From Candidatus Falkowbacteria bacterium RIFOXYC2_FULL_36_12 (GTDB lineage: Bacteria > Patescibacteriota > Patescibacteriia > UBA11705): a stretch of 64,000 nt of DNA. How positions within the stretch are numbered: position 1 is the first letter of the stretch; each line of letters starts with the position of its first letter. A program made the translations under genes and the position numbers. The stretch covers positions 61,313 through 125,312 of the forward strand of contig MFGJ01000008.1 of NCBI GenBank assembly GCA_001778235.1, read 5' to 3'. Positions 1 through 64,000 of the stretch are shown piece after piece. The notes below the pieces were generated by a model. The model saw only the letters and a program-made list of their open reading frames with translations. It was not told where the DNA came from and ran no database searches.

Positions 1-1804
1 CAATAACTTTACTGGCTTTTTCCTCTGGCAAAACCTCGGCAATAAAGTCATCTACCCCCAATTGTTTGGCAATACTTTGAGCATTTGTCATTTTATCTCC
101 AGTTAGCATAATTACTTTCTTACCAGTTTGCTGTAATTTTTTTACTGCTTCAACTGAATTCTCATGAATCTGGTCTTCAACCTGAATCGCACCAATAACT
201 CCATCAACATCATGAGCAATAAAAACAATCGTTCCACCCATAGATTGAAATTGATCCATCCAAGCGATTACCACACCTTGCTCTTCAATCAATTTTCTAT
301 TACCTAACATTACCCTCCTACTGTGTTCACACTTAGCAATCACACCGCGACCAGATAATTCCTTTATATCATGAAACTTAGTATTAATTTCAATTTGCTT
401 ATTTACAACATAATTATAAATTGATTTTGATACTGGATGTTCTGAATTCATCGCAATTGACCCAGCGATTTTTAATAACTTATCTTCTGTATATTTTTTT
501 GCCGGATTGGAATAAACTTTTTTTACCATTAAATCTCCTTTGGTTAATGTTCCTGTTTTATCAAATATAACTGTATCAACTTTGTATGCGATTTCTAGAC
601 TTTGAGAATTTTTAATGAGAACACCCGCTTCAGCCCCTCGTCCAGTCCCAACAATAATCGCAGTTGGAGTCGCCAAACCAAGTGCGCAAGGACAAGCAAT
701 CACCAGTACTGCCACAGCATTGATTAAACTTGTAGCCAATCCGATTTGCAAAACAAAAAACCAAACAACAAAAGTTATTACTGCAATCCCAATCACAACC
801 GGCACAAAAACACCAGAAACCTGATCAGCCAACTTTTGAATTGGTGCTTTTGATGATTGAGCTTGCTCAACTAATTTTATGATTTGTGATAGCACCGTTG
901 CTTCGCCTACTTGAGTAACCTTTACTTTTATTACCCCACTTTGATTCATTGTTGCACCAAAAACTTTATCCTTTACTTTTTTATCGACTGGAATACTCTC
1001 ACCCGTCAACATTGATTCATCTATCGATGTTTCTCCCTCAATAATAATTCCATCAAGTGGTATTTTTTCACCTGCTTTTACCAAAACAATATCATCCACC
1101 TTTACCTTTTCAATTTCCATTTCAACAATTTTATCTCCAGCAAATACTTTAGCTTTTTTTACACCTAATTCCATCAACTTTCTAATTGCATTAGAAGCAT
1201 TACCCTTACTTCTGGCTTCTAAATATTTACCTAATAATATCAGTGTTATGATAACCGCTGCTGTTTCAAAAAAAGCATCCCCACCAACAAACATAGAATA
1301 AATACTAAATAAAAAAGCGGCTAAAGTTCCGATTGAAATCAGACTGTCCATATTAGCGGAAACATGACGCAGTTGCATTATCATTCCCTTATGAAATTGC
1401 CAACCTATTACAATTACTACAACAAAGGTTAAAACTGCAATTATCCATTTCTCGATTTCAACATTGAGCCAATTCATACCAAATTCTGGCATAAAGAACA
1501 TTGTTGAAAGCACCGGAATTGTTAGAATAGCCGACCAAATAAATTTTCGTTTTATTGATTTGAGATTATCATCATGATGCATTGAATCTCCTGCTTCTAC
1601 TATTTTATAATTTCCCAAGCTCTCAACAATTCCTCTGATTTTTTCCATTTCAATTAAATTTTCATCAAATTCAAAATATGCTTTTTCATTAGCATAATTA
1701 ACTACAGCTTTTTTTATTGCTGACTCCTTTAATAATGCCTTCTCAATATTTAGGGCGCAAGAAGCACAATGCATACCCTGTATCTGAAATGTTTGTTTTT
1801 TCAT
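1..1804 (-). CDS. copA: Copper/heavy-metal translocating P-type ATPase (CopA-like); the N-terminus lies at 1804 and the C-terminal part runs off the window start
   Basis: Own minus-strand translation from the ATG at 1802-1804 gives [23 protein letters not shown] (an HMA GMxCxxC motif), transmembrane segments, a CPC-type membrane motif (ACPCALG), the DKTGTLT phosphorylation motif and the TGD/GDG nucleotide-binding motifs. The ORF track misses it because it is truncated. Confidence 0.9.
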
Positions 1805-1859
1805 AAATAAATTAATTACATTTTAATAACCTTTTCAACACTAATTATTTAGCTACCTT

Positions 1860-3191
1860 CTATTCAACAATAAACTTTCCTCTCACCATCCCCATCCAAC
1901 AGCTGAAATTAACCGTACCAGCCTTTGTCGCAGTAAATTTTATCAGATTTTCTCCAGCCTCCAATTTTTTGCGAAAGTTCATACTTGGAATTATTATTTC
2001 ACTGGTACAACCAGAAAGCCGTTTAGCATTAATCACCCATTCAACTGGCACATCTTTTTTAATCCTAAATACATTTGGACTAAAACCATTAAAATCAATC
2101 TCCATCTTTATTCTTTGAACATCTGAATTTGAAATTTGCACTTGACCTTCTGTTTTGGAATCAAACAAATTAAAATTTATTCCCGCGACAGCTAAACCAG
2201 TAGAAAGTGTATAAATTGCAAATAAAATTACCACCATCCCAATAACCTTTTCCAATACTTGAAATTTCATGTTCTTAAATCTAGTTGTAGCTACACCAAG
2301 ACCGAGTAATACCGGCATTGTTCCTAGTGCAAATAAAAACATCGTCACCCCTCCAATCCAAAAGCTTCCCGAACTTATTGCAAACAACTGCATACTTTGA
2401 GTAAAACCACACGGCAAGACAAAAGTTATACCACCCAAGATCATCGGCGCCCAAGGATGTTCAGAATTTTTTAATTGATTCCAAGTTTTGAAACTGGATT
2501 TTGGTAGATGAAAAATAGTAGTTAGTGATGGCACAATACCCAAGATGTTTAACCCGAGCCAAACTAAAATTACTGCAATAAACACGGTAAAAATAACCAT
2601 AAAATTAGTTGACAAGCTAACCCAACTGCCAACAATTCCTAAGATTCCTCCAAGAATAAAAAAAGTCAAAAGCCTACCAAAATGAAACAATAAATGTGGT
2701 TTTAAATTTCTTTGATAAAAAGAAGTTTCGTTGGTTTCATATTTTGCACCAAAACTCATAACTACGGCACCGACAATTGCTAAACATGTGGACATTGAAG
2801 CAATTACCCCAATTAACAATGCCATACCCATACCTATCTCACCATCAAGGCCATTAAATACTCCCAAAGTTGAAAAATAACGAAAGACGATTACCAACAA
2901 GGCAACAATCAGTATTGCCATTAACCACTTTTGCCATGTGACTTTTTTCTTTTCAATTTTTTTTATTTCATTCCATGAAGGCTCATAACCAAGTTCGCGG
3001 ATTTTACTGAATAGTTTGTCATTTTGTATTGGTGCTTGAAGCTGAAAAATTGCTCGATGCGATTTATGATCAACCTGCAAATTTTTGATTTGCTCAAATT
3101 CCTTTAAACTTTCAGAAATCAAATTTTCACAAGAAACACATGTCATGCCAGAAATATATAAAATTTTTTGTTTGTTTTTGCTCTTTGACAT
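1860..3191 (-). CDS. Membrane protein with an N-terminal HMA domain (GMTCVSC), a multi-pass permease core (TauE/SafE- or CcdA-like) and a C-terminal cupredoxin-like domain with Cys/Met ligands
   Basis: A 443-aa ORF. It starts with an MxCxxC heavy-metal-associated motif, followed by 8-9 hydrophobic helices. The C-terminal roughly 90 aa contain SGCTSE and FSCWMGM motifs typical of small copper-binding beta-sandwich domains. It sits between csoR and copA. Confidence 0.6.
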   Translation of the reverse strand: MSKSKNKQKILYISGMTCVSCENLISESLKEFEQIKNLQVDHKSHRAIFQLQAPIQNDKLFSKIRELGYEPSWNEIKKIEKKKVTWQKWLMAILIVALLVIVFRYFSTLGVFNGLDGEIGMGMALLIGVIASMSTCLAIVGAVVMSFGAKYETNETSFYQRNLKPHLLFHFGRLLTFFILGGILGIVGSWVSLSTNFMVIFTVFIAVILVWLGLNILGIVPSLTTIFHLPKSSFKTWNQLKNSEHPWAPMILGGITFVLPCGFTQSMQLFAISSGSFWIGGVTMFLFALGTMPVLLGLGVATTRFKNMKFQVLEKVIGMVVILFAIYTLSTGLAVAGINFNLFDSKTEGQVQISNSDVQRIKMEIDFNGFSPNVFRIKKDVPVEWVINAKRLSGCTSEIIIPSMNFRKKLEAGENLIKFTATKAGTVNFSCWMGMVRGKFIVE

Positions 3192-3193
3192 AA

Positions 3194-3475
3194 TTATTTA
3201 TTTGATAATTTTGTTAATTGTAAAATTTCGTCAGTCATTTGTTTTTTCTTGGTTTCTGATTTTGATTCCATGACTTTTTTGAAACATGAGTTCAGATGAC
3301 CTTCCAAGAGTTGTTGGTTGGCTGATTTCAGCAAACCAATTACAGCTAAATTTTGTTGCATAATTTCAACGCAATACTTGTCATCGTCCGTCATCTTAAG
3401 TACCTTGTTTAACTGTCCGACAGCTTTCTTGAAACTGACCGCTACTTGATGTTTGTAACATTTATGTTTTTCCAT
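3194..3475 (-). CDS. csoR: CsoR/RcnR-family metal-sensing transcriptional repressor
   Basis: A 93-aa all-helical protein with conserved Cys/His positions (C..YCVEIMQQ..H..C) like DUF156/CsoR. It is the first gene of the csoR-HMA-copA operon on the minus strand. Confidence 0.75.
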   Translation of the reverse strand: MEKHKCYKHQVAVSFKKAVGQLNKVLKMTDDDKYCVEIMQQNLAVIGLLKSANQQLLEGHLNSCFKKVMESKSETKKKQMTDEILQLTKLSNK

Positions 3476-3602
3476 AATTTTTCAATTAATAAATAAAAAA
3501 AAATCACTTCACAATTCCCATAACCCCCTCCATAGGTTTAGGTATTGTATATCTTCTATAAAAAACAAGCAACTTTTTATCCACAAATATTTTTAAAACA
3601 AA

Positions 3603-3626
3603 AACACACCATAACTGGTGTATTTT
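3603..3626 (-). terminator. Putative intrinsic terminator just 3' of tRNA-Tyr
   Basis: On the minus strand, a short hairpin (acacc agttat ggtgt) is followed by a U-rich stretch immediately after the tRNA 3' end. Confidence 0.3.
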
Positions 3627-3713
3627 TGGTGGGCCGGGGCGGATTCGAACCACCGAAGGCACAAGGCCAGCAGATTTACAGTCTGCCGCGTTTGACCGCT
3701 TCGCTACCGACCC
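3627..3713 (-). tRNA. tRNA-Tyr (anticodon GTA) with a long variable arm and an encoded CCA
   Basis: The reverse complement reads GGGTCGGTAGCGAAGCGGTCAAACGCGGCAGACTGTAAATCTGC...GGTTCGAATCCGCCCCGGCCCACCA, a cloverleaf with anticodon loop CUGUAAA. Confidence 0.85.
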
Positions 3714-3870
3714 ATGATGGTAGCATTACTATCTTAATTAAATAACCCTACAATTTTGACTTTATCTTCTTCGCGTTTGACCGCGGAACCTGCCCTGAAC
3801 TAGTTTCAGGGCTACCGACCCATGATGGTAGCATTACTATCTTAATTAAATAACCCTACAATTTTAATCT
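3704..3870 (-). repeat. Direct duplication (about 55 bp, two copies) of the tRNA-Tyr 5' end plus leader. The second copy is a tRNA-Tyr 5' fragment interrupted by a 26-nt palindromic insert (CCCTGAAACTAGTTCAGGG...)
   Basis: The sequence ctaccgacccatgatggtagcattactatcttaattaaataaccctacaatttt occurs at about 3704-3768 and again at 3813-3868. Between the copies lies gcgtttgaccgc (a tRNA D-arm) carrying an inserted ccctgaactagtttcaggg hairpin of the same family as the ccctgaac..ttcaggg repeats elsewhere in the window. Confidence 0.55.
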
Positions 3871-3874
3871 TCTA

Positions 3875-3950
3875 TGGAGCCGTCATCCAGGGTTGAACTG
3901 GAGACCTCAGCCTTACCATGGCTGCGCTCTACCAACTGAGCTATGACGGC
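3875..3950 (-). tRNA. tRNA-Thr (anticodon GGT) with an encoded CCA
   Basis: The reverse complement reads GCCGTCATAGCTCAGTTGGTAGAGCGCAGCCATGGTAAGGCTGAGGTCTCCAGTTCAACCCTGGATGACGGCTCCA, with anticodon loop AUGGUAA. Confidence 0.85.
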
Positions 3951-4053
3951 AGGCAGGTACCAACAAAGCTATGACGGCGGATTTACAATTACAGTATCTA
4001 TAAAACCAACTTTTACAAACATCTAAAAAACTAAACCAATCCTTTAGCCGTTT

Positions 4054-4938
4054 TTATAACTCCGCAATCTTAAGCTTAAAATCTTTCAACTTCTGATTTT
4101 CAGGATTTACTTTTTCCAATTTTTGCAGGTAATCTAGTGCCGCTAATTTACTGCGCATTATTATAGCACTTTCTATCAATAAATCAAGTATTCTAGGATC
4201 ATTGTTATTCAGGATAAAAGCTTTCTGAAAAAACTCAAAGGCGCGCCTCTCATCACCTTTTTCCTCCAATATTTCACCAACTTTTATATAATTTTCCTTT
4301 TGTTCTTCAGCATTATCAACAGTCTTTATTTTACCACCATAGCCATCATCTTTGGTAATGACATTTGCTTTCTTCTTCGATAATTTCAATACAAACATCG
4401 CCGTTTGCAATGCCTGATCATAATCCTTTTGTTCAAGATACAAATTTACCAAACCTTTGTAAGCTCTAATATTTTGCGCATCATAACCAATTACTTCAAT
4501 GAAACTTTTTTCAGCCTCCTGATAATCTGCTTTGTCAAAAAATTCTTCAGCTTTCTGGAGAAATGAATTAATTTTCTGTTCATCAACCTTGTCATCTGTT
4601 TTGCTTTTCTGGACTGATTCTTTTTGATATTTTTTTTCAAGGTCAGAAATCCGCTTAAACATTTTTCGGCCAAAATTATTTATTCTACCACCAGCAGGCT
4701 TAACTAATTGCTTTATGATTTTTTTACCACTTTCAGCCCTTCTCCTCATTCTTTCAATCAAAATCCTTTCTCGCACTTGTGCTTCTTTTTCTTCAGAAAT
4801 AGTTTCAACATCAATAGTTTTTATCTGATGATACCTCCTTGCAACTACAATTCCAATCCCTATCAAAAAAACCATAATTACGCCCAGAGCAATAAAATTA
4901 TATATCATAAATATAACTAAATTATATAATGAAAGCAT
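4054..4938 (-). CDS. Membrane-anchored TPR-repeat protein
   Basis: An N-terminal transmembrane helix is followed by repeated 34-aa TPR-like helical motifs (AEEFFDKADYQEAEKSF..., AYKGLVNLYLEQKDYDQALQ..., YIKVGEILEEKGDERRAFEFFQKA). Confidence 0.6.
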   Translation of the reverse strand: MLSLYNLVIFMIYNFIALGVIMVFLIGIGIVVARRYHQIKTIDVETISEEKEAQVRERILIERMRRRAESGKKIIKQLVKPAGGRINNFGRKMFKRISDLEKKYQKESVQKSKTDDKVDEQKINSFLQKAEEFFDKADYQEAEKSFIEVIGYDAQNIRAYKGLVNLYLEQKDYDQALQTAMFVLKLSKKKANVITKDDGYGGKIKTVDNAEEQKENYIKVGEILEEKGDERRAFEFFQKAFILNNNDPRILDLLIESAIIMRSKLAALDYLQKLEKVNPENQKLKDFKLKIAEL

Positions 4939-4960
4939 TATATCACACCCTAGCTATCTT

Positions 4961-5704
4961 TCAAGCCTCAACTATTTGCCTAAATTTGACAAAATCAACA
5001 CTTCCTCCACCAATTAAATAACCTGAAATTTGAGGTAATTGACTTAATTCTGCCATATTGGTGGCATTAATGCTACCACCATAAAGAAGTTTGACTTTTC
5101 GCTGGAAATATTCTTCAGAACACAGAGTTGTGATGGCTCTTTTTATAACACGATAGGCTTCCTCACATTCATCAGCTCGCAAAGTTGTGCCGGTTCCAAT
5201 CGCCCAAATTGGTTCATATGATATTAATAAATTATGCTGATTCAAATTCGGGATATCACTCAAAGCTTGTTTTATCTCCTGGACCAACATCGCGGCTGTA
5301 TTTCCTGATTTTCTTTCTTGCATTGTTTCCCCAATACACAAAATTGGAATCAATTTATTTTTCAAAGCAATCTTTATCTTCTGATTTATCAAACTCCCAT
5401 CTTCGTGCAAATACTGTCGCCTCTCTGAATGCCCAATAATCACATACTTACAACCCAATTTTTTCAAATCTTGCCCCATCACTTCTCCAGTATAAGCACC
5501 AAATTCCCAAGCCGAAATGTCCTGTGCTACCAGACTAATATTGCTTTTTTTCAAAATTCGACCAACCGCCTCGAGACTAACAAAACTTGGAGCCAAAGCA
5601 ATATCATATTTTCGACTCTTTAAATTTTTTACTTTTTTTGCAAATTCAATTGCCTGTTCATGAGTAATTCTCATTTTCCAATTTGCCACTAATATTTTTT
5701 TCAT
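4961..5704 (-). CDS. tpiA: Triosephosphate isomerase
   Basis: The N-terminal VANWKM motif, the catalytic IGHSERR and the GGSI..N loop place it in the TIM family; 247 aa. Confidence 0.9.
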   Translation of the reverse strand: MKKILVANWKMRITHEQAIEFAKKVKNLKSRKYDIALAPSFVSLEAVGRILKKSNISLVAQDISAWEFGAYTGEVMGQDLKKLGCKYVIIGHSERRQYLHEDGSLINQKIKIALKNKLIPILCIGETMQERKSGNTAAMLVQEIKQALSDIPNLNQHNLLISYEPIWAIGTGTTLRADECEEAYRVIKRAITTLCSEEYFQRKVKLLYGGSINATNMAELSQLPQISGYLIGGGSVDFVKFRQIVEA

Positions 5705-5707
5705 AGG

Positions 5708-6982
5708 TTACAAATTAAGTAACTTTTCAAAATATTTTTCATCTTTAAATGGTCCAATCAAGGCTAAACTTGTTTTTTCTTTGACAAAAATCTCCTTCGC
5801 CACTTTCTTTATGTCTGCAACCGTCACTAAATCAAATTTTTTGAATTTCTGTTCTGGAGTTAATATTTGATTTTGCAAAAGCTCTTGTTTGGCATACCAA
5901 TCCGCCTGACTGGCAGTATCTTCCAAAGCCAAAACAACCTTACCTCTCAAATATTCTTTGGCTTTTTTCAATTCATCAACCGTTACGCCGGTACTTTTTA
6001 TTCGTCTTAATTCATTAACAATAGTCTCAATCGCCAATCCAACACGATGCTTATCAAGCCCTGACTGAATCACCAAACAACCAGTATCTTGATAAATATT
6101 AGGGTAACAACGAACAAAATATGCCAAACCTCTTTTTTCTCGGACAGAGATAAACAATCTTGAACTCATATTTCCACCAAGAATTACACTAAGCAAATTC
6201 AAAGCATAAACTCGTGGATCAAAATAACCATAAGCTGGAAATCCCAGTGCTACCTGCACTTGTTCGGTTTTTTTATAAATAATTTTTATTCTAGTTTCTT
6301 TCTGATCAAAAACAAAATCTTTATAACCTACTTGTTTCACTCCTTTTATTTTCTTATCAGTAGTTTGAAAATATTTTTTTACTAACCGTTCAATTGAATT
6401 ATCAATTTTACCAGCAATACCTATTACAGTTTTTTCAGGAACATAATGTGTATTTTTATAATCAAACAATTTTTTTCTTGAAATTTCTCTAATCACCTTT
6501 TTGGGACCAGCAATTTCCGAACCAAGAGTTGAACCTTTGAACACTACCTGTTCCAAGATATCTTCAATGTACATCAGGGGATTGTCTTGATACATATTTA
6601 TTTCTTCCAAAATAACACCTCTTTCTTTGTTAATCTCACCAGCATCAAACTTTGAATTGTAAATCATATCAGACAAAATATCCAAAGCCTCTTCTAAATG
6701 CCTACTATCTATTTTTATATAATAACCTGTCCAATCCTTCGAGGTTGCAGCATTGTATTCTGCACCAAAAGAATCAAGTGCCTTTGAAATATCCAGAGAA
6801 TTTGGTCTCTTCTTTGTTCCTTTGAACATCAGATGTTCAACAAAATGTGAAGCTCCATTGATATCTTTATCTTCATAACGAGAACCAACTGCAAAAAGAA
6901 CAAAAATCGTCACCGACCTGACAGAAAGATCAGGTATGGTTACCAGTCTCAATCCATTTTCAAATTGTTTTTTTTCTATCAT
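5708..6982 (-). CDS. M16-family zinc metallopeptidase (insulinase/pitrilysin-like)
   Basis: It carries the inverted zinc motif HFVEHLMFKGT (HxxEH) near the N-terminus; 424 aa with the typical two-lobe length. Confidence 0.8.
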   Translation of the reverse strand: MIEKKQFENGLRLVTIPDLSVRSVTIFVLFAVGSRYEDKDINGASHFVEHLMFKGTKKRPNSLDISKALDSFGAEYNAATSKDWTGYYIKIDSRHLEEALDILSDMIYNSKFDAGEINKERGVILEEINMYQDNPLMYIEDILEQVVFKGSTLGSEIAGPKKVIREISRKKLFDYKNTHYVPEKTVIGIAGKIDNSIERLVKKYFQTTDKKIKGVKQVGYKDFVFDQKETRIKIIYKKTEQVQVALGFPAYGYFDPRVYALNLLSVILGGNMSSRLFISVREKRGLAYFVRCYPNIYQDTGCLVIQSGLDKHRVGLAIETIVNELRRIKSTGVTVDELKKAKEYLRGKVVLALEDTASQADWYAKQELLQNQILTPEQKFKKFDLVTVADIKKVAKEIFVKEKTSLALIGPFKDEKYFEKLLNL

Positions 6983-7066
6983 ATTTTGACTTATTTAATT
7001 TAATTATAACTTAATTATTTATCTTGAACAAATAAAAAATACTCGTGTGAGTGCCTTTTTTTAAAT

Positions 7067-8104
7067 TTAATACTTTTTTAAAAAATTGTCCAGTTTGCTA
7101 AATAATTTTTGATTCGTAAATTTCGGATATTTTTTTAGATTTTTTTCATAGACTTCTAAATTCTGCAAAAAATTATCTATTTCTGTCTGATTGAAATTTT
7201 CACTATAAGTTCCAACCCCGATTTTCTCCAAGTAAACAGCATTTATAGTTTGCTCAAACTGATTTGCCACAGGAATAGCAAAATACGGTTTTTTCAGGAA
7301 CAAAGCTTCACTAATAAAAGTAAAGCCTGAATTGGCAATTACTGCTTTTGACTGACTTAAATCTTTTACAAATCCCTTACGACTGAATTCTTTCAAAATC
7401 ACATTACCATATTTCCCATTTTTATTCATTCCGTAAACCACAAATTTATATTTTGTTAATTTCTGTAATTGTTCAACAAGCTGACCATATTCAGAAGTCA
7501 AATAAACTAACACAAAATCACCTTTTTTGGCAGTTAGTTTGCTCACATCTTCTTGTACAATCGGCGGGAATAAAAATGTTTTTTTATCTTTTATCTTTTC
7601 CTTGGCAATGGTTGTAATAAAATACGCATCTGCCTTTGGCGTCATCGCCAAAGTTATGGCTTTTACCGTCAAATAATCACGATAATACTTTTTTGGAAAT
7701 TTAATTTCGCAGTTTGTAATAAAATGATGATTTCCGATTGACAGCAACGGCAAAGCATTTAAATGAGCTAAAATCGAACTCATCGGTTCATAATCAGAAA
7801 TTACCACCTCTGGTTCAAACTTATTAAATATTTTTGAGACTTGACTGAAACTTTGTAAAATTTTTGGAAATTTTTTACTATCTTTGATAATAGTTGAAAG
7901 ATAATCCACTTTATTATTTTTATAGACTAACTGCAAACCAACAATTTCATCAACTCTGACAAATTTTTTCAAATACGGCAAAGCCTGACCATAAGTCAAA
8001 ACCCTAACTTCATGACCTACTTGTTTCAGATGATCAATTATTACTTTTGAACGCATAGCATGACCAAATCCCTGGCCAGCTACACCATAAATTATTTTTG
8101 CCAT
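7067..8104 (-). CDS. Glycosyltransferase, MurG/UGT-like family (Glyco_trans_1_3-like N-terminus)
   Basis: Beginning at the internal ATG it reads MAKIIYGVAGQGFGHAMRSKVI, matching the YGVxGxGxGHxxRs signature of the MurG-like GT-B family. The stop of the upstream gene overlaps, so the start is set at the ATG at 8102-8104. Confidence 0.7.
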   Translation of the reverse strand: MAKIIYGVAGQGFGHAMRSKVIIDHLKQVGHEVRVLTYGQALPYLKKFVRVDEIVGLQLVYKNNKVDYLSTIIKDSKKFPKILQSFSQVSKIFNKFEPEVVISDYEPMSSILAHLNALPLLSIGNHHFITNCEIKFPKKYYRDYLTVKAITLAMTPKADAYFITTIAKEKIKDKKTFLFPPIVQEDVSKLTAKKGDFVLVYLTSEYGQLVEQLQKLTKYKFVVYGMNKNGKYGNVILKEFSRKGFVKDLSQSKAVIANSGFTFISEALFLKKPYFAIPVANQFEQTINAVYLEKIGVGTYSENFNQTEIDNFLQNLEVYEKNLKKYPKFTNQKLFSKLDNFLKKY

Positions 8105-8105
8105 A

Positions 8106-9137
8106 TTATAAATTCTGCATATTTGGATTAGCAATATATGCCTGCATAAAATCCCAAATTTCACTATCATTTTTTGTTTGTTTCAACCAATACCACCATT
8201 CAACACCCCAAAGATAAATTCCCGAAAAACCAGTCTTTCTGGCAAATTTAATATTACTCTCAATCTGATTTTTATCCATTTGTTCCTTCATTTTATCATA
8301 TGTAATATCCAGATTGTAGCCATCAGGCACCCATGGTTCAGCTTGTAATTCTGCTACTATTACATTTTCCAGTGCTAATCCGTTTATACCAGCTTTTATT
8401 CGATAAAATGATGCCGGAAGCATATATTTTGAAAAACCCAACAACTCACTATAAACACTTCTATACATAGTATGACCAAATTTATCACCAAGATTGCCTG
8501 TTTTAAACCATGAGCTCAATTCTCCGCTATCGGTTATCAAAATCGGTCGATCATCCAAAGTTTTTACCAAAGCTATTTCTTTTTTTACTTGGGATAAACT
8601 AAATTCAGGACATTCACCAAATTCTGTCAAAAATGGTTCATTCTCAACCTGCCACATTTTTATATTATCTTTAACCTTGAAATGTTCAACAACCGTCTGA
8701 ATCATTTTCAATTGTTCAATTTCTATTTTTTCTGCTGGCAAAGGACTAAGCCAAACAGGATCATGGCATTCTGGCCACCTCGGCACTCTTCGACCAACAA
8801 CCAAAATAACTTTTACATTCCTTTGTGCTGCTTGGTCTATCATCCAATCAAGATGATTAAAATTAAATTGATTAAATTCTGGTTCAACTTCATTCCATTG
8901 GGCAATCAGTCTAATATTTTCAACTTTTAAATCATCAATAATAGCCAAATAAGTTTTTTGCCAATCCAAACCTAAACTTTCGGCGTAAGCTTTACTAAAT
9001 GTCACACCAATCTCTGGATTTTTACCTTTACCAAAATCTTTGAAATAAACCAACATGCAAAAAGTCACAAGCTCAACTATTATTAAAAGTAATAGAAAAA
9101 AAATGATTTTTCCACGATGACTTTGGTGAACCTTCAT
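8106..9137 (-). CDS. Membrane-anchored glycoside hydrolase, clan GH-A (GH5/GH113-like)
   Basis: An N-terminal transmembrane helix, a WNE motif, an acid/base motif WQVENEP and a likely nucleophile in AELQAEPW are consistent with a TIM-barrel retaining glycosidase. Confidence 0.6.
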   Translation of the reverse strand: MKVHQSHRGKIIFFLLLLIIVELVTFCMLVYFKDFGKGKNPEIGVTFSKAYAESLGLDWQKTYLAIIDDLKVENIRLIAQWNEVEPEFNQFNFNHLDWMIDQAAQRNVKVILVVGRRVPRWPECHDPVWLSPLPAEKIEIEQLKMIQTVVEHFKVKDNIKMWQVENEPFLTEFGECPEFSLSQVKKEIALVKTLDDRPILITDSGELSSWFKTGNLGDKFGHTMYRSVYSELLGFSKYMLPASFYRIKAGINGLALENVIVAELQAEPWVPDGYNLDITYDKMKEQMDKNQIESNIKFARKTGFSGIYLWGVEWWYWLKQTKNDSEIWDFMQAYIANPNMQNL

Positions 9138-10030
9138 AAACTTGATGCTAAAATTGCAATTCCACTAATTATTAAAATGATCCCGGCCGATTTTTGGATT
9201 AATTCCAATCCTTCAATTTTTTCTTTGACCAATCTTGGGAACAATCTACCCCCAATTATTACTAAACCAACCAGTAAAACATACTGCGATCCTTGCAGAG
9301 CATTGGCCAAGGTAACACTACCCAGACTAAATGCATAATTTAATAAAACAAAAGCTAAAGCCGCCAAAACCATAGTGCCAGCAAAAGCGAAAAATTTTCC
9401 CCAAGAAAGCTTTTTGAAAAGTTTTACAATATCATTACGAGCGTCAAAATCGAAAATCAAGACAATAGCTGCCAGCAGTGAACCAGCTCTCATCCAGATA
9501 AAAGCACTCCAAAAATCCTGAATCTCAAAAGCATATTTTGTCAGAAAATATGAAAAAGCAAACAATAACCCAGCCCAAACAGTCGTCATAAACGCCTTGG
9601 CAGTAAACTTTTTTTGATCTTTTGCCATTGTAATAACAACCGTTCCCAAAACCAAAAGTAAAAAAGCAACAGTTTCCGTCAACCCCAATCTTTCATGCAA
9701 AAAAACAAAGGCCAAAATCAGAGTCACAATCGGTATGGTCGCACCTGAAATCGGAACAACAGTTGAGGCATCAAATTTTTTCAACACTAAATACAAATAA
9801 TATAAAGCAAAAATAAAACTTGCGCCTGCTAAAATATTTATAAAAAATTCAAAACAACTTGGCACCTGGAGCAACCATGGAGCAACTATAAAAGCCAAGG
9901 CTCCAAGACCGCCAATTAAAATCGCAAAAACTTTTTCATTTGAAATAAGTTTTTCCAAAATAACTTTAGTTAAAATAAAAACTAAAGCATTTAAACAATG
10001 AGCCACCAGAACAATTAATAACCAAATCAT
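9134..10030 (-). CDS. EamA/DMT-superfamily permease (10 TM)
   Basis: About ten hydrophobic helices in two repeated halves; 298 aa. Confidence 0.6.
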   Translation of the reverse strand: MIWLLIVLVAHCLNALVFILTKVILEKLISNEKVFAILIGGLGALAFIVAPWLLQVPSCFEFFINILAGASFIFALYYLYLVLKKFDASTVVPISGATIPIVTLILAFVFLHERLGLTETVAFLLLVLGTVVITMAKDQKKFTAKAFMTTVWAGLLFAFSYFLTKYAFEIQDFWSAFIWMRAGSLLAAIVLIFDFDARNDIVKLFKKLSWGKFFAFAGTMVLAALAFVLLNYAFSLGSVTLANALQGSQYVLLVGLVIIGGRLFPRLVKEKIEGLELIQKSAGIILIISGIAILASSL

Positions 10031-10031
10031 A

Positions 10032-10469
10032 TTATACAGCTATTGGCATGCGATCATGCCCAGTAAAATTAATAAATTTTTGATCAGCCTTTTCTGTCAA
10101 GACATACACTCTAGATATATTATGAAACCGTACCCTCAAACCCCAAATACCCTTTGGCGTCTTAAACCATTTATTTTTTTCATATCCCATCTCGCATGGA
10201 ATAATCACTTTTTTTGGTGCCAACCAATCCCATTTACCATCTCGCACCGATTCAATTCTTGCCCAACCAGTTTTCGGTAATTTCAACTCTCGCTCTCGAC
10301 TACCCCAGTCATACAATTTGACCACAGCATCTTCTTTTACTGGCACAAAAGGTTTCCTATCCCAATAAAACACCTCCACTAAACTACCCTTTAAATGCTT
10401 GTCCAATTCTACAGGAGTAAAAAATCTTTTCAGCTCTGATTTATCAATTGATTCAATGGAAAATGACAT
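10032..10469 (-). CDS. Hypothetical protein
   Basis: An ORF with the most plausible ATG at 10467-10469 (MSFSIESIDKS...). The track ORF starts earlier at an alternative start that would overlap the upstream gene. No recognisable family. Confidence 0.45.
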   Translation of the reverse strand: MSFSIESIDKSELKRFFTPVELDKHLKGSLVEVFYWDRKPFVPVKEDAVVKLYDWGSRERELKLPKTGWARIESVRDGKWDWLAPKKVIIPCEMGYEKNKWFKTPKGIWGLRVRFHNISRVYVLTEKADQKFINFTGHDRMPIAV

Positions 10470-10482
10470 GCCCGCACACATA

Positions 10483-10830
10483 TTATTGCAATCTATTTCT
10501 ATGAAACATCTCATTTTGCACTGCGCCAGCAACAAAATCACTTCTCTTCAATTCAGCCAGTTGTTCCTTGGCTTCTGATTCTTCATTCAAATATTGTCTA
10601 GCATCAGGCAACACAGCTTTGACTCGAGCACTCCATTTTTTAAATTCATCTTCAGTCAACACCCCCAAAACTGAAACAAAAACCTCTCTTTTCGCTTGGT
10701 TATAAAAATCAATAATTGGGATTTTCTTATCCTCTCTTTTTTTTAATAACTTTTGATGTTCGATTATCATCACCGCCAATCGGAAGGCTTTATTATCAAT
10801 TTTCATATATCCCAATTTAATCATCTTCAA
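10483..10830 (-). CDS. Hypothetical protein
   Basis: A 115-aa ORF tightly packed in the minus-strand gene run; no recognisable motif. Confidence 0.45.
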   Translation of the reverse strand: MKMIKLGYMKIDNKAFRLAVMIIEHQKLLKKREDKKIPIIDFYNQAKREVFVSVLGVLTEDEFKKWSARVKAVLPDARQYLNEESEAKEQLAELKRSDFVAGAVQNEMFHRNRLQ

Positions 10831-10835
10831 AAAAA

Positions 10836-11228
10836 TTATTTTTCATCCAACTCCTTCCAAATCTCCTCAAAATCCTCCACATCCGCCTCAATTTCTTTAT
10901 TTGACTTTTTATGTTGTTCCTCTTCATCGTCAAATTCTTCCACTTCTTCAATTTTCTCTTTTGGCTCTTCTTTTTGCTTTTTTATTTTTTTATTTTCTGC
11001 TTTATTCTCTTTTTTAACCCAAGAATGTTTTTCCTTATTAAAAATCTTTTCCTGACTTGACCGCAAATAACCCCAAATCAAATTTACAAACCCCAACAAA
11101 TCAAAAATCAAAACCAGCCATAAATAATTTGACTTATCGCTGAAATAGACAATATAAGCTATTAACAATAAACTAAAACTGATTATTGTCCTAATTAACA
11201 ATTCTTTTTTTGCATCTATTTTCATCAC
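10836..11228 (-). CDS. Hypothetical membrane protein with an acidic C-terminal tail
   Basis: Two N-terminal transmembrane helices followed by a K/E-rich tail. Confidence 0.45.
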   Translation of the reverse strand: MMKIDAKKELLIRTIISFSLLLIAYIVYFSDKSNYLWLVLIFDLLGFVNLIWGYLRSSQEKIFNKEKHSWVKKENKAENKKIKKQKEEPKEKIEEVEEFDDEEEQHKKSNKEIEADVEDFEEIWKELDEK

Positions 11229-11842
11229 ATTGTTCTATTCCAATTATACCATTAAATTTGATGATAAACAAAAATCCCGCACAAACTGGGGATTTCTTTA
11301 CAAATCAAAATAAACCAAATATCACACACAATATTTCAACATCACAATATTACAAACTCTTTCCAACCACAAACAATCTCATCCAAACCCACATATTTAA
11401 AGCATCGAAAGTGAACATCACGGGGGTCTGGGGGGATTCTGCGCGTAATCAATGCAATAGGGATGAACAATGCAATTCGCATTGAATCCCCCCAGCACTT
11501 TTTCGTCCTTTTTGGTGTCAAAAAGGACCCGCAACGCGGAACCGAAACAAATATCTCTATATCTCAATAGCAATGGTGACAAAAGCATGCACCGAACTTG
11601 CTCGCCCTGTCGCATGACAGGGCTTGCCATGCAATTAAACTTATTTACAGTGCGCAGTTTCGGTGTAACACGCAGAGCGCCTGCCTACCCTGCCTACCCT
11701 GCCTACCGGCAGGCAGGCGGCAGGCAGGTAACCAATTACTTTACAAAAAGAATAACCCCCACAAATTAACAAAAAACCTTACTAAATCGTAAGGCTTTTT
11801 TCTAACCATATTTCCGACTTTATTTCCAACTTATTTCATCTT
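11229..11842. repeat. Mosaic intergenic repeat region with members of the window-wide GC-rich palindromic repeat families
   Basis: Contains aagcatcgaaagtgaacatcacgggggtctggggggattctgcgcgtaatcaat (compare 42941-43000 and 54909-54940), hairpins caatgc..gcattg and gtccttttt..aaaaaggac, and cctgcctaccggcaggcagg (compare 43419-43440). No ORF is credible here. Confidence 0.6.
11771..11802 (-). terminator. Bidirectional intrinsic terminator downstream of the 11843..13219 gene
   Basis: The hairpin ccttac-taaatc-gtaagg is flanked by an A-run and a T-run (aaaaaaccttactaaatcgtaaggctttttt). Confidence 0.6.
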
Positions 11843-13219
11843 TCAATACTTCATTTCCGTTTTACACTCTAGACAAAATTCAGGTTTTGCACTGATTATT
11901 TTCTGTATATTATATGTTCCATATTTCGGTGCTTCGAGGAAACCCTGCATTGAAGCTTCAGCAAACCAACCAGTTTCGAGCAAATCATACAACCACTCAT
12001 TGGTATAGATTGGGTTTTCTTGCTCAACCCCAGAACCAATTTTAAAAAGCCAATTTCGGTTAAATTTTTCTTGGGACCCAATAGTTGGCGCCATAATGAT
12101 CGGCAATCCAAGTGCAGTATAAAAACTCAACTCACTCGGTTTTGTCCACAAAATATCAGTTTCTTTCAACGCCTTATTAAATTTTTTGAAATAATCTTCT
12201 TTTGCCGGAGAATGAATAATTCTAATTCCTTTATTTAAATATTTATTCATTTTTAACTTTCTAAGCTCTGATTTATAATATTGTTCTATATCCTTATGTG
12301 TTCCTGCCACCAAATATATACGCAAATCACCACTCTTTATTGTTTGAAATAAACTTTTTATAATTTCAATGCCTATTTCCTTTTGCGCACCAGCACCACC
12401 AACCGCAAACATCAAAGTCAATTTATGATTACTCTTTGTTCGAGGATAATTTTTCTCACCTAGATGTATTCTGATGGATTCATCAAATCGATTTAAATAT
12501 TTTTTATTTGGATCAAGATTTATCAAACGATTTGCTACATCATATTTCAAAACATCCAAATCAATACTTCCGAGATTTTCAACTGGCAAAGGAAAACCTG
12601 TATGAAAAATTCTTTCATCTGGCACTCCATACAATTTTAGTCTTTCAACCGCTCTAGTACTCGGAGCCAAATATTTTATTCTACTCATTCGTGGGTCAAG
12701 TGCTACCCAAGTTCGGCTAATATCTGTATCAGTCACCACGGCAAAAATTTCTCCAGGGTAATCAAATTTTTCAGCCATAAAAGCTGTAACAAAAAAAGTT
12801 GTAATTAAAGGCAATGGCTTTTTGCCCATTTTTTTTATCAAATGCTCTCCCCACTTATATTTCTCAATCATGTGATACATGTATTTCAGTTGCATATTTG
12901 GTGCAGACAAATCCCGTTTTGGATAAAATTCAGGTATCTCTTGAAATTTATCAAACAAATCAAAAGCTGCTTGACCAATAAGTGGAACTTTTTTAAATCT
13001 AGAAATAAACTCGTAAAATCTCCGACTCTCTTTCCAAACTTTCAAATCTTTTTCTGGAATGCCAGGATAATTATTAGCGTTTATAACCTTTTTTTTGTAA
13101 GCAATTTTTTTCAGTGGTGCTGCAGCTCGCTGATGACCATATCCCATATCAACCGCCACTACCCAAGCCTTTTGATGATTTAATTTCATATTTATTTTTA
13201 CAAGCAAAAAATTATTCAA
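11843..13219 (-). CDS. Putative glycosyltransferase (MGDG-synthase/GT28-like N-terminal motif)
   Basis: A 458-aa protein with VVAVDMGYGHQRAA, resembling the GxGH(x)RAA motif of the MGDG-synthase/MurG-like GT-B family. The start may instead be the internal Met (MKLNHQ). Confidence 0.4.
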   Translation of the reverse strand: MNNFLLVKINMKLNHQKAWVVAVDMGYGHQRAAAPLKKIAYKKKVINANNYPGIPEKDLKVWKESRRFYEFISRFKKVPLIGQAAFDLFDKFQEIPEFYPKRDLSAPNMQLKYMYHMIEKYKWGEHLIKKMGKKPLPLITTFFVTAFMAEKFDYPGEIFAVVTDTDISRTWVALDPRMSRIKYLAPSTRAVERLKLYGVPDERIFHTGFPLPVENLGSIDLDVLKYDVANRLINLDPNKKYLNRFDESIRIHLGEKNYPRTKSNHKLTLMFAVGGAGAQKEIGIEIIKSLFQTIKSGDLRIYLVAGTHKDIEQYYKSELRKLKMNKYLNKGIRIIHSPAKEDYFKKFNKALKETDILWTKPSELSFYTALGLPIIMAPTIGSQEKFNRNWLFKIGSGVEQENPIYTNEWLYDLLETGWFAEASMQGFLEAPKYGTYNIQKIISAKPEFCLECKTEMKY

Positions 13220-13333
13220 TTCAATTATACCACATTCTTTGTATTAAATTCTAGATTGATTTTTTTTAAAACAAATAAATTACCTTCATCGGTAATCTAA
13301 ATATAAAATAATCAGTAAAAAACCATTTAATTC

Positions 13334-14491
13334 CTATTTTTTAACTTTTATAAAATACGCCGCCAGTATAGTTGCAATCGGCACAGCCATAGCCAATCCA
13401 ATACTTCCAACAAAGGCTCGAACGATTTCCGTTGCAATCATTTCATTATTAATGATTTGTGAAAAACTTACAAACGGATCCTGACGAACAGAAAAAATTA
13501 ATAGCAACGGCATTGAAGCCCCAGCATAAGCCAAAAACAAGGTATTGGTCATCGAACCAATGTGTGACACCCCGATTTTCATCGATCTTTTAAATACCTC
13601 GTAATTCGATAAGCTGGAATTAGCTTTTTTTATTTCATCAACAGCTGCAATTTGAGAAATCACTCCATCATCAAGTGCACCAAGAGTACCGATCATTATA
13701 CCAGCCAGTAGCAATCCACGAAAATTAATAATTCCTTTACCCAATCCAATCAAAAACATTGCTTCTTCATCAGAACTACCAGTCAACCTCGCCATATTAG
13801 TGAAAAAAATTGCCAATAAACCTGTTAACAGCAAGGAAATTACAATACTTGCAACTGCAAGATGAGATTTCCTATTCCAACCTTCAGTCAAATAAACAAT
13901 GATGAAAATAATAAAAACCGAACCAATTATTGTTATAAGCAATGGACTATCTCCAATCAATATACGAGGAATAATAAACCAGAGAATTACAAAAAAAGTC
14001 AAAACCAGACTTAGCAAAGCCTTTATCCCCTTCCACGATGCCACAAACACAATCAGCAAAACAAAAAATGCAACTAACCAAACTAAATAACCCTGACGCA
14101 CATAATCAGTAATAAAAAAGATATCATTGCCATCAGTATCAGGAGAATATAGCGCCAAAACCTTATCATCCTTTTTATACACATTACCACCAACAACATC
14201 CAGCTCACTTATCCCGAAATACTCAAACTCTTTACCAGCCCAATTACCATCCAATCCTTTTAATTTAAGATTTTGCTGAATAACAACCGAGCCGTCGCTT
14301 CTAGTCAAATCTCTCTGATCCATCACTTCAAGCACTTGTGCCTGAAAAACTTCCTGTTCAACTATTGGCGCTTGTTCAGCCTCCATCTCCACATTTACAA
14401 TTGAAACATTCTGCTCATTTGCAATTTCTTGTGCCAAAACATTATAGGGGAAAAAAGTCAGCAACATTAATATGATTAATAATTTTTTCAT
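13334..14491 (-). CDS. YibE/F-family membrane protein
   Basis: A signal peptide, an extracytoplasmic domain, then a multi-pass region with Gly-rich motifs (GLGKGIINFRGLLLAGIMIGTLGALDDG) typical of YibE/F. Confidence 0.7.
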   Translation of the reverse strand: MKKLLIILMLLTFFPYNVLAQEIANEQNVSIVNVEMEAEQAPIVEQEVFQAQVLEVMDQRDLTRSDGSVVIQQNLKLKGLDGNWAGKEFEYFGISELDVVGGNVYKKDDKVLALYSPDTDGNDIFFITDYVRQGYLVWLVAFFVLLIVFVASWKGIKALLSLVLTFFVILWFIIPRILIGDSPLLITIIGSVFIIFIIVYLTEGWNRKSHLAVASIVISLLLTGLLAIFFTNMARLTGSSDEEAMFLIGLGKGIINFRGLLLAGIMIGTLGALDDGVISQIAAVDEIKKANSSLSNYEVFKRSMKIGVSHIGSMTNTLFLAYAGASMPLLLIFSVRQDPFVSFSQIINNEMIATEIVRAFVGSIGLAMAVPIATILAAYFIKVKK

Positions 14492-15570
14492 AATTTATTT
14501 TCCAAATCCTGATTTTTTAGAATAATTTTATCCTCCAAACTTGAATCATGAACTTTTAGTCCATCTTTTTTAACCAATTGATTTATATTTTCAGCAATTT
14601 GTTCCAGTTCATCATTTGTTGGTATAATCAAATTAAATTCAGTATTACCTTCTGATAAAATTTTTATACCTTCAATTAATTTATTCAAATTATTGGAAAC
14701 CCGATTAGAATAAATTAAACTAACAATCACCACAATAAACAATGCTATCAGACTCACAAGACCTATTTGAATCAAATTCACTTGCATTACTTGATAAATG
14801 TCCACTGCCGGCCATTCAACTACCACTAACCAATTCAAATTACCAATCTCACTCACCGAGCCACTAACAATTTTTGAGCTAAGACCAATATAACTTTTGC
14901 CTGAAAGTAAATCAGTTTCTATGACAGAATAATCAAAGTTATTCAGATCAGCCTCTCCCAAATAGGCCAAAATATTTCTGTCACTGTCAACTATATAAGC
15001 ATAAGCTCCGGGAGCAACCAAGACTTCAGGTAAAAAACTTTCCAAATTTTTCAATTTTACTTTTGTTTTTATTACTCCGACTACAGTTTTCAAACTATTA
15101 ACTACTGGAGTTGCAATGATGATGTTTTGCTGATCTTCATCAGCTCTTCCGAGAAAATAATCACCACCAATTGCTCGCTTAAACATTTGATCTCCAACAT
15201 ACTTTTTATTTGTAACCACAAAATCAGAACTCCTAGTCAGAAGCAATCCCTCAACTCCACGACTATTGATAAATGAAACTTCTTGAATATCTGAATCCTT
15301 GTTTAAAATTTCTTGTAAAACATACCTTTGCTGTTCATCGGTCACCATTCCAATATTATCTTGAATTACCTGAACACTTGTTACTTCAAATTTTTGTTGA
15401 AAATAATCAGCTATATTTTCATTAATATTTTGCTGAATCTGAAGCTGAATTGTTTCTAAATTTTTTTCCTGAACCTGTTTTAAACTATAAATTGCCCAGC
15501 CACTTGAAATCACCAAAGGAATAATCGCCACCAGAAAAAAAAGCATGAGTGTTTTATAACGCATTTTCAT
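14488..15570 (-). CDS. Hypothetical membrane protein with a Cache-like extracytoplasmic domain between two transmembrane helices and no output domain
   Basis: TM1 lies at residues about 8-30 and TM2 at about 265-287, with a roughly 230-aa domain between them. The short C-terminus is coiled-coil. Confidence 0.45.
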   Translation of the reverse strand: MKMRYKTLMLFFLVAIIPLVISSGWAIYSLKQVQEKNLETIQLQIQQNINENIADYFQQKFEVTSVQVIQDNIGMVTDEQQRYVLQEILNKDSDIQEVSFINSRGVEGLLLTRSSDFVVTNKKYVGDQMFKRAIGGDYFLGRADEDQQNIIIATPVVNSLKTVVGVIKTKVKLKNLESFLPEVLVAPGAYAYIVDSDRNILAYLGEADLNNFDYSVIETDLLSGKSYIGLSSKIVSGSVSEIGNLNWLVVVEWPAVDIYQVMQVNLIQIGLVSLIALFIVVIVSLIYSNRVSNNLNKLIEGIKILSEGNTEFNLIIPTNDELEQIAENINQLVKKDGLKVHDSSLEDKIILKNQDLENKL

Positions 15571-15635
15571 ATAATCTAAATATATTTATAACAATATAAT
15601 AACACAAAAGCGCTCGACTGGCGAACGCTTTACCC

Positions 15636-15989
15636 CTAATTCATTTTTTTAAATTTGACTGAAAACACAGGCTCATAATTTGATTCGTATTTATCAGTTA
15701 TTTCAATCGGTTCACCTTTCATTATCGTAGTCAAAGCCAAATCACTTAACATTTGATTGTCCGTATCAATATCATCTTTTATATCTTCTAATTGCTGAAA
15801 TTCTGAACTAAAGTCCTCCTGTACTGACAATTCTAATTCTTTCTTCTTGGCTCGAGCAGTCTGAAGATTTTCCACCGCTTCCTTGTAACCTGGAGTTGTC
15901 TCGAGCGCGTCTTTGTAGGACATTTTTAATTCTTTTTGCTTTTGTTTTTTTTCTTGAATCCGATCAAAAATCTCTTGGATGTCTTTCAT
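15636..15989 (-). CDS. Hypothetical coiled-coil protein
   Basis: A 117-aa ORF, charged and helical. Confidence 0.45.
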   Translation of the reverse strand: MKDIQEIFDRIQEKKQKQKELKMSYKDALETTPGYKEAVENLQTARAKKKELELSVQEDFSSEFQQLEDIKDDIDTDNQMLSDLALTTIMKGEPIEITDKYESNYEPVFSVKFKKMN

Positions 15990-16143
15990 AATGTATAACT
16001 ATATGATGAATAATAATCGCATTATAACACAATATAATTATCATTTACAAAACATCTTAATAACTCTCTATTGACAACCACTGCATTTTGTATTATATTA
16101 TTATTTTCCAAGTGCATCGCCAAGCAGGAAGAGGAGCTAACCA

Positions 16144-16428
16144 ATGTGGATGCGCGAAGATGATAATATGCCTCATGGACCAAGGTTTGTAAGGAAAATC
16201 GCCAATGAAACAATTGTCATTCTTGTTCTTTTCTCTGATGATATCATTGCTTTTACCATCAATAACGGACAAATCGAGAGACTCTCGAGAAAAACCAATC
16301 AATCTGAACCTGAATCTGAACAAGATTTTTTGAAGCGTGCTATTGCTCACTGCGACTCACTTCTCTCTGTGCACAACATTGAACCAGAGCATGAACAATT
16401 TCTCCAAACAGCCTTTATCCAAGTTTGA
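16144..16428 (+). CDS. Hypothetical small protein (94 aa), a lone plus-strand gene
   Basis: The RBS aggaagaggag lies 8 nt upstream of the ATG. A perfect hairpin terminator (agtttgag-taacat-ctcaaact followed by tttttt) overlaps the stop codon. Confidence 0.45.
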   Translation: MWMREDDNMPHGPRFVRKIANETIVILVLFSDDIIAFTINNGQIERLSRKTNQSEPESEQDFLKRAIAHCDSLLSVHNIEPEHEQFLQTAFIQV

Positions 16429-16449
16429 GTAACATCTCAAACTTTTTTG
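16422..16449 (+). terminator. Intrinsic terminator of the plus-strand small gene
   Basis: A perfect 8-bp stem with a 6-nt loop and a T6 run. Confidence 0.6.
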
Positions 16450-16473
16450 AACCAGATTAATTTATTTTAAATT

Positions 16474-17568
16474 TTATCCATTGATGAAATCTCTTTTTTT
16501 CCCTATTTTCGAAGACAGCCTTCTCTCATATTCAGCCAAAGCAGAACTCACGACTTCACTTATTGAATTCCTAATCTCAAAAATTTTAGCTTCTCTTTTC
16601 TCTCTATCACCACTAACTAATTTGTCCAAATATCCCTTTTTCCCAGCCTCTCGCATAATTTCATCAACATAAGATTTCCTTTTATTTACAATCATTTGTT
16701 CAGGACTAACATATTCGCGGGTTTGCCTATCAAGCTCTTCTTTATTTTCAAATTTTAATTTAGTCAACTCATCTGAAGTTATCTTTTTACCATCTGGCAA
16801 TACAAATTTTCCTTTACTAAATAAACCAGTTGCTGGAGCCGCAGCATCTAACTCTTCAGATTTTTTACGAGCCTTATCAATAGATCCTTCCAAATTAACA
16901 AACTTAAAAGCATCGAACTCTCCTACTTGCTGTTCAAGATCAATTTTTGCTCTATCCATTATAGATCTACTAATATCATTTATCGCTTTTCTTGTTGAAA
17001 TTTCACTTTCCTTAGCTATTCCATCATTTTTTTTATCCTGTTTTTCTTTTTTTCTTCTACCAATATTCTCAACACTACTTTCAAGTTTAGATTTGAATCC
17101 TTTAAGAATTTCTTGTGCCGCACGAACTTCGTTAGCTTTCTTTTCACTCATACCACGAGTCCTATCAACATGAGCTTTCCAACCCTCATTTTTATCCAGA
17201 CTTACACCCGTTGCAGCTTCTCGACTTTTCTTGAGTTGAGTCAATCCCTCCTCAACCCGAACCTGGTCTGTCTCTGCCAAATTCAATTTACCAGCAAATT
17301 TATCAAGTGGGACTGTAAGTCTACTTATAATTTCATTCAAACCATTTTCAAATTGTGCTAACTCATCATCGCTCAAAGATCCTTCATTGTTTTGTAATCT
17401 TTGAATCATTTCTTCAGCAGTGCCTTTCAACGCATCAACAATTTTCTTAGCTTCCTGCATTTCTACGCTTAATTGTTCAGGCTTTACATTTTTCTCATTT
17501 TCAAAATTTTTAGTCCCCTCTTGTTTAACATCCACATTTTCACCTGCGAAAACCATATTATTAATCAT
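16474..17568 (-). CDS. Hypothetical coiled-coil protein (364 aa)
   Basis: Long charged helical segments; no catalytic motifs seen. Confidence 0.5.
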   Translation of the reverse strand: MINNMVFAGENVDVKQEGTKNFENEKNVKPEQLSVEMQEAKKIVDALKGTAEEMIQRLQNNEGSLSDDELAQFENGLNEIISRLTVPLDKFAGKLNLAETDQVRVEEGLTQLKKSREAATGVSLDKNEGWKAHVDRTRGMSEKKANEVRAAQEILKGFKSKLESSVENIGRRKKEKQDKKNDGIAKESEISTRKAINDISRSIMDRAKIDLEQQVGEFDAFKFVNLEGSIDKARKKSEELDAAAPATGLFSKGKFVLPDGKKITSDELTKLKFENKEELDRQTREYVSPEQMIVNKRKSYVDEIMREAGKKGYLDKLVSGDREKREAKIFEIRNSISEVVSSALAEYERRLSSKIGKKRDFING

Positions 17569-17716
17569 TATTAATATTTTTTCTTAATTCAATTATCTTT
17601 TTATCATTAATTTTTTGTTTATAATCAGCAAATAATCTTTTCATTTCATTTTCTAAATGATCTATTTCTCTTTTAAATTCTCTTTTGTATTGATTTAATT
17701 CTTTTTGATTAATCAT
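17561..17716 (-). CDS. Possible small protein (51 aa), below the ORF-track length cutoff
   Basis: Own translation gives MINQKELNQYKREFKREIDHLENEMKRLFADYKQKINDKKIIELRKNINND. The stop overlaps the start of the downstream gene by 8 nt, which suggests translational coupling. Confidence 0.3.
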   Translation of the reverse strand: MINQKELNQYKREFKREIDHLENEMKRLFADYKQKINDKKIIELRKNINND

Positions 17717-17907
17717 AAATTTAATAATTTTATCTGACTATTTTATTAAACAAATGTCTATTATATATGTTATCATATAATCATAAAAATGTCCTAATAC
17801 TCAAATACAGCTTAAAAAACAAAATAATCTGCGTCTCTACCTCCATTTCAGTAACATCTCAAATTTTTTTATTTAACAAAAAAACCAAATTAATAAGGTG
17901 TTTTATT

Positions 17908-17983
17908 TGGCTCCCAGACCAGGACTCGAACCTGGAACTTCGCGTTAACAGCGCGATGTTATACCGATTTTACTATCCGGGAA
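17908..17983 (-). tRNA. tRNA-Asn (anticodon GTT) with an encoded CCA
   Basis: The reverse complement reads TCCCGGATAGTAAAATCGGTATAACATCGCGCTGTTAACGCGAAGTTCCAGGTTCGAGTCCTGGTCTGGGAGCCA, with anticodon loop CUGUUAA. Confidence 0.8.
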
Positions 17984-18151
17984 TAATATTGACAAAAAAA
18001 GCCAGCTTTTGCGCTGACTCTCTTTTTTATATGAAATAAAATTACGAGAACAGCGCTGGCCGACTATTATTATTGTTATTATCTAAATTTTTTCTTGAAT
18101 ATTTCATACAATAATACTTTAACACTATTTTCCTATCTCTGTCAAATAATC

Positions 18152-19003
18152 CTAGGGTTCTAATATCCCTTCTGTTTGTCCATTAATGGAAATTACAACC
18201 GAATTAATCGTAGTAAACTGTTTCAATGTTTGCTCAATTTCAGCATAAATACCTTGAATCCGACAAGAACCAGCTACTTGATAATTTAACTGATGATCAA
18301 AATCAACTCTTGCCACTCCATTATCAATTGCAAGCGAATTCAATTTAACACCATCATTAATCATAGTCGTATAACCCTGATCCAATTCATTTTTTGTCGG
18401 ACCCGCCAATAACTGATCCAAAGTAGCTTCTTCCATCATTTGTGACAATTGTATCTGCCTTTCAAAAGGGAAAACTTCAGTACAATTTGTGCTATAAATT
18501 TTCGGGAAAAATACATTAGCTTTCACTGTTCTCTGCATCACTCCCAGATTAACAAAAAACGAATAAGATTTATCCATACTTGAATCACCAGAGGGATTAT
18601 CTTTCTTGAAAATAATTTTCAATTTTGTTGCTTCAACCGGTGGAACAAATTTTAATTCAGCCTGAAAAGGCACAAAATCATCTGTCATCCAATCCCCATC
18701 AGCCGTCGCTATTCCCGTTGCAACAGTTTGTCCGACCTGATCCTCCACTTCAATCGGAAAATCACCTTCAAAAAACCAATTACCTCTAGCTTTACCACGA
18801 ATTTGAATCGGCAAATCCACTTCCGATTCAGGGACAGGATAATCAATAACAATATCAACTTCCTCACCTTCAATAACATCAGTCAAACTATTAGGCACAT
18901 TTTCATCTATTTCCTGTGTAAACATATACAACCCAGCCACAATCAATAAAACCATGACCGACAGAATAATAACATAGCTTAATGTTTTCATAAAATTATT
19001 CAT
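18152..19003 (-). CDS. GerMN-domain protein with an N-terminal transmembrane anchor and an Ig-like (Gmad2-type) domain
   Basis: It has a Gmad2-like segment (IQIRGKARGNWFFEGDFPIEVEDQVGQTVATG) and a C-terminal GerMN-like segment (DQLLAGPTKNELDQGYTT...ARVDFDHQL). The start is set at the internal Met (MNNFMKT). Confidence 0.6.
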   Translation of the reverse strand: MNNFMKTLSYVIILSVMVLLIVAGLYMFTQEIDENVPNSLTDVIEGEEVDIVIDYPVPESEVDLPIQIRGKARGNWFFEGDFPIEVEDQVGQTVATGIATADGDWMTDDFVPFQAELKFVPPVEATKLKIIFKKDNPSGDSSMDKSYSFFVNLGVMQRTVKANVFFPKIYSTNCTEVFPFERQIQLSQMMEEATLDQLLAGPTKNELDQGYTTMINDGVKLNSLAIDNGVARVDFDHQLNYQVAGSCRIQGIYAEIEQTLKQFTTINSVVISINGQTEGILEP

Positions 19004-19050
19004 TATATTATATTTAAAACTTACACCATACAGCAAAATAACTCAATATT

Positions 19051-19081
19051 TAAAAATAAAAAATGAGAGCTGTTTCTCTCA
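19051..19081 (-). terminator. Intrinsic terminator after the 19082..19423 gene
   Basis: On the minus strand the hairpin tgagag-aaacag-ctctca is followed by tttttatttttaaa. Confidence 0.5.
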
Positions 19082-19423
19082 CTATTTTGTACTAATTGCC
19101 AACTTATTTGGTTTACCAGCCTTAGCATCTTTTATGCCATCATAAAAAAATCCTTCAATTACAATAAAATCTCTGATTTCTTTGACACTAAATTTATGAT
19201 CCAGACAAAATTTCCTCACCGAAAATATTCTGATATCATTATCCTTCTTCGCTATCTGCAATGAGTAACCCAGGTTATAAGCATCATCACATATTTTCCT
19301 CAACCTCTCGGGTACGATCTTTTGCTTCTCTCGCAATACTATCACTGCTTTCGTATTCCTCTTTACCAACCAGATAAAAAATGCTAGCACAACAATAATT
19401 CCAACAACCAGATAGTTTGTCAT
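19082..19423 (-). CDS. Hypothetical membrane-anchored protein
   Basis: A 113-aa ORF with an N-terminal transmembrane helix. Confidence 0.45.
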   Translation of the reverse strand: MTNYLVVGIIVVLAFFIWLVKRNTKAVIVLREKQKIVPERLRKICDDAYNLGYSLQIAKKDNDIRIFSVRKFCLDHKFSVKEIRDFIVIEGFFYDGIKDAKAGKPNKLAISTK

Positions 19424-19815
19424 ACTGCACCTCCATCCAGATTATCAATCACCCGACTTTCCCGATCAAATTGCTCCCATTCTTCAAATCCGATTTCTTG
19501 CAATTTATTCCTCGCAAAATTTTTCTCACCTCTCTGGCAATCATTAAAACCATCATGGAAAGCCTGTCTGATCAGTTGCAAATCTTCCAAATTTTCAATT
19601 CGGTTATTTTTCACAATCTGCCATCGCTTTATATCATCAATAGTAAAACCAACTGCTCTATTATTTTCAATTGAAGCCTGAAAATACCCGGCATCATAGG
19701 CCAATGCCCTAAGATAATCAATCTGTGAAATCCTGCATTTGTTTTTATAAGAAATTATTTTCACTAAAATAACCAGGCAAATCAAACACCAAACAACTTT
19801 CATCCATAGATCCAT
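19420..19815 (-). CDS. Hypothetical membrane-anchored protein
   Basis: A 131-aa ORF with an N-terminal transmembrane helix; its end overlaps the next gene by 4 nt. Confidence 0.45.
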   Translation of the reverse strand: MDLWMKVVWCLICLVILVKIISYKNKCRISQIDYLRALAYDAGYFQASIENNRAVGFTIDDIKRWQIVKNNRIENLEDLQLIRQAFHDGFNDCQRGEKNFARNKLQEIGFEEWEQFDRESRVIDNLDGGAV

Positions 19816-19901
19816 TGGCTCTCCTTTCTCTTTACAAGGAACAAAATATATTACAGCTTATCAACAAAAATTAATTTTGTCAATCAAAAAACTCCCAATT
19901 A

Positions 19902-20081
19902 TTAATAAGAAGTTTTTAACATCTTTATTACTTGACGCAAATCGCGAATCGTACTGCTAGTATGTAATACCATTACAAAATCACGATTAATCACATATTT
20001 CCAGAAATTTCTGCGAGCGGCTATGAGCTGAAATTCCAATTCAACCATACTCATCTGCGATACAAATAATCCTGCAAGCAT
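19902..20081 (-). CDS. Hypothetical small protein (59 aa)
   Basis: A strong RBS, ggaaggagg, lies 5 nt upstream of the ATG (MLAGLFVSQ...), directly after the stop of the 20097..20639 gene. Confidence 0.45.
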   Translation of the reverse strand: MLAGLFVSQMSMVELEFQLIAARRNFWKYVINRDFVMVLHTSSTIRDLRQVIKMLKTSY

Positions 20082-20096
20082 CAAAGCCTCCTTCCG

Positions 20097-20639
20097 CTAA
20101 GCCGTGTTTCTACCAACTGTCGGCAAAAATTCCAGTTTTGATTTACCAATCGCCAATATCAATGGTTTGTCCAATTCTCGACCTTCATGGTTCATCAAGG
20201 CCAGAGCACAACTACGATGCATCCCCTCAATCACAAAATTTTTACCACCCACAGTCAAAACAGTAATGACTTTACTATCTGGAAAATTATTTTTCATAGC
20301 TTGAATCGTCGGAATTGCTACAATCTCTGACATCTCTGCCAATTCAACAAATTTCTTTGTTACTTCTCCACCATAATATTTTTCAATCCAAGTACGAAAA
20401 GGTCCGCCATACATTCCAGCAATTACTTCAGCTGGTTTGTCAATCTGATACAATCCCCAATCAGCATTCATGCAGTCAAATCGATCAGCATAACCACACA
20501 ATCTCCATTCAGCCCAAGAAGCAAAACCTCTTTCCATTGCCAATTTTTGCCAACTAGGATTTTCACCTTCATTCAAATACCAAAAAAGAAAAACCTCTTC
20601 CCATTTTAACCTACGAATTAGCTTAAATTCACTTTTCAT
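20097..20639 (-). CDS. Hypothetical protein (181 aa)
   Basis: Starts at the ATG at 20637-20639 (MKSEFKL) with the RBS aaagggaaagg. The longer track ORF would overlap tRNA-Gln and is rejected. Confidence 0.5.
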   Translation of the reverse strand: MKSEFKLIRRLKWEEVFLFWYLNEGENPSWQKLAMERGFASWAEWRLCGYADRFDCMNADWGLYQIDKPAEVIAGMYGGPFRTWIEKYYGGEVTKKFVELAEMSEIVAIPTIQAMKNNFPDSKVITVLTVGGKNFVIEGMHRSCALALMNHEGRELDKPLILAIGKSKLEFLPTVGRNTA

Positions 20640-20768
20640 GGTTAACTCGCCTTTCCCTTTATGGTTATATCTTTTTATAATTTTACAATGAATAAAAACT
20701 CTATAAACAGTGAAAGTTTTTCTTTTACTTACCATGTATTGACAGCCAACAAAGTTAGCAACTAATAC

Positions 20769-20842
20769 ATGGCTCGGAGGCAGGGACTCGAACCCCAATA
20801 GCCAGGACCAAAACCTGGAGTCCTACCATTAGACGACCTCCG
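20769..20842 (-). tRNA. tRNA-Gln (anticodon TTG) with a U1:A72 first pair and an encoded CCA
   Basis: The reverse complement reads TCGGAGGTCGTCTAATGGTAGGACTCCAGGTTTTGGTCCTGGCTATTGGGGTTCGAGTCCCTGCCTCCGAGCCA, with anticodon loop UUUUGGU. Confidence 0.75.
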
Positions 20843-21052
20843 AACAATATTTATTAATTTAAAATAAGACTCTTGCCTGCCGACCTGTCCACCGAAGCTC
20901 TAAAGAGCATAGGAGGAAGCTGAAGTTAGCGTAGGCAAGGCTTCCGAAGAACATCTTAACTTTTACAATTTTATATATAAAAAAGTTTAGATACAAAAAT
21001 ATACTACCAAAAAACCCAGCATAAGTCAATTCTATTTATAATATTAATCCAT

Positions 21053-21514
21053 TCAAACCCTCTCCTCAACAAACTCGCGTAATTCTTTACTTCTTAAATT
21101 AATTAAGGAAGCCTGCTTCTGCTCCTCTTCAGTATTTTTCCAATTCCTAGCCAAATATTCTGCTTCAGTCACCAATTTATTAAAAGCAGCTCTAGCGCGA
21201 TCAAAATCAGTATATTTTTTATGACTATTCATCCGAGCAGCAGTATATTGCAAAACACCTAAAAAATGAGCCACATGCCACAAATTTTCGTGTATATCCT
21301 GTCCAGTCATTAGTTCTACTTTAGCTTTTTCCAAATCTCTTTCAACCATATCCCTAAAATTATTTGACGGCCTGTCTGGATTCAAATCACCTTGCTGTTC
21401 AAGCACCACAGCATGAGCAAGTTGTTCATCAATATTACCCACTTTATAACCCTGACCTAATATTTTATCAACTGAATCCAGCTGACCTTGATTCTTTGGC
21501 TCTTCAACAGTCAT
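21053..21514 (-). CDS. Hypothetical protein (153 aa)
   Basis: A helical protein with no recognisable motif. Confidence 0.5.
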   Translation of the reverse strand: MTVEEPKNQGQLDSVDKILGQGYKVGNIDEQLAHAVVLEQQGDLNPDRPSNNFRDMVERDLEKAKVELMTGQDIHENLWHVAHFLGVLQYTAARMNSHKKYTDFDRARAAFNKLVTEAEYLARNWKNTEEEQKQASLINLRSKELREFVEERV

Positions 21515-21527
21515 ATTTTTTTATCAA

Positions 21528-21968
21528 TTAATTAAAATAAGCTAAACCGATTATGAGCAAAAATAGCCCAGCAATAATGATCTCAATCGGTATTGCAATA
21601 TGTTCAGCATAAAAGTAAGCTATTTCAGGTTTATTTCTGTTATAAAAAATTTGTGCTTGTTCAGGAATTTTCTTCAACAATTTTTGCGCTTTATTTTCAG
21701 TCAATAGATGGTTTGAAGGAAACAATTTTTCGCCTTTATATTGCTTTCCATCTACTGAATATTCAAACTCAACCGCTACTTCGTACACCGATTTTAACGA
21801 CCCAGCTCGCGCTGCTGGATGTTTTGAAAAAACTACCTCCTTATTTAAAACTTTAGCTTCAGTCCTCGGCCATTTTTTTATTTTTAACACCTTTATGCCG
21901 TACAACAAACCAGCAAAAAACATTACCAGACCAAGCAAAAAAGAAATTAAATACCCAATTTTGTCCAT
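21528..21968 (-). CDS. Hypothetical two-TM membrane protein (DUF3592-like architecture)
   Basis: An N-terminal transmembrane helix, a roughly 90-aa soluble domain, then a C-terminal transmembrane helix. Confidence 0.45.
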   Translation of the reverse strand: MDKIGYLISFLLGLVMFFAGLLYGIKVLKIKKWPRTEAKVLNKEVVFSKHPAARAGSLKSVYEVAVEFEYSVDGKQYKGEKLFPSNHLLTENKAQKLLKKIPEQAQIFYNRNKPEIAYFYAEHIAIPIEIIIAGLFLLIIGLAYFN

Positions 21969-22000
21969 ACATTTTTATTTTATAAAATAATTATTTTACT

Positions 22001-22375
22001 TTATAAGCTTATAGCCGCAACTAAAATACATGCTTCTATTTCAATATTTAAATTCAAACTTTCTGCTTTTTTAATCACTTGTTCATCAAAGCTTCCAGGC
22101 TGAAACCACAGATTATCAAAACCCAACTCTTTTGCTTGCTCCACAATCTGTAAACTCACAGCTGGTGGAACCACTATAGATATTATATCAGGTTTTTCTG
22201 GTAATTCCTTCAAACTGTGCCAAACTCGTAAGCCACCAATACAATCTGCTTTAGGATTTACTGGATAAACTTTCACCCCCTTGACCTTCAAAGTATTCAA
22301 AATCTTATTGCCATACTTCTCCGGGTCAGCAGAGGCACCAACCACAGCTACAATTTTATTCTTTGTTAATCTCAT
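22001..22375 (-). CDS. CoA-binding domain protein (YccU-like)
   Basis: KIVAVVGASADPEKYGNKI followed by a Rossmann-like sequence typical of the small CoA-binding family. Confidence 0.7.
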   Translation of the reverse strand: MRLTKNKIVAVVGASADPEKYGNKILNTLKVKGVKVYPVNPKADCIGGLRVWHSLKELPEKPDIISIVVPPAVSLQIVEQAKELGFDNLWFQPGSFDEQVIKKAESLNLNIEIEACILVAAISL

Positions 22376-22738
22376 ATAATTTCTTAAGATATAACCACAA
22401 TCTTGAAAGCATTGGGGGCTAAAAATTTTATTTTGTCATCCTGAATCCTGTCTGCCGAAAGGCAGGTTGTTTCAGGATATAACAAAAATAATCAAACTAT
22501 CCCTTTATACTCTGAAATCCATCTTCGTTAAAACTTCGCTGGACAAGCAAGTTCAGAGTGACAAATTTACATGTAGAAACCAAAAATACCAGCTAACCTT
22601 CCTTGTCCGCCCTCATCATGCAGTCAAAACAGAGTCCGAGTGCTTTCTGAACTATAAACTACTCAATACCTTAACTAAATCATTATATCTCATCACTAAT
22701 TTTTGTAACCTTTTGTAATTATTTTGTATTTTTGTAAT
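22376..22738. repeat. Mosaic intergenic repeat region
   Basis: ctgaatcctgtctgccgaaaggcaggttgtttcaggat (compare 41821-41858) and atccctttatactctgaaatccatcttcgttaaaacttcgctggacaagcaagttcagagtgacaaatt (about 70 bp, nearly identical at 55059-55128; reverse complement partly present at 42139-42176). Confidence 0.65.
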
Positions 22739-24385
22739 CTAATCTATCAACCTCGGTTTCATCGACGCAACTCCTGCTTCAATCAAAGCATTAAACAACG
22801 GATGACCTTCAAGCGGACGAGACTTAAACTCTGGATGAAATTGCACACCAACAAAGAACGGATGCTCTGGCAATTCAATTATCTCTACCAATCTATTGTC
22901 TGGTGAAACCCCGGCGATTAACATACCAGCTTGTTCCATTTTCTGTCGAAAATCATTATTAAATTCATAACGATGTCTATGCCTTTCAGAAATATTTTTC
23001 TCTTTGTAAGCGATATAAGATTTCGACCTCTCATCCAAAACACATGGATAAGCACCAAGTCTCATAGTCGAACCATAATTGCTCTCTTCAATATTTTTTA
23101 CCTGATCAGCCATTAGATGAATAACTTGATTCGGAGATTGATCATTTATTTCAGTCGAAGTTGCATCATGTATACCCAGAACATTTCTGGCAAATTCAAT
23201 CGTAGCCAACTGCATACCATAACACAATCCCAAATAAGGTATCTTATTTTCTCTGACAAATTTTATTGCATTGATTTTACCTTCAATTCCTCTTGAGCCA
23301 AATCCTCCAGGTACAATTACCGCATGATACTGTCTCAAAGACTCCAAATTACTTTCATCTTGTTCAAAATCCCCAGAATCAAGCCAATCAATTTTTGGCT
23401 TCCGACCATGTTTCCAACAGGCATGCTTCACCGCTTCAATCACTGAAATATATGAATCAGTCAAAACATAATCACCAGTATGAAAATATTTACCCACAAT
23501 CCCGATTTTTATTTCCTCTGTTGCATTTTTTATTCTAGAAACTAACTGCTCCCAATTTTTTAAACCTGGAGCATTATATTTTTCTGACCAGCCAAACTTT
23601 TTTAAAATCAAATCACCCAAATTTTCTTTTTCAAAATTGAGAGGGACTTCATAAACATACTCAATATCAGGAGCTGAAATAATATGATCTTTGAACATAT
23701 TGCCATTCAAAGCAATCTTTTTCTTTCTGACATCATCAATTGGTTGTTCTGCTCGACAAATCACAAAATCTGGTTGAATACCAGCAGAATTCAAAGTCCT
23801 AATTGCATATTGTGTTGGCTTGGTCTTCATCTCCCCAATCTTTGACGGTATTGGCAGAAATGAAACCAAAACAAAAACCACATCACTGATATTATTCATC
23901 TTCATCATTCTAGCAGCTTCTAGAAATAGCATATTTTGATATTCACCAACCGTTCCTCCAACTTCCACAATTGTAATATCTGCATCAGCTTTTTTCCCAG
24001 CTTTGGTAATCCTATCAATTATTTCTTCTGGGATATGGGGTACAACCTCAACACATTTTCCGCCATATTCCAAATTTCTTTCTCTTTCAATCACTGACTG
24101 ATAAACTCGACCGGTGGTCATGTAATTTATTGAATATATATTTGTTCCCAAAAATCTTTCATAATTCCCCAAATCCTGATCAGTCTCATCCCCATCTTCG
24201 GTCACGAAAACTTCTCCATGTTCTGTCGGATTCATCGTCCCCGCATCAACATTTATATATGGGTCAATTTTTATAGCCGTCACAGAATAACCTTTTGCTT
24301 GCAAAATCCGACCAATTGAAGCCACCGCAATACCCTTGCCTACTCCGCTCATCACTCCTCCTACAACAAACACATATTTAGACAT
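22739..24385 (-). CDS. pyrG: CTP synthase
   Basis: The N-terminal MSKYVFVVGGVMSGVGKGI and the C-terminal GATase domain with GLCYGMQ and HPEF motifs. The start is set at the ATG (MSKYVFV) rather than the upstream TTG. Confidence 0.92.
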   Translation of the reverse strand: MSKYVFVVGGVMSGVGKGIAVASIGRILQAKGYSVTAIKIDPYINVDAGTMNPTEHGEVFVTEDGDETDQDLGNYERFLGTNIYSINYMTTGRVYQSVIERERNLEYGGKCVEVVPHIPEEIIDRITKAGKKADADITIVEVGGTVGEYQNMLFLEAARMMKMNNISDVVFVLVSFLPIPSKIGEMKTKPTQYAIRTLNSAGIQPDFVICRAEQPIDDVRKKKIALNGNMFKDHIISAPDIEYVYEVPLNFEKENLGDLILKKFGWSEKYNAPGLKNWEQLVSRIKNATEEIKIGIVGKYFHTGDYVLTDSYISVIEAVKHACWKHGRKPKIDWLDSGDFEQDESNLESLRQYHAVIVPGGFGSRGIEGKINAIKFVRENKIPYLGLCYGMQLATIEFARNVLGIHDATSTEINDQSPNQVIHLMADQVKNIEESNYGSTMRLGAYPCVLDERSKSYIAYKEKNISERHRHRYEFNNDFRQKMEQAGMLIAGVSPDNRLVEIIELPEHPFFVGVQFHPEFKSRPLEGHPLFNALIEAGVASMKPRLID

Positions 24386-24395
24386 AATAATATTA

Positions 24396-24827
24396 TTATT
24401 CAACAATAATTTTTATTTTGCTCTTAAATCCCTCTAAATTTATTTCAACCTCATATTCACCAACTTTACTAATCGGCTGATCTAACTTTACTTGTGATTC
24501 TTTGACTTCAAAACCACGCTGATTTAACATCTCAATTATTTTTCGATTATTTATTTTTGCAAACAAACTACCATGCTCATCAGATTTTTGTTCCAAATTC
24601 AAAATAAACCCCTTCAATCTGTTAGCTAATTTTTTCCAATCAAAATTTTCTTTTTTTCCAACCTGTTTTTTCTGCACCAAACTATTCGCCAAATCAATAT
24701 TTTTCTTTGTTGCAGGCAAAGCAACCATTTGTGGAATCAAAAAATTGATTGCAAAACCATCAGCCACCTCTTTCACCTCCCCCAATTTACCTGACTTACT
24801 ATTAACTTTTATAAATACAACTTTCAT
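24396..24827 (-). CDS. rplI: 50S ribosomal protein L9
   Basis: MKVVFIKVNSKSGKLGEVKEVADGFAINFLIPQ is a typical L9 N-domain, followed by a linker helix and a C-domain. Confidence 0.85.
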   Translation of the reverse strand: MKVVFIKVNSKSGKLGEVKEVADGFAINFLIPQMVALPATKKNIDLANSLVQKKQVGKKENFDWKKLANRLKGFILNLEQKSDEHGSLFAKINNRKIIEMLNQRGFEVKESQVKLDQPISKVGEYEVEINLEGFKSKIKIIVE

Positions 24828-24977
24828 ATTTTTTAAAATAAAAAGATGAATAAATTTCACCTCCTGATTGGATTGACAACCTCTAGCTATATTTTACCAC
24901 ACTTTAATCTGCATACAAACCCCTCTTAATCACTTGGTCAAACCAGTATCAAATGCCTAACTTATTACTATTCTATA

Positions 24978-25007
24978 ACAAAAACAAGGCAAAAAGCCTT
25001 GTTTTTA
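24978..25007 (-). terminator. Intrinsic terminator after ctpA
   Basis: The hairpin aacaaggc-aaaaa-gccttgtt with a flanking A-run and T-run. Confidence 0.55.
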
Positions 25008-25024
25008 TATAAATAAAATAAATT

Positions 25025-26263
25025 TTATTTCAAATACTCTAACGCTGCTTGAAGTTGATTATCCACCCCCTTGGCCAAAGCCTCTAAATCTAACTCTAAA
25101 TTAATATCAGGCTCAATACCTATATCACTTATTGAATTACCATTTGGTGTTAACCACTTAGCTGTTGTAATTTTCAACGAAGAACCATCAGACAATCTTT
25201 TTAATTCCTGAACAGAGCCTTTACCGTATGTTTTTGTACCAATCAATTTTGCAGTACCATAATCTTTAAATGCTCCAGCCACGATTTCAGATCCAGAAGC
25301 TGAACCTCCATTTACCAAAACAGCAGTTTTTATCCCTTCAAAAGTTGCTTTACCTTTTGCTTTATAAAATATTTGCCGTCCATCACTAAACTTTTCTAAT
25401 ACAATATCTGTATCTGATTTAAGCCATTTAGAAGCCACATCATTGGCAATATTTAATAATCCTCCAGGATTATTTCGCAAATCTAGAACAATGCCCTTTA
25501 TATTTTTACCTTTTGCTTCTTTCTCAATTTGCGCCATTAGACTATCAGTATCCTGATAAAAACCAGCAAGTTTTATATACAAAATATTATCCTTTCGAAA
25601 TTCCCATTTAACACTTTTTATCTCAATTTTTTCTCTTTTCACCACAATTTCCATTGGGTTTTCTTCATTTCGCAAAACTAGCAAAGTCACCGTCGTACCT
25701 TCTGGTCCTCGAATCAACTTAGCAGCTTTTTCAATCGTCATATCTGTCGTGTCAATATTATCAATAGAATAAATCTTATCACCACTGACCAAACCAGCTT
25801 TCTCTGCCGGAGAATCAGCCATTGGAGCAACTACCGTTAATCTACCATCTCTGATGCCAATCTCTGCTCCAATTCCTTCAAATTCAGCATTTATATCCTG
25901 GTCAAATTCTTTGGTTTTTTCAGGATCAAGAAAAACAGTATAAGGATCGCCGAGTCCACTGGCAAACCCTTCAATCGCTCCATAGTACAATTTGGAAACA
26001 TCAATATTATCCTTATCAACATAACTATTTTTTATATATCCCCAAACAACTCGAAGCAAATCACTATCCAACACTTTTGGCAATTCACTGGCAGATAAAC
26101 TATTTTCATAATAATTTACAACCTTGCTAAAACCTCCTGTATTTATTTTACCAACATAAAAACCACCACTAAAAGCAATCAACACCAAGACAACAATCAA
26201 ATACCATAATGTGAATTTTCGTATCGGCTTCGAACTATTTTTGTTATAAAAATCATTTTGCAT
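25025..26263 (-). CDS. ctpA: Carboxy-terminal processing peptidase (S41A) with a PDZ domain
   Basis: An N-terminal transmembrane helix, a PDZ segment (GIGAEIGIRDGRLTVVAPMADSPAEKAGLVSGDKI) and an S41 core. Confidence 0.85.
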   Translation of the reverse strand: MQNDFYNKNSSKPIRKFTLWYLIVVLVLIAFSGGFYVGKINTGGFSKVVNYYENSLSASELPKVLDSDLLRVVWGYIKNSYVDKDNIDVSKLYYGAIEGFASGLGDPYTVFLDPEKTKEFDQDINAEFEGIGAEIGIRDGRLTVVAPMADSPAEKAGLVSGDKIYSIDNIDTTDMTIEKAAKLIRGPEGTTVTLLVLRNEENPMEIVVKREKIEIKSVKWEFRKDNILYIKLAGFYQDTDSLMAQIEKEAKGKNIKGIVLDLRNNPGGLLNIANDVASKWLKSDTDIVLEKFSDGRQIFYKAKGKATFEGIKTAVLVNGGSASGSEIVAGAFKDYGTAKLIGTKTYGKGSVQELKRLSDGSSLKITTAKWLTPNGNSISDIGIEPDINLELDLEALAKGVDNQLQAALEYLK

Positions 26264-26265
26264 AA

Positions 26266-27519
26266 TTAATCAACTACTCTTTTTATTTCAGCCCCTAATT
26301 TTTGTAAGCGTTTTTCAATTTGAGAATAACCTCTATCAATCTGATAAATATTATCAATCTCTGTTGTTCCTTCGGCTACCAAACCAGCCAATACCATGGC
26401 AAACCCTGCACGAAGATCAGGGCTGGTCAACCTGCGACCATATAGTTTTGTCGGACCATTTACAATCACACGATGTGGATCACACATGATAATATTCGCA
26501 CCCATCATTTTTAACATATCAGTATAGAACAATCTTCCTTCAAAAATAGTTTCATGAACCAAACTCATACCATCAGCTTGAGTTAAGAGCACAGTAAACG
26601 GTTGTTGTAAATCAGTTACAAATCCTGGATATTCGTGAGTCTGAACATCAACAGCTTTTATTTTCACCCCACCAAAAACTTGAACCCAATCCTTGCCCAA
26701 TTGATAATCAATTCCCATCCGATCAAACATCGCCCAAAGAGATTCAAGATGATCAGGTCGACAATTTACTATTTTTATATCATCACCAATCAAAGCTCCA
26801 AGTATAGCAAATGATCCAGCTTCAATTCGATCAGGAATTACTTCATAAGTATCAGCGGTAAGTTCTTTTACACCCTCAATTTTAATCGTGTTTGTACCAG
26901 CTCCTTCAATTTTTGCACCAACACGATTCAAATATTCCGCCAATACTTGAATTTCTGGTTCACAAGCAGCATTTTTCAAAACAGTTGTTCCTTCAGCCAT
27001 TGTCGCTGCCATCATTAGCGCCTCCGTTACAGTCACTGAAATTTTCGGAAAAATGTAAGTCATGCCTTTAAACTTTTTGCACTTGAATGTATAGCCATCA
27101 TTATCCTCCTTTATTTCAGCACCCAATTTTTTATAACCTTCAATAAATAAATCTATTGGCCTTTGACCGATTGCACATCCACCGGGATGAGGCATTCTCA
27201 CCTCACCCGACCTGATTAACAACGGTCCAACCAAAAGAACTGAAGCTCTAATCTTTGAAACCAATGTGGGATCAAGCTCTGTTGTTGCTATTTCCTTTGT
27301 CTGCAAAGTCAATGTACTTCCTTCACGATGAACTTCTGTTCCAATTGCTTCCATCAATTCAAGCAAACGATTTATTTCCTCAATGTTCGGCACATTAGTC
27401 ACAATCATTTTTTTATCAGACAAAATTGAAGCAGCCAATATTTTCAGCGCTGCATTTTTCGCACCCATAACCTCAATTTCACCGCTTAATCTTTTACCCC
27501 CTGTAATAATAAATTTTGA
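26266..27519 (-). CDS. murA: UDP-N-acetylglucosamine 1-carboxyvinyltransferase
   Basis: FIITGGKRLSGEIEVMGAKNAAL is the MurA N-terminus; 418 aa from the ATG (MSKFII). Confidence 0.9.
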   Translation of the reverse strand, partial: SKFIITGGKRLSGEIEVMGAKNAALKILAASILSDKKMIVTNVPNIEEINRLLELMEAIGTEVHREGSTLTLQTKEIATTELDPTLVSKIRASVLLVGPLLIRSGEVRMPHPGGCAIGQRPIDLFIEGYKKLGAEIKEDNDGYTFKCKKFKGMTYIFPKISVTVTEALMMAATMAEGTTVLKNAACEPEIQVLAEYLNRVGAKIEGAGTNTIKIEGVKELTADTYEVIPDRIEAGSFAILGALIGDDIKIVNCRPDHLESLWAMFDRMGIDYQLGKDWVQVFGGVKIKAVDVQTHEYPGFVTDLQQPFTVLLTQADGMSLVHETIFEGRLFYTDMLKMMGANIIMCDPHRVIVNGPTKLYGRRLTSPDLRAGFAMVLAGLVAEGTTEIDNIYQIDRGYSQIEKRLQKLGAEIKRVVD

Positions 27520-27725
27520 CATAAAAATATTAAATTTAACCAATTTTAGTTAATTTCAAGTACTATTCCCTTAAAATAGATTATTGTTATTATATAAATT
27601 TATCCAACGAATAGCAAGTTTACTTTACCATATTCTCATCAAAATTTCAAGCCTGATTGAATCATCAAAGATTGAAAAATAATCAGAAATATGCTAGTAT
27701 ATAATCATGCAACTAATCATTAGTT

Positions 27726-29084
27726 ATGAATATACACTCTCGTAGATTTTTAGCCGGTTTTTTCATTTTAATTTTTATTATAATTGCACCACTTTTGATT
27801 TTGTATACAGCTGGCTACCGTTATAGTATCAAAAAACAAAGATTAACTTCTGCTGGTTCTCTTGTGATAGAAACCGAACCCCGTGATGCAACGGTTTATT
27901 TATCAAATCATGACAAGTCTTACAAAACACCCGCCAGAATCAACGACCTCACTTCAAACGATTATCAAATTACAATCACCAAAGATGGATATTATAATTG
28001 GAATAAAACTCTAAAAATTGAATCCCAACAAACAACTTTCGCCGAAAACATCATTTTATTTTCAAAAGCTTCAGCTACACCAATATTACAAAACATCTCC
28101 GGTAATATTTATCCTGACCACCAACATCAAAACATTATTTTTACCCAAGATTCAACCTTAAAAATTTATAATATTGAAACAAATAAAATCCTCACAATCA
28201 AGCAATTGGAAGATAACCAAATTGTCCAAGATATCAACTGGTCAATTAATAACAACTATTTCCTCATTCAATTACATGATAATGATATTATTCAGCACAT
28301 TGTTGCCAATAAAAACAACCCTACAAATACAATTACAATTGAAAATTATCTCCAAGACATCAAAAATCCTGTCGTCAAATTCAATCGAACCAACGATGAT
28401 CGTCTACTCATTCTAAATCAAAATAATTTATATGGCGCTAAAATAAACCTAAGTTCTCTCGAAATATCTACATTCTATAGTTTCCCCAAAGACTTGCTAA
28501 TATCTGATTATTTAGTTTACAAAGATCAAATATTTTTTCTCGAAAAAACCAGCGATAAGCAATATCTCAAAAAAATTGTCCCTACTAATAAAAACAACGA
28601 TAAAAATAATCGAATTCAGCTCTCATCTTCAGAATATCAGTTGATAGATTTCATTGACAATAAAATATTCCTCAAAGACTTTACAAAAAACACTACCTTT
28701 ATTATAAATTCCGGATTAGATAATGTCTTGTTCGAACAAAATGATTTAATTCAGTATGATTTCAATGCCAAATCAAAAAAATTGGCTATGACCACTCCAA
28801 GCGAAATAAATGTAGTAGATTTTAATAATTATCCCTTCAATGTAATAACTGTAATTCGTGTAAGCAATGGTTTGCAAAAAACCTTTTGGTATTTTGATCC
28901 AAACTATCTTATATTTCAAGAAAACAACCAATTAAAAACAATTGAACTTGACGAAAGAGATCAGCGTCACATTATTACCCTTTCACCAGAAAACACCTCT
29001 GATTTTTTTCTTGATTCAACCGGTAAATTTCTTAGTCTACTAACTTCAAATTCAACTTTTGAAAAACTGATACTAATACAATAA
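27726..29084 (+). CDS. PEGA-domain membrane protein with a C-terminal beta-rich domain
   Basis: An N-terminal transmembrane helix, then a PEGA-like motif (PRDATVYLSN...TPARINDL...YQITITKDGY). Confidence 0.6.
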   Translation: MNIHSRRFLAGFFILIFIIIAPLLILYTAGYRYSIKKQRLTSAGSLVIETEPRDATVYLSNHDKSYKTPARINDLTSNDYQITITKDGYYNWNKTLKIESQQTTFAENIILFSKASATPILQNISGNIYPDHQHQNIIFTQDSTLKIYNIETNKILTIKQLEDNQIVQDINWSINNNYFLIQLHDNDIIQHIVANKNNPTNTITIENYLQDIKNPVVKFNRTNDDRLLILNQNNLYGAKINLSSLEISTFYSFPKDLLISDYLVYKDQIFFLEKTSDKQYLKKIVPTNKNNDKNNRIQLSSSEYQLIDFIDNKIFLKDFTKNTTFIINSGLDNVLFEQNDLIQYDFNAKSKKLAMTTPSEINVVDFNNYPFNVITVIRVSNGLQKTFWYFDPNYLIFQENNQLKTIELDERDQRHIITLSPENTSDFFLDSTGKFLSLLTSNSTFEKLILIQ

Positions 29085-29093
29085 AACAATACA

Positions 29094-29127
29094 AAAAGAC
29101 AGACTTTCACAAGTCTGTCTTTTTTAT
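29094..29127 (+). terminator. Bidirectional intrinsic terminator between convergent genes
   Basis: The hairpin aagacagactt-tcac-aagtctgtctt followed by ttttttat. Confidence 0.6.
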
Positions 29128-29135
29128 TTAATTTG

Positions 29136-30005
29136 CTATTTATCCAATTGCCAAAATATTTTTAACATAAAACTATATACCACCGCAACCTTAAATCCTC
29201 GGAAAATCAATGAAACAACAATTAGCGTAATAAAACCAACAATCGTTATAATGAATGGCAATAGCCAACCAGAAAATATTAAAAGCAAGAATGCAACCAA
29301 GGCAAACGGCAATATTACCAAAATTATTACAAAAAATTCTGCAATATAGAAAACCAGCGCCAAAACCAATCGGATAACACCTGCTACCACTGATTCCCAA
29401 AAATTTTTAGCCAAGAACTGTATACCCATTTTATACGAATCAAATACCCCTCTATCATACAATACTAAATAAGCATAGCTATAATAACTAAACAAAACAA
29501 CAAATATTCCATAGATAAATAAAAACAACAATAAAGGGTAAAAGAGCCAATCCGTATCAAAATATCTAACCCCGAAAAACATCACAAATAATATGAACAA
29601 ACCCGGAACCAACAATAAAATATTTAGACCAAGCATCCGCCAAAATTTGGCTACACCAAACTTAACATTCCCCCAAAAACCAATTTTTATTCCTAGATTG
29701 TTAGTTCTATCTTTTACTGCCTTGATCAAACCAGTTGTACAAACCACAGAAAACAATGAAATTGCCACAACAATCACAAAGATTATAATAAGCAGTAATA
29801 AAATAGGTAATGTTTGGATTAGCGCAGATATTCTTGAAACAAAATACCCTTCATCAATCAAAGACCAAAATTGACCAACTTCTGTTTTCGTATAAGTCAC
29901 AAAAGAAACACTTGAAGCTACAAATATACCCAAAAACCACAAAACTTTATTCTTCCATGCCAGCATCAGTGAATCCAAGAATAATGGTTTAAATGAAATT
30001 TTCAT
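29136..30005 (-). CDS. Hypothetical polytopic membrane protein
   Basis: At least six hydrophobic helices; no motif recognised. Confidence 0.5.
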   Translation of the reverse strand: MKISFKPLFLDSLMLAWKNKVLWFLGIFVASSVSFVTYTKTEVGQFWSLIDEGYFVSRISALIQTLPILLLLIIIFVIVVAISLFSVVCTTGLIKAVKDRTNNLGIKIGFWGNVKFGVAKFWRMLGLNILLLVPGLFILFVMFFGVRYFDTDWLFYPLLLFLFIYGIFVVLFSYYSYAYLVLYDRGVFDSYKMGIQFLAKNFWESVVAGVIRLVLALVFYIAEFFVIILVILPFALVAFLLLIFSGWLLPFIITIVGFITLIVVSLIFRGFKVAVVYSFMLKIFWQLDK

Positions 30006-30014
30006 ACTTTATTT

Positions 30015-31745
30015 TTATTTTTTATTTTGAAATATTGACTCATCAAATCCTAATTTTTTTTTATATTCTTCAGCCGCCACAACATTTGCAGCTTTGAGCA
30101 AAGATTCAAAAGTCCCCGTATCAAGCCATCTGCCATTCACCATTCGGACATCAAGTTCATTCATCCCTCGATACGCATTCATCACCTCTGTAATATCTGT
30201 TTCAGGTCTCCATGTCGGTTTAATTCCTTTGGCAATATTACAAACTCGACTGTCAAAAATATAAATTCCTGGAATAGCATAATTACTTTTGGGATTTTGT
30301 GGTTTTTCTTCAATTGAAACCACTCTCATATTCGTATCAAATTCAACAACCCCAAATCTCTGTGGGTCAGGCACATCAACCGCAAAAATTCTGCCACCTT
30401 TTTCAAAACTTTGTATATCCTGAACAAAATCATGGTCAAAAAACAAATTATCACCCAATATCAAAGTCACATTATCATCACCAATAAAATTCTCTCCAAT
30501 TATAAATGCCTCTGGCAATCCTTTTGGTTCATCCTGAATTTCATATGAAATTTTTACTCCGAGATCCTTGCCCGAACCAAGCAATTGCAGGAATTGTCCA
30601 GCATAATCAGGTGCAACAATTATCAAAATATCTTTTATCCCAGCCTTAATTAAAGTTTCAAGCGGATACATGATCATTGGTTTATCATATACTGGTAACA
30701 ATTGTTTGCTGGTAATTTTTGTTAATGGCTTCAATCGTGTCCCCTTTCCTCCTGCGAGAATAATTCCTTTCATAACTTTATTATCACTTGTAATATTTAT
30801 TATACCACCTTTTTCAGCCTCCTGCTCATTTTTATCAATAATTTGTTCAACCTCTTTCAATTCTTTTACCTTTCCAACCTCTCCCTGTTTTTTCGTTTCT
30901 CCCATTTCTCCCTCTAACAAATATTCCTTCAAAGCTTCCTGCCAATTTCTCATCATTGGCATTTTTTCATTAATTAATACAGAATATCTTGGTCTGCGTG
31001 CTGGCCTTGGGAACATATCACTTCCCACCCTGCTAAGAACCATTTTCTTGTTCAATACTTTAAAAATTTCTTCAGCCAAACCATACCAAGTACAAGCACC
31101 ATTATTAGCCGCATGGTAAATGCCGTAATCATAATCTCCCTCAACAATTTCCTTTGTTCGATTAGCTACATCCAGAGCATATGTCGGACAACTAAACTCT
31201 TCATCAACCACATCAAGAGAATCTTTTTCTTCTGCCAATTTTCTCATTACATCAACAAAACTCTTTTTTGCTCCAACTGAAAGTGCTGGCTTACCAAACA
31301 ATCTTGATAAGCGAATTATATAATACTTTCCCCCAATTTCCTGCACTGCCAATTCACCCGCTAACTTTGATCTACCATACTCGCTTACAGGATTTGGAAT
31401 ATCTTCTTCTGTATACCCTTTTTCTTTTTCTCCTTCAAAAACATAATCAGTTGAATAATGAACAAACACAATCAAAAGCTCTTTGGCAATCATTGCCAAA
31501 TTCCTTGGACCACCAGCATTTACACTAAAGGCTAATTCTGACATTTCCTCTGCCTCATCTACAGCATTATAGGCCGCAGCATTGATAATCAAATCTGGTT
31601 TTAATAATCTTATTTTTTCATCAACCATTTGATTATCAGTAATATCAATATCCTCCCGATCCCAAAGTATTAAATCATCCCTAGCAAATACCTTGGCTAA
31701 TTCTTGTCCCAACATCCCCTTTGATCCTATTATAAGTGTTTTCAT
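30015..31745 (-). CDS. rfbD-rfbA: Bifunctional fusion: N-terminal dTDP-4-dehydrorhamnose reductase (RfbD) and C-terminal glucose-1-phosphate thymidylyltransferase (RfbA)
   Basis: N-terminal half: MKTLIIGSKGMLGQEL...YSTDYVF (NAD-binding RfbD). C-terminal half: MKGIILAGGKGTRLKPLT...QLLPVYDKPMI (nucleotidyltransferase GxGTRLxPxT). Confidence 0.85.
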   Translation of the reverse strand: MKTLIIGSKGMLGQELAKVFARDDLILWDREDIDITDNQMVDEKIRLLKPDLIINAAAYNAVDEAEEMSELAFSVNAGGPRNLAMIAKELLIVFVHYSTDYVFEGEKEKGYTEEDIPNPVSEYGRSKLAGELAVQEIGGKYYIIRLSRLFGKPALSVGAKKSFVDVMRKLAEEKDSLDVVDEEFSCPTYALDVANRTKEIVEGDYDYGIYHAANNGACTWYGLAEEIFKVLNKKMVLSRVGSDMFPRPARRPRYSVLINEKMPMMRNWQEALKEYLLEGEMGETKKQGEVGKVKELKEVEQIIDKNEQEAEKGGIINITSDNKVMKGIILAGGKGTRLKPLTKITSKQLLPVYDKPMIMYPLETLIKAGIKDILIIVAPDYAGQFLQLLGSGKDLGVKISYEIQDEPKGLPEAFIIGENFIGDDNVTLILGDNLFFDHDFVQDIQSFEKGGRIFAVDVPDPQRFGVVEFDTNMRVVSIEEKPQNPKSNYAIPGIYIFDSRVCNIAKGIKPTWRPETDITEVMNAYRGMNELDVRMVNGRWLDTGTFESLLKAANVVAAEEYKKKLGFDESIFQNKK

Positions 31746-31836
31746 AGTAATTTCAGTTTAGCAAATATTTTTCAAAAGTCAATCACAAAAATACAATTAA
31801 AAAAGAACCTTGTTAAAGATTCTCTATTTTAATTAA

Positions 31837-33030
31837 TTAATAATTAAGATCACCCCTAAGATCACCCCTAAGATCACCACAGATATCTTCACTGATACCA
31901 GGCAGAGATTTGAAAAAATCAGGTAAATTGATTAGCAAAGGAACAACATAGGTATGAAACCACAAATGATAAACCTGCATCATAACAAGAAATCCATTCA
32001 CCCAGCCATCTCTTGTTTCAGTCGGTAAACCACGAAGACGCTCAATCAATCCATCAGCCACAGTCGTACACCTGATCATTGGTTCCAATTTTTCAAGATG
32101 ATGTTTAATATTTTTAAATATAGGCCTTTCCAATTTTGAAACATCTTGAATTGCTGTGATGACAGAATACATCATTTCACGGTATTCATCTCTCAACTTA
32201 ACCATCCTCCCAAAATCATTTCTGCCATAGACTGAATCGTTGGTTTGTGAATCAGCAAACATTTTCATATGTCCAACAAAAGTCGTTGGATCAGCTGGGT
32301 CAATCACCATGTGCGCATCAAAATCAACCTGAAAAAATCCACTTTGCGCATATTCATAATGTTCATTTTCGAAACTCAAAGACAAAAAGTGCCTGACAAA
32401 ATAACTCGGGCCATTGCAGTCAAGCCTGTCAACCCAACGAGTAAACCACACTGCCCAAATTGGTCCTTGATCATCAGTATCAACATAAGGCTGAATAACC
32501 ACTTTTTCACCTGTACTGGTTTCAACTTCAAAATCTCGAGTATAATGAGTATGCGCTGCCACACAATATTCAATCAAAAACTTTTCTTCACGATTTAACC
32601 CTAACTTCTCACCAACTTCTTCAAAAACATAATGCAACAAAATCGCTGCTGCCTCTGCATGCCTGATAACCCTTGATCTTTCCTCATATCTCTGAACAAC
32701 CGCACAACCAATATCATGCAACACTCCAGCAATAAAACCAATAAACACCTGCTTCTGGTCAGCTTTTAGATGAGAAAAAAGTAGCAAAGCATTGACATAA
32801 TCCCGAATCAAATGACCTTTACCATGTCCTGGCTCCATTTTCTGAAAAGAAAAATCAACTTCTGACAAACATTCAAGTACACCCTTCACCACACTGACCG
32901 CTTCGACCAAAGTCAACAAACCTCTTGGACGAACCTCATCAAACAGTCTTCTTGAAAAACCAGTTCTTAATCCTTGGATATATTGTCTTGCCTTTTCATC
33001 TTCAAATCTTTTTGTCAAGTCTTGATACAT
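31837..33030 (-). CDS. HD-domain phosphohydrolase-like protein with a C-terminal GDLR x3 tandem repeat, inserted in the rfb cluster
   Basis: A His...HD motif (GHGKGH ... GVLHDIGC). The G/C richness looks higher than in the neighbours. The 3' end contains 3 tandem 12-bp units (gatcacccctaa) encoding GDLRGDLRGDL. Confidence 0.55.
   Translation of the reverse strand: MYQDLTKRFEDEKARQYIQGLRTGFSRRLFDEVRPRGLLTLVEAVSVVKGVLECLSEVDFSFQKMEPGHGKGHLIRDYVNALLLFSHLKADQKQVFIGFIAGVLHDIGCAVVQRYEERSRVIRHAEAAAILLHYVFEEVGEKLGLNREEKFLIEYCVAAHTHYTRDFEVETSTGEKVVIQPYVDTDDQGPIWAVWFTRWVDRLDCNGPSYFVRHFLSLSFENEHYEYAQSGFFQVDFDAHMVIDPADPTTFVGHMKMFADSQTNDSVYGRNDFGRMVKLRDEYREMMYSVITAIQDVSKLERPIFKNIKHHLEKLEPMIRCTTVADGLIERLRGLPTETRDGWVNGFLVMMQVYHLWFHTYVVPLLINLPDFFKSLPGISEDICGDLRGDLRGDLNY
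31849..31888 (-). repeat. In-frame tandem 12-bp repeat (about 3 copies) at the 3' end of the HD-domain gene
   Basis: ttaagatcacccctaagatcacccctaagatcacc. Confidence 0.7.
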
Positions 33031-33151
33031 TTTCCAGCCTCCTGTCGCTCCTGGGTGGTCAAAGAACCTTTAATAAACTTATTCCAATCTCAAAATTATG
33101 TCAATGAGGTAAATTGATAACCTCAATTCCCTAGATTATAACTATTTGAAT

Positions 33152-34216
33152 CTAAATTTCAATCCCAGAATTTTTTTCATTATTTTCCATATTTTTCTGC
33201 ACAACGACCACATTCTTCCGACCATACTGCTTTTCATAATATTCCAAATACTCACCGCTTTTTACCTTTTTCCACCAATCCTGATTTTCCCTATACCAAT
33301 TAATTGTTTGTTCCATTCCTTCCTCAAAACTTACCCTCGGTTTCCAGCCAAGTTCAGCCATGATTTTATATGGTCGAATAGCATATCTTCGATCATGTCC
33401 CTTACGGTCTTCAACATACTCAACCATTTCTTCACCAACACCCATCTTAGCTAAGATTAAATCCGTGATTTGTCGATTTGTCCTTTCGCTTTGCGCTCCA
33501 ATACAATATGTTTCACCAACTTTTCCTTCATGAATAATCAAATCAACCGCCTCATTATGATCTGAAACATGCACCCAATCTCTCACATTTTTTCCATCTC
33601 CATAGAGAGGTACTTTTTTTCCTTCGATTAAATTTGTAACAAACAAAGGAATCAATTTTTCAGGAAATTGATATGGTCCGTAATTATTTGAACAATTGGA
33701 AACTGTTATTGGTAGACCATGGGTATGATAATATGCGCGAACAAGATGATCTGATGCTGCTTTTGATGATGCATATGGGCTTCGCGGATCATACGGAGTA
33801 TCTTCATGGAATAACCCTTCAGCCCCGAGAGAACCAAAAACTTCATCCGTAGAAATATGATGAAATCTTTTTACATTATTTTTTTTAGCAGCTTCTAAGA
33901 CTGAAAAAGTTCCAACAACATTGGTCAGCACAAAAACATCCGCTTCCATGATTGATCGGTCAACATGCGATTCAGCTGCGAAATGCACAACCACATCAAC
34001 ACCTTTCATTATATAATCCAAAAGTTCTGTATTTAAAATATCTCCACGCACAAATGAATAATTTGGATGAGTTTCCAAATCCTTCAGATTCTCCAAATTA
34101 CCAGCGTAAGTTAATTTATCATAATTAATAACCGCGTAATACGGATATTTTTTCAAAATGTATTTAATAAAATTTGTCCCTATAAATCCTGCCCCCCCAG
34201 TAACTAACATTTTCAT
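33152..34216 (-). CDS. rfbB: dTDP-glucose 4,6-dehydratase
   Basis: MKMLVTGGAGFIGTNF and the SDR catalytic YxxxK (YASSKAASD). The RBS ggag precedes the ATG at 34214-34216. Confidence 0.9.
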   Translation of the reverse strand: MKMLVTGGAGFIGTNFIKYILKKYPYYAVINYDKLTYAGNLENLKDLETHPNYSFVRGDILNTELLDYIMKGVDVVVHFAAESHVDRSIMEADVFVLTNVVGTFSVLEAAKKNNVKRFHHISTDEVFGSLGAEGLFHEDTPYDPRSPYASSKAASDHLVRAYYHTHGLPITVSNCSNNYGPYQFPEKLIPLFVTNLIEGKKVPLYGDGKNVRDWVHVSDHNEAVDLIIHEGKVGETYCIGAQSERTNRQITDLILAKMGVGEEMVEYVEDRKGHDRRYAIRPYKIMAELGWKPRVSFEEGMEQTINWYRENQDWWKKVKSGEYLEYYEKQYGRKNVVVVQKNMENNEKNSGIEI

Positions 34217-34474
34217 ATACTCCAAATCTACAAATTTTTACCAATATTATTAACAAAGACATTTATAATTTATTGACCTGAAATTAACCATTCCTGTGAT
34301 TTGTAATTTTCATAATATTAGTATATTCGTAACACAATCTTTCTCCCCCCCCTTACCCCAAAGTTCATATAAAGTAAAATCTACTTCTGGGTACAATTAA
34401 TTTAAGGCTTCTATCAACTATACCCCATCAACTCTAATCTATCAACTCTTCTCGCGAACAATTTATTTATTCAA

Positions 34475-35035
34475 TCAAGAGTCTAGCTGAACACTTTTTT
34501 TACTCAAGTACTGTTTCAATCTATAATAAGCAGCAACCGATGGTGCGTCAGTGATTTCATTTCTCGCTATCATATTTTCAAATTCATCCAAGCTTACTTT
34601 TTTCATAGATAAGAACTCCGTATAAGACGGATTTGCACCAGTCTCTTTCAATTTTGTGGCAATATAAATATGGGCATTTTGCGAACTTATGCTATTATCA
34701 TAAAAAAAAGTACCAATTTTATCCCAATTTTCTGCTTCTACTCCGACTTCTTCCAGCAATTCTCTTTTAGCTGAACCAAGCACATCAGAATCATCCGCTT
34801 CCATTGTCCCCATTGGCAACTCCCAAGAAAATTTATGTATAGGATATCTATATTGACCGACAATGTACATCTCATTACTTTCATTGATTGCCGCAATAAT
34901 CACACCAACATTTCTTGATATGTATGTATATTTGCCAATCTGTCCACTCGGCATAATAATATCATCTTGAACCAATCTATACCAAGGATTTTTATGGACT
35001 TCCTGACTTCTAATCGTCTCCCAATGTTCATCCAT
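34475..35035 (-). CDS. NUDIX hydrolase (ADP-ribose pyrophosphatase-like)
   Basis: The NUDIX box GTMEADDSDVLGSAKRELLEEVGVEA (Gx5Ex7REUxEExGU). Confidence 0.75.
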   Translation of the reverse strand: MDEHWETIRSQEVHKNPWYRLVQDDIIMPSGQIGKYTYISRNVGVIIAAINESNEMYIVGQYRYPIHKFSWELPMGTMEADDSDVLGSAKRELLEEVGVEAENWDKIGTFFYDNSISSQNAHIYIATKLKETGANPSYTEFLSMKKVSLDEFENMIARNEITDAPSVAAYYRLKQYLSKKSVQLDS

Positions 35036-35444
35036 ATTTTTCTAAATTATTTCTCAATTGTTCTGTAATTTTTTCGACTTCACCTTCTTTATATTTATTT
35101 CCTTTAAATAAAACATGCCCATCGTTTTCAAATCTTGGCATAATATGAACATGCAAATGATCAACCTCTTGACCGGCAATTTTACCATTATTTATGTTCA
35201 GATTAAATGCTTGAGCTTTTGACACGACTAAAACCTCCGGAATTATTTTTTTGACAGCCAACATTATTTCCAACCACACTTTTTGTGTTGTTTTCTCAAT
35301 ATTGACAAAGTGTTCTTTCGGGATTACCAAAACATGACCCGGGTTTATCGGATTTATATCAAGAAAAGCCATTACACTATCATTTTCATAAACCTTATAA
35401 CAAGGAATTTCTCCTTTTACTATTTTACAAAATAAACAGTCCAT
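35028..35444 (-). CDS. HIT-family (histidine triad) hydrolase
   Basis: MDCLFCKIV..., then the HxHxHx motif VDHLHVHIMPR. Confidence 0.85.
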   Translation of the reverse strand: MDCLFCKIVKGEIPCYKVYENDSVMAFLDINPINPGHVLVIPKEHFVNIEKTTQKVWLEIMLAVKKIIPEVLVVSKAQAFNLNINNGKIAGQEVDHLHVHIMPRFENDGHVLFKGNKYKEGEVEKITEQLRNNLEKYG

Positions 35445-35445
35445 A

Positions 35446-36099
35446 TTATAAACCTCCTGAAATAATACTCAAAATTGCAAAAACCACTGCTAACCATAAA
35501 ACCCATTGAGCCACTACAATCAATATCGGCAGACTAAGCAACAAACCCAAAAATACCAAGGCAATACCACCGACCTGCAGATTAAGCTTTATTTTCCCCC
35601 ACACATTTGCCTTTATATCAAGCTTTGAACCACTGGCTTTCATAATAAGCCCCAATAATATTATAATTGCGTCCAAACCAACAACCAGTACAGCTAAAGG
35701 CAAATTGATTTTCAAAAGAATTATCAAAATTGCCGATCCGATTAATAATTTATCCGCCACAGGATCAAGCACTTTGCCGAGTTCAGTGATCTGATTCCTG
35801 CCTCGAGCCAGTGCCCCATCAAACATGTCAGTCAAAGCCAAAATAATAAATAAAATTAGTCCCAATACATATTGTTCATCCCAAAGTACATAAACCAAAA
35901 ATGGCACACCTATCAGCCTTGTCGTTGATAACATATTTGGCGTCAACCATTTAGGAATAATCGGGAAAAACAGCTTACAAAATGGATCAAAAACATCTTC
36001 AAAAAAACTTTTTGCTTTGACTTTCATAAACTTATTTTTTACACATAGATAAAATCTATGAATCTTATTATTTATTTTTTGTTGTCCAATCAAATCCAA
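35446..36099 (-). CDS. CDP-alcohol phosphatidyltransferase family protein
   Basis: Dx2DGx2ARx8Gx3Dx3D is present (DMFDGALARGRNQITELGKVLDPVAD). The true start may be the internal MKVKAKSF. Confidence 0.7.
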   Translation of the reverse strand: MDLIGQQKINNKIHRFYLCVKNKFMKVKAKSFFEDVFDPFCKLFFPIIPKWLTPNMLSTTRLIGVPFLVYVLWDEQYVLGLILFIILALTDMFDGALARGRNQITELGKVLDPVADKLLIGSAILIILLKINLPLAVLVVGLDAIIILLGLIMKASGSKLDIKANVWGKIKLNLQVGGIALVFLGLLLSLPILIVVAQWVLWLAVVFAILSIISGGL

Positions 36100-36523
36100 T
36101 CACTGGATCATCAAAAGAAATTCTTTCTTCATCCGGTTCATCAGGATTATAGGCTTGACTAGTATGATAAAACATTCCAACTTTGTCATTACCGAGTACT
36201 CTGTATCCGTGGGCCACATACGGTGGTATAGCTATCACCATTGGATTATTTTCACCTGAATAAATTACTTGAGTCTGTCCGAAAGTCACTGAATTTTCCC
36301 TCATGTCATGTAATACTACCTGCGCCATTCCCCTTACCACAAACCAAACATCCCACTGCTTCTTGTGCCAATGAAAAGCTTTGATCACTCCGGGATAAGT
36401 TTCCGTGTAACTTGTTTGCTTAACCTCTTGAAAAGTTTCTTCGCCTTCTTTCACTATTTCCTGAAAAAAGCCACGATCATCCGAAAACCTCTTTATTTGT
36501 TTAATTTTTACTCCTTCTATCAT
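36068..36523 (-). CDS. rfbC: dTDP-4-dehydrorhamnose 3,5-epimerase-like cupin
   Basis: FSDDRGFFQE ... HGYRVL motifs within a cupin-length protein, clustered with rfbB and rfbD-rfbA. Confidence 0.65.
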   Translation of the reverse strand: MIEGVKIKQIKRFSDDRGFFQEIVKEGEETFQEVKQTSYTETYPGVIKAFHWHKKQWDVWFVVRGMAQVVLHDMRENSVTFGQTQVIYSGENNPMVIAIPPYVAHGYRVLGNDKVGMFYHTSQAYNPDEPDEERISFDDPVIGFDWTTKNK

Positions 36524-36532
36524 AAATTAATA

Positions 36533-36946
36533 TCAATGCCCTCCAACAAAAGTATAATGCTTATTTATATTATAATTCCAGAGCAATACAATAAGTACTG
36601 CTACCAATTTTGCCCAGTTATACCACAAACCAACCCATTCAATCAAAATACTCATTATCCCTATATTCAATATTAACCCAATAAAACTAAAAAGCAAGAA
36701 CAACCCATATTGCTTAGCCACTTTTAATCTCTGTTTCTTTCCAAATATCCAATATTTATTCCACAAAAACGAATTGAAATTTGCGATTAGAAATGCCCCA
36801 ATCGCAGAATAATAAACACCCCAATCAGTAAAGAAAATAAAAATATTCAAAAAACTAAAATCAATTATAGAACTTACAATTCCAATTATACTATATTTTA
36901 TAAATTGTTTTGAACAAATAAACTTTTTATCTGAAATATACCTCAT
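36533..36946 (-). CDS. GtrA-family membrane protein
   Basis: A 137-aa protein with four transmembrane helices (KYSIIGIVSSIIDFSFLNIFIF...), sitting in a polysaccharide gene context. Confidence 0.65.
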   Translation of the reverse strand: MRYISDKKFICSKQFIKYSIIGIVSSIIDFSFLNIFIFFTDWGVYYSAIGAFLIANFNSFLWNKYWIFGKKQRLKVAKQYGLFLLFSFIGLILNIGIMSILIEWVGLWYNWAKLVAVLIVLLWNYNINKHYTFVGGH

Positions 36947-36949
36947 ATT

Positions 36950-38950
36950 TTATCTCACAACCACTTGGATACCAGCTGTGAAGCTAGCTTCATAAGCAAA
37001 AAATTCACTTAATAATTCAACATTTGTTGACCAAATTCTGATGTGCGGTCCACCTGTCTTACCTGGTGCAGTTATAATCTCATCAATACCATCTCCATTA
37101 AAGTCGCCAGTCGCCAATCTCACACCTCCACGAAAATTTTGATTATAGGCAAACAAACTTACTAAGCCTGTCCCATCAAACTCAATCACTCTGACATGAG
37201 GTCCGCCACCTTCACCTGCTCCAGCAACTAGCTCCATTTGACTGTCATTATCAAAATTTCCAGCACCAACATTCACTCCACCTTTAAATGATTGGGTAAA
37301 AGGCTGTATCTTTTTTAATAGCTGTCCTTCATTATTATAAATTTGAATTTCCGCTGAAATTCCTTCTGGTGATCCCACAATAATTTCTTCTCTTTCATCT
37401 CCTTGAACATCTGCCAATACAACATTCAAACCATCACATTCCACTCCATTAAATACTGAAAACTCTTTTTGCAAAGTTCCCTCATAATTAAATATTCGGA
37501 CAACAGACTTTCTCTTTGTTTGAGGTACAACCACATATGCAATATTTCCAGAGCCATCAACCCTGCCAGCAGTTACTTTGACACCTCCGCGAAAATCATT
37601 TTCAAAGGCTAAAAAACTCTCAATTAATTCTTCATCAATTGTCAGCCCACGAACAAATGGTAAATTATCAGGAGCAGATCCTGCCACAATATCTGACAAA
37701 CCATCATTATCCAAATCAGCCATATTAATATTTAAACCCTCAACTCCATCAAAAACTTCAATATCCTTTTGCCAAACAAAATTACCATCATAATTTACAA
37801 TTTTTCCATCTCGACCCTCATCAGGTGCAATAAAAAATTTCAAATCACCTTTCTGTTCATAGTTATTCAAAGTCTCCTTCACTGCTTCACCCGTATTAAG
37901 CAATCCAGCACCATATTTCCCGACCAAAAAACTGTCTTGAAAATCAATTTTAGTTGCAGTTTTTCGTAAAATTGTTAAAACATCATTATTTGATAAATTA
38001 TTATTAATTGATTTCATCAAAGCGATTGTTCCTGAAACCAAAGCAGTTGAAAACGAAGTACCATTAAACCCATCTTGAACATAATTTACTAATTCCGGTC
38101 TTTTTGAACTTTGGAAAACAATACTTATTATATTTTCCCCAGGAGCAGAAATATCAATTACTTCACCATAATTTGAAAAATGAGAAATTCGGTTTGATTG
38201 ATCAGTCGAAGCTACCCCAATGATAGCATTAGTATCCCACTCTTCATCATAACTGACTGGATAAATTTTTTTTTCTTCCAAATCAACTCCGCCATCAATA
38301 TTATTACCTGAAGCCGCTACCACGCTGACATTCTTGTTATTAGCTTTTAAAATTGCTGTGCGTAAACCATATTCTTTTGAATCATAACCACCAAAACTCA
38401 AATTTATAACATCAGCGCCATTATCCACGGCATAGTTTACTGCATCAGCCACAGCTTTAGACCCACCAAAACCAACCGCATTGAGCACAACTAATGGCAT
38501 TATCCTAACTTTTGAAGCAACTCCTTTGATCCCAAAATCATTATCATGTATTGCGGTAATCAATCCTGATAAAATCGTACCATGTTTTACTGCTTCCGAG
38601 TCATAAAAAGAATTAATCTGTGGTTCAACCAGATTATTATCATCCACAAAATTCCAGCCATAGACATCATCTATAAAACCATTATTATCATTATCCAATT
38701 CATCACCTGCAATCTCATCATTATTTTTCCAAATATTATCTTTCAAATCTGGATGATCAATATCTACTCCAGTATCCAATACTGCGACTATTATTTCAGG
38801 TTCTCCTTTTGTTATGTTCCAAGCTTGCTCCGCATTTATTTTACCCAAATACCACTGTTGATCTTCATTCGGATCAGCTGCAACTACACAATTTATTGAT
38901 ACAAACAAAAATAAGACCAAAATAACTAATATTTTCCTTTTTATTTTCAT
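36950..38950 (-). CDS. Secreted subtilisin-like serine protease (S8) with C-terminal FG-GAP/beta-propeller repeats
   Basis: The catalytic triad motifs AVLDTGVDIDHPD, HGT and GTSFSTALVSG are followed by repeated DNDG/FNGDG calcium-binding-like repeats. Confidence 0.85.
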   Translation of the reverse strand: MKIKRKILVILVLFLFVSINCVVAADPNEDQQWYLGKINAEQAWNITKGEPEIIVAVLDTGVDIDHPDLKDNIWKNNDEIAGDELDNDNNGFIDDVYGWNFVDDNNLVEPQINSFYDSEAVKHGTILSGLITAIHDNDFGIKGVASKVRIMPLVVLNAVGFGGSKAVADAVNYAVDNGADVINLSFGGYDSKEYGLRTAILKANNKNVSVVAASGNNIDGGVDLEEKKIYPVSYDEEWDTNAIIGVASTDQSNRISHFSNYGEVIDISAPGENIISIVFQSSKRPELVNYVQDGFNGTSFSTALVSGTIALMKSINNNLSNNDVLTILRKTATKIDFQDSFLVGKYGAGLLNTGEAVKETLNNYEQKGDLKFFIAPDEGRDGKIVNYDGNFVWQKDIEVFDGVEGLNINMADLDNDGLSDIVAGSAPDNLPFVRGLTIDEELIESFLAFENDFRGGVKVTAGRVDGSGNIAYVVVPQTKRKSVVRIFNYEGTLQKEFSVFNGVECDGLNVVLADVQGDEREEIIVGSPEGISAEIQIYNNEGQLLKKIQPFTQSFKGGVNVGAGNFDNDSQMELVAGAGEGGGPHVRVIEFDGTGLVSLFAYNQNFRGGVRLATGDFNGDGIDEIITAPGKTGGPHIRIWSTNVELLSEFFAYEASFTAGIQVVVR

Positions 38951-39069
38951 ATTTGATTTATAATTTTCTTATTTTAATTATACAGCAAAATTTCCCGAAC
39001 TCCAATCGCTACTTGACATCACAGCATGAATATGATATATTAATCTATACCAGCACAGGGGAGGCAATC

Positions 39070-39651
39070 ATGGCGCCAAAGAAAGTAATTTTTGTTGAAC
39101 CTCTGACTCATTTTGAAATCACTAGCGATATGGCTGCAAGGCTATTTCGCTCAAGAGCCAATGCAATTCTTGCCAAAAACTCGCCTCTAACCAAGTTCAT
39201 TCAAAATCTATTTGATCAAAATTTCATTTCCCAAGATGATCGAGATCAACTTCTAGTCTGGATGGAAAAAACCGACCTTCGACTACGAATTTCGTGCAGC
39301 GCAACCGAATTAGTACAAAATGAATTAACCACAATCGGATTTCAGCAAATTATCGATGATGAACTTCAAGACTGGCACCAAATGTCCGAAAAAGAACTGC
39401 GAGATTGGGGAGATCATAACTTAATTGTTTTCAGACAAAGACTATGCAAGCACTGGCCGATTGAAATCAGTAATGTCAGAGCAATTAATAAAATGGCTGC
39501 ATTTACGACCAGACAACACGCTTCCAACTTTTTTGCTCCTTCAATGCAAATTTTCTTTGATGCCTTGGTAATTTGTTTTCTTGTTGCAAGAATGCAAAAA
39601 GCCATTGAACTGGCTGAAGATGTTACCGCTTGGGCAGTAGAATTGATCTAA
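39070..39651 (+). CDS. Hypothetical protein (193 aa)
   Basis: A strong RBS, acaggggagg, precedes the ATG at 39070. No family recognised. Confidence 0.5.
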   Translation: MAPKKVIFVEPLTHFEITSDMAARLFRSRANAILAKNSPLTKFIQNLFDQNFISQDDRDQLLVWMEKTDLRLRISCSATELVQNELTTIGFQQIIDDELQDWHQMSEKELRDWGDHNLIVFRQRLCKHWPIEISNVRAINKMAAFTTRQHASNFFAPSMQIFFDALVICFLVARMQKAIELAEDVTAWAVELI

Positions 39652-39664
39652 AAAATTTAAACTC

Positions 39665-39698
39665 AAAACGCTGGAAAACCTTCCAAGCGTTTTTTTGT
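39665..39698 (+). terminator. Intrinsic terminator between the convergent 39070..39651 gene and thrS
   Basis: aacgctggaaaaccttccaagcgtttttttg: an imperfect 9-bp stem with a T7 run. Confidence 0.55.
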
Positions 39699-39794
39699 TT
39701 AATGAAATCAATATTCTCTAACCTTTATTCTTTGTTCTTCTTACTCGCTTGCCCTGAAGTGATTCAGAACATCTACTTCAAGGCTGTACTCGCT

Positions 39795-41591
39795 TCACTT
39801 CTTCTTCTCAATCTTCTGCTTAACTTCATCAATTAATTGTTCCAATTTCAAGCTTCTCTGTTCATCTTCTCCCTTTAATCTTACTTGAAATTCCCCACTC
39901 TCAATTTCCTTATCACCAATTACCAACATATATGGCACTTTTTCTTGTTCAGCTCTACGAATTTTATTTCCCACAGTTTCATTGCTCATATCCATCTCCA
40001 CACGAAAATTTTCTTTTTTAAATTGATCAGCCAGATCCATAACATATTGATGATGCTTTTCTCCAACTGAAATCAATTTTATCTGACATGGTGAGAGCCA
40101 AACTGGAAATAGACCAGTATAGTGTTCAATCAATAAACCAATAAATCTCTCAAACGAACCAAACAATGCCCGATGAAGCATGTACGGTCTTTCATTTTCA
40201 CCATCAGCATTTACAAAAGTCATATCAAATCTTTCTGGTAAATTAAAATCAAACTGCAAAGTTGAACATTGCCATTCTCTGCCAAGAGCATCTCTTACCT
40301 TGTAGTCAAGTTTTGGTCCATAAAAAGCTGCTTCACCATACTCTTTTTCATATTCAATACCAAGATCTTTTGCCACTTTTTCCAATAAATTCTCTGTAAA
40401 TTCCCAACCTTCATCATTACCTGCATACTTATCTTTATTCTTTGGATCGCGCAAAGACAAATAAATCTTGTATTTAGCAAAACCAAATGAATCAAAAATA
40501 AACTTGATAAAATTCGCCACCCGTTTCAATTCTTCTTCAACTTGTTCTTTACTACAAATAATATGCGCGTCATCTTGAGTAAAACCTCGAACTCGAGTCA
40601 ATCCAGACAATTCTCCTGACTTTTCATAACGATAAACCGTACCACATTCAGCCCATCGAAGTGGCAAATCTCGATAAGACCATTGTTCAGACTTGAAAAT
40701 CTGTACATGAAAAGGACAATTCATTGGTTTGAGTAAATATTCTTCCTTTAGACCTTCAACTTGAATTCCTTCTTGTGCTTCTTTTAATGATTTACTCACT
40801 TCTAAAACCGGATACATTGAATCATTATAAAAATTCCAATGGCCAGAAGTCTCCCAGAGCTCTCTTGACCCAATATGCGGACTTCTTACGAGCTGATAAC
40901 CATTCTCGAGATGTGCTTTGTACCAAAAATCTTCAATAATTCGCCAGAGCATTGCACCCTTTGGTTTCCAACAAACCAAACCTTGACCGACTTTTCGATC
41001 AATCAAAAACAAATTTTTTCCAATCACCCTATGATCTCTTTTTTCAGCTTCTTTCAACATTTCCACATAATTATTCAATTCTTCTTCAGTGGCAAAAGCC
41101 AACCCATAGATTCTCTGCAACATTTTATTTTTTTCATCTCCCCGCCAATAAGCACCTGCCAATTTCTGAAGTTTAAATGCTCCAATTTGATTAGTTGAGT
41201 CAACATGAGGACCTCGGCACATATCCTCAAACACAACATTCCCATTACCATCAATATTTTTATAAAAGCTGATTTCACTTTCTCCCTGTTTTTCCAATTC
41301 TTCAATTAACTCCAATTTATACGGATTGTTTTTCAATTTTTCTTTTGCTTCTTCAATAGTCAGTTTACAATTTTCAAATTTCTGATTATTGGCAACAATC
41401 TTTTTCATTTCTTTTTCAATTTTTTTCAAATCTTCTGGAATAAAAGATTTATCACCCAAATCAAAATCATAATAAAATCCATTATCAATATCTGGCCCAA
41501 TTGCCAATTTTGTTTCTGGATAAACTTTTAATACTGCTTGCGCCATAATATGAGCAAGCGAATGTCTCATTTTTTCTAAATTTTCATTCAT
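39795..41591 (-). CDS. thrS: Threonyl-tRNA synthetase
   Basis: MRHSLAHIMAQAV (second additional domain), a class II core with motifs 2 and 3 (HRALFGSFERFIG) and a C-terminal anticodon-binding domain; 598 aa. Confidence 0.92.
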   Translation of the reverse strand: MNENLEKMRHSLAHIMAQAVLKVYPETKLAIGPDIDNGFYYDFDLGDKSFIPEDLKKIEKEMKKIVANNQKFENCKLTIEEAKEKLKNNPYKLELIEELEKQGESEISFYKNIDGNGNVVFEDMCRGPHVDSTNQIGAFKLQKLAGAYWRGDEKNKMLQRIYGLAFATEEELNNYVEMLKEAEKRDHRVIGKNLFLIDRKVGQGLVCWKPKGAMLWRIIEDFWYKAHLENGYQLVRSPHIGSRELWETSGHWNFYNDSMYPVLEVSKSLKEAQEGIQVEGLKEEYLLKPMNCPFHVQIFKSEQWSYRDLPLRWAECGTVYRYEKSGELSGLTRVRGFTQDDAHIICSKEQVEEELKRVANFIKFIFDSFGFAKYKIYLSLRDPKNKDKYAGNDEGWEFTENLLEKVAKDLGIEYEKEYGEAAFYGPKLDYKVRDALGREWQCSTLQFDFNLPERFDMTFVNADGENERPYMLHRALFGSFERFIGLLIEHYTGLFPVWLSPCQIKLISVGEKHHQYVMDLADQFKKENFRVEMDMSNETVGNKIRRAEQEKVPYMLVIGDKEIESGEFQVRLKGEDEQRSLKLEQLIDEVKQKIEKKK

Positions 41592-42216
41592 ATAATTTAT
41601 ATTATAAATATTTTTTATCTAAGTTATATTATTCAATTTCTCTCATGATAAAACCACGAACATGACCAAAATCGGAGCTTGCCTGCCGTAATCTTGATGA
41701 AGGCAAGTCTGGGGCGGTAATGCGCGCTACCAACATGGTAATTTGTCACCCTGAACTTGTTTCAGGGTATGATTCTACGCCCCTCACTTCTCACCCCTGA
41801 ACTAAATTCAGGGCAGGCTCTGAATCCTGTCTGCCGAAAGGCAGGTTGGTTCAGGATCTCCCAATTTGTCACCCTGAACTTGATTCAGGGTATGATTCTT
41901 CAAAATTCAAATTAATTTTTCCATTCCTTCCTCTAATGTCAATTCAGGAGACTCTGAAACAAGTTCAGAGTGACGGGACCACACACCACTCGTCATCCTG
42001 AACCCTACACTCGTCATCCTGAACCCTACACTCGTCATCCTGAACTTGTTTCAGGATCTCCGGGTACTGTTTTCAGGATCTCCCACTTGTCACCCTGAAT
42101 TTACTTGTCCATCGACTTGTCCGTCGAAGCTCCCAAAAGAGCGTAGTCGGAAGTTTTAACGAAGATGGATTTCAGGGTATAATTCTTCAAAATTCAAATC
42201 AAAACTTATACCCAAA
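41592..42216. repeat. Dense mosaic of short repeat modules, including a 21-bp tandem repeat
   Basis: Contains cacgaacatga...ggagcttgcctgccgtaatcttgatgaaggcaagtctggggcggtaatgcgcgctaccaacat (module B); gtcaccctgaacttgtttcagggtatgattc twice (module A); tgaatcctgtctgccgaaaggcaggttggttcaggat (module C); a tandem actcgtcatcctgaaccctac x about 2.7 at 41986-42050; and gaagttttaacgaagatggatttcaggg (the reverse complement of the module at 22514 and 55073). Confidence 0.75.
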
Positions 42217-42654
42217 CTACTTTTCCAAAATAAAGGTCGTCGGACCATCATTTATCAATTCAATTTGCATATATGACTGAAATTTGCCAGTAGCCACATG
42301 TAATCCTGTTTGCTCAAATTTTTTCACAAATTTTTCATACATTTCATTTGCTTTTTGTGCTTCTTCAGCCTGAAAAAAATCAGGTCGTCTTCCCTTGCTA
42401 CAATTCCCACTCAAAGTAAATTGAGAAACTATCATCACTTCTCCATTTATATCAATTAAACTTTTATCAAATTCACTTCCTTCTCCAGCAAATATCCGTA
42501 AATTTTTTATTTTATCAACCAAATAATCAATTTTATCATCTGTATCACCTTTATCAATTCCAAGTAAAATTAAAACTCCTTTGTTAATCTTACCAACAAT
42601 TTTTTCCTCAACCTTAACCACCGCTTCATTCACTCTTTGTAATACAACTTTCAT
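42217..42654 (-). CDS. dtd: D-aminoacyl-tRNA deacylase
   Basis: MKVVLQRV...SQFTL...NDGPTTF conserved Dtd motifs; 145 aa. Confidence 0.85.
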   Translation of the reverse strand: MKVVLQRVNEAVVKVEEKIVGKINKGVLILLGIDKGDTDDKIDYLVDKIKNLRIFAGEGSEFDKSLIDINGEVMIVSQFTLSGNCSKGRRPDFFQAEEAQKANEMYEKFVKKFEQTGLHVATGKFQSYMQIELINDGPTTFILEK

Positions 42655-43627
42655 AAATTTAATAAAAAAAGACTAAGAATACTTAGTCTTGGGGCCCTTC
42701 TAATCAGCTATCAGGATTACCTGACATCCGAAATTTCAACGAAGGGTGTTTCCACCCAAGTTTCTTGAATTACTCAAATCAATAATCCAAAACACTCAAT
42801 TTCTTCACTTGTTACGCAGTTTAGTTGATCTCTCAATCAATTTTCAAACCACAATAGTCTGAAAAAACAGCTTGGTAGTCTATTCAATCACTGCAATTTT
42901 AGTATAATATTTAATTTTAATCTTGTCAAATTTAACAACATACTTAAAGCATCGAACATGAACATCACGAGAGCCTGTGGGGATTCTGCACATAATCAAT
43001 CCCGTAATCTCAAAAGAACTTGCTTTAGCAAAATCAATCACTAACTTTAAACCCCACGAACCTGACGAACCTCGGGGCTTGCCTGCCGTAATCTTGATGA
43101 AGGCAGGTCTGGGGCGGCAATGCGCGCCACCAACATACTCACTTGTCACCCTGAACTTGTTTCAGGGTATAAACAATTCCTCTCGTGATAAAACCACGAA
43201 CACGGCAAGCCTCGGGGCTTGCCTGCCGTAATCTTGATGAAGGCAGGTCTGGGGGAATTCTGCATATAATCAAAACTTGCGTTAGCAAAACAATCACCTA
43301 ATTTATACCCCACGAATATGAAAAGCATCGGGGTCTGGGGTTTTCGTTGCTGTCATGAGCGCACAAAAGGGTGTTTAAAGGCATTCAATTAGAAAACCCC
43401 AGCGCTTTTGTTTCTTTTGCCTGCCTGCCGGTAGGCAGGGCGTCAAAAGAAATCGCAAAGCGAAATCAATCACTTAATCTCAAAAAAACCTGCTTTAGCA
43501 AAACAACAATTTACATTTAGATTTCATTAGTGGTCACTACATTCATTTGCTTCGCCTTTAAACGCAAACACCAGCTACTCTCTGGTAATTTTTAAAACAA
43601 AAAAGAGCTTTTCAGCTCTTTTTTGTT
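42655..43627. repeat. Large (about 970 bp) gene-free mosaic repeat region
   Basis: Two copies of module B (43071-43110 and 43211-43250, each about 40 bp, flanked by cacgaa..ctcgggg and followed once by gcggcaatgcgcgccaccaacat), module A (43145-43168), aagcatcgaacatgaacatcacgagagcctgtggggattctgcacataatcaat (compare 11400), cttgctttagcaaaa..atcac three times, and gcctgcctgccggtaggcaggg. ORFs here are repeat-derived. Confidence 0.75.
43594..43626 (-). terminator. Bidirectional intrinsic terminator after the 43628..44761 gene
   Basis: The hairpin aaaagagct-tttc-agctctttt flanked by an A-run and a T-run. Confidence 0.6.
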
Positions 43628-44761
43628 TTAATCTATTAATACTTCAATTGTAATATTGTCTATAATTGACGGCACACTTCTCACCCAAAACGGACTTAAT
43701 TTCACTTGAACATTTTCAATCTCATCAAAACTAGATAAATAAAGTTCAACACCCTTATCACTCAAACCAACGATTTTATCTTTATTTAATATCTCACTAT
43801 CTTCCCGTAAAACAGTCTCCGCTTCAGCGTGAATTTTTATACTAGCTGTTTTTTCCTCTGCATTATAATTTTGTACAACATATGTCAGATTCTCAATTTT
43901 CATTCTACCAAGTTCACTCTCTGGTGAAAGTTGTGTTCGAAGTCTTGTCGCTGCAATCGTTAATATCTCATCTTGAGCAATTCCAATCAGAGTTGCACTC
44001 ATTTTTTGTTTTACTTTGAAAGTATCAACAACATCATCTGCCCCAGCGCTGATTGTCTCCTCAATTATCTTTTTTGAAACCAAGACCGCAATATGATCTT
44101 TGCCCACTTCGTTTTTGAACTTCTCCACTGCATCTTCATAAAGCTTATTGGTCAGATCTTCTTTCGCTCTAGCAATATCAGATGCTTTTACAATTTTTAT
44201 TGAGGATCCACCACTTTTTAGAGTTGAATTACTTTCAGCATAAACTTCGACTTGCAATGATTCTGATAACCCTGGAATTGTAAATTTTGTCGGAGCCAAT
44301 GATTCAAAGTCCGCAGGATTATCTGCATAGACTTCAGCCGAGATCGAACCTCCGGCTGGTACATCTACTCTATTTTTCAATCGAAGCAACACCCCATCAA
44401 CAGAAAGCAATCTGGTTGTTGCCACCAATGGTTGACTTCTTGTTAATTTATTATAAATCATTACTTGTCCCAAAATATCTCCATCAACACTTTTTGAACC
44501 AGTAGCCTCAAATTCCATTTCCTTTTCAACTTCTGTTTCAAAAACAAACCCATTCAAACTCTCCCCTGTCACCTTATCACTTTGTGTTTCTATTCCAGCA
44601 ATAAAATCCGTTGTAGCCAACCCTTTTTTCGGAGTAATCTGAATCAAAGCCTTGCTGAATGTAAAATAAAAAATGACAAAAATAAGTGCGATTGAAAGAA
44701 TCACAAAAATCGCAATAAATTTAACATAATTTTTAGACACGCCAACTTTTTCACCACGCAT
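43628..44761 (-). CDS. Hypothetical membrane-anchored protein (377 aa)
   Basis: An N-terminal transmembrane helix followed by a large extracytoplasmic domain; no motif recognised. Confidence 0.5.
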   Translation of the reverse strand: MRGEKVGVSKNYVKFIAIFVILSIALIFVIFYFTFSKALIQITPKKGLATTDFIAGIETQSDKVTGESLNGFVFETEVEKEMEFEATGSKSVDGDILGQVMIYNKLTRSQPLVATTRLLSVDGVLLRLKNRVDVPAGGSISAEVYADNPADFESLAPTKFTIPGLSESLQVEVYAESNSTLKSGGSSIKIVKASDIARAKEDLTNKLYEDAVEKFKNEVGKDHIAVLVSKKIIEETISAGADDVVDTFKVKQKMSATLIGIAQDEILTIAATRLRTQLSPESELGRMKIENLTYVVQNYNAEEKTASIKIHAEAETVLREDSEILNKDKIVGLSDKGVELYLSSFDEIENVQVKLSPFWVRSVPSIIDNITIEVLID

Positions 44762-44854
44762 AAAATACTAAGTTATGAATCTAACCAGTCCTCCTAGCCA
44801 TATTATACAAAATTTACAACAAATCAGCAATAAATTGCTCCTATCTGACACAAA

Positions 44855-47800
44855 TTACTGTTTAATTTTAACTGAATTTTTACCCAAAAGGTCACATATC
44901 GCTTGATCAAAACCAGGACAATATTTGACTTGAAAATTTGTTTTTATTGTCTTATCACCAACCTTGAAATATAGCCCATTTGTCCCTGGAAATCGCCTGA
45001 AAACCACTTTTACTCTTTCTGCTAATTCATGACTTCCACCTTTAGGGTAATCTATTAAAATATTTTTCTTTTCAAGTCTTCTTGGTTGAAAACCTTTTAT
45101 TTGATTTAATAATCCTTGCAAATTATCTTTTGTCACTTCCCAAACCATATTTGCCAATATTTTATCATCATCATCTTTATCACTCAAATTACCATTAACC
45201 ACAATAATTTTTTCTTCTACCAACATACTACCAATTTCTTGATATAATTTTGGGAAAATCAAAACTTCCAATCCAAACAAACTATTTTCAATCCGTACAA
45301 ACAACATTGGATCACCTTTTGCCGTAATTATTTTATGCACATTTGTTATTACTCCAGCAGTTAAAATTTGTTTTTCTCCATTTTTATTTCTTAGTTCAAC
45401 AATCTTATGAAGAGGAACTATAATATCTGAAAAATATGGCTCAAATTCTGTAAAAGGATGCTCCGTAACATATAATCCGAGAAATTCTTTCTCCCATGAT
45501 AAACGCTGTTCCTTGGTTGCTGGCTCTATTTCAAGCAATTGCAATTTTGGCAACCCACTTTGTCCCTTTGTTGCAAATAAATTGGTCTGGACAGTTGTTC
45601 TTTCTCTCTCAACTTCTTTGATAAACAATAATATCCTATCAATATTTTCCAAGATTCTATTTCTCTCCTCAAAATTATCCAGAGCTCCACTTTTAGCTAA
45701 ACCTTCAAGTGATTTTTTATTAAAATCTTTTGATTGAATTCGTAGCAGTAAATCTTCAAAATCAGCGAAAACACCCTTTTCTCTTCTATTTTTTATAATA
45801 ACTTTTGCAATATTTTCTCCAAAATTTCTAATTGCCTGTAAACCAAAACGGATTGTCGGATTATTAGTCTTCAGTGAATCAGCTACCACAGTAAAAGTAC
45901 GAAAACTCTCATTGATGTCAGGCGGTAAAACCTCAATGCCCATTTGTTTACATTCATCAATCTCAATCGCCACTCTATCCATATTCTCCTGATCGCTGGT
46001 CAGAAGTGAAGCCATAAATTCAGCTGGATAATTTGCCTTGAGATAAGCAGTTTGATACGAAATCAAAGCATAGCAAGCAGCATGAGACTTATTAAATCCA
46101 TATTCTGCAAACTTCTCCATACTGGCAAAAGTGTCTTCAGCTAATCTCTTTGGCAATTTATTTTTTTCACAACCAGCAACAAACTCTACTTTCATTTTAG
46201 CCATCAAATCGGCGATTTTTTTTCCCATAGCCTTACGCAAAGTATCAGCTTGACCGCCAGTAAACCCAGCCATATCTTTTGACAACTGCATCACTTGCTC
46301 TTGATAAACAATTACTCCATAAGTATTTTTCAGAGACTCCTCCATTATTTTGTGAGCAAAGACTATTTCTTTTCGACCATGTTTACGATCAATAAATTCA
46401 TCAACCATGCCCGAATTCAATGGACCTGGACGATACAAAGCGACCATCGCCACCAAATCTTCAAATTGAGTTGGTTTTAATTTTCTTAAATACTTTTTCA
46501 TTCCACTTGATTCAAATTGAAAAACTCCGGTTGTCTTACCTTCTTGAAACAACTTATAAGTTTTTTCATTATCAAGCTCAATATTATCCAAATCAATTTT
46601 TTTACCGTGAATTTTATAAATAACTTCAAGTGCATGTTCAATAATCGTCAGATTTTTCAACCCGAGAAAATCCATTTTCAATAAACCAAGATCTTCAACC
46701 GGATGCAATGAATATTGAGAAACAACATCATTTTCTCCAGTTGCAGAATATTGAATTGGAGTATATTCAGTCAAAACTTTCGGAGTAATCAACACTCCGC
46801 AAGCATGAGTTGAACTATGTCTTGCCACTCCTTCAAGTTTTCTGGAAAAATTCAACAATCTTTTAGCATCAGAATTGGATTCATACAACTCTTTCAATTC
46901 AACAGTTTGATTTATTGCCGTATCAATTGTCATACCCATAGGAATCAATTTTGCCACTTTATCACAAAATGAATACGGTACATCTAACACCCGACCAACA
47001 TCTCGTACTGCCGCTCGCGCCGCCATTGTCCCAAAAGTTATAATTTGGGAAACATGATCTTTACCATATTTTTCTTCAACATATCGAATAACATCCACTC
47101 TCCTCACATCACCAAAATCAGTATCAATATCAGGCATAGATACTCGATCAGGATTTAAAAATCTTTCAAACAATAAATCATATTTCAATGGTTCTAAATT
47201 TGTTATCTGTGTCAAATAAGCCACCAGACTTCCAGCTGCTGAACCACGCCCCGGACCAACAAGTATATTATTATTCTTTGCCCAAGTAATAAAATCCTGG
47301 GTGATTAAAAAATAAGCAGCATAACCAGTTTTTTCAATCACCGACAATTCATAATTCATCCTGTCAACAATCTTTTTTTCCTCATCTGATTCAGGCTTAT
47401 CAGCCTCAAAGCCATATCTTTTTTGCATCCCCTTTTTACACTCTGTAACCAAGGCATCAAATGGCGACCTACCTTCAGGCAAATCAAAAACCGGTAACTG
47501 AATTTCTCCCAACTTGATTTCAACATTACACATTTCAGCAACTTTTATTGTATTTTCAACAACCTCTGGATTTGCTCGAAAATTATCAACCATCTGCTGC
47601 GATGTATACATTGAAAAATCTTCCCCCAAATAACTCATTCTATTTTCATCGGTAATTTTTTTCTTCGTCTGCAAACAAATCAAAATATCATGAGCTTCAG
47701 CATCTTCAGTATTTAAATAATGCACATCATTTGTCGCCACAATCGGAATATCCAATTTTTTCCCAATTTTGAATATCGCATCATTTACAATCTTTTGTTT

Positions 47801-48340
47801 TGCTAAGTTTGGATGATGCTGAACTTCCAAATAATAATTTCCTTTGCCAAACAACTCTAAATATTTTTCTGCAACTTTTTCTGCTTCTTCGATTGTTCGA
47901 TTCAAAATCGCATTGGCGATTTCTCCTGCTTGACAAGCAGACAAACATATCAATCCTTCTTTATATTTATTTAAAAGTTCCCAATCAATTCTTGGTTTAT
48001 AATAAAATCCTTCAATATGAGCAATTGAAGTCAACTTGATTAAATTCTTATACCCTTGATTATTCTTTGCTAACAAAATTACATGAAATCTTTTTTCTTT
48101 TGATGAATCTTTTACTTTCAAACCATGTTCGGCAATATAGGCTTCCACTCCAATTATTGGTTTTATACCTGCCTTATTACACTTTTGATAAAATTCAATC
48201 ACGCCATACATCACGCCATGATCAGTCAATGCCAAAGCAGGCATACTGTCTTCAGTTGCCTTCTGTACCAAATCATCAATTTTTGCCAAACCATCAAGCA
48301 AACTATAATGACTGTGAACATGTAGGTGTACAAATTTCAT
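44855..48340 (-). CDS. dnaE: DNA polymerase III alpha subunit
   Basis: An N-terminal PHP domain (MKFVHLHVHSHYSLLDG), polymerase core motifs and an OB-fold; 1161 aa. Confidence 0.92.
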   Translation of the reverse strand: MKFVHLHVHSHYSLLDGLAKIDDLVQKATEDSMPALALTDHGVMYGVIEFYQKCNKAGIKPIIGVEAYIAEHGLKVKDSSKEKRFHVILLAKNNQGYKNLIKLTSIAHIEGFYYKPRIDWELLNKYKEGLICLSACQAGEIANAILNRTIEEAEKVAEKYLELFGKGNYYLEVQHHPNLAKQKIVNDAIFKIGKKLDIPIVATNDVHYLNTEDAEAHDILICLQTKKKITDENRMSYLGEDFSMYTSQQMVDNFRANPEVVENTIKVAEMCNVEIKLGEIQLPVFDLPEGRSPFDALVTECKKGMQKRYGFEADKPESDEEKKIVDRMNYELSVIEKTGYAAYFLITQDFITWAKNNNILVGPGRGSAAGSLVAYLTQITNLEPLKYDLLFERFLNPDRVSMPDIDTDFGDVRRVDVIRYVEEKYGKDHVSQIITFGTMAARAAVRDVGRVLDVPYSFCDKVAKLIPMGMTIDTAINQTVELKELYESNSDAKRLLNFSRKLEGVARHSSTHACGVLITPKVLTEYTPIQYSATGENDVVSQYSLHPVEDLGLLKMDFLGLKNLTIIEHALEVIYKIHGKKIDLDNIELDNEKTYKLFQEGKTTGVFQFESSGMKKYLRKLKPTQFEDLVAMVALYRPGPLNSGMVDEFIDRKHGRKEIVFAHKIMEESLKNTYGVIVYQEQVMQLSKDMAGFTGGQADTLRKAMGKKIADLMAKMKVEFVAGCEKNKLPKRLAEDTFASMEKFAEYGFNKSHAACYALISYQTAYLKANYPAEFMASLLTSDQENMDRVAIEIDECKQMGIEVLPPDINESFRTFTVVADSLKTNNPTIRFGLQAIRNFGENIAKVIIKNRREKGVFADFEDLLLRIQSKDFNKKSLEGLAKSGALDNFEERNRILENIDRILLFIKEVERERTTVQTNLFATKGQSGLPKLQLLEIEPATKEQRLSWEKEFLGLYVTEHPFTEFEPYFSDIIVPLHKIVELRNKNGEKQILTAGVITNVHKIITAKGDPMLFVRIENSLFGLEVLIFPKLYQEIGSMLVEEKIIVVNGNLSDKDDDDKILANMVWEVTKDNLQGLLNQIKGFQPRRLEKKNILIDYPKGGSHELAERVKVVFRRFPGTNGLYFKVGDKTIKTNFQVKYCPGFDQAICDLLGKNSVKIKQ

Positions 48341-48548
48341 ATTTGCAAATAAATTACCTTCTTCAACCTACCTCGCCTAATCCGGCTCCGTTCGGTCTAA
48401 TCTCACGGTCGAAGGCTAGACAGAATCTTTATCTTTCTCGCTTCCAATTTTAACACATTTTACCCAGACACTCTAATAACCCAACTATCCCCAACCATTT
48501 TATCTAATTTTAGTCAAAAAAAACACCCCCCTTAAAAAATTAATTTGA

Positions 48549-48577
48549 TTGACAAATTTTATTTTTTATGCTAATTT
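48549..48577 (+). promoter_or_regulatory. Candidate sigma70-type promoter of the ubiquitin-like operon
   Basis: TTGACA at 48549-48554, a 17-nt AT-rich spacer, then TAATTT at 48572-48577. The RBS aaaggagcc precedes the ATG at 48623. Confidence 0.35.
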
Positions 48578-48622
48578 TAGATGAAATGTTCCTTACAACT
48601 AAACCCACAGAAAGGAGCCAAA

Positions 48623-51600
48623 ATGCGCATTCCAGACCTAGATTCCTTGAAATATTTTACTGGTAGCAAAATTAACCGAGAGGTGATTATTCCAAAGACT
48701 GAAATTGATGGCAATAAAATCGGTGATCAATTAATTGCACATCCTTCAAATACTAATTTTCGAGACGATCTCCGTGGTCACATCTATACAATAGTTGCTT
48801 TCACCAATGATACCTATAATAAAATATCTGCAATTATGCAATGTGGCGATTTATTGAATAAATGCTTTACATCAGTAGTTGCTGACCTACATGAAAAACA
48901 TATTAGAATCAGAAGTGGTAACACTTTTTTCAGCCAAAATGGAAATAGCTATATTGCCACAGACTCAACCAATCTAGCTGGTTTTTGCGTCAGAGACGAA
49001 CTAGTATGGAAAAATACAGCTGAAGTACCCCAGTGGTTACTATCACAAGATTTATGGCTTAAAAGAAAAGTTATTGTTGGATTCACAAATAGCGCTGAAG
49101 CAATTGTACAAGTTGATGACAAATATCATACCAAACTGACTCTCGACCAATTAACAAGCTTTAACCGAAAGACAAGTGTAATTAGTAGAAATAAAGAATT
49201 CCACTCAATTAGTAATACAGTAATCACTGTCACCGATACTCTTGAATACGAAGGTTACAAGGTAGGTCAAATACTCACATTAAAGACTGTAGATGCCCAT
49301 CCCCTTGTCAGAAACGCCTCAAAAATTGTTGTTGTTGGTTTTACTTCTATGAACGCTATCGTCAAGCAACTTGATTTAAATCTTTGTGTTTTGGATCATC
49401 TAATGGACACTAATAACTTTTTCCACAACACAGAAATAATCGCCCCAGAATTTCAGCATCTCTATCAAACAACACCAAGGGGAGAAACAGCCATGGACAG
49501 CTACTTCCTGCCAGACATTGTACCAAATCAGCAAAAAATTCTAACAGATAATGAAGTTGATTATACTTACTTTACCAATGTTAGAAATACTCAACTTAAT
49601 ATTGGACATGATGGTATTATCATCAATGATAAGTCTTCACTGGAAATGGCTTGCAACCTCCTAGGAATAATTGTTTCCGCCCAATACCCCACCAACTATG
49701 ACGGCCTGCTATGGTGTAGCTACCACAAAGCCAATGACACTGAATTGGCAACTCAAGTTAACACTCGATCTACCAAAATCAGAAAACACAGCTGGAACAC
49801 TGACACCAATCCATTCATCGCAATTATTCGAGAACACTTATTCCCGTACTTGCCTGAAACGATTGATACAGTCGTCTTGGAAGATGCCAATCATACATAT
49901 CGAGCCCCTACCAACAACAGTACTGAATTCCGCATTTTAAACTGGGCCACACCATCTGAAACTCAACAACTTGAACTCCCATCTCTAATCTTTGCTCGAG
50001 TCAGACCATCCTCAACTTCCTATGCTCAAAGTAATCTTGGTTTCGTCATCAGCTGTCCATATACAAAACACGATGTTGCCGAACTGATCGGAAATGATCT
50101 CTACATTCTATTCGATATTTGTCCACATGGTAGTGCCAATGAACTGGAAATTTTCCAAGAAATTATTATTAGAGTAGCAAAATTCTTGCAAATGCCTGAA
50201 GCAGAACAACGAGCCTATGAAAAAAAACTCTTTGACCGCAATAAAATTGTATTGATAAGTTGGAATAGAACTGGTGATAAAACCGAACAAGCCAAAGTCA
50301 CTGCTTCCCGAGCCTTTCATGAAATCACTGGAAAATTTAGCCAAATTAGAATAACTCCATGCACTAAAGAACAAATACCTCTACAAACAGCACAAAGAGC
50401 TGATCGTCCGGATATTCTATCAATTTATCTCTGGGCAGGTATTTCAGACACTACTCCATCCGTCCCATCTCCCAAAAATATTTTTGGTGTTCAAACTCCC
50501 TATCCAGGTGAAGCAGGCTTTTTTGGTTTTGATGCATCTAACATTAGTTATGTAATTTTTGATGGAGAAACAGCAATCGCTGAAATCCTTGGTAATTCTG
50601 TATATGTTCTTCATTCAATCTTCGCGAAGAATGAACCAAACGAACAAAAACTTTTAGAAATTATTTTTGGTAAAATCGCTGATTTCTACAAACTGTCTGA
50701 AGAAGAACAAAAACAAGCTTATACCGCCCAAGCCCCTATTAGAGATGAAATACAAAAAAAAGCCCAGCAGCTTAAAAAAATACAGATTGTAACCTTTGGC
50801 AACATGCGTGCAACAAAAGCAAAGACTATTGCCACCATCTATGAAGCCTTAATGCCAATTATTGAGAATTACCAGAAAATCAAATTTCACTACGGAAATG
50901 CTAAGACACTTAATAATGATGAAACAACCGCCATAGCCAATTCTGATGGTTGTCTAAACATCTATCTCTGGGCTGGTATTGCTGAATCAAATCCAAATGG
51001 TAAAACCGTCAAATCATTTAAAGAGAAGATGTTTGACATAGCAATCCCCCACTATTCTTCTGAACCTCGCTTCACGCCGTCATACAAAGAATATGTAATT
51101 TTTGATGACGACGAACCCATTGCTGAAATTATCAATGATACGATTATTATTCTAGCTCTAGTTTGTTTTGAAAATGACCCACACGAATATCAGTTACTTT
51201 CTGAAACCCTAAAAAGAGCTACTGCGTATTATGTCCTATCACCTGAACAAAAATCAGCACTTGTAGCTACGCAACGCAAACAAAAAAAATTCCGCTATTT
51301 CAATCTGTCATCATATGACCAGTTTAGGACTCAATTAACTTCTTCAGCCAAAACTCATCTTGTACCATTCCTACCCGACGATATACATATACTCAATTTT
51401 TCCTATGATCAAGTTAAAGTAAAAAATGAACATAAAGCCAAAGCAAAAGAATTTAGTGTCCATCTATACGCTTGCCCAGAAGAACAAATAGCCGACCAAG
51501 TTTATTGCCCGAAAACATTACTTGGGATTGCAGGCACTGATACAGACTACAAAGCTTTCACTCTTGAAGGTGAAAACTTTGCTGTAATAGATGATGATAC

Positions 51601-52426
51601 AAAGTTTATTGTCGCTGAATTAATTGGCAACGATCTCTACATTGGTCTGCCGATTCTACGCTTTCACCATGGTCAGGGCTACTCTACCTCTATCAGCTTG
51701 TGCGAAAAAATATTCCAGCAGATTTCTGTTTTTCTACGAATGACTCCAGAAGAACTAAAACTCTATCACGAAGAAAAACTAAAAAGAAATCGTGATCGTT
51801 ATATCTCTATCACTCTAAAACGGCTTGATACTGAAAGACAAGAACACCTTGATAAAATCAATAAAAATGCCGAAAAAATTCAATCCATGGAAAAAGAACT
51901 GATTGAGCTAAGAAGATCCCAAGCAAAAAGTAGCCGTGAATTACAAATGCTTGATAATGAAAATGATACATTCCGAGCAAAGTTAGCCGAAGAATTTGAT
52001 GCTATTATCAAATTCTCAAAAATTGTTGATATTAAAATTACTTCTGATGGAAATTATCTTGTCTGCACCACAAAAACAATCTATGCACGGCATCCTCAAA
52101 CAAAAAAATATCATCAGATTGGTGCTTTCAAAATCATCATGTCAACTCATGGCAGAATAGACGCAAAAATCGTAACCTTTATTAATCTGACAAAAACCAT
52201 TGTCGGGTATAATGGTGATAATTTTTATGCACCGCATGTCTCGGCCACTGGTCATCCATGTCTTGGAACCATTGAAGGAACTTTACCCCAACTTATTGCC
52301 AGTTATGATTTCAGCGCTGCCATAATTCTCTGTATCGGATTCCTCGAGCAAGTAAACATCCATGACAATTGGGGACGCCATATTGATAAATGGGTACCAA
52401 TCCTTGATCAACTGCCCACCACCTAA
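48623..52426 (+). CDS. Large (about 1267 aa) multidomain protein with a C-terminal E2/UBC-like domain (putative Ubl-conjugating enzyme), an N-terminal unknown region and about 4 internal roughly 160-aa repeat modules
   Basis: The C-terminal roughly 130 aa read ...IVGYNGDNFYAPHVSATGHPCLGTIEGTLPQLIASYDF..., which resembles the UBC active-site region (YHPNI..G.ICLDIL) with a candidate catalytic Cys in HPCLG. Repeated modules carry AE(L/I)(I/L)GN.(L/V)Y(I/V)L ... LSEEEQK / MPEAEQR / LSPEQK / MTPEELK. A coiled coil precedes the E2 part. The start is set at the ATG with an RBS; the track ORF begins 14 codons upstream. Confidence 0.55.
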   Translation: MRIPDLDSLKYFTGSKINREVIIPKTEIDGNKIGDQLIAHPSNTNFRDDLRGHIYTIVAFTNDTYNKISAIMQCGDLLNKCFTSVVADLHEKHIRIRSGNTFFSQNGNSYIATDSTNLAGFCVRDELVWKNTAEVPQWLLSQDLWLKRKVIVGFTNSAEAIVQVDDKYHTKLTLDQLTSFNRKTSVISRNKEFHSISNTVITVTDTLEYEGYKVGQILTLKTVDAHPLVRNASKIVVVGFTSMNAIVKQLDLNLCVLDHLMDTNNFFHNTEIIAPEFQHLYQTTPRGETAMDSYFLPDIVPNQQKILTDNEVDYTYFTNVRNTQLNIGHDGIIINDKSSLEMACNLLGIIVSAQYPTNYDGLLWCSYHKANDTELATQVNTRSTKIRKHSWNTDTNPFIAIIREHLFPYLPETIDTVVLEDANHTYRAPTNNSTEFRILNWATPSETQQLELPSLIFARVRPSSTSYAQSNLGFVISCPYTKHDVAELIGNDLYILFDICPHGSANELEIFQEIIIRVAKFLQMPEAEQRAYEKKLFDRNKIVLISWNRTGDKTEQAKVTASRAFHEITGKFSQIRITPCTKEQIPLQTAQRADRPDILSIYLWAGISDTTPSVPSPKNIFGVQTPYPGEAGFFGFDASNISYVIFDGETAIAEILGNSVYVLHSIFAKNEPNEQKLLEIIFGKIADFYKLSEEEQKQAYTAQAPIRDEIQKKAQQLKKIQIVTFGNMRATKAKTIATIYEALMPIIENYQKIKFHYGNAKTLNNDETTAIANSDGCLNIYLWAGIAESNPNGKTVKSFKEKMFDIAIPHYSSEPRFTPSYKEYVIFDDDEPIAEIINDTIIILALVCFENDPHEYQLLSETLKRATAYYVLSPEQKSALVATQRKQKKFRYFNLSSYDQFRTQLTSSAKTHLVPFLPDDIHILNFSYDQVKVKNEHKAKAKEFSVHLYACPEEQIADQVYCPKTLLGIAGTDTDYKAFTLEGENFAVIDDDTKFIVAELIGNDLYIGLPILRFHHGQGYSTSISLCEKIFQQISVFLRMTPEELKLYHEEKLKRNRDRYISITLKRLDTERQEHLDKINKNAEKIQSMEKELIELRRSQAKSSRELQMLDNENDTFRAKLAEEFDAIIKFSKIVDIKITSDGNYLVCTTKTIYARHPQTKKYHQIGAFKIIMSTHGRIDAKIVTFINLTKTIVGYNGDNFYAPHVSATGHPCLGTIEGTLPQLIASYDFSAAIILCIGFLEQVNIHDNWGRHIDKWVPILDQLPTT

Positions 52427-52443
52427 GGGAGGAGAACATAAAC

Positions 52444-53508
52444 ATGGCTGGAGAAAGCTTCTTTTCCGCAATGATGAAAGCTTTTTGGCTTGGTAGATCA
52501 ACTCCACCAGTACCTGTTCAAAGAAGATTATCAACCAGACAACCAACCTACTTTTCTCCAATTAAAACCTCACCTGAAATTTTTATCTCACAAGAAATCA
52601 TTCCACTAATTCTAATTAGCGCCAAAGCTTATGCCAAAATATGGTATTATATCAGAAGTGCTATGAATTTAAGAGATGAAGAAGTCAGTTGGTTTGGAAC
52701 AGTTGATTGGGACAAAAAAACTCACATCATGACCATTGACGATGTTTTCATTCTGAAACAAAACAATACAACCATGAGTACTTCAATTGCTCCCAATGCC
52801 CTCATTGAATTCTGGCAATCTCAACCTGAAGAAGTTACCGCTCGAATTGCTTTTTGGGGACACTATCACCCACATGGCTGTACAGATCCATCACCAAAGG
52901 ACAATGAACAACTATTAGAATTTGCTGACAACAATGATTTCTTCATTAGAGGGATTTTCACTGCTGATGGCAAACTTTGTTTCACGGTTATGCTGACATA
53001 CGACAATAAACCCAACATCATTGTTATGGATGCTCCATGGGATCATGTTGACCCGAGTAACTTCTTTGACTCATCAGTTCAAACCCAAACTGAAAAAGAC
53101 TTTGCAGATGCAGTAAAAACATTTGTGCCTCCACCCAATCGAAGAAGCCGAACACATCATATTCCTCCAAACGATAGAAGATTTGTTCAGGCAACAGATC
53201 CTATTATTCCACCGTATGCCTCCCAAAATGGAACTCATGATATTAAAGCATACCCACTTGCTGGCACAATTGATCATAGACTAAGCCCAGTTATTCCCAC
53301 TTTACCAAGCGCACCAATCACTCCAACTTTTACTTCACCACAAAGAACCGGCTCTGCGACTATAACATTTACCTCTAAACCATCACTCCCTTCCGAAAAC
53401 CATGAACAACCAGAACCATCTTCACCATCTGACCAAAGTCCAGTTGACACTTCTGAAGCACCCACTTCTGATGAAGATCCAGACACAACCACTCTCGAGG
53501 TAAACTAA
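52444..53508 (+). CDS. JAB/JAMM (MPN+) metallopeptidase with a long Pro/Ser/Thr-rich disordered C-terminal tail
   Basis: The conserved Glu (LRDEEVSW) and the JAMM motif H-x-H-x7-S-x2-D read as HYHPHGCTDPSPKD. The RBS gggaggag is present. The C-terminal roughly 150 aa are low complexity. Confidence 0.7.
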   Translation: MAGESFFSAMMKAFWLGRSTPPVPVQRRLSTRQPTYFSPIKTSPEIFISQEIIPLILISAKAYAKIWYYIRSAMNLRDEEVSWFGTVDWDKKTHIMTIDDVFILKQNNTTMSTSIAPNALIEFWQSQPEEVTARIAFWGHYHPHGCTDPSPKDNEQLLEFADNNDFFIRGIFTADGKLCFTVMLTYDNKPNIIVMDAPWDHVDPSNFFDSSVQTQTEKDFADAVKTFVPPPNRRSRTHHIPPNDRRFVQATDPIIPPYASQNGTHDIKAYPLAGTIDHRLSPVIPTLPSAPITPTFTSPQRTGSATITFTSKPSLPSENHEQPEPSSPSDQSPVDTSEAPTSDEDPDTTTLEVN

Positions 53509-54201
53509 ATGTCAACCACACTAAACGAACATCTCAACCTTGTCAGACATCAACAACTTTTCAATCCTGCTGACTTGGAAGATCAAGAAATTCATGTGAT
53601 TGGTGTTGGAGCTACTGGTTCTAGAATTGCCTTATTGCTTGCCGAACTTGGAATTGAGAATCTACATCTCTGGGACTATGATACTGTTGAAGCCCACAAT
53701 GTACCCAATCAAGCTTATGGTCTGCAACATGTTGGACAATTAAAGGTTGATGCTATGGCTGAAATCATTGGAAGAGACACCAAAGCCAAAGTCATTACCC
53801 ATAATGAAAAAGTTGATGGCACTCAACATTTCGAAGGTTATGTTTTCCTGCTTGTTGATTCACTTGAAGCTAGACGACAAATCTATCAAGGAGCTCTAAA
53901 ACTAAATCCTCATATCCAAGCAATAATTGAAACCAGGATGGGCCCATTTGAAGGCAGAGTTTATATTTTCAAGCCAATCAATGTCAAACATGCTAGACAA
54001 TGGGAAAGGTCTGTCACACCAACAGTCCCTGTCCTTGCTTCAGCCTGTGGTACTGTACCTACACTTGGTAGCACCGCTACTCTGATTGCAGGTATGGCAG
54101 TCAACCAATTCATGCGTTGGACAAAAAACTCACTTGAAGTTGAAAATGAAATGATTTTTGCCACAAATCCATGGACAATCTTGACATTTAATTGGGAATA
54201 G
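53509..54201 (+). CDS. E1-like adenylating enzyme (ThiF/MoeB/HesA family), translationally coupled to the JAB gene
   Basis: A Rossmann glycine loop, VIGVGATGSRIALLLAELG, with the conserved acidic pair (WDYD), a degenerate second motif EAHNVPNQ in place of SNLNRQ, and a candidate catalytic Cys in LASACGT. Its ATG directly abuts the JAB stop (taaatg). Confidence 0.75.
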   Translation: MSTTLNEHLNLVRHQQLFNPADLEDQEIHVIGVGATGSRIALLLAELGIENLHLWDYDTVEAHNVPNQAYGLQHVGQLKVDAMAEIIGRDTKAKVITHNEKVDGTQHFEGYVFLLVDSLEARRQIYQGALKLNPHIQAIIETRMGPFEGRVYIFKPINVKHARQWERSVTPTVPVLASACGTVPTLGSTATLIAGMAVNQFMRWTKNSLEVENEMIFATNPWTILTFNWE

Positions 54202-54276
54202 TTTATACTCATATATCAAACAATCAACTCCTTCAACCACCCCCAAACGCCCTTAACCAAGGGAGGGAGAAACACC

Positions 54277-54666
54277 ATGCCTGACACTAATGATGAGTTG
54301 AAATTCACAATTGGACAAACTCTAAGAGAAATTGCTAGAACTAATGGTCTTATCCCTGAAAACTTCAAATTCTGTGTTAATGGACGCCGAGTAACTCTTG
54401 ATTACAATGTCTTGGAAGGTGATGTTATTTCTGCTGAATCAATTGATGATTCAGTTATCACTGTCCGAGTCCAGAAAATTCCTGGCAAGGCTAACTACTT
54501 TGATCTTCCTCATGGTGCAACCGTAGAACAGGCACTTAATGTTGCCGGATATAGAAACCTCACATCAGAATTTGAAGTCAAACGAGGTACAGAATATGTT
54601 GCCCTCAATGCTGAAGTCTTTCATAGTGACACTATCGTACTAGCAAGACCAACTACTGGTAATTAA
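54277..54666 (+). CDS. Small tandem beta-grasp (ubiquitin-like) protein ending in Gly-Asn
   Basis: A 129-aa protein. Two roughly 60-aa segments each show ThiS/MoaD-like hydrophobic periodicity (KFTIGQTLREIA...VNGRRV...GDVIS and ITVRVQKIPGK...GATVEQAL...EVKRGTEYV...SDTIVLARPTTGN). A strong RBS, gggagggag, is present and it is the last gene before the terminator. The fold is assigned by inference only. Confidence 0.45.
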   Translation: MPDTNDELKFTIGQTLREIARTNGLIPENFKFCVNGRRVTLDYNVLEGDVISAESIDDSVITVRVQKIPGKANYFDLPHGATVEQALNVAGYRNLTSEFEVKRGTEYVALNAEVFHSDTIVLARPTTGN

Positions 54667-54672
54667 AAAAAA

Positions 54673-54701
54673 CTGACTATTTAATACAATAGTCTTTTTT
54701 A
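54673..54701 (+). terminator. Intrinsic terminator of the ubiquitin-like operon
   Basis: The hairpin gactatt-taatac-aatagtc followed by ttttttatttt, 8 nt after the stop. Confidence 0.6.
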
Positions 54702-54789
54702 TTTTCTCATTAATTCAAAATTCATACTATAAATACTTTCTCTCCTTACATTTTTTAATTTATTCACCTTGCAAATCATTTTCCACCGT

Positions 54790-55300
54790 ATTAAGCATTT
54801 ACTTTAATATTAAATCCCACGAACATGATAAGCCTCGGGGCTTGCCTGCCGTAATCTTGATGAAGGCAGGTCTGGGGGCTTTCTTGTCGTCAACACCACC
54901 ACTAAGAAAGCATCAAACATGAACATCTCAGGGGCTTGCCTGCCGTAATCTTGATGAAGGCAGGTCTGGAGCGGCAATGCGCGCTACCAACACGCTCATT
55001 TGTCACCCCTGAAATTAATTCAGGGCAGGCTCTGAATTTATTTCAGGGTATAATCAAGCTATCCCTTTATACTCTGAAATCCATCTTCGTTAAAACTTCG
55101 CTGGACAAGCAAGTTCAGAGTGACAAATTGAAATATATAAACAACAATAACAACTAACGCATCTTGCCCGTCTTCATCGTGAAGTCGAGACAGGCTATGC
55201 TTTCAGGCAGGGTGTCAAAAAAACTTGCTTTAGCAAAATGATAACTTACTTTAGTGAAACTTATCATCTTCTTTAATGTTAAATCCCACGAGCTGTCGCT
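54790..55300. repeat. Mosaic repeat region downstream of the ubiquitin-like operon
   Basis: Two module B copies (54833-54872 and 54932-54971) with cacgaacatga..ctcgggg and aagcatcaaacatgaacatctcagggg leaders; gcggcaatgcgcgctaccaacac; module A variants (cacccctgaaattaattcagggcaggctctgaatttatttcagggtat); a 70-bp copy of atccctttatactctgaaatccatcttcgttaaaacttcgctggacaagcaagttcagagtgacaaatt (identical to 22500-22570); and cttgctttagcaaaatgat. Confidence 0.75.
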
Positions 55301-55366
55301 AGTAATTTATGTTTATAACAAAAAAGTGCACTAAATTTAGTACACAATATTATTTAAACTCTATTC

Positions 55367-56719
55367 CTAATCGTCTCTACGAGAGTTCAGACGAAGTCTC
55401 GCCGTCCCCACACGACCGGACGGCAGTGCCGGCTGATCATTCGAAGGATTCAAAGCCGGTCCACTCACACCACCACCAAGGAGATTACTCTGTGCAGTTC
55501 TGGGTCGAATATCAGTCAAATCACTCTGCAAACTTCTCCAAGGAATGTCCATTGCAGTATAAAGCATAAACATGAGCATTCTTGTTTCCATTTGACTATT
55601 CGGAGGAAACTTGTCCCGATTACGAAGAAGCATAACAGCAGCAGCAAACTGCTTCAACTTCAATTCCATTCTCTCATGTTCCGAAGTCACATCGAGCAGA
55701 CCCCTTTCAACCAACATCAACTTCAATTCATCATCAGTAGTCGCTCCAACCATCAGAGGCAATTCCTTATTCTTCAACAAATTCTTCACATCCACAGATT
55801 CAGCCATCAATTCACGAGGAACTGGAAGAATCGGACCAGCAAACATCTTATTGAAATTCTGATGAGCCACATCAACCGCATCACGCACCATACCAGCGTC
55901 AACAGGTGAAGCAAAACTTACAAGAGAAGCAGTCGCGACAGAATTAGGATTAACCACCTTCTGCATACCAACTTCAATCGCATCATAAAATCTCTGCTGT
56001 CTGAAAACATCCGACGACTCAAACCACTTCTGAATCTGAACTGCAACATTATGCAAGGTTCTCCACAAAAACTTGTCAACTCGCTCATAGAAAACAGCTT
56101 TACGCGCATCATCAACAAAACTTCCATCCTTCGTGATTGCATCCAGAATGTGTCGGTACTGACGCCTTCTAATCTGTCGTTCCAGTGCGTAAAATGCAGG
56201 CTTCGACGGGGAGTCAATTTTCATCTGATGATCAAGCATCATCTTGTGCAAGACTGTTGGAATGCTAAAAAATCCCGTTCTATTAGCAAGTGCAACACTG
56301 ACTGCATAAACAACATCATTTGGCTCAATCAGATCGCGAAGTTCAGTGTCACGCTTCAAAACGCCAACAACAGTGTCATCATCAAAAGCAACATCTCCCA
56401 GCATATCTTCGACCTGAACATCTTCAACTACTTCAGCTTCTTTTTCATCAGCGCCATAAAGCATACCCAGATTCTTACGAAGCACAGCCTTGGGAACAAC
56501 CTTTGTATCAACCAATGCACCACACAAATCACCAAACGGAGCTGACTCTTGAGTCAAGTAATTTACAGCATCATCTTGGTAAATCTGGTCGAGGAAAAGC
56601 GGGTACAGACCATTAGCCAAAGTCTGAACATTCAGATGACATACTTCAGCAAATCTATTCAAACGACTAAGCATACTTTGGTGAAGTCTCTTTAGATCGA
56701 CAGAGACAACTTCGGTCAT
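55367..56719 (-). CDS. Hypothetical protein (451 aa) with G/C-rich codon usage, looking foreign
   Basis: The RBS ggagg lies 7 nt upstream of the ATG at 56717-56719 (MTEVVSVDLKRL...). Third codon positions are rich in G/C, unlike the neighbouring genes. No family recognised. Confidence 0.5.
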   Translation of the reverse strand: MTEVVSVDLKRLHQSMLSRLNRFAEVCHLNVQTLANGLYPLFLDQIYQDDAVNYLTQESAPFGDLCGALVDTKVVPKAVLRKNLGMLYGADEKEAEVVEDVQVEDMLGDVAFDDDTVVGVLKRDTELRDLIEPNDVVYAVSVALANRTGFFSIPTVLHKMMLDHQMKIDSPSKPAFYALERQIRRRQYRHILDAITKDGSFVDDARKAVFYERVDKFLWRTLHNVAVQIQKWFESSDVFRQQRFYDAIEVGMQKVVNPNSVATASLVSFASPVDAGMVRDAVDVAHQNFNKMFAGPILPVPRELMAESVDVKNLLKNKELPLMVGATTDDELKLMLVERGLLDVTSEHERMELKLKQFAAAVMLLRNRDKFPPNSQMETRMLMFMLYTAMDIPWRSLQSDLTDIRPRTAQSNLLGGGVSGPALNPSNDQPALPSGRVGTARLRLNSRRDD

Positions 56720-56889
56720 GACACACCTCCACACACCCTCCGCTGTCACCCCAGCGGGCAAGGTTCGCAGGTCCGCCTTGGCCTGCAAGTCTATTTTATT
56801 TAATTGTAATGACCTTCGCAGAAACCATAATTTACCAAAACTTTTCAACTTTGTCAAACAAATCACATGTTAAACAATTTTCTTCTATT

Positions 56890-58869
56890 TTAGTCAAAAA
56901 GCAAGTTAAACAACTCATCCATCTTTAGCTTACCATCATACACTAAACCCTGTCGAGAACCTGTTTGTGTAAAACTCTTTATATTTTGTTTAAATTGAAA
57001 ATTTAGGCTAATTTTCCACTCTTTTACCCCAGCCTGCTTCTGAATAAGTAGTTTATAATCCTTGTCCCGACTTGCTTCATAAACCGCTTTTGGTAGTTTA
57101 TATTTAATTACAATAGTTTTACTCTGTTTTGGTTCAACTTCAAAGAAAAAACCATAGGCTGATTTATTAAATTCCTTATAAAAATCAACTTCTTCATTTT
57201 TAACTACATCATTGCCTATTTTCAACTCTACAAGTTCACTGCCTTCTGGCACATATACTCGTGTATAACTACGATACCTTGTTGTGCGATAATCAAAAAA
57301 ACCATTATTAATATAAGTCAATTTCAATTCACTTGTATAGCCATTACCACTTTCCGATAATTTATAACTCATTTCTCTGTTCATCACTCTGTCAGTTTTT
57401 AGAGCTGCCAAATTTGCATCTACCACCATCAGATAGTCATCAGGAGTATATTCAATTTTTCCCGCCCATTTTTTTTCTTCAAAATATTTTTGCAAAGTTG
57501 TATCCTTGACATAAATCTGTATAAACTTTTCCTTCATATTTCTGGTAACAACATCAAACAGTTCTTCAAATCTATTTAACGGCAAATTAAACAATCTATT
57601 CTCGAGCTCTTTTGACAATTTGCCAATAATATCTTTTCTGTCACCTTCAGCATCTCCACCTTTTTCAAAATATGCTACTTCCACTTGATACTGCAATTCA
57701 TCTGTAAAATTTTCTTTGGAAAAAGTAACTCCGTCAATGGTTATATTACCAACTAAAGCAATTAGATCTTCTACTAGATTCGGATTGATTGCAATCACGC
57801 CATCAATATTTGCTTCAGGACCTCCCTCAAGATGATAAAACTGTTCAATCTTCTCGGCAGAAGTAGGAAAATCAGACCACCAATTTGCGTCTCGCATAAA
57901 CCATTCTGACATACCAAGATATTTTTTTATTGGTTCAGGTGGAACAGCTAAATTTTTATCTTTTATCTTTACATCCAGATTGTAAATATTATCAGTAGTA
58001 AAACTTTTCAAATCACCATTTTTTACTTTCATGATTCCATAAGTACCGATAAATCCTCCACTTGGACGAAGTTCATCATTATTTTGCAAAATAAATAAAT
58101 ATTTTTTCTCTTGGTCAAGCCCAACAAGGCTTGGCATAACATCTGAAACAGTCGTAAAGGCTTCAAAACCTTTTAACATTGACGGCACAATACTTACCAC
58201 CGCATCTTCAACCGGATCCCAAAAACCATATTTACCCTTACCAATAAAATTCGTATAGGCACTATCAATCTGATCAATTTCTACTTGTGAATGTTTTATC
58301 AGATCACCTATTTCCACTAACTTCTTCAAAATTTGGCTTCTTTCAGCTTCACTAATTTCTGAAAAACTTTTATTACTGGTCTGCCAATCAGCCAAGACAT
58401 TTTCACTTATAGAAAAAATTTCATTGGCTATCTTTGTGGCGTTTGAACCAATAACAATCAGATCTTCAGCCAAATCAACTTCTTTTTTAACAATCGGCAA
58501 ATTGAAAACTGCTTTTTGTTTTAATATTTGTAATTCTTGTTCAGCCGAAAACAAATTATTATTGGCGACTTCCAATCTTTCTTTGGCCGTCTTATAATCC
58601 TTTTGCTCCAAATACTGGGCAAATGCCTGCAGATTGTCTCTCGCATCCAAAACTTCAGCTGTAACTAACTGTATTGAATTCAAATACGGCAATGTTGACA
58701 AACCAAGCAATATTACTACAAGTAAAACCCCAGCCAAAATTAATCCAATAATCTGTGGCAAGAAATGCAATGGCAACAAAAAAAATCTGCTCCAATGAGG
58801 TTTTTCTTGATCCTCTAGTTGCTTTTTTTCAATAAAATTTTGTTTATTAAAACCCTCCATGTATTTCAA
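56890..58869 (-). CDS. DUF4012-domain protein (associated with cell-surface polysaccharide biosynthesis)
   Basis: An N-terminal transmembrane helix and a large domain with LRPSGGFIGTYG, characteristic of DUF4012. It lies next to GT2 genes. Confidence 0.65.
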   Translation of the reverse strand: MKYMEGFNKQNFIEKKQLEDQEKPHWSRFFLLPLHFLPQIIGLILAGVLLVVILLGLSTLPYLNSIQLVTAEVLDARDNLQAFAQYLEQKDYKTAKERLEVANNNLFSAEQELQILKQKAVFNLPIVKKEVDLAEDLIVIGSNATKIANEIFSISENVLADWQTSNKSFSEISEAERSQILKKLVEIGDLIKHSQVEIDQIDSAYTNFIGKGKYGFWDPVEDAVVSIVPSMLKGFEAFTTVSDVMPSLVGLDQEKKYLFILQNNDELRPSGGFIGTYGIMKVKNGDLKSFTTDNIYNLDVKIKDKNLAVPPEPIKKYLGMSEWFMRDANWWSDFPTSAEKIEQFYHLEGGPEANIDGVIAINPNLVEDLIALVGNITIDGVTFSKENFTDELQYQVEVAYFEKGGDAEGDRKDIIGKLSKELENRLFNLPLNRFEELFDVVTRNMKEKFIQIYVKDTTLQKYFEEKKWAGKIEYTPDDYLMVVDANLAALKTDRVMNREMSYKLSESGNGYTSELKLTYINNGFFDYRTTRYRSYTRVYVPEGSELVELKIGNDVVKNEEVDFYKEFNKSAYGFFFEVEPKQSKTIVIKYKLPKAVYEASRDKDYKLLIQKQAGVKEWKISLNFQFKQNIKSFTQTGSRQGLVYDGKLKMDELFNLLFD

Positions 58870-58879
58870 ATTTTAATTT

Positions 58880-59677
58880 TCAAATACTAAATAAACTTTT
58901 TCTATGCTTCAAGCTATATTTAAGCCAACTGTGTATATGTTGCCGTGTCAACTTATTACTAAAAATTTGAAAAATTCCTCCTTGGCTCATCTTCATATGC
59001 ATATGAATAGCTGTTATTTCTCCATGATATATCACTTTAAAATCTTTGTTCCTTATTCGTCTACACAAATCAGTGTCTTCAAAATACATAAAAAATCTTT
59101 CATCAAACCCTCCAACTTGTTGCCAAATTCTTTTTGGGACAAGAAAACATGATCCTTGGCACCAATCAACCTCCTGAATTTTTTCATGATCAACATCCTT
59201 CATCAAGAAATAATCCAATTCTTTTTGTATTGATTTAATTTTACCCAAAACAGTTCGGCGATAAAGTGGCGTTAGAAATTTATACCAACGATAACAAGTA
59301 TATTGCAAGCTTCCATCAGGATTTAGTAGCCTCGGCGCCAAAAACCCAATTTCGGGCTTGTCCTTAATGTAATCATACATTCGTTGAATGGTCTCCTCTG
59401 CGACATAAATATCTGGATTTAAAATGATTACATATTCTCCTTCAGATGCTTTTATTCCCAGATTATTACCCGGACCCATGCCTAAATTTTTGGTGGCAAG
59501 AATAAATTTTATGCCCTTGAACTCTTCAGCCATCATCTGAACTATACCATCATTCGAATCATTATCAACAACAATAATTTCATAAGGAACTTCTATTTTC
59601 GATGCTCTGATTTGCCGAATACAATTCCCAACCAACCGTTTGGATTTATAATTTAGAATCACAATCGAAATTTTCAT
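58880..59677 (-). CDS. Family 2 glycosyltransferase
   Basis: MKISIVILNYKS...VVDNDSNDG with DxD-type motifs; start at the internal ATG. Confidence 0.8.
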   Translation of the reverse strand: MKISIVILNYKSKRLVGNCIRQIRASKIEVPYEIIVVDNDSNDGIVQMMAEEFKGIKFILATKNLGMGPGNNLGIKASEGEYVIILNPDIYVAEETIQRMYDYIKDKPEIGFLAPRLLNPDGSLQYTCYRWYKFLTPLYRRTVLGKIKSIQKELDYFLMKDVDHEKIQEVDWCQGSCFLVPKRIWQQVGGFDERFFMYFEDTDLCRRIRNKDFKVIYHGEITAIHMHMKMSQGGIFQIFSNKLTRQHIHSWLKYSLKHRKSLFSI

Positions 59678-59681
59678 AAAA

Positions 59682-60680
59682 TTATTGTTTATACTCGTAA
59701 AACCATTTTTCAATTTCCGCATTTTGAATTTTTTGTTTTTCTTTTCTAGTTTTTCTTTTTGCAATAAATTTATGTCGATTTTGCCACACCTCTGGCAAAG
59801 CTTTCAAATTTCTTGACTCAAAAAATAAAATATATATAAATTTTGAAATTTCATAAGCAATTACCGGAAATAAATAATTCAAAGTTCGCTCTGGTAAATT
59901 TTTTATCAAAAAATACAAATGATTCCTATAAGATAAATAATTTGAAAAGCTGGATCGTTTTTTTCTATTAATTTTTATTTTATGAAAAGTTGAGCTATCA
60001 CTTGCCGCCAATGATCTCTCGTGATACGCCAAAGCTGTTGGTACTTTGTATATTTTCCAACCTAAATATCTCAAACGATATGATAAATCCACATCTTCTT
60101 TATAGTTAAAAAAATCCTCATCAAAAAACTGATTATTTTCCATCACACTTTCCAGAGCTTGCCTACGAATCAATGGCAAAGCCCCTGAAACACCAAAAAC
60201 TTCTGTTATTGCATCATATTGGCCTTCATCCTGTTCACCTGCTCCAAGTTCTTCAACTTTGTGTTTTTTGTAAATATTTATTCCCACAGAATCAATATAA
60301 TTTGTTTTTTCACCTTCATGCAATTTTCTAAGTTTTCCAGTCACTGCCCCAACTTCTGGCATTTTTTCCATAAAACTAACTAAATTCTTCAAATAGTCTG
60401 GTTCCAAAATCATATCTTGATTCAACAACAGCACATACTTACTTCGACTCCAATGAATAGCCTGATTATGTGCCTTAGCAAATCCCAAGTTTTCTTTGTG
60501 TTTAACAATTTTGAGTTGAGGATACTTATCCGTAATATAACTTAGAGTTTCATCAGTTGACCCATTATCAATTATCATTAAAGAAAAATCAGTATAAGTT
60601 TGATTAAACACAGAATCAAGGCAATTAATAATATATTTTGCCCCATTCCATGTCACAAGATTTATAGAAACTGTATTCAT
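59682..60680 (-). CDS. Family 2 glycosyltransferase
   Basis: VSINLVTWNGAKYIINCLDSVFNQTYTDFSLMIIDNGSTDET (a GT-A fold N-terminus). Confidence 0.8.
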   Translation of the reverse strand: MNTVSINLVTWNGAKYIINCLDSVFNQTYTDFSLMIIDNGSTDETLSYITDKYPQLKIVKHKENLGFAKAHNQAIHWSRSKYVLLLNQDMILEPDYLKNLVSFMEKMPEVGAVTGKLRKLHEGEKTNYIDSVGINIYKKHKVEELGAGEQDEGQYDAITEVFGVSGALPLIRRQALESVMENNQFFDEDFFNYKEDVDLSYRLRYLGWKIYKVPTALAYHERSLAASDSSTFHKIKINRKKRSSFSNYLSYRNHLYFLIKNLPERTLNYLFPVIAYEISKFIYILFFESRNLKALPEVWQNRHKFIAKRKTRKEKQKIQNAEIEKWFYEYKQ

Positions 60681-60762
60681 AGTAATATAATTTACTTGTT
60701 TACCCGATCTCAATCTCCAATCACGATCTTCAATCTTAATTTCTGTTCTCTGTTCTCGTTTA

Positions 60763-62253
60763 TCAACTTCTCTTTTTTGGAGTCACCCAGAATCCCAAAT
60801 GATATTTTTTACCAAGTGCCAATCTTGTTTGAGCATCAAGCGCGGGAAAAGCCCCAAACAATACCAAGGTAAATGGCAACAATATCCATTGAAAAATCAT
60901 CACCAGCCATCTTGATTTTGGATGAGATTCAGGTTTTGGCGGTAAAACTAATAAACTGAAAATAGCTGAAACAAATATACCTGTCATTGCCAGTCCCATA
61001 AGCCATTCAAGCACAAACGGAGTATTTTGCACCATCACCGAGCTTGATTCGTGGCCCAAACTTGCAACCCACAGAGGTAATCTACCTAAAATAAATATAA
61101 ATAATGGTGCAGTTGCCCAGAAAAACATCCCTTCAGTCGCATTCCACAAAAGTTTGAACTTCACCCATTTTGAAATTTTTGGATGTTCAAGAAATTTCTG
61201 TTTCATATATGGATAATGCTCAACTCCCCAAGCCCAGCGTCTTTGCTGTTTGTACAAATTCTTAGCACTTTGCCACATTGTATCAGCCTCAACATTGTCC
61301 ATTGAAACTGGTACATACATTGGCACCACTTCAAAATCTCCATCATAATGAAAAAATCCCTGTAAAAAAATCCTTGAATCATCAGTAACAATATCTTTTT
61401 GCCAAAAACCTACATCAACCAAAGCTTTATACGGCATTGAATGCGATGAAAAAGTCTGCATTCTTTCTGGTCTAACCAATTCAGCCATTAACCAAAATAC
61501 TGTACCAAAAGCGGTTACACGCGTAATAGCTGGTGATTCCCAGATGTTATTATTGTAAACTACTGCCGGTTGATAAGCTTTCCGTAAAGGATTTTCTGTT
61601 GTTAAATATTTATAAGTTAAATTAGAAAAATATGATGGATGGGCTTGAGTATCAGAATCAAAATACGAACAAATTACATCCTCATATGCAATTCCTAATT
61701 TATCTATTACCGCTTTACTTTCCATTCCTCCATAATGTGCATTTGCACCTTTTCCTTTCATTTCTCCAGGTAAGCCATCTGGATGAACAGTTCTGAAAAA
61801 TTTAAAAAATTTACTTGAATATTTTTTTTCAAGTTTTCGCCAATTCTCCAAAAATTGATCTTGGAATCTTTCTTCACCAGCCAAATGTACAATAAAATGA
61901 TCCAACGGAAAATCATTACGGGTTAAACTGTTTAAAGTTGTATCCAAAACTTCAAATGGTTCCCCCGCTGTTGGCAAAATAACATAATGATAAATGCGTT
62001 TCCAGTCTTTATTTTCTTGTTTCAATTTATCCATCCAATTTATTTTTATTTCCCGCCTAAAATTTTTCCATGAAAAATAAAGCAAAATTGAAAAATATGC
62101 AATTCGAATAAGCCAAAATAAATCAAAAACAATTACAAAGTATATTACCCAAAGTGGTTTTACAAAACTCAAAACAATTGAACCAATCAAAGCAGTCCAT
62201 GCCAATGAGGCTGGAAAAATTTCATTAATTCTTTTTCTAGTTTGTTTTTTCAC
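60763..62253 (-). CDS. Integral-membrane processive GT2 glycosyltransferase (cellulose-synthase-like, QRRW motif)
   Basis: Two N-terminal transmembrane helices, a cytoplasmic GT-A domain with D, DxD and QQRRWAWG (QxxRW) motifs, and 4 C-terminal transmembrane helices. Confidence 0.65.
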   Translation of the reverse strand: MKKQTRKRINEIFPASLAWTALIGSIVLSFVKPLWVIYFVIVFDLFWLIRIAYFSILLYFSWKNFRREIKINWMDKLKQENKDWKRIYHYVILPTAGEPFEVLDTTLNSLTRNDFPLDHFIVHLAGEERFQDQFLENWRKLEKKYSSKFFKFFRTVHPDGLPGEMKGKGANAHYGGMESKAVIDKLGIAYEDVICSYFDSDTQAHPSYFSNLTYKYLTTENPLRKAYQPAVVYNNNIWESPAITRVTAFGTVFWLMAELVRPERMQTFSSHSMPYKALVDVGFWQKDIVTDDSRIFLQGFFHYDGDFEVVPMYVPVSMDNVEADTMWQSAKNLYKQQRRWAWGVEHYPYMKQKFLEHPKISKWVKFKLLWNATEGMFFWATAPLFIFILGRLPLWVASLGHESSSVMVQNTPFVLEWLMGLAMTGIFVSAIFSLLVLPPKPESHPKSRWLVMIFQWILLPFTLVLFGAFPALDAQTRLALGKKYHLGFWVTPKKRS

Positions 62254-62313
62254 ATTGTATGTTTAATTTGAATATTATGATATTTTAGTTGAAATAAGCT
62301 GTTTTGTCAATCA

Positions 62314-63447
62314 TCACAAATCTATCAAAGTGACTATTACCCCGATTAAAAATAGCAACACCAAACCACTTCCAACCAAATAAAATTTAGGCAAGTTAAA
62401 GGCAGGTTTCTGGTCACCCTTGTTTTTTGCTCCCCAAAAAGCAAATACCACTAAAACTCCAACAACACCAAAAGTCAAACTACCTGCCAAACTTATCACT
62501 TCAATAAAATTATGGCTTATAAACAAAAATATCAACAATGGAACAACTATTACCAATATCCAAGCTAACCAAGCAGGGAGTTTGTAATCATACTGATAAA
62601 GTTGCTTCAACCCTATTCCTACAGTTAGGAAACTACTACCCATCACTAATACCGCAAATAAATTACCCATTATTACCACTTTATTTCCAAGTGCATTTCC
62701 CAGACCAACCGTTGCAACTTCTGTTGTTGACATACCTGTCACACCAACTACGAATAAAGCGAATAAAATATAGACTATAATCGGTAAGACGCTCCCAATT
62801 ATTATTGCTGGTTTAATCATCTTTTTATCACCAGCTAAAATTTCTTTAACTGAAAAAATTGCACCTGTACCACCAAAAGCAAATAGCAAAACTCCATAAG
62901 CCACAATTGCCTGTGATAAATCTACTGTTTGGAAATTAGCTATTTGTAATTGTGGCAGACTAAAAGCGCCTATAAACACCACAACAATTACTACCAACAA
63001 CACCATCCAAAATTCTAGGGCCTTTATTAACTTTAATCCAATAAACAATATCAAAGCGCTAAATATAAAAAAAATCCAAGAAAAAACAATACTATTTTCA
63101 GCTTGACCAAATAAAGCCGCCAAAACCTGTCCTTCACCGATTAGATAGGCCGTCAAACCGCCATATGCGCCTATAATCATGCCAAATGAAGCTATATGTT
63201 CCCAATTTACACCTATGTACTTTTTCACCAGACCACCAATCTGATGCCGAAATCTGGTACGAAGCATTATTTCAGCAATCATTAGATTTATAAGCAGTGA
63301 CGATATACCCAAAACTACTATTACAATCAAACCTGGCCAAAATCCAAGCCTAGCAACTACATACGGAATACCCAAAATGCCGGCGCCAATTATTGTGCCG
63401 ACCAAAGTTGCTACTGCTTGCCACAAATTTTTATATTTACTCAACAT
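62314..63447 (-). CDS. Aromatic amino-acid (Trp/Tyr-type) permease family transporter
   Basis: About 11 transmembrane helices with the N-terminal [19 protein letters not shown] motif typical of Trp_Tyr_perm/AAAP. Confidence 0.6.
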
Positions 63448-64000
63448 CTTTTATTTCAACCAAGTTAACTTTACCGCCTTTACCAACTGGTTCACCAGAT
63501 ATTATAATTACACTATCGCCTTTTTCAATCCTTTTATTTTTTTTCAAAAAACCAAAGGATCGATCAATCAATTCCTCCAAAGATTTACATGATGGTATGA
63601 GAAATGGGAAAATCCCCCAAGATAAAATCAATTGTCTCATTACCCGATCGTCATCACAGGCAACCATGATTGGCAATTGTGGTCTATATCTACTAATAAT
63701 TCTCCCGGCATAACCAGTTATTGAAGCAACCAAAATTAATTTTGCTTTGACTGAAGACGCCAAAATATTTGAAATCCTACCAACAGCTTCATCAGCTGGT
63801 TCAATCTTGTCAACATAACTTTTTACCACCAAATCATCATAAGCTGAAGCCTCGGTCTTTTCAATAATCTTTGTCATATAAGACACCACTTCTTCTGGAT
63901 ATTTTCCCGTTGCTGTTTCTCCTGATAACATCAATGCGTCAGCATGATCAATCACTGCGTTTGCCACATCACTCACCTCTGCTCTTGTCGGTCGTGGATT
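63437..64000 (-). CDS. pyk: Pyruvate kinase, C-terminal part (the N-terminus lies beyond the window end)
   Basis: [31 protein letters not shown] is the conserved PK motif near the end of the A domain, followed by a C-terminal alpha/beta domain. The ORF stays open to the window edge. Confidence 0.85.

Follow-up and report, generated by a model that had tools for sequence, protein, structure and literature searches.

The two long gene-free gaps on either side of dtd in Candidatus Falkowbacteria bacterium RIFOXYC2_FULL_36_12 are probably BIME-like mosaic clusters of small, non-autonomous palindromic repeats. They lie within a 64-kb stretch of contig MFGJ01000008.1 (the window, to which all coordinates refer; Table 1) and comprise three nested layers: REPs with a CGTC or TGTC tag, hairpins with a C[CT]TG (CYTG) tag, and a three-helix element termed E. 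The clusters appear to have built up within a single Parcubacteria lineage, in whose relatives the corresponding spacers are short. REP-type repeats have been known for decades, and BIMEs are mosaics that combine REPs in alternating orientation with conserved motifs and bind IHF, gyrase or Pol I; the likeness to BIMEs seen here is one of sequence layout. CPR genomes typically measure about 1 Mb, and long spacers filled with repeats are unexpected in so streamlined a genome.

The initial annotation held that the two gaps consist almost entirely of recurring modules. The modules themselves are real, being present at the positions claimed for them with a similarity far beyond chance, and all five of the further recurrences that had been listed (3790-3812, 11229-11842, 20855-20945, 22376-22738 and 54790-55300) were borne out. 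The share of the gaps that they occupy had been overstated. Sequence that recurs elsewhere at E<=1e-3 makes up 72% of the 625-bp gap (41592-42216) and 49% of the 973-bp gap (42655-43627), the latter figure rising to about 64% by our estimate when the diverged E core is counted in. Part of the second gap, 42655-42935, is non-repeat sequence that holds the T-box-like leader, terminator and promoter of dtd. Over the whole window, 37 of 60 perfect GC-rich hairpins fall within the non-coding 15%, an enrichment, and all copies of the modules are intergenic, with every cluster located between unidirectional or convergent ORFs.

An assembly artefact can be dismissed, since six independent assemblies agree in this sequence. 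The six are identical save for one 79-nt deletion (in L005), which lies between two identical 45-nt copies. No insertion polymorphism was found among them, so current mobility is without support, and the earlier description of the family as active here is not sustained. The claim that the family extends beyond the window fared better: four contigs of similar composition (L009, L014, L024 and L044) share only the modules with it, at 85-95% identity. In syntenic relatives the spacers measure 112-540 bp, as against 625 and 973 bp here, and lack the modules except for a single E copy in L056.

Table 1. Repeat units and regulatory features in the window
Feature	Position	Strand	Description
Nested/variant module A	3792-3812
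Second full E copy	11391-11728	+	P1 11427-11495, P2 11505-11528, P3 11529-11539
CCTGCC-type arm array	11680-11728	+	follows the second full E copy
Nested/variant module A	22434-22478	+
Module C	22441-22478
Nested/variant module A	22510-22563	-
Unit U1	41654-41735	+	E 5' part CCACGAACATG...CGGAG, hairpin B 41678-41707, box GCGGTAATGCGCGCTACCAACA
Tagged hairpin B	41678-41707, 43078-43107, 43218-43247, 54841-54870, 54935-54964	+
Module A	41744-41770	+	TGTC-ACCCTGAA-cttgt-TTCAGGGT-at
REP variant CACCCCTGAActaaaTTCAGGG	41792-41857	+	module C follows
Module C	41820-41857	+	REP-type stem CTGAAT...GTTCAG
CCTG-tagged hairpin	41826-41845		nested in module C loop, CCTGTCTGCC-GAAA-GGCAGG
Inverted REP pair	41867-41893 / 41951-41975	+ / -	TGTC / CGTC, 57-nt spacer
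Two tandem 21-nt half-sites	41987-42028	+	CACTCGTCATCCTGAACCCTA x2, tag and 5' arm only
Complete CGTC-tagged REP	42033-42061	+	after the half-sites
TGTC-tagged REP, doubly nested	42088-42180	+	CTTG-tagged hairpin 42104-42169 in loop
Second CTTG-tagged hairpin	42116-42151	+	inside hairpin 42104-42169
Leader terminator	42690-42669	-	upstream of dtd
T-box-like leader	42900-42740	-	RF00230 match below gathering score; AACTTGGGTGGAA motif
Sigma-70-like promoter	42929-42901	-	TTGACA-17-TATACT, upstream of dtd
Unit U5, internally deleted E	42938-43050	+	5' part joined to tail motif CTTGCTTTAGCAAAA..ATCAC
Unit U2	43054-43170	+	E 5' part, hairpin B 43078-43107, GCGGCAATGCGCGCCACCAACA box, REP
Module A	43144-43170	+	TGTC-tagged REP, end of unit U2
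Unit U3	43194-43310	+	E 5' part, hairpin B 43218-43247, truncated E tail
Full E core	43310-43462	+	P1 43334-43402, P2 43410-43453, P3 43454-43462
Conserved E tail	43464-43627	+	AATCAATCAC..CTGCTTTAGCAAAAC..TTACATTTAGATT..TTCGCCTTTAAAC
Third cluster	54817-55125		two E 5' units with hairpin B (54841-54870, 54935-54964)
REP variants of third cluster	55004-55057
Nested/variant module A	55072-55125	-	nested CTTG hairpin

Module A was initially taken for a perfect palindrome and is instead a tagged stem-loop, in which a CGTC or TGTC tag precedes a stem of 8-9 bp closed by a loop of 3-5 nt. The stem arms are ACCCTGAA and TTCAGGGT, the loops read cttgt, cttga, ctaaa, attaa or ctagt, and the tag precedes the stem at 41744, 41867, 41951 (-), 42033 and 43144, as well as in the copies at 22434, 22509 (-) and 55071 (-). 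All told, the 64 kb hold at least 12 copies in five clusters. Judged by its sequence, module A is a member of the published CGTC/TGTC-tagged REP superfamily, most of whose defining features it displays. As described by Di Nocera, De Gregorio and Rocco in 2013, this superfamily includes Rickettsia RPE-4 and RPE-6 and Neisseria dRS3, and its members are defined by an unpaired CGTC tag at one end (TGTC and CCTC being accepted), a stem of 8-9 bp, a loop of 4-5 nt that belongs to one of a few recurrent types, and a short unpaired tail fitting CCA (PMC3733652). CGTC REPs frequently form inverted dimers, lie between unidirectional or convergent genes and reach high copy number, and no mobilising enzyme is known for them (PMC3733652).

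Module A resembles these repeats in tag, stem and loop, in forming inverted dimers with 20-100-bp spacers, in its intergenic position, in its occasional mosaic clusters and in having no adjacent transposase. The dimer at 41867-41975, whose long inverted repeat accounts for a spurious microRNA model match, combines inverted arrangement with intergenic position and is found again in L009. The tails differ, reading ATGA, ATAA or CTCC in the window and not CCA, while high-GC copies elsewhere end in CCAT; several copies also differ in that their loops harbor other hairpins. Patescibacteria, the phylum of the host, is outside the five phyla of the published study (PMC3733652) and absent from a 2025 survey and from the REP/RAYT literature searched. 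The core shows no difference from copies in Sphingomonadaceae, where the study does record CGTC REPs (PMC3733652), and the loop CTTGT is common to window and proteobacterial copies. The 22-nt core is matched exactly in Sphingomonadaceae and Treponema plasmids, and 37 IMG/VR contigs with 33-71% GC also contain it; for a collection of ~1e11 bases, our own estimate is about 0.1 matches by chance.

The REP/BIME-like reading of the initial annotation is upheld in that module A has the traits of CGTC/TGTC REPs and the clusters are mosaics of several families in both orientations. E. coli BIMEs and Neisseria mosaics are likewise built from short repeat families in variable order and orientation, and sit in long spacers, even within operons; their sequences are different, and the nesting of hairpins within loops is prominent here. 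The doubly nested REP at 42088-42180 is an example of such nesting, its "empty" form, CTTGTCCATCGA|AGTTTTAAC..., occurring in L009 and L024.

Modules B and C are both GC-rich hairpins, and each opens with C[CT]TG. The five copies of module B in the window are 72-100% identical over 81 nt, and all five lie on the + strand, as do all E units. A 20-mer from hairpin B is found in 48 metagenome contigs (33-64% GC) and one Cyclobacteriaceae MAG, and in 45 of the 52 distinct instances C[CT]TG precedes GCC by 7-8 nt; no publication describing this putative tag was found, and its definition comes from our own alignments. The lower stem covaries, with one pair being CG in 29 instances and UA in 9, and the observed score was matched in none of 500 shuffles and was far higher than that of slid controls. 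In every copy compared, CYTG hairpins are precise inserts into loops or helix junctions, with no target duplication. The empty and filled sites (GGGG|TCTGGGG, TTTTG|GCGTC, GAACTTG|TTTCAG and CATCGA|AGTTTT) show microhomology of 2 nt or less, and the insert always starts with CYTG.

The CYTG hairpins also favor one strand. Of 35 non-redundant loci measuring 2 kb or more, 28 carry the CYTG sequence on the C-rich strand (P=5e-4); some of the 35 may derive from related strains. The GC skew of short contigs largely follows gene orientation, so the bias may reflect transcription and not replication. The upstream ORF and the hairpin share a strand in 19 cases and lie on opposite strands in 10, an ambiguous result, with ORF calling unreliable in high-GC contigs. 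The small hairpins are also found on their own in unrelated phyla, and some lie within ORFs. A B hairpin in L032 lies in frame within a 449-codon lamin-tail-domain ORF and encodes ..PARRNLDEGG.., matching the in-frame gene insertion of Rickettsia palindromic elements, whereas the window copies are all outside genes. One CYTG member is invariant in its 14-nt loop, GTAATCTTGATGAA, all the way from Patescibacteria to 64%-GC soil bacteria, which would imply a conserved recognition factor. It is conceivable, and suggested here only tentatively, that C[CT]TG hairpins constitute a third, undescribed tagged-REP superfamily beside GTAG and CGTC, distributed across phyla and inserting in folded single-stranded form into the loops of other hairpins.

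Several other leads on these hairpins were rejected. Hammerhead, k-turn and sarcin-ricin-like motifs were considered for hairpin B; their cores were unfit by eye, and no model supported them. An origin from a cation:proton antiporter motif was suggested by a 25/26 match in Picosynechococcus encoding VILMKAGLG and by the Na/H exchanger gene that adjoins the L044 cluster; the E values reached only ~0.01-0.1, the DNA of the L044 gene differs at that motif, and a match in L020 is a chance coding match. Viral scans gave 0 matches with the B 20-mer and the E tail, 3 with a degenerate CCTG-GAAA hairpin pattern (about chance level by estimate) and 45 with the 15-mer CATCGGGGTCTGGGG, which are chance matches in coding regions. 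The only neighbouring gene to recur was ORF6N (5 of 127 ORFs), attributed to orthologous soil contigs, and searching the published literature for exact sequence strings of the repeats gave no match.

Element E has a three-helix core of about 150 nt, to which the tail adds for a total of about 320 nt. It occurs as full, truncated and internally deleted copies set head to tail, with hairpin B as an optional insert. The copy at 43310-43462 is without hairpin B at its 5' junction, so the site there can be considered "empty", and an inserted CCTG-tagged hairpin (43420-43439) occupies its P2 loop. Repeats of E are recognizable within and beyond the window: the U1 region is 90% identical to 43054-43170 over 117 nt, the L009 cluster is homologous to 11391-11728 (89.5% identity over 124 nt), and the tail at 43464-43627 is 83% identical to L014 over 154 nt and 74% identical to L024. 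Folding and covariance analysis, proposed in the initial annotation as a check, bears out structure both in the covarying stem of hairpin B and in E, where compensatory changes keep the helices paired despite different sequences in seven copies, one of them from a relative with 71% ThrRS identity. The window copy at 43310-43462 folds far better than its shuffles (z = -4.96).

This conservation of pairing also speaks for an alternative in which E and its units are structured small RNA genes or cis-acting RNA elements, the hairpins being optional stems and the repeats paralogous RNA genes. GAAA (GNRA) and CUUG-type loops are present among the hairpins, G.T mismatches outnumber A.C on the tagged strand (34 versus 6, mostly at one conserved G/T position), every full cluster runs into a co-oriented intrinsic terminator, and the E copy of L056 is in sense orientation in the thrS leader. 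However, E in the window is antisense to its flanking genes, and the terminators are bidirectional and belong to convergent protein genes; the one that ends the E tail (43599-43624) is shared with a convergent 377-aa gene. Many copies have lost an end or an internal stretch or sit inside other repeats, and the small hairpins, as noted, also occur singly in distant phyla and within ORFs. A search of the whole window against Rfam at the gathering score returned tRNAs only, 41550-43680 gave just spurious hairpin and terminator matches even at E<=5, and no promoter with the usual 16-18-nt spacing was found upstream of the units. The earlier suggestion of structured sRNAs accordingly gains neither an Rfam match nor a convincing promoter, and RNA genes are an unlikely explanation of the clusters.

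A putative cis-acting RNA, the T-box-like leader, lies between the repeats. The dtd leader matches RF00230 at 21.4 bits (E=0.007) and its counterpart in L056 at 31 bits (E=4e-5), where the gathering score is 93. Its AACTTGGGTGGAA motif, terminator and promoter are conserved in relatives, in which the same leader stands ahead of dtd or thrS. By its sequence and its likeness to T-boxes, the leader may place a dtd-thrS operon under T-box control, with a transcript that would have to cross the 625-bp cluster. The clusters inflate the spacer within this operon, so expression of an essential tRNA synthetase may be affected, and a likely side effect would be on decay or processing of the transcript.

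If the clusters are mosaics of non-autonomous repeats, as favored here, the units may have spread as folded single-stranded DNA, with new copies landing in single-stranded loops. By analogy, an enzyme specific for hairpin plus tag would act in trans, like the HUH/Y1 enzymes RAYT or IS200/IS605 TnpA, and the clusters themselves may be selfish or neutral. HUH/Y1 enzymes of this kind are strand-biased and leave no target duplication. GTAG REP/REPIN-RAYT systems and IS200/IS605 elements appear to share with the CYTG hairpins a four-base tag next to a hairpin, the lack of target duplication and strand bias, as well as dependence on a folded single strand, which is how the CYTG hairpins appear to work. 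They differ in the tag, which is CYTG here and not GTAG (GTAG tags no module and is confined to the internal loops of the two nested hairpins at 42116-42151 and 20872-20940), and in the case of IS200/IS605 the comparison is complicated by a skew confounded with gene orientation. The TnpA or REP-associated transposase that the initial annotation proposed to look for was not found in the 64-kb window: tblastn with E. coli RayT and a RAYT-like fragment found no match there or in CPR-type loci. Nor was any transposase family among the 25 listed of 101 families matched by 127 neighbouring ORFs. The only Y1-like trace, a sub-threshold C-terminal fragment, lies 1.3 kb from a B hairpin in the unrelated contig L034.

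Spread might have needed no enzyme at all, the repeats being local by-products of hairpin-prone DNA generated by slippage, template switching and homologous recombination or gene conversion. Such processes would account for the tandem half-site stutters at 41987-42028, which have similar counterparts in the 71%-GC contigs L066 and L072, for partial duplications of tRNA 5' ends beside inserts, and for the loss of 79 nt between identical copies in L005; the published survey, moreover, ties no transposase to CGTC REPs (PMC3733652). Slippage leaves unexplained the identical 20-30-nt units at unlinked loci and in phyla of 33-71% GC, the conserved four-base tags and the precise insert boundaries, which makes an enzyme-free origin quite improbable. 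Classical MITEs, deletion derivatives of DDE-transposase IS elements with terminal inverted repeats and target-site duplications, are a very improbable source despite having been suggested at first, since the REP pair at 41867-41975 only superficially makes a 109-bp element with inverted ends, each "end" being a complete REP-superfamily hairpin, solitary hairpins exist, no empty/filled comparison reveals a target-site duplication, and no transposase is found among the 25 listed families of neighbouring ORFs.

Beside the CGTC repeats, the window displays a second class of tagged hairpin, which is biased in strand and has clear empty and filled sites nested in one another. Should the proposed mode of spread hold, the small gene set of the host would make a search for the mobilising enzyme tractable, and a CPR genome in which CGTC and CYTG repeats both abound would offer a very short list of candidates. 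Phylogenetic profiling of the hairpins shared exactly across phyla is an alternative route to the enzyme. The clusters also have practical consequences, as they break assemblies, including those of the same population, and yield spurious ORF calls. The ORFs at 42880-43149 (for which the gene call has no Pfam match) and 54936-55157 lie largely within repeat modules, and it is plausible that both are repeat-derived.

Two intergenic spacers, set within a minus-strand series of dnaE, a 377-aa gene, dtd and thrS (see table), contain tagged palindromic repeats in a BIME-like mosaic, and one component of this mosaic belongs to a published superfamily. The mosaic is real and moderately interesting, and is not a new kind of system. 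Repeat finding and sensitive self-comparison recovered all of the modules and extra loci listed in the initial annotation, and the modules are not confined to the window, being present in four contigs that share nothing else with it. The spacers had been described as built almost entirely from modules, which overstates their content: recurrent sequence (E<=1e-3, elsewhere in the window or in these four contigs) makes up 72% of the shorter, 625-bp gap and 49% of the longer one (973 bp), and 42655-42935 is non-repeat DNA. Perfect GC-rich hairpins cluster outside coding sequence: the non-coding 15% of the sequence holds 37 of the 60.

Features of the minus-strand gene series and its two spacers
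Feature	Window position	Strand	Remarks
dnaE	44855-48340	-	
377-aa gene	43628-44761	-	no Pfam match
Spacer, dtd to 377-aa gene	42655-43627		973 bp
Sigma-70-type promoter	42929-42901	-	11/12, near consensus
T-box-like leader	42740-42900	-	21.4 bits, E=0.007; far below the Rfam gathering score of 93
Terminator	42690-42669	-	
dtd	42217-42654	-	
Spacer, thrS to dtd	41592-42216		625 bp
Inverted module A dimer	41867-41975		one pair
thrS	39795-41591	-	

This sequence is shared by six independent assemblies (a JGI contig of 135 kb and NCBI GCA_001778075.1 among them), several of whose contigs end within the repeats. Their one difference is the loss of 79 nt in L005, an assembly from the same population, between two identical B copies of 45 nt (window 43115-43193), and no insertion difference sets the six apart; other assemblies stop at 43064-43082 or begin at 42095-42127. 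Either a polymorphism from repeat-mediated deletion (recombination) or assembly collapse would account for these differences.

In module A a TGTC or CGTC tag precedes a stem of 8-9 bp (A[CT]CCTGAA) with a loop of 5 nt (CTTGT and variants), and a short tail follows. CGTC-tagged REPs are defined by a CGTC tag, often TGTC, a stem of 8-9 bp, a loop of 4-5 nt and the formation of dimers; they lack a dedicated transposase and are mostly alpha-proteobacterial, with others in Bacteroidetes, Spirochaetes, Chlorobi and Thermotogae (PMC3733652). Tag, stem, loop and dimer of module A all fit this definition; the window's copies do not retain the family's CCA tail. A 22-nt core of the module is exact in Novosphingobium, Sphingobium, Sphingomonas and Treponema plasmids, as well as in 37 IMG/VR contigs of 33-71% GC, mostly as inverted pairs, where about 0.1 matches would be expected by chance (assuming ~1e11 bases). 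Judged from its sequence, module A is of a known kind, a member of the published CGTC-REP superfamily. Patescibacteria are unmentioned in the REP/RAYT papers searched and in a 2025 survey. At 41987-42028 the tag and 5' arm alone (CTCGTCAC.CTGA....) stand in tandem before a complete CGTC REP, and the same arrangement occurs in L066 and L072, IMG/VR contigs of 71% GC; this half-site peculiarity is seen in one CPR genome and in a very high-GC organism.

Modules B and C form a second class of hairpin, tagged C[CT]TG. The module B hairpin reads CTTG-CCTGCC-GTAATCTTGATGAA-GGCAGG, and the same tag-plus-stem design recurs in the window with other loops (GAAA, GGTA and GAA..helix..GTA types). Among species-representative genomes the B 26-mer has a single match, in a Cyclobacteriaceae MAG; its inner 20-mer is carried by 48 metagenome contigs (33-64% GC) from soil, sediment and groundwater, most of the copies being intergenic. 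In 45 of 52 distinct B instances, C[CT]TG is found 7-8 nt upstream of GCC. The lower stem shows compensatory change (CG 29 versus UA 9 at one pair, CG 18 versus UA 6 at another), with a covariation score reached by none of 500 shuffles and slid controls giving less than half the pairing. As far as could be found, neither this hairpin class nor element E, discussed below, has been described.

Hairpin B lies in frame within a 449-codon ORF of contig L032 (1680-1710; also L019), a lamin-tail-domain surface protein look-alike, where it encodes ..PARRNLDEGG... and resembles an RPE-like intragenic insertion. A 25/26 match to its loop and 3' arm within a cation:proton antiporter gene of Picosynechococcus sp. 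PCC 7003 plasmid NZ_CP016476.1 (1501-1526, encoding ..VILMKAGLG..., with orthologous matches in three other strains) was judged a coincidence, at E of about 0.01-0.1. ORF6N, a KilA-N-like DNA-binding domain, is the only recurrent Pfam family among those listed, in 5 of 127 ORFs near B hairpins; it was attributed to ORFs of about 250 aa lying 90-250 nt from tandem B-type hairpins, in a scan that names no members. The five contigs (L012, L015, L027, L033 and L055, soil, 55-58% GC) are probably orthologous loci and not an independent association.

Repeats also adjoin tRNA genes. At 3703-3865 the 5' end of tRNA-Tyr and the region upstream of it are present twice, as a perfect direct repeat of 55 nt. 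In place of the intact gene's TTC, the extra copy has a palindrome of REP type, GCCCTGAActagtTTCAGGGC (3792-3812), as if a REP had disrupted the 5' half of the tRNA and duplication had then restored it. The first 12 nt of tRNA-Thr (AGCTATGACGGC, plus strand) occur twice, at 3939-3950 and 3967-3978, separated by 16 nt (AGGCAGGTACCAACAA) similar to the 3' arm of CCTGCC hairpins.

The B hairpin is itself an optional insert within a larger unit, element E. This comprises a 5' box (CCACGAACAYG...CATCGGGG), a long hairpin P1 closed by CTGGGG.../...CCCCAG, a second helix P2 (NNNCTTTTTG/CAAAAAGNNN), a small P3 and, in some copies, a conserved tail finishing at a terminator. Throughout seven copies of differing sequence (43310-43462 and 11391-11539 in the window, and one each in contigs L009, L014, L024, L044 and L056) P1-P3 stay paired, with double changes at 7 of 10 pairs of P1, and folding of the window copy gives z = -4.96. 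The array at 42938-43627 runs head to tail as a truncated E, an E 5' unit plus REP, another truncated E, and a full E with its tail. The covarying helices, stable tetraloops, terminators at cluster ends and the surplus of G.T mismatches that the tagged strand shows would also suit a less probable reading of E as an RNA gene; it has no convincing promoter and no Rfam match, and the truncated, nested and oppositely oriented copies would need explaining.

Paralogous copies provide empty and filled versions of four kinds of insertion site. Element E has GGGG joined directly to TCTGGGG, versus copies with a 30-nt tagged B hairpin at the junction; the P2 loop TTTTG-GCGTC also occurs with CCTGCCTGCCGGTAGGCAGG inside it; the REP loop GAACTTG-TTTCAG holds a 30-nt CTTG hairpin in the REPs at 22510-22563 and 55072-55125; and CTTGTCCATCGA abuts AGTTTTAAC in L009 and L024, whereas the window copy has an extra 36-nt CTTG hairpin (42116-42151). 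In all cases the insert starts with CYTG, finishes at the last base of its 3' arm and shows 0-2 nt of microhomology but no target duplication, and the site is always a loop or inter-helix position, the single-stranded parts of the folded strand. The C-rich plus strand holds all five B hairpins and every E-type unit of the window, and the tagged strand is the locally C-rich one in 28 of 35 non-redundant B-bearing contigs of at least 2 kb (P=5e-4). This bias could reflect the direction of replication or of transcription, the two being confounded on short contigs.

We infer that the repeats spread as folded single-stranded DNA, moved by an enzyme that would read the hairpin and its adjacent four-base tag. 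Known enzymes of this type are RAYT, acting on GTAG REPs, and the TnpA of IS200/IS605; both work on a single strand as DNA is replicated, and neither creates a duplication. Published work reports lagging-strand targeting and hairpin recognition for systems of this type. Searches by tblastn with E. coli RayT and a RAYT-like fragment gave no match in the window, and no transposase family was among the best 25 of 101 families matching 127 neighbouring ORFs. The only enzyme trace is a Y1_Tnp fragment on the unrelated low-GC contig L034 (4174-4472; also L031), a 93-aa ORF resembling the C-terminal half of an IS200/RAYT-type Y1 transposase; it is sub-threshold (17.6 bits against a cut-off of 23; Pfam E=0.004) and its N-terminal HUH part is absent. 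The start of the ORF falls within a hairpin tagged GTAG (GTAGGGGCGTATTGCAATACGCCCCTAC), and a B hairpin lies 1.3 kb away. Enzyme-free spread via slippage and recombination would account for the half-site stutters and tRNA-end duplications, but leaves the identical units in distant phyla, the conserved tags and the sharp boundaries unexplained. The initial label, REP/BIME- or MITE-like, holds in its first part, the clusters being a mosaic of tagged palindromes; a classical MITE reading fails, since target duplications are absent from the sites compared.

ThrRS homologues place the host in the Patescibacteria (Parcubacteria group), at only 69-73% identity to its nearest relatives; among those named at phylum level, the closest (70%) carries the label Candidatus Falkowbacteria. 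Where relatives share the gene order, their spacers are much shorter than those of the window, 112-313 bp for dtd-thrS or 377-aa-type gene-dtd and, where dtd is absent, 245-540 bp between the last upstream gene and thrS. The window's modules were not found in these syntenic relatives, save for one E copy in L056, sense-oriented and placed after the T-box terminator and ahead of thrS. By this comparison of sequences, the expansion is lineage-specific. Because the dtd-thrS spacer of the relative L143 (69% ThrRS identity) holds a different TGTC-tagged hairpin family (TGTCATTTCGA...TCGAAATGACA, 9680-10005), repeats of this type seem to have landed in this spacer more than once.

Upstream of dtd, 42655-42935 comprises a promoter, T-box-like leader and terminator, and the leader has an ACC-type specifier context. 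Five syntenic relatives have the same leader ahead of dtd or thrS, suggesting that a reduced CPR T-box variant controls the operon. Since the relatives keep it before either gene, dtd-thrS is probably one T-box-controlled operon, whose transcript would then have to run through the cluster of 625 bp.

GC content of the window is about 34%, almost every gene lies on the minus strand, and GC skew is strongly negative throughout. At 48581-54666 three large plus-strand ORFs without Pfam match (1281, 354 and 129 aa) flank a ThiF/E1-like gene (53509-54201), the 'Ubl island' of the initial annotation, and the GC skew of this block is less negative than that of the remaining window.

What the first reader, a model, noticed from the sequence alone, without database searches (positions are those of the whole stretch)
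48549..54702. Four-gene ubiquitin-like conjugation (Bil/Bub-like) island: giant E2-fusion, JAB peptidase, E1-like and tandem beta-grasp Ubl
I see a self-contained plus-strand operon with its own promoter and terminator, embedded in an otherwise minus-strand housekeeping region. By my own reading of the translations it encodes (1) a 1267-aa protein whose last roughly 130 aa resemble a UBC/E2 fold (..YAPHVSATGHPCLGT.. mirrors the eukaryotic HPN...ICL active-site region); (2) a JAMM metallopeptidase (HYHPHGCTDPSPKD = HxHx7Sx2D); (3) a minimal ThiF-family E1 (GVGATGS Rossmann loop, candidate catalytic Cys in LASACGT) translationally coupled to the JAB gene (taaATG); and (4) a small protein made of two ubiquitin-like beta-grasp halves ending ...TTGN. 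Established knowledge: E1/E2/JAB/Ubl operons in bacteria (Iyer-Burroughs-Aravind predictions; BilABCD and Bub antiphage systems) conjugate a Ubl to targets such as phage tail proteins. Inference: this is a divergent member of that class. Its E2 is fused to about 1100 aa of unknown repeat modules, the JAB carries a roughly 150-aa Pro/Ser/Thr-rich tail, and the Ubl is a tandem beta-grasp protein with a Gly-Asn C-terminus that the JAB enzyme could trim to expose the Gly. The operon looks richer in G/C at codon third positions than the surrounding host genes, and mosaic repeat clusters flank it on both sides. Together these are consistent with horizontal acquisition as a defence island.
Basis: partly seen in the sequence, partly recalled or inferred. 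Interest (0 to 1): 0.93.

Follow-up and report, generated by a model that had tools for sequence, protein, structure and literature searches.

The report
Undescribed phage-linked ubiquitin-like conjugation operon
A candidate-phylum bacterium carries a four-gene operon for a ubiquitin-like tag, its activating enzyme, a giant conjugating enzyme and a trimming protease; it belongs to a large, apparently undescribed family found mostly in uncultivated phages.

Summary
The four plus-strand genes are real and sit in a Candidatus Falkowbacteria chromosome. All four predicted roles held up.

- **E1:** CDS3 is a minimal ThiF-type E1. Its only cysteine is invariant in the family.
- **JAB:** CDS2 is a JAMM protease with a complete active site. 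Its family profile matches Rpn11.
- **Ubl:** CDS4 is a truncated plus a complete SAMP/ThiS-like beta-grasp domain.

It is not a Bil, Bub or CBASS member. Defining features of each were tested and not met. The same E2-like/JAB/E1/Ubl module recurs in about 160 fetched loci, mostly viral contigs, Patescibacteria and Melainabacteria. The E2-like protein has 1561 relatives among 50%-identity cluster representatives and no Pfam model. Most family Ubls end in Gly-Asn.

- GC3 is not elevated.
- The flanking repeats are a genome-wide element and lie only downstream.
- Nothing in the context marks a defence island.

The most likely mechanism is a JAB-primed E1-to-E2 thioester cascade. The target and biological role are unknown.

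The parts
48549..48577 (+). Promoter-like site: TTGACA, 17-nt spacer, TG-extended TAATTT
   Evidence: Read directly from the sequence. The consensus scan did not list it. Transcription from here would exclude the ATG at 48581.
48623..52426 (+). CDS1, 1267 aa (1281 aa if started at 48581): giant E2-like protein
   Evidence: ORF. AAAGGAG RBS before 48623. The gene was called with 1267 or 1281 aa in the other assemblies of the same organism shown. It has 1561 relatives among 50%-identity cluster representatives.
48623..49492 (+). CDS1 residues 1-290: N-terminal region without detectable relatives
   Evidence: jackhmmer against 150 family representatives found only itself.
49490..51790 (+). CDS1 residues 290-1056: four copies of 'module A' (290-540, 546-700, 715-883, 894-1056)
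   Evidence: jackhmmer domain hits, E from 1e-78 to 3e-20. Of 148 representatives hit, 102 have one copy, and it lies N-terminal to the E2-like domain. The AF2 model of copy 4 is an alpha/beta domain (helix, 7 strands, helix). Its fold could not be assigned.
51746..51958 (+). CDS1 residues 1042-1112: single long helix (coiled-coil-like)
51959..52423 (+). CDS1 residues 1113-1267: UBC/E2-like domain. His1205 is at 52235-52237 and candidate catalytic Cys1213 at 52259-52261
52444..53508 (+). CDS2, 354 aa: JAB/JAMM metalloprotease (core about residues 30-215) with a Pro/Ser/Thr-rich tail. The HxHx7Sx2D motif is at 52861-52902
   Evidence: Glu80, His140, His142, Ser150 and Asp153 are invariant in 43 sequences. 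The family profile matches Rpn11 at 5e-9, and also BRCC36, CSN5 and archaeal JAMM1. 29 of 43 relatives match Pfam Prok-JAB. The window protein alone gives only a weak PADLOC JAB hit, 0.0035.
53509..54201 (+). CDS3, 230 aa: minimal single-domain ThiF-type E1. GVGATGS is at 53602-53622, Asp117 is conserved, and Cys180 (its only cysteine) is at 54046-54048
   Evidence: Pfam ThiF 1e-20. PDB matches to MoeB 5e-5 and UBA5 1.5e-4. S178, C180, G181, D117 and the glycine loop are invariant in 30 sequences.
54277..54666 (+). CDS4, 129 aa: ubiquitin-like protein. A truncated beta-grasp (residues 7-51) is followed by a complete beta-grasp (61-129) ending Gly128-Asn129 (54658-54663)
   Evidence: A family HMM built without this organism gives domain 1 E 1e-7 and domain 2 E 3e-20. 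The family profile matches SAMP2 at 2e-5, and also PF1061, ThiS, MoaD and TtuB. 107 of 130 distinct relatives end in GN or GN plus 1-4 residues.
54676..54702 (+). Terminator-like hairpin (GACTATT / AATAGTC) followed by a T-run
   Evidence: Read from the sequence. It is too AT-rich for the scan's rule and was not listed.
54797..55147 (.). Mosaic of dispersed intergenic repeats, including two copies of a 36-nt hairpin element. This is not specific to the operon
   Evidence: The same elements occur at 22441-22585, 41634-42202 and 43034-43458.
55367..56866 (-). 499-aa orphan ORF convergent with the operon, inside the same GC-rich segment. Whether it belongs to the system is unknown
   Evidence: ORF. 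GC3 0.40, z = 4.7. No Pfam, PADLOC, NCBIfam, PHROG, PDB or viral-contig relative. Absent from all related loci.

Best explanation
The locus is an intact four-gene operon encoding a ubiquitin-like protein conjugation cascade.

Shown here:
- The parts are a beta-grasp Ubl, a minimal ThiF/MoeB/UBA5-like E1, a JAMM protease, and a 1267-aa protein whose C-terminal domain has a UBC (E2) fold.
- All catalytic residues are present.
- These four gene families travel together in many genomes.

Inferred mechanism:
1. The JAB protease removes Asn129 of the Ubl and exposes Gly128. In relatives it would also cut poly-Ubl precursors and longer tails.
2. The E1, probably a homodimer like MoeB and UBA5, adenylates Gly128 and takes the Ubl as a thioester on Cys180.
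3. The Ubl passes to Cys1213 of the E2-like domain. His1205, eight residues upstream, would play the part of the HPN histidine of canonical E2s.
4. The giant E2-like protein transfers the Ubl to target lysines without an E3. It probably dimerises through its 70-residue helix, and its four 'module A' copies and unique N-terminus probably choose the targets.
5. JAB can also reverse the modification.

The system belongs to a large family distinct from Bil, Bub and type II CBASS. That family is carried mainly by uncultivated phages and by Patescibacteria and Melainabacteria. The copy here is most likely an old, silent-site-ameliorated acquisition of a mobile, phage-linked module that acts in phage-host or inter-element conflict. 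Its direction (defence, exclusion or phage takeover) and its targets are unknown.
For: - **Gene set and motifs:**
- **E1:** Pfam ThiF 1e-20. It matches MoeB and UBA5 in PDB. The adenylation residues and its single Cys are invariant.
- **JAB:** the active site is invariant, and the profile matches Rpn11 at 5e-9.
- **Ubl:** the profile matches SAMP2, ThiS and MoaD. It has two domains. The penultimate Gly is conserved, and there are poly-Ubl precursors whose repeats each end in KGN, so a processing protease is required.
- **Linkage:** E2-like/JAB/E1/Ubl occur in the same order in 48 loci and permuted in most of the others, out of about 160.
- **Family size:** 1561 representatives.
- **Viral setting:** 131 confirmed matches on IMG/VR contigs. 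Their neighbours match DnaB, primase, Sak4, RecJ and SbcC PHROGs.
- **Precedent for a one-residue cap removed by JAB:** PMC10557695.
Against: - There is no biochemical evidence.
- The Ubl structure could not be predicted with an alignment.
- The near-invariant Asn after the Gly is not explained by a simple cap model.
- The E1 has no zinc site, no ubiquitin-fold domain and no separate Cys domain, so how it recruits the E2 is unknown.
- The module A fold and function are unresolved.
- No defence genes, prophage genes or target candidates flank the operon.
- All assemblies of this organism are near-identical, so selection on this particular copy cannot be measured.
Confidence: 0.65

Rival explanations
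1. It is a true member of the Bil (BilABCD) or Bub antiphage families. It would defend the cell by tagging phage structural proteins.
For: It has the same four functional roles as Bil (PMC11601596). A JAB-removed C-terminal cap is known in Bil. Tandem beta-grasp Ubls occur in Bil and Bub.
Against: - The E1 is a 230-aa single domain, not IAD-AAD-CYS.
- The E2-like domain has the His upstream of the Cys, unlike the Bil/6d type, which lacks the classical His and carries a conserved His C-terminal to the Cys.
- E1 and E2 keep cysteines, unlike Bub, and there is no DUF6527 protease.
- PADLOC, Pfam and NCBIfam give no Bil, Bub or Prok-E2 hits.
- PDB searches find MoeB/UBA5, Rpn11 and SAMP2 rather than Bil, Bub or Cap proteins.
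- Relatives are mostly on viral contigs.
Confidence: 0.1
2. It is a sulfur-carrier system of the ThiS/ThiF, MoaD/MoeB or CysO/Mec+ kind. The E1 would make a Ubl thiocarboxylate, JAB would trim the carrier, and the E2-like protein would be a non-catalytic scaffold.
For: The best NCBIfam and Pfam hits of the E1 are ThiF and MoeB models. The Ubl profile matches ThiS, MoaD and TtuB. JAB plus E1 plus carrier triads exist in sulfur pathways (Iyer et al. 2006, PMC1779556).
Against: - All NCBIfam scores are far below the equivalog cut-offs, for example 66.8 against 159.
- No thiamin, molybdopterin, cysteine or rhodanese genes are nearby, here or in related loci.
- The E2-like domain, with its conserved His and Cys, is obligatorily linked to the other genes.
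- Poly-Ubl precursors and frequent phage carriage do not fit cofactor synthesis.
Confidence: 0.07
3. The terminal Asn is kept and is chemically essential. As with microcin C7 MccA/MccB or pantocin PaaP/PaaA, the E1-like enzyme would act on a C-terminal Asn (succinimide or phosphoramidate chemistry), giving a non-canonical Ubl adduct.
For: Asn follows the Gly in about 82% of 130 distinct family Ubls, and 66 end exactly at GN. PaaA is among the PDB hits of the E1. That MccB acts on a C-terminal Asn is from my own knowledge and was not tested here.
Against: - 41 Ubls carry 1-4 residues after GN, and internal repeats of poly-Ubls also end in GN, so a cut is needed anyway.
- Variants ending GA or GG exist, while the Gly is the better conserved position.
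- The E1 lacks an MccB-like N-terminal peptide clamp; it is only 230 aa.
- The conserved Cys residues in the E1 and E2-like proteins fit a thioester relay.
Confidence: 0.08
4. It is an inert remnant of a phage or mobile element with no present function in this bacterium.
For: The 8.3-kb segment differs in composition from its surroundings. No functional partners are nearby. The family is largely phage-borne.
Against: - All four reading frames are intact, with every catalytic residue.
- The operon keeps promoter-like, RBS and terminator-like signals.
- GC3 is host-like, implying long residence without decay.
- The small genomes of this bacterial group rarely keep 6 kb of useless coding DNA. This point is general knowledge.
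Confidence: 0.07

Closest known systems
BilABCD (Bil, formerly CEHH/6C-6d operons), a bacterial ISG15-like antiphage conjugation system
   Same: It has four separate proteins with the same roles: Ubl, E2, JAB deubiquitinase and E1. JAB pre-processes a Ubl whose reactive Gly is capped by one residue. The E2 probably dimerises and picks targets without an E3. Some Ubls have tandem beta-grasp domains (PMC10557695, PMC11601596).
   Different: The E1 here is a 230-aa single adenylation domain with its Cys in the body of the domain. It does not have the IAD-AAD-CYS architecture and has no zinc site. [quoted passage not shown] There is no detectable sequence relationship. The family Ubl terminus is Gly-Asn, and the family is largely carried by phages.
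Bub (6E/DUF6527) operons
   Same: An E1, E2, Ubl and often JAB gene set. The Ubls have one to three beta-grasp domains.
   Different: Bub works through oxyesters (E1 Tyr, E2 Ser), uses fused proteins (Ubl-E2 with JAB-E1, or E2-E1), and has a DUF6527 serine protease (PMC11601596). Here both cysteines are conserved, the genes are separate, and no DUF6527 protein is present.
Type II CBASS Cap2/Cap3
   Same: It uses E1, E2 and JAB chemistry. The Rossmann part of the E1 gives weak PADLOC 'E1-E2' hits, about 4e-14 over some 70 residues.
   Different: Cap2 is an E2-E1 fusion whose substrate is the CD-NTase itself. Here there is no CD-NTase and no effector, and a dedicated Ubl is present.
Archaeal SAMP / UbaA / JAMM1 and eukaryotic UBA5-UFC1-UFM1
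   Same: The closest sequence matches come from these systems: the Ubl profile to SAMP2, the JAB profile to Rpn11 and JAMM1, and the E1 to MoeB and UBA5. All use a minimal homodimer-type E1 without a separate Cys domain.
   Different: SAMP systems have no E2. UFC1 and canonical E2s are small free-standing proteins. Here the E2-like domain ends a 1267-aa multi-module protein, and the Ubl ends Gly-Asn rather than Gly-Gly.
Canonical eukaryotic UBC E2 enzymes (UBE2S, UBE2C, UBE2D2, UBE2T, Ubc13)
   Different: Sequence identity is only 11-20%, with no HPN tripeptide (the motif here is APHV). No profile-level match exists. The domain is fused to large N-terminal regions.

Membership tests
ThiF/MoeB/E1 adenylyltransferase superfamily (CDS3) | Rossmann fold with a glycine-rich ATP loop and a match to the ThiF family model | tested here: met
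   Pfam PF00899 at 1e-20 and 74.4 bits against a cut-off of 28.1. GVGATGS and Asp117 are invariant in 30 relatives.
ThiF/MoeB sulfur-carrier equivalogs (cofactor biosynthesis) | A score above the NCBIfam equivalog cut-offs and a thiamin or molybdopterin gene context | tested here: not met
   The best score is 66.8 bits against a cut-off of 159 (PRK08644), and all others are further below. No cofactor genes are in the window or in related loci.
UBC/E2 fold (CDS1 C-terminus) | A helix, a four-strand antiparallel meander, an active-site loop and C-terminal helices, with structural similarity to solved E2s | tested here: met
UBC/E2 fold (CDS1 C-terminus) | A conserved catalytic Cys in the loop after strand 4 | tested here: met
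   Cys1213 is invariant in alignments A2 and A4. 184 of 217 family domains have the Cys. Its superposition on the E2 catalytic Cys was inferred from the order of secondary structure, not from coordinates.
Known E2 sequence families (Pfam UQ_con, Prok-E2_A to E, UFC1, Atg3/10) | A match to the family profile | tested here: not met
   None of 37 diverse members hits any of these models at E <= 1. The PDB profile search finds nothing.
JAB/JAMM/MPN+ metalloproteases (CDS2) | An upstream Glu plus HxHx7Sx2D, and a family profile match | tested here: met
   Glu80, His140, His142, Ser150 and Asp153 are invariant. The profile matches Rpn11 at 5e-9. 29 of 43 relatives hit Pfam Prok-JAB. The window protein alone does not pass Pfam.
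Beta-grasp ThiS/MoaD/SAMP-like Ubl (CDS4) | A profile relationship to known beta-grasp modifiers and a C-terminal Gly tail | tested here: met
   The family profile matches SAMP2 at 2e-5, PF1061 at 6e-5, ThiS at 0.02 and MoaD at 0.03. Gly128 is conserved. No 3-D model could be made with an alignment.
Bil (BilABCD) | [quoted passage not shown] | tested here: not met
   CDS3 is 230 aa with one ThiF domain covering residues 22-208. The definition comes from PMC10557695.
Bil (BilABCD) | A Bil/6d-type E2: no classical His upstream of the Cys, and a conserved His C-terminal to the Cys | tested here: not met
   The family motif is APHVxxxGxxCLGN, with the conserved His 8 residues before the Cys. The definition comes from PMC1779556.
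Bub (6E/DUF6527) | E1 and E2 without catalytic cysteines (oxyester relay), a DUF6527 protease, and fused Ubl-E2, JAB-E1 or E2-E1 genes | tested here: not met
   E1 Cys180 and E2-like Cys1213 are conserved. There is no DUF6527 hit. The four genes are separate. The definition comes from PMC11601596.
Type II CBASS (Cap2/Cap3) | A CD-NTase and an effector together with an E2-E1 fusion | tested here: not met
   No CD-NTase or effector model matched. Only the Rossmann segment of the E1 hits the PADLOC E1-E2 models.
Functional Ubl conjugation cascade | Thioester intermediates on E1 and E2, and isopeptide-linked targets | not testable with these tools
   This needs co-expression, non-reducing gels and mass spectrometry.

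The most novel reading that the evidence does not exclude
This operon may be the chromosomal representative of a very large, previously undescribed family of complete E1-E2-deubiquitinase-Ubl systems. Its main carriers would be uncultivated bacteriophages. It would combine a eukaryote-like E2 active site (His...Cys) and an Rpn11-like JAB with a signature Gly-Asn Ubl terminus. In that reading prokaryotic viruses widely encode their own ubiquitin-like conjugation machinery, to modify host or phage proteins, rather than only being its targets. In Melainabacteria and cyanobacteria a variant is coupled to a ClpB-like unfoldase, which hints at tag-directed unfolding or degradation.
Probability: 0.4. 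Interest if true: 0.88.

Novelty: new variant of a known kind. Interest (0 to 1): 0.72.

Why it matters
Three kinds of bacterial ubiquitin-like conjugation system have been characterised: type II CBASS, Bil and Bub. All are treated as host defences.

This locus points to a fourth lineage that appears more abundant. The E2-like protein has 1561 relatives among 50%-identity cluster representatives, and no Pfam model covers either it or the Ubl.

The lineage is concentrated in phage genomes and in candidate-phyla and non-photosynthetic cyanobacterial lineages. If phages themselves use E1-E2-DUB-Ubl machinery, the picture of who uses ubiquitin-like tagging in phage-host conflict changes.

The lineage also combines a minimal E1, a UBC fold with a His upstream of the Cys, an Rpn11-type JAB and polyubiquitin-like precursors. 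That makes it relevant to how eukaryotic ubiquitin signalling arose. The proteins are small enough, apart from the N-terminus of CDS1, for direct biochemical reconstitution.

Tried and rejected
- **Word-indexed homologue searches** with CDS1 and with the Ubl found only the same organism. Relatives appeared only through the exhaustive search and through E1-anchored locus fetching.
- **Single-sequence Pfam, NCBIfam, PHROG and PDB searches** of CDS1, JAB and Ubl gave nothing significant. PADLOC gave only a weak JAB hit, 0.0035.
- **The AlphaFold-database fold library** was unavailable.
- **Selection analysis (dN/dS)** across assemblies was impossible because the population is essentially clonal, with one substitution in 9.4 kb.
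- **Deposited phage genomes and plasmids** do not contain the E2-like domain by tblastn. Distant E1 relatives in Xanthomonas and Erwinia jumbo phages lack the other three parts.
- **The 499-aa neighbour** has no detectable relatives anywhere searched.
- **Rfam** found no RNA family in 48000-57000.
- **The GC3 island idea** was rejected.
- **The idea that the repeats mark the island borders** was rejected.
- **A 28-nt imperfect direct repeat** brackets the GC-rich segment. It has a core of only 14 exact bases in AT-rich DNA and was not taken as evidence of insertion.
- **Literature searches** found no description of this family. The library is incomplete, so prior description cannot be excluded.

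Full report
**What is there**

The window is from a Candidatus Falkowbacteria (candidate phyla radiation) genome. CDS1 and the Ubl match NCBI records from RIFOXY Falkowbacteria bins, and the locus was recovered with the same neighbours on 23 contigs from many samples.

Four plus-strand ORFs lie at 48581/48623-52426, 52444-53508, 53509-54201 and 54277-54666. Upstream is minus-strand dnaE. Downstream are a minus-strand 499-aa orphan ORF, a DUF4012 gene and glycosyltransferase genes.

- An AAAGGAG site six bases before the ATG at 48623 favours the 1267-aa form of CDS1.
- A TTGACA / TG-TAATTT promoter-like site (48549-48577) and an AT-rich hairpin followed by a T-run (54676-54702) are visible. Both are too weak for the consensus scan.
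- The JAB stop codon abuts the E1 start codon.

**The E1**

- CDS3 matches Pfam ThiF at 1e-20. It matches MoeB, UBA5 and UBA3 in PDB.
- Every NCBIfam thiamin or molybdopterin model scores far below its cut-off.
- About 190 proteins of 225-260 aa share 40-48% identity with it. In 30 of them the glycine loop, Asp117 and the S-x-C-G motif are invariant.
- Cys180 is the only cysteine in the protein. There is therefore no zinc site and no separate Cys domain.
- Cys180 lies 63 residues after Asp117. MoeB has a similar spacing between Asp130 and Cys187; this comparison is from my own knowledge.

**The E2-like domain**

- CDS1 had no word-indexed relatives. The exhaustive search found 1561 cluster representatives at E <= 0.001 and 694 at E <= 1e-10. 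The conserved part is the last 320 residues or so.
- An alignment of 37 C-terminal domains shows an invariant Cys in the motif APHVxxxGxxCLGN and a near-invariant His.
- No Pfam model and no PDB sequence profile matches the domain.
- AlphaFold2 on this alignment gave pLDDT 90.7 and pTM 0.85. The topology is a helix, four strands, a loop, then three helices.
- Foldseek agrees, with weak statistics: all top hits are E2s, best E 4e-3, TM about 0.5.
- Across 217 family domains in the fetched loci, 159 keep both His and Cys. Nearly every locus with an aligned domain keeps at least one such copy, and second paralogues often lose one or both, like UEV partners of E2s.
- I take this as good evidence for a catalytic UBC-like domain that is distant from all described E2 families.

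**The rest of CDS1**

- Residues 1-290 have no relatives.
- Residues 290-1056 are four copies of a 'module A'. Of 148 family representatives hit, 102 have it once, and it lies N-terminal to the E2-like domain.
- A model of residues 886-1267 (pLDDT 86.6) shows module A as an alpha/beta domain. It is joined to the E2-like domain by a single 70-residue helix.
- The fold of module A could not be assigned.
- By analogy with BilB and large E3-independent E2s, I infer that these parts dimerise the protein and select targets.

**The JAB protease**

- On its own CDS2 gives only a weak PADLOC hit.
- In an alignment with 42 relatives, Glu80, His140, His142, Ser150 and Asp153 are invariant.
- The family profile matches Rpn11 (5e-9), BRCC36, CSN5 and archaeal JAMM1. 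29 of 43 relatives hit Pfam Prok-JAB.
- Residues from about 205 to 354 are Pro/Ser/Thr-rich.

**The Ubl**

- A family HMM built without this organism finds two domains in CDS4. One is truncated (residues 7-51, E 1e-7) and lacks the first strand and the tail. The other is complete (61-129, E 3e-20).
- The family profile matches SAMP2 (2e-5), PF1061, ThiS, MoaD and TtuB.
- Of 130 distinct family Ubls, 66 end exactly in Gly-Asn and 41 in Gly-Asn plus one to four residues.
- 25 of these proteins have two or three repeats, and 26 of 32 internal repeats also end in (K/R)GN. These are polyubiquitin-like precursors that need a protease.
- Rare variants end in GA or GG, and the Gly is the better conserved position. 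This favours Gly as the reactive end, with Asn as a preferred residue after the cut, as with Ala98 of E. aridi BilA.
- Why Asn is so strongly kept remains unexplained.

**Linkage and distribution**

- Scans anchored on the E1 returned 80 loci from species-representative genomes and 79 from IMG/VR.
- The four families co-occur almost everywhere. The order E2-like/JAB/E1/Ubl is found in 48 loci, and permutations occur in most of the others. Some viral contigs carry two modules side by side.
- The genomes are mostly Patescibacteria, Saccharibacteria and Melainabacteria/Obscuribacterales, with scattered others.
- Viral contigs reach 100-200 kb. Their neighbouring genes match phage DnaB, primase, Sak4, RecJ-like and SbcC families.
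- In 24 genome loci, mostly Melainabacteria, Obscuribacterales and cyanobacteria, a ClpB-like AAA+ gene directly follows the module.
- Deposited phage genomes and plasmids lack the E2-like domain.

**Composition and borders**

- The segment 48581-56866 has GC 0.392. Other windows of the same size have 0.343 +/- 0.007, with a maximum of 0.357.
- GC3 of the four genes is host-like (z from -0.8 to +1.0). The excess sits in codon positions 1 and 2 and in the 499-aa ORF, whose GC3 z is 4.7.
- This fits an old acquisition, or simply proteins of unusual composition. It does not fit a recent island.
- The high C and low G at third positions reflects the strong strand skew, which other plus-strand genes share.
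- The downstream repeats are copies of a dispersed intergenic mosaic and are not island borders.

**Comparison with known systems**

- The functional logic is that of Bil: Ubl, E2, JAB and E1 with no E3.
- Defining features of Bil (an IAD-AAD-CYS E1 and a CEHH-type E2), of Bub (an oxyester relay, DUF6527 and fused genes) and of type II CBASS (a CD-NTase and an E2-E1 fusion) were each tested and not met.
- The nearest sequence relatives of the parts are MoeB/UBA5, Rpn11/JAMM1 and SAMP2. The nearest structures to the E2-like domain are eukaryotic UBCs.
- I found no paper describing this family. The library is incomplete.

**Verdict**

The family assignment, the GC3 argument, the repeat borders and the defence-island inference are not. 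The locus is best described as a new variant of the bacterial and phage ubiquitin-like conjugation kind. It belongs to a large phage-linked family whose targets and biological role remain open.

Noticed in passing
window 41677-41712, 43077-43112, 43217-43252, 54840-54875, 54934-54969; wider mosaics at 22441-22585, 41634-42202, 43034-43458, 54797-55147: A 36-nt hairpin-containing element (GCTTGCCTGCCGTAATCTTGATGAAGGCAGGTCTGG) occurs five times, always on the plus strand. It sits in intergenic mosaics built from several other short repeated modules, which looks like a REP- or MITE-like dispersed repeat system of this genome. No Rfam family matched in 48000-57000.
   Followed up: partly
window 54822-54969; loci L004 and L007: The 94-nt unit carrying the hairpin element is present twice in the window and in most assemblies, but only once in two other assemblies of the same organism. 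This is either copy-number variation or assembly collapse.
   Followed up: partly
window 55367-56866 (minus strand): A 499-aa orphan ORF is convergent with the operon. Its GC is 0.44 and its GC3 0.40 (z = 4.7), the most atypical gene in the window. It has no relatives in any library searched and is absent from all related loci.
   Followed up: yes
window 48493-48520 and 56873-56900: An imperfect 28-nt direct repeat (23 of 28, core ATTTTAGTCAAAAA) brackets exactly the GC-rich 8.4-kb segment that holds the operon and the orphan ORF. It could be an old insertion scar or a chance match in AT-rich DNA.
   Followed up: partly
loci L012, L018, L019, L023, L024, L026, L028, L032 and 16 more (genome contigs): In Melainabacteria, Obscuribacterales and cyanobacterial versions of the module, a ClpB-like double-AAA+ protein of about 800 aa lies directly next to the E1 (median gap 65 nt). 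This suggests a link between the tag and an unfoldase.
   Followed up: partly
loci L099, L115, L028, L032, L033, L026 (three repeats); L117, L136, L104, L034 and others (two repeats): These loci encode polyubiquitin-like precursors: head-to-tail beta-grasp repeats, each ending in (K/R)GN and separated by short linkers.
   Followed up: partly
two-E2-like loci such as L012-L013, L019, L042-L045, L056-L059: Many modules carry a second, shorter E2-like paralogue in which the His, the Cys or both are replaced. This resembles the inactive UEV partners of eukaryotic E2s.
   Followed up: partly
loci L094-L098, L102, L137 (viral contigs): Some viral contigs carry two complete or nearly complete modules next to each other, with clearly different Ubl, E2-like and JAB proteins.
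   Followed up: no
locus L173 (Xanthomonas phage PhiXhv-12, 143445-144128) and related jumbo phages: Cultured Xanthomonas and Erwinia jumbo phages encode a distant relative of the E1 (26% identity), annotated as a 'thiamine biosynthesis protein', next to topoisomerase genes. The neighbouring genes are not E2-like, JAB or Ubl family members.
   Followed up: yes
whole window: GC skew is strongly and uniformly negative (-0.1 to -0.45), and nearly all genes are on the minus strand. The few plus-strand genes have C far above G at third codon positions. The window therefore lies within a single replichore with marked strand asymmetry.
   Followed up: partly
alignment A2 column at CDS1 residue 1155: A second cysteine (consensus LYCxDPRT, on strand 2 of the E2-like domain) is conserved in at least 90% of relatives but is Ala in the window protein.
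   Followed up: no

Follow-up and report, generated by a model that had tools for sequence, protein, structure and literature searches.

An E2-like protein with four diverged modules, encoded beside JAB, E1 and ubiquitin-like genes in a Candidatus Falkowbacteria genome

The window, meaning the whole 64,000-nucleotide stretch of Candidatus Falkowbacteria bacterium RIFOXYC2_FULL_36_12 DNA analysed here, contains a cassette of four genes in the order E2-JAB-E1-Ubl. The NCBI record for the E2-like protein is hypothetical protein A2223_02130, Candidatus Falkowbacteria bacterium RIFOXYA2_FULL_35_8. Its open reading frame (ORF) is 48581..52426 (1281 aa), within which position 48623 is Met15, an ATG with an AAGGAG Shine-Dalgarno sequence 6 nt to its 5′ side. 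Residues are numbered on the 1281-aa ORF (subtract 14 for Met15 numbering), which is laid out as an extension, an N-domain, four diverged modules, a coiled coil and a C-terminal E2-type domain. The features are as follows.

48623..52426, plus strand: E2-like protein gene, 1,267 aa from Met15 (ORF list and translation)
48623..49492, plus strand: lineage-specific N-terminal extension, aa 15-304, without detectable homologue
nt 48710-48850, 48980-49120 and 49253-49375, plus strand: weak repeats of the extension, with marginal repeat statistics
49493..49753, plus strand: family N-domain, aa 305-391 (phmmer alignment to homologues)
49772..50212, plus strand: module copy 1, aa 398-544 (HMM from homologues only, E 2.9e-28)
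50240..50713, plus strand: module copy 2, aa 554-711 (HMM E 1e-15), with IYLWAGISD at nt 50423-50449
50774..51256, plus strand: module copy 3, aa 732-892 (HMM E 3.4e-13), with IYLWAGIAE at nt 50960-50986
51296..51760, plus strand: module copy 4, aa 906-1060 (HMM E 2.1e-16), joined directly to the coiled coil
51746..52012, plus strand: coiled-coil stalk, aa 1056-1144, a 71-residue helix and then a 17-residue helix into the E2 fold
52013..52426, plus strand: predicted UBC/E2-fold domain, aa 1145-1281, containing APHVSATGHPCLG
nt 52235-52237, plus strand: His1219, preceding Cys1227
nt 52259-52261, plus strand: putative catalytic Cys1227 (Cys1213 in Met15 numbering)
52444..53508, plus strand: JAB/JAMM peptidase, 354 aa, with E-V-S-W-F-G and H-Y-H-x7-S-P-K-D motifs read from sequence
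53509..54201, plus strand: minimal E1, 230 aa, a single ThiF-type adenylation domain (Pfam ThiF, 1e-20)
54277..54666, plus strand: ubiquitin-like protein (Ubl), 129 aa, core beta-grasp at about aa 59-129 ending in ...TTGN, with an extra N-terminal region of about 58 aa

The E2-like protein has no credible match in Pfam, NCBIfam, PADLOC or PHROGs. Matches to DUF87, EfaA, ZapG and PmgS-like entries lay far below threshold and were rejected as coiled-coil or chance similarity, and neither the protein nor the family profile drew anything but coiled-coil noise from PDB sequences. Word-indexed searches, with the whole protein or with a window-led alignment, returned only the self match; homologues were found by exhaustive HMMER and then by a search seeded with P0013, a canonical family member. 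The HMMER search yields 1,561 representative clusters at E≤1e-3 and 694 at E≤1e-10 (clusters at 50% identity, at least 1,500 in the family). By sequence, this appears to be an E2-like family without a match in Pfam, NCBIfam, PADLOC or PDB sequences. Its usual form is about 445 aa long and consists of the N-domain, one module, a coiled coil of about 90 residues and the C-terminal domain; the conserved core is the module, the coiled coil and the E2 domain. One module is the norm: among 201 homologues, 154 have one, 40 have two, five have three, and one each has four and five. Searching with a 10-sequence alignment identified 13 related loci in genomes, mostly of CPR/Patescibacteria, and none in viral contigs.

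A preliminary description of this DNA had reported at least four copies of an internal repeat of about 160 residues in the window protein, and self-BLAST, shuffle z-scores and the homologue-only HMM confirm them. Fragment self-BLAST finds significant internal repeats beyond low-complexity similarity, pairing aa 602-692 with 781-873 (the best, E 4.5e-13), 495-560 with 1007-1076 (E 7e-9) and 484-556 with 653-724 (E 3e-8). Smith-Waterman comparison against shuffled sequences gives z = 4.3 to 22 across all six module pairs, and in five of the six the observed score was reached by 0/300 shuffles. The HMM was built solely from homologues in other organisms, and each of its matches covers nearly the full length of the model. 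The units are 147-161 aa long with a period of 156-178 aa, and carry an A-E-(I/L)-(I/L)-(G/N) signature at aa 500, 667, 848 and 1012. Since pairwise identity between copies is only 16-27%, they are diverged domains, neither low complexity nor an assembly duplication. The intervals first given for the copies captured only their C-terminal 40% or so; each module starts about 100 aa earlier, and the array begins at about aa 398, a boundary absent from that description. The segment IYLWAGI(S/A)(D/E) does occur exactly twice (aa 615-623 and 794-802) but does not precede the modules as a separate element: it aligns with the FHIWIWSSP strand of the family and is a strand within the module, with degenerate equivalents in copy 1 (FRILNWATPSE, 450-460) and copy 4 (FSVHLYACPEE, 958-968).

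Copy 1 is most like the canonical form, and its best BLAST match is the P0005 module (34% identity, 81 bits), above the protein's own copies. Copies 2 and 3 are near-reciprocal best matches (copy 2 is best for copy 3, and copy 3 second-best for copy 2, at 58.5 versus 60.5 bits) with residual DNA similarity of 74-79%; copy 3 is the sister of copy 2.

Copy 4 was modelled with high confidence (model of aa 908-1281). The module model shows a helix/sheet/helix layout, and its closest structural neighbours include the GH42 middle domain, IFT52 GIFT and OST48. It compares with class I glutamine-amidotransferase-like structures (GATase1, ThuA, GH42 middle, IFT52 GIFT, OST48) at 5-14% sequence identity and is poorer in helices than a complete GATase1 domain. 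The module is predicted to be an alpha/beta domain of about 150 residues with a glutamine-amidotransferase-like fold. Pfam matched none of 61 module sequences and likewise nothing in ten homologues. Degenerate E2/UEV-like domains were considered for the modules, 'LWAGI' resembling the E2 'W.a.I.GP' strand, and rejected, since hhalign put the probability of a match between module and C-terminal domain at 0.2% and no E2 is among the structural neighbours of the model of the module alone.

Residues of four motifs (VPH, IWSSP, DCRD and HHDxCH) are present in 47-78% of single-module proteins, a polar constellation that suggests ligand or metal binding in these relatives. None of them occurs in any of the four window copies, where only the A-E-(L/I) Glu remains, and other multi-module proteins conserve them poorly too. 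In the window modules the Cys, His and Ser that the family conserves are missing, and there appears to be no Cys-His-Glu triad. What precedes the catalytic domain is, as first proposed, a repetitive array, and it looks non-catalytic.

The family N-domain begins at Met305: in phmmer alignments the first residue of canonical homologues falls opposite aa 305 of the window protein, and the sequences match from there on (E down to 8e-7). Met305 is the retained ancestral start codon (MDSYFLPD versus canonical MKNYFL), and the Shine-Dalgarno-like sequence AAGGGGAG stands 5′ of it at 49493. The first 290 residues are a lineage-specific extension fused ahead of that codon, and given the internal start signal some of the protein pool may be without it. 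Searches of 214 family proteins, of ORFs at the 13 related loci and, by tblastn, of phage records yielded no homologue of the extension. It contains three weak repeats at a spacing of about 90 aa, of the form GxK(I/V)GxxL ... hhV(G/A)FT ... AI(V/M)Q. Two copies of a unit had been noted here, and both 'VGFT' motifs are present, KIVVVGFTSMNAIVKQLD at aa 248-265 (copy C) and KVIVGFTNSAEAIVQVDD at aa 163-180 (copy B); what had been taken for a duplicated domain is, however, a short motif of marginal significance, with a third, weaker copy IYTIVAFTNDTYNKISAIMQCGD at aa 68-90 (copy A). A G-x-(K/C)-(I/V)-(G/R)-x-x-L block lies 22-28 aa before each motif, and local alignments among the copies span 16-20 residues only. 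Among 4000 shuffles the B-C score was reached by 40-52 (p ~0.01) and the A-B score by 183-405; A versus C was not significant.

The C-terminal domain is predicted to adopt a UBC/E2 fold with putative catalytic Cys1227 and His1219. Its model has the N-terminal helix, antiparallel beta-meander, active-site loop and helix of that fold, and its Foldseek matches include UFC1. The motif P-H-x7-C-x-G is invariant in alignments of 29 and 10 sequences and near-invariant (≥90%) in one of 68; it is PH rather than HPN, with the conserved Cys preceded by the His. Neither the protein nor a 29-member profile gave a sequence-profile match of this domain to E2 families in Pfam, NCBIfam, PADLOC or PDB sequences.

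A JAB peptidase and an E1 adjoin the E2-like gene in all 13 related loci, and a Ubl in 11 by BLAST clustering of neighbours (eight by phmmer from the window Ubl). Across these loci there is no other conserved neighbour and no E3-like or further partner gene. The JAB peptidase, which has a Pro/Ser/Thr-rich tail, matches PADLOC JAB models weakly (E 0.0035). The E1 carries an invariant S-A-C-G cysteine in the alignment, has MoeB, UBA5 and UBA3 as its nearest solved relatives, and matches PADLOC E1-E2 models over the Rossmann segment only; its homologues are 227-341 aa long at 13/13 loci. The Ubl profile weakly matches MoaD, SAMP2 and ThiS (E 0.007-0.09), and all 11 Ubl sequences have ...G-N at the end or at a domain boundary, some running past it into further domains. 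A 499-aa minus-strand ORF lies outside the cassette, and none of the 13 related loci carries a homologue of it. A scan of the island for promoters and terminators gave nothing above shuffled expectation. Flanking genes of the related loci look, by eye, like housekeeping genes, so gene context points neither to a target nor to defence.

Most likely, the modules form a non-catalytic array that binds targets or serves as a scaffold on an E2 that works without an E3. In this pathway the JAB peptidase would remove the Asn after the terminal Gly of the Ubl, just as Bil Ubls require JAB trimming of residues after Gly (PMC10557695). The minimal E1, as a homodimer, would adenylate that Gly, and Cys1227 would then take over the Ubl as a thioester. 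Binding or positioning the target would fall to the N-terminal array of extension, N-domain and four pseudo-enzyme modules, making the protein a self-contained E2/E3-like hybrid, with the coiled coil giving oligomerisation and reach. Target binding is proposed because the cassette has no E3, and by analogy: Bil E2s too have been proposed to recognise targets directly (PMC11601596, PMC10557695). We give an even chance to this reading as a whole, in which the gene product is an E2-type Ubl-conjugating enzyme of a CPR-centred family without a name and its four pseudo-enzyme modules and extension bind targets. The purpose served may be defence or another.

Target binding may be countered by the fact that known non-catalytic domains of the module fold, such as the GH42 middle domain, often serve oligomerisation. 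The modules could instead be purely architectural, spacer or oligomerisation domains that set E2 length, valency or assembly while target choice lies with another part, such as the E2 domain or the Ubl. Non-catalytic assembly domains (GH42 middle, IFT52 GIFT, OST48) among the closest structural neighbours, the lost polar motif, the ever-present coiled coil and a copy number free to vary from 1 to 5 all fit such a role. Yet mere spacing would hardly require every copy, at 16-27% identity, to retain a recognisable 150-aa fold that the HMM matches over its full length, and the polar residues conserved in single-module relatives suggest ligand or metal binding; we consider the architectural role a distinctly less probable account. 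E2s commonly auto-modify, and the array might be a substrate or regulatory decoy whose lysines receive the Ubl, yielding a Ubl-decorated scaffold or an E2 held in check. The linkers of the array read as Lys-rich and the gene context suggests no external target, but nothing supports this specifically, and a fold kept across about 1,500 clusters, single-copy forms included, is more than a lysine carrier needs; we regard it as improbable. That the modules are active enzymes (hydrolase, amidotransferase or isopeptidase-like effectors, making a multi-enzyme protein) is still harder to sustain. The fold class does include Cys-His-Glu amidotransferases and DJ-1/PfpI-type hydrolases, and single-module relatives conserve His, Ser-Ser, Cys-x-Asp and His-His-Asp-x-Cys-His, but no enzyme sequence family matches, other multi-module proteins conserve these residues poorly, and their absence from all four window copies makes the 'effector' of the preliminary description unlikely. 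Its multi-Ubl-like array is barely credible: other cassettes of bacteria do include poly-Ubl proteins (PMC1779556, PMC10557695), but the units (147-161 aa, not the expected ~70-80) are modelled as helix/sheet/helix with no beta-grasp among their structural neighbours. Chance or compositional similarity in an AT-rich genome (GC 0.30-0.41), or an assembly artefact, can be set aside given z up to 22, no shuffle of 300 reaching the score in five of six pairs, an HMM from other organisms that finds all four copies, and identities too low for a collapsed or duplicated assembly.

That bacterial Ubl conjugation (Bil, Bub, CBASS Cap2) is real chemistry was demonstrated only recently, and how E3-less systems choose targets is a current question. 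This family, concentrated in CPR bacteria, which have tiny genomes and a poorly understood biology, combines an E1 of the smallest kind with an E2 carrying a built-in domain array of variable copy number. More tentatively, the cassette could represent a further ubiquitination-like family of bacteria, centred on CPR/Patescibacteria, distinct from Bil, Bub and CBASS and not found described in the literature searched, whose E2 bears an expandable recognition array of one to five glutamine-amidotransferase-like modules borne on the coiled coil, with a target range tuned by module duplication, loss of an ancestral ligand or metal site and capture of N-terminal domains, the 290-aa extension being an example; if so, it would be a prokaryotic E2/E3 hybrid of tunable target range. 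Were the array a targeting device, proteins with one to five modules, with and without the polar motif, would form a natural series for studying E2 specificity in E3-less systems. Otherwise the map of domains, the putative catalytic residues and the definition of the cassette can still be used for annotation.

Compared with the known Bil and Bub systems, the cassette is neither, on E1 architecture, His/Cys order and the lack of DUF6527. Bil (BilABCD, Type I/II) likewise comprises four genes (Ubl, E2, JAB and E1) without an E3, in anti-phage operons (PMC10557695, PMC11601596), and its Ubl also has one or more residues after the reactive Gly that need trimming, a trait shared by the wider kind rather than Bil-specific. 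Its E1, however, is an IAD-AAD-CYS protein of about 500 aa with PF14459 (PMC10557695, PMC11601596), against a 230-aa single ThiF domain here; its E2 is small and stand-alone, and the Cys precedes the functional His (CEHH), whereas here the His comes first and the domain is fused to a coiled coil and one to five modules; and its gene order differs. The E2-like protein has no sequence match among solved structures, which we assume to include the published Bil complexes (PMC10557695), or in PADLOC. Bub (6E/DUF6527) is also a bacterial Ubl/E1/E2 cassette with frequent fused domains and variable Ubl architectures, but needs the DUF6527 serine protease and uses Ser/Tyr oxyesters without catalytic cysteines (PMC11601596); PF20137 (DUF6527) matches none of five island proteins, and conserved Cys residues stand in the E2 domain and in the E1 S-A-C-G. 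Type II CBASS (Cap2/Cap3) has an E1-E2 fusion beside a CD-NTase and an effector, whereas E1 and E2 are separate genes here and the island has no CD-NTase. In the UFM1 pathway, too, the E1 is minimal, a single domain of the UBA5/MoeB type, and is paired with a short E2 of UBC fold (UFC1) that apparently lacks the C-terminal helices; but that pathway is eukaryotic and has UFL1 as a separate E3, shows neither a coiled coil nor a module array, and is related in sequence only through the ThiF core. UBE2O and BIRC6, large eukaryotic E2/E3 hybrids, are likewise very long, with substrate-binding N-terminal domains and a UBC domain close to the C-terminal end, and UBE2O has a coiled coil before its UBC domain and SH3-like repeats; homology to them is not detectable and their non-catalytic folds are others, whereas the protein described here has a dedicated E1 and Ubl encoded next door.

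A large, uncharacterised Ubl-conjugation cassette family, centred on CPR bacteria, has a signature non-catalytic module, and in the window protein this module is amplified four-fold. The cassette lies on the plus strand of an AT-rich window (GC 0.30-0.41) whose minus strand carries almost all of the genes. It is laid out as follows, together with a neighbouring open reading frame (ORF):

48581-52426, plus strand: ORF of the E2-like protein, 1281 aa
3' of the E2-like gene, plus strand: JAB protein, 354 aa, with JAMM signature E-V-S-W-F-G ... H-Y-H-x7-S-P-K-D and weak PADLOC JAB matches
3' of the E2-like gene, plus strand: ThiF-type E1, 230 aa (Pfam 1e-20)
54277-54666, plus strand, 3' of the E2-like gene: Ubl, 129 aa, C-terminal TTGN
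55367-56866, minus strand: 499-aa ORF inside the putative island

Residues are numbered by the 1281-aa ORF; numbering from Met15 is lower by 14. The start at 48623 chosen in the preliminary description is Met15, and since AAGGAG lies six bases 5' of it, a product of 1,267 aa is likely. An identical sequence at NCBI, from Candidatus Falkowbacteria bacterium RIFOXYA2_FULL_35_8, is annotated as a hypothetical protein.

The preliminary description had claimed at least four repeat modules in the E2-like protein, and this is borne out. The A-E-(I/L)-(I/L)-(G/N) signature appears four times (aa 500, 667, 848 and 1012); fragment-versus-protein BLAST gives off-diagonal matches with E as low as 4.5e-13; and all six pairs among the four segments reach Smith-Waterman z = 4.3 to 22 over shuffles, a self-similarity significant beyond low complexity. 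The strongest test, one independent of the window protein, is a module HMM made from 29 homologues from other organisms with the window protein left out. It finds four matches, each nearly of full module length:

aa 398-544: module copy 1, homologue-only HMM 2.9e-28
aa 554-711: module copy 2, homologue-only HMM 1.3e-15
aa 732-892: module copy 3, homologue-only HMM 3.4e-13
aa 906-1060: module copy 4, homologue-only HMM 2.1e-16

The copies are 16-27% identical to one another, which rules out low complexity or an assembly artefact as the source of the repeats. The intervals first assigned to them covered only the C-terminal ~40% of each unit. IYLWAGI (aa 615 and 794), which had been read as a segment ahead of the module, is actually an internal strand; it lines up with FHIWIWSSP of the family and has degenerate forms in copy 1 (FRILNWATPSE) and copy 4 (FSVHLYACPEE). 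Copies 2 and 3 come close to being reciprocal best matches (the top match of copy 3 is copy 2; the reverse is second-best by 2 bits) and still share 74-79% DNA identity, in short stretches only; copies 1 and 4 are closer to modules of other proteins than to one another. The duplication is therefore mostly ancient or quickly diverging.

Word-indexed homologue searches with the window protein returned it as the sole match. With aa 82-1281 as query, HMMER was run exhaustively against 1.84 billion cluster representatives; 1,561 proteins passed E<=1e-3, of which 694 passed E<=1e-10 and 75 passed E<=1e-30. A typical member has ~445 aa: an N-domain of ~80 aa is followed by a single module, a long helical stretch and, at the C-terminus, a domain of ~135 aa. 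Among 201 homologues, 154 carry one module, 40 two, 5 three, 1 four and 1 five; module amplification is therefore recurrent in the family, with four copies close to the upper limit of its range. Pfam domains and informative names were absent from all homologues examined, and a 29-member family profile matched no solved structure by sequence.

A structure model of aa 908-1281 (67 homologues in the input; mean pLDDT 88) gives the module as a helix, seven strands and a helix, the coiled-coil segment as a 71-residue helix and then a 17-residue helix, and the C-terminal domain as six strands with three short helices. The best 20 Foldseek matches are all E2s (UbcH7 at probability 0.98, UBE2H, UbcH5, Ubc13, UBE2S, UBE2K and UBE2L6 among them), with UFC1 and Atg10 further down at ranks 24-48 and probability <=0.25. 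Judged by the model, the window protein is a real E2-fold protein. A glutamine-amidotransferase-like fold is suggested for the module at a moderate score, the argument being superfamily consistency across matches; no sequence support for this fold class was found. Profile comparison shows the module and the C-terminal domain to be unrelated. A beta-grasp (Ubl) fold for the modules is excluded by the structure models, so the multi-Ubl-like array once proposed is set aside.

The columns that are strictly invariant in two family alignments all belong to the C-terminal domain; among them are P-H and, eight residues away, C-x-G. Those of a 68-sequence alignment fall in that domain or the helix entering it, and in this alignment the His and Cys are near-invariant (>=90%). 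Their counterpart in the window protein is APHVSATGHPCLG, with His1219 and Cys1227; in the model it is placed between the last strand and the following helices, the HPN...Cys site of E2s. The 154 single-module proteins keep a different set of polar residues: the H of VPH in 108/154, the S of IWSSP in 117/154, the C and D of DCRD in 97/154 and 98/154, the residues of HHD in 91/154, 100/154 and 120/154, those of C-H in 73/154 and 101/154, and a downstream E in 120/154. In the family alignment, over residues ~125-205 of the canonical single-module member P0013, the motifs shared by single-module proteins are VPH, IWSSP, DCRD and HHD-x-CH-x-G-x3-E. Together they resemble a site for catalysis or for binding a metal or ligand, carried by a glutamine-amidotransferase-like fold. 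The polar residues are far less conserved in multi-module proteins, and all four window copies lack the constellation, its sole remnant being the near-universal Glu of A-E-(L/I); by this criterion they are pseudo-enzyme copies of the domain or copies without a ligand site.

Ahead of the modules are two VGFT motifs, at aa 163-180 (B) and 248-265 (C), and a third, weaker copy at aa 68-90 (A), each preceded at a similar distance by a G-x-(K/C)-(I/V)-(G/R)-x-x-L block. The copies can be aligned over 16-20 residues only; the B versus C score was matched by 40-52/4000 shuffles, A versus B by 183-405/4000, and A versus C had no significance against shuffles. Of the duplicated N-terminal domain claimed earlier, the short motif pair stands, but duplication at domain length is weak on these figures. 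The pattern is compatible with, and only suggestive of, three small beta-rich domains ~90 aa apart. Since aa 305-391 align to residues 1-80 of canonical (~445-aa) members, and Met305 (ATG 49493; MDSYFLPD versus canonical MKNYFL) keeps AAGGGGAG 8 nt upstream (window 49453-49495), aa 15-304 are an extension joined in frame ahead of the ancestral start. No relatives of the extension were found among 214 family proteins, related-locus ORFs or phage records. With the ancestral start and AAGGGGAG retained, the gene may yield a canonical protein of 977 aa in addition to the full-length one of 1,267 aa; another reading is that an upstream ORF, now the first 290 codons, was fused to it recently.

The analysis covered 13 genome loci that encode relatives of the window protein: five in Saccharibacteria, one each in Paceibacterota, Parcubacteria and Buchananbacteria, one in an unclassified Patescibacteria MAG, one each labelled Flavobacteriaceae, Thermoanaerobaculia and Obscuribacterales, and one unclassified. 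The gene is adjoined in 13/13 by homologues of the JAB protein (E 1e-14 to 1e-23; one weaker, 5.5e-6) and of the E1 (E 1e-44 to 1e-61); a small Ubl homologue is present in 11/13 by BLAST clustering of neighbours and in 8/13 by phmmer with the window Ubl; and no further neighbour is conserved across the 13. The E1s, whose closest solved relatives are MoeB, UBA5 and UBA3, share an invariant S-A-C-G and measure 227-341 aa as mechanical ORFs (first start codon after stop), several probably over-extended N-terminally. All Ubls end in ...(K/E)-I-x-G-N, except that in three loci (L010 10054-10668, L011 10986-11726, L012 10512-11324) the chain does not stop at G-N but goes on into a second Ubl-like unit, a long helical tail or both, as would be expected if a peptidase cut after the Gly. 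The Ubl profile gives weak, consistent matches to MoaD, SAMP2, PF1061 and ThiS (E 0.007-0.09). In the window Ubl, ~58 additional residues at the N-terminus show a ThiS-like V-N-G-R-R-V...G-D-V-I pattern, and this Ubl may therefore have two domains. The C-terminal ~140 aa of the window JAB protein (53083-53508) form a long Pro/Ser/Thr-rich tail, probably disordered; most of the related loci encode homologues of 237-294 aa that lack it. By eye, the flanks of the related loci hold what we take to be housekeeping genes (LepA, SerRS, FtsQ, an epimerase, CCA-adding enzyme, MutM), so no defence-island signal is evident in them.

In the window, an imperfect 28-nt direct repeat (82% identical; 48493-48520 and 56873-56900, 8,380 nt apart) brackets exactly the cassette and the minus-strand 499-aa ORF. 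The segment has higher GC (0.36-0.41 versus 0.32-0.35), sits between dnaE and minus-strand housekeeping genes, and may be the insertion scar of a mobile island. The 499-aa ORF had no Pfam, NCBIfam, PADLOC or PHROG match, and none of the 13 related loci has an equivalent of it. A 700-nt non-coding gap 3' of the Ubl gene contains two copies of a 54-nt element (54822-54875 and 54916-54969) that are 89% identical and offset by 94 nt. Both copies enclose a GCCTGCC...GGCAGG hairpin, and beyond them is a 20-bp perfect-ish hairpin (55007-55048).

We propose that the JAB protein would remove the terminal Asn of the Ubl, and that the minimal E1, presumably a homodimer like MoeB and UBA5, would adenylate the exposed Gly, possibly via the S-A-C-G cysteine; the Ubl would then pass to Cys1227 of the E2 domain and on to a target lysine. 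Three observations suggest that the N-terminal array would be an adaptor, or a positioning device, built into the protein, with the coiled coil serving for oligomerisation: there is no conserved E3 or other partner; the non-catalytic part differs in copy number and in its lineage-specific additions; and Bil E2s are thought to do their own target selection (PMC10557695, PMC11601596). With four module copies on an E2-fold protein, the repetitive scaffold proposed upstream of the E2 domain holds; the main rival to an adaptor is that it is purely architectural, as related folds have assembly roles in GH42, IFT52 and OST48. Auto-modification or a decoy function is possible. An enzymatic array, the earlier effector reading, is unlikely in the window protein, the polar residues having been lost from all four copies.

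The cassette would resemble Bil in operation as an E3-less Ubl cassette. It is not a Bil member, because the E1 and E2 architectures differ (Bil E1s are IAD-AAD-CYS proteins with PF14459, and Bil E2s are small with the His after the Cys; PMC10557695) and Pfam, PADLOC and PDB sequence searches found no link. It is not Bub, because the DUF6527 protease is missing and cysteines are present (PMC11601596), nor CBASS Cap2, because the E1-E2 fusion and CD-NTase are both missing. Literature searches found no description of a comparable CPR cassette. In combining a minimal E1 with a short E2, the cassette is similar to UBA5/UFC1. UBE2O, a eukaryotic E2/E3 hybrid, binds substrates through a long N-terminus and has a coiled coil ahead of its C-terminal UBC domain, and the overall design of the window protein recalls hybrids of this type.
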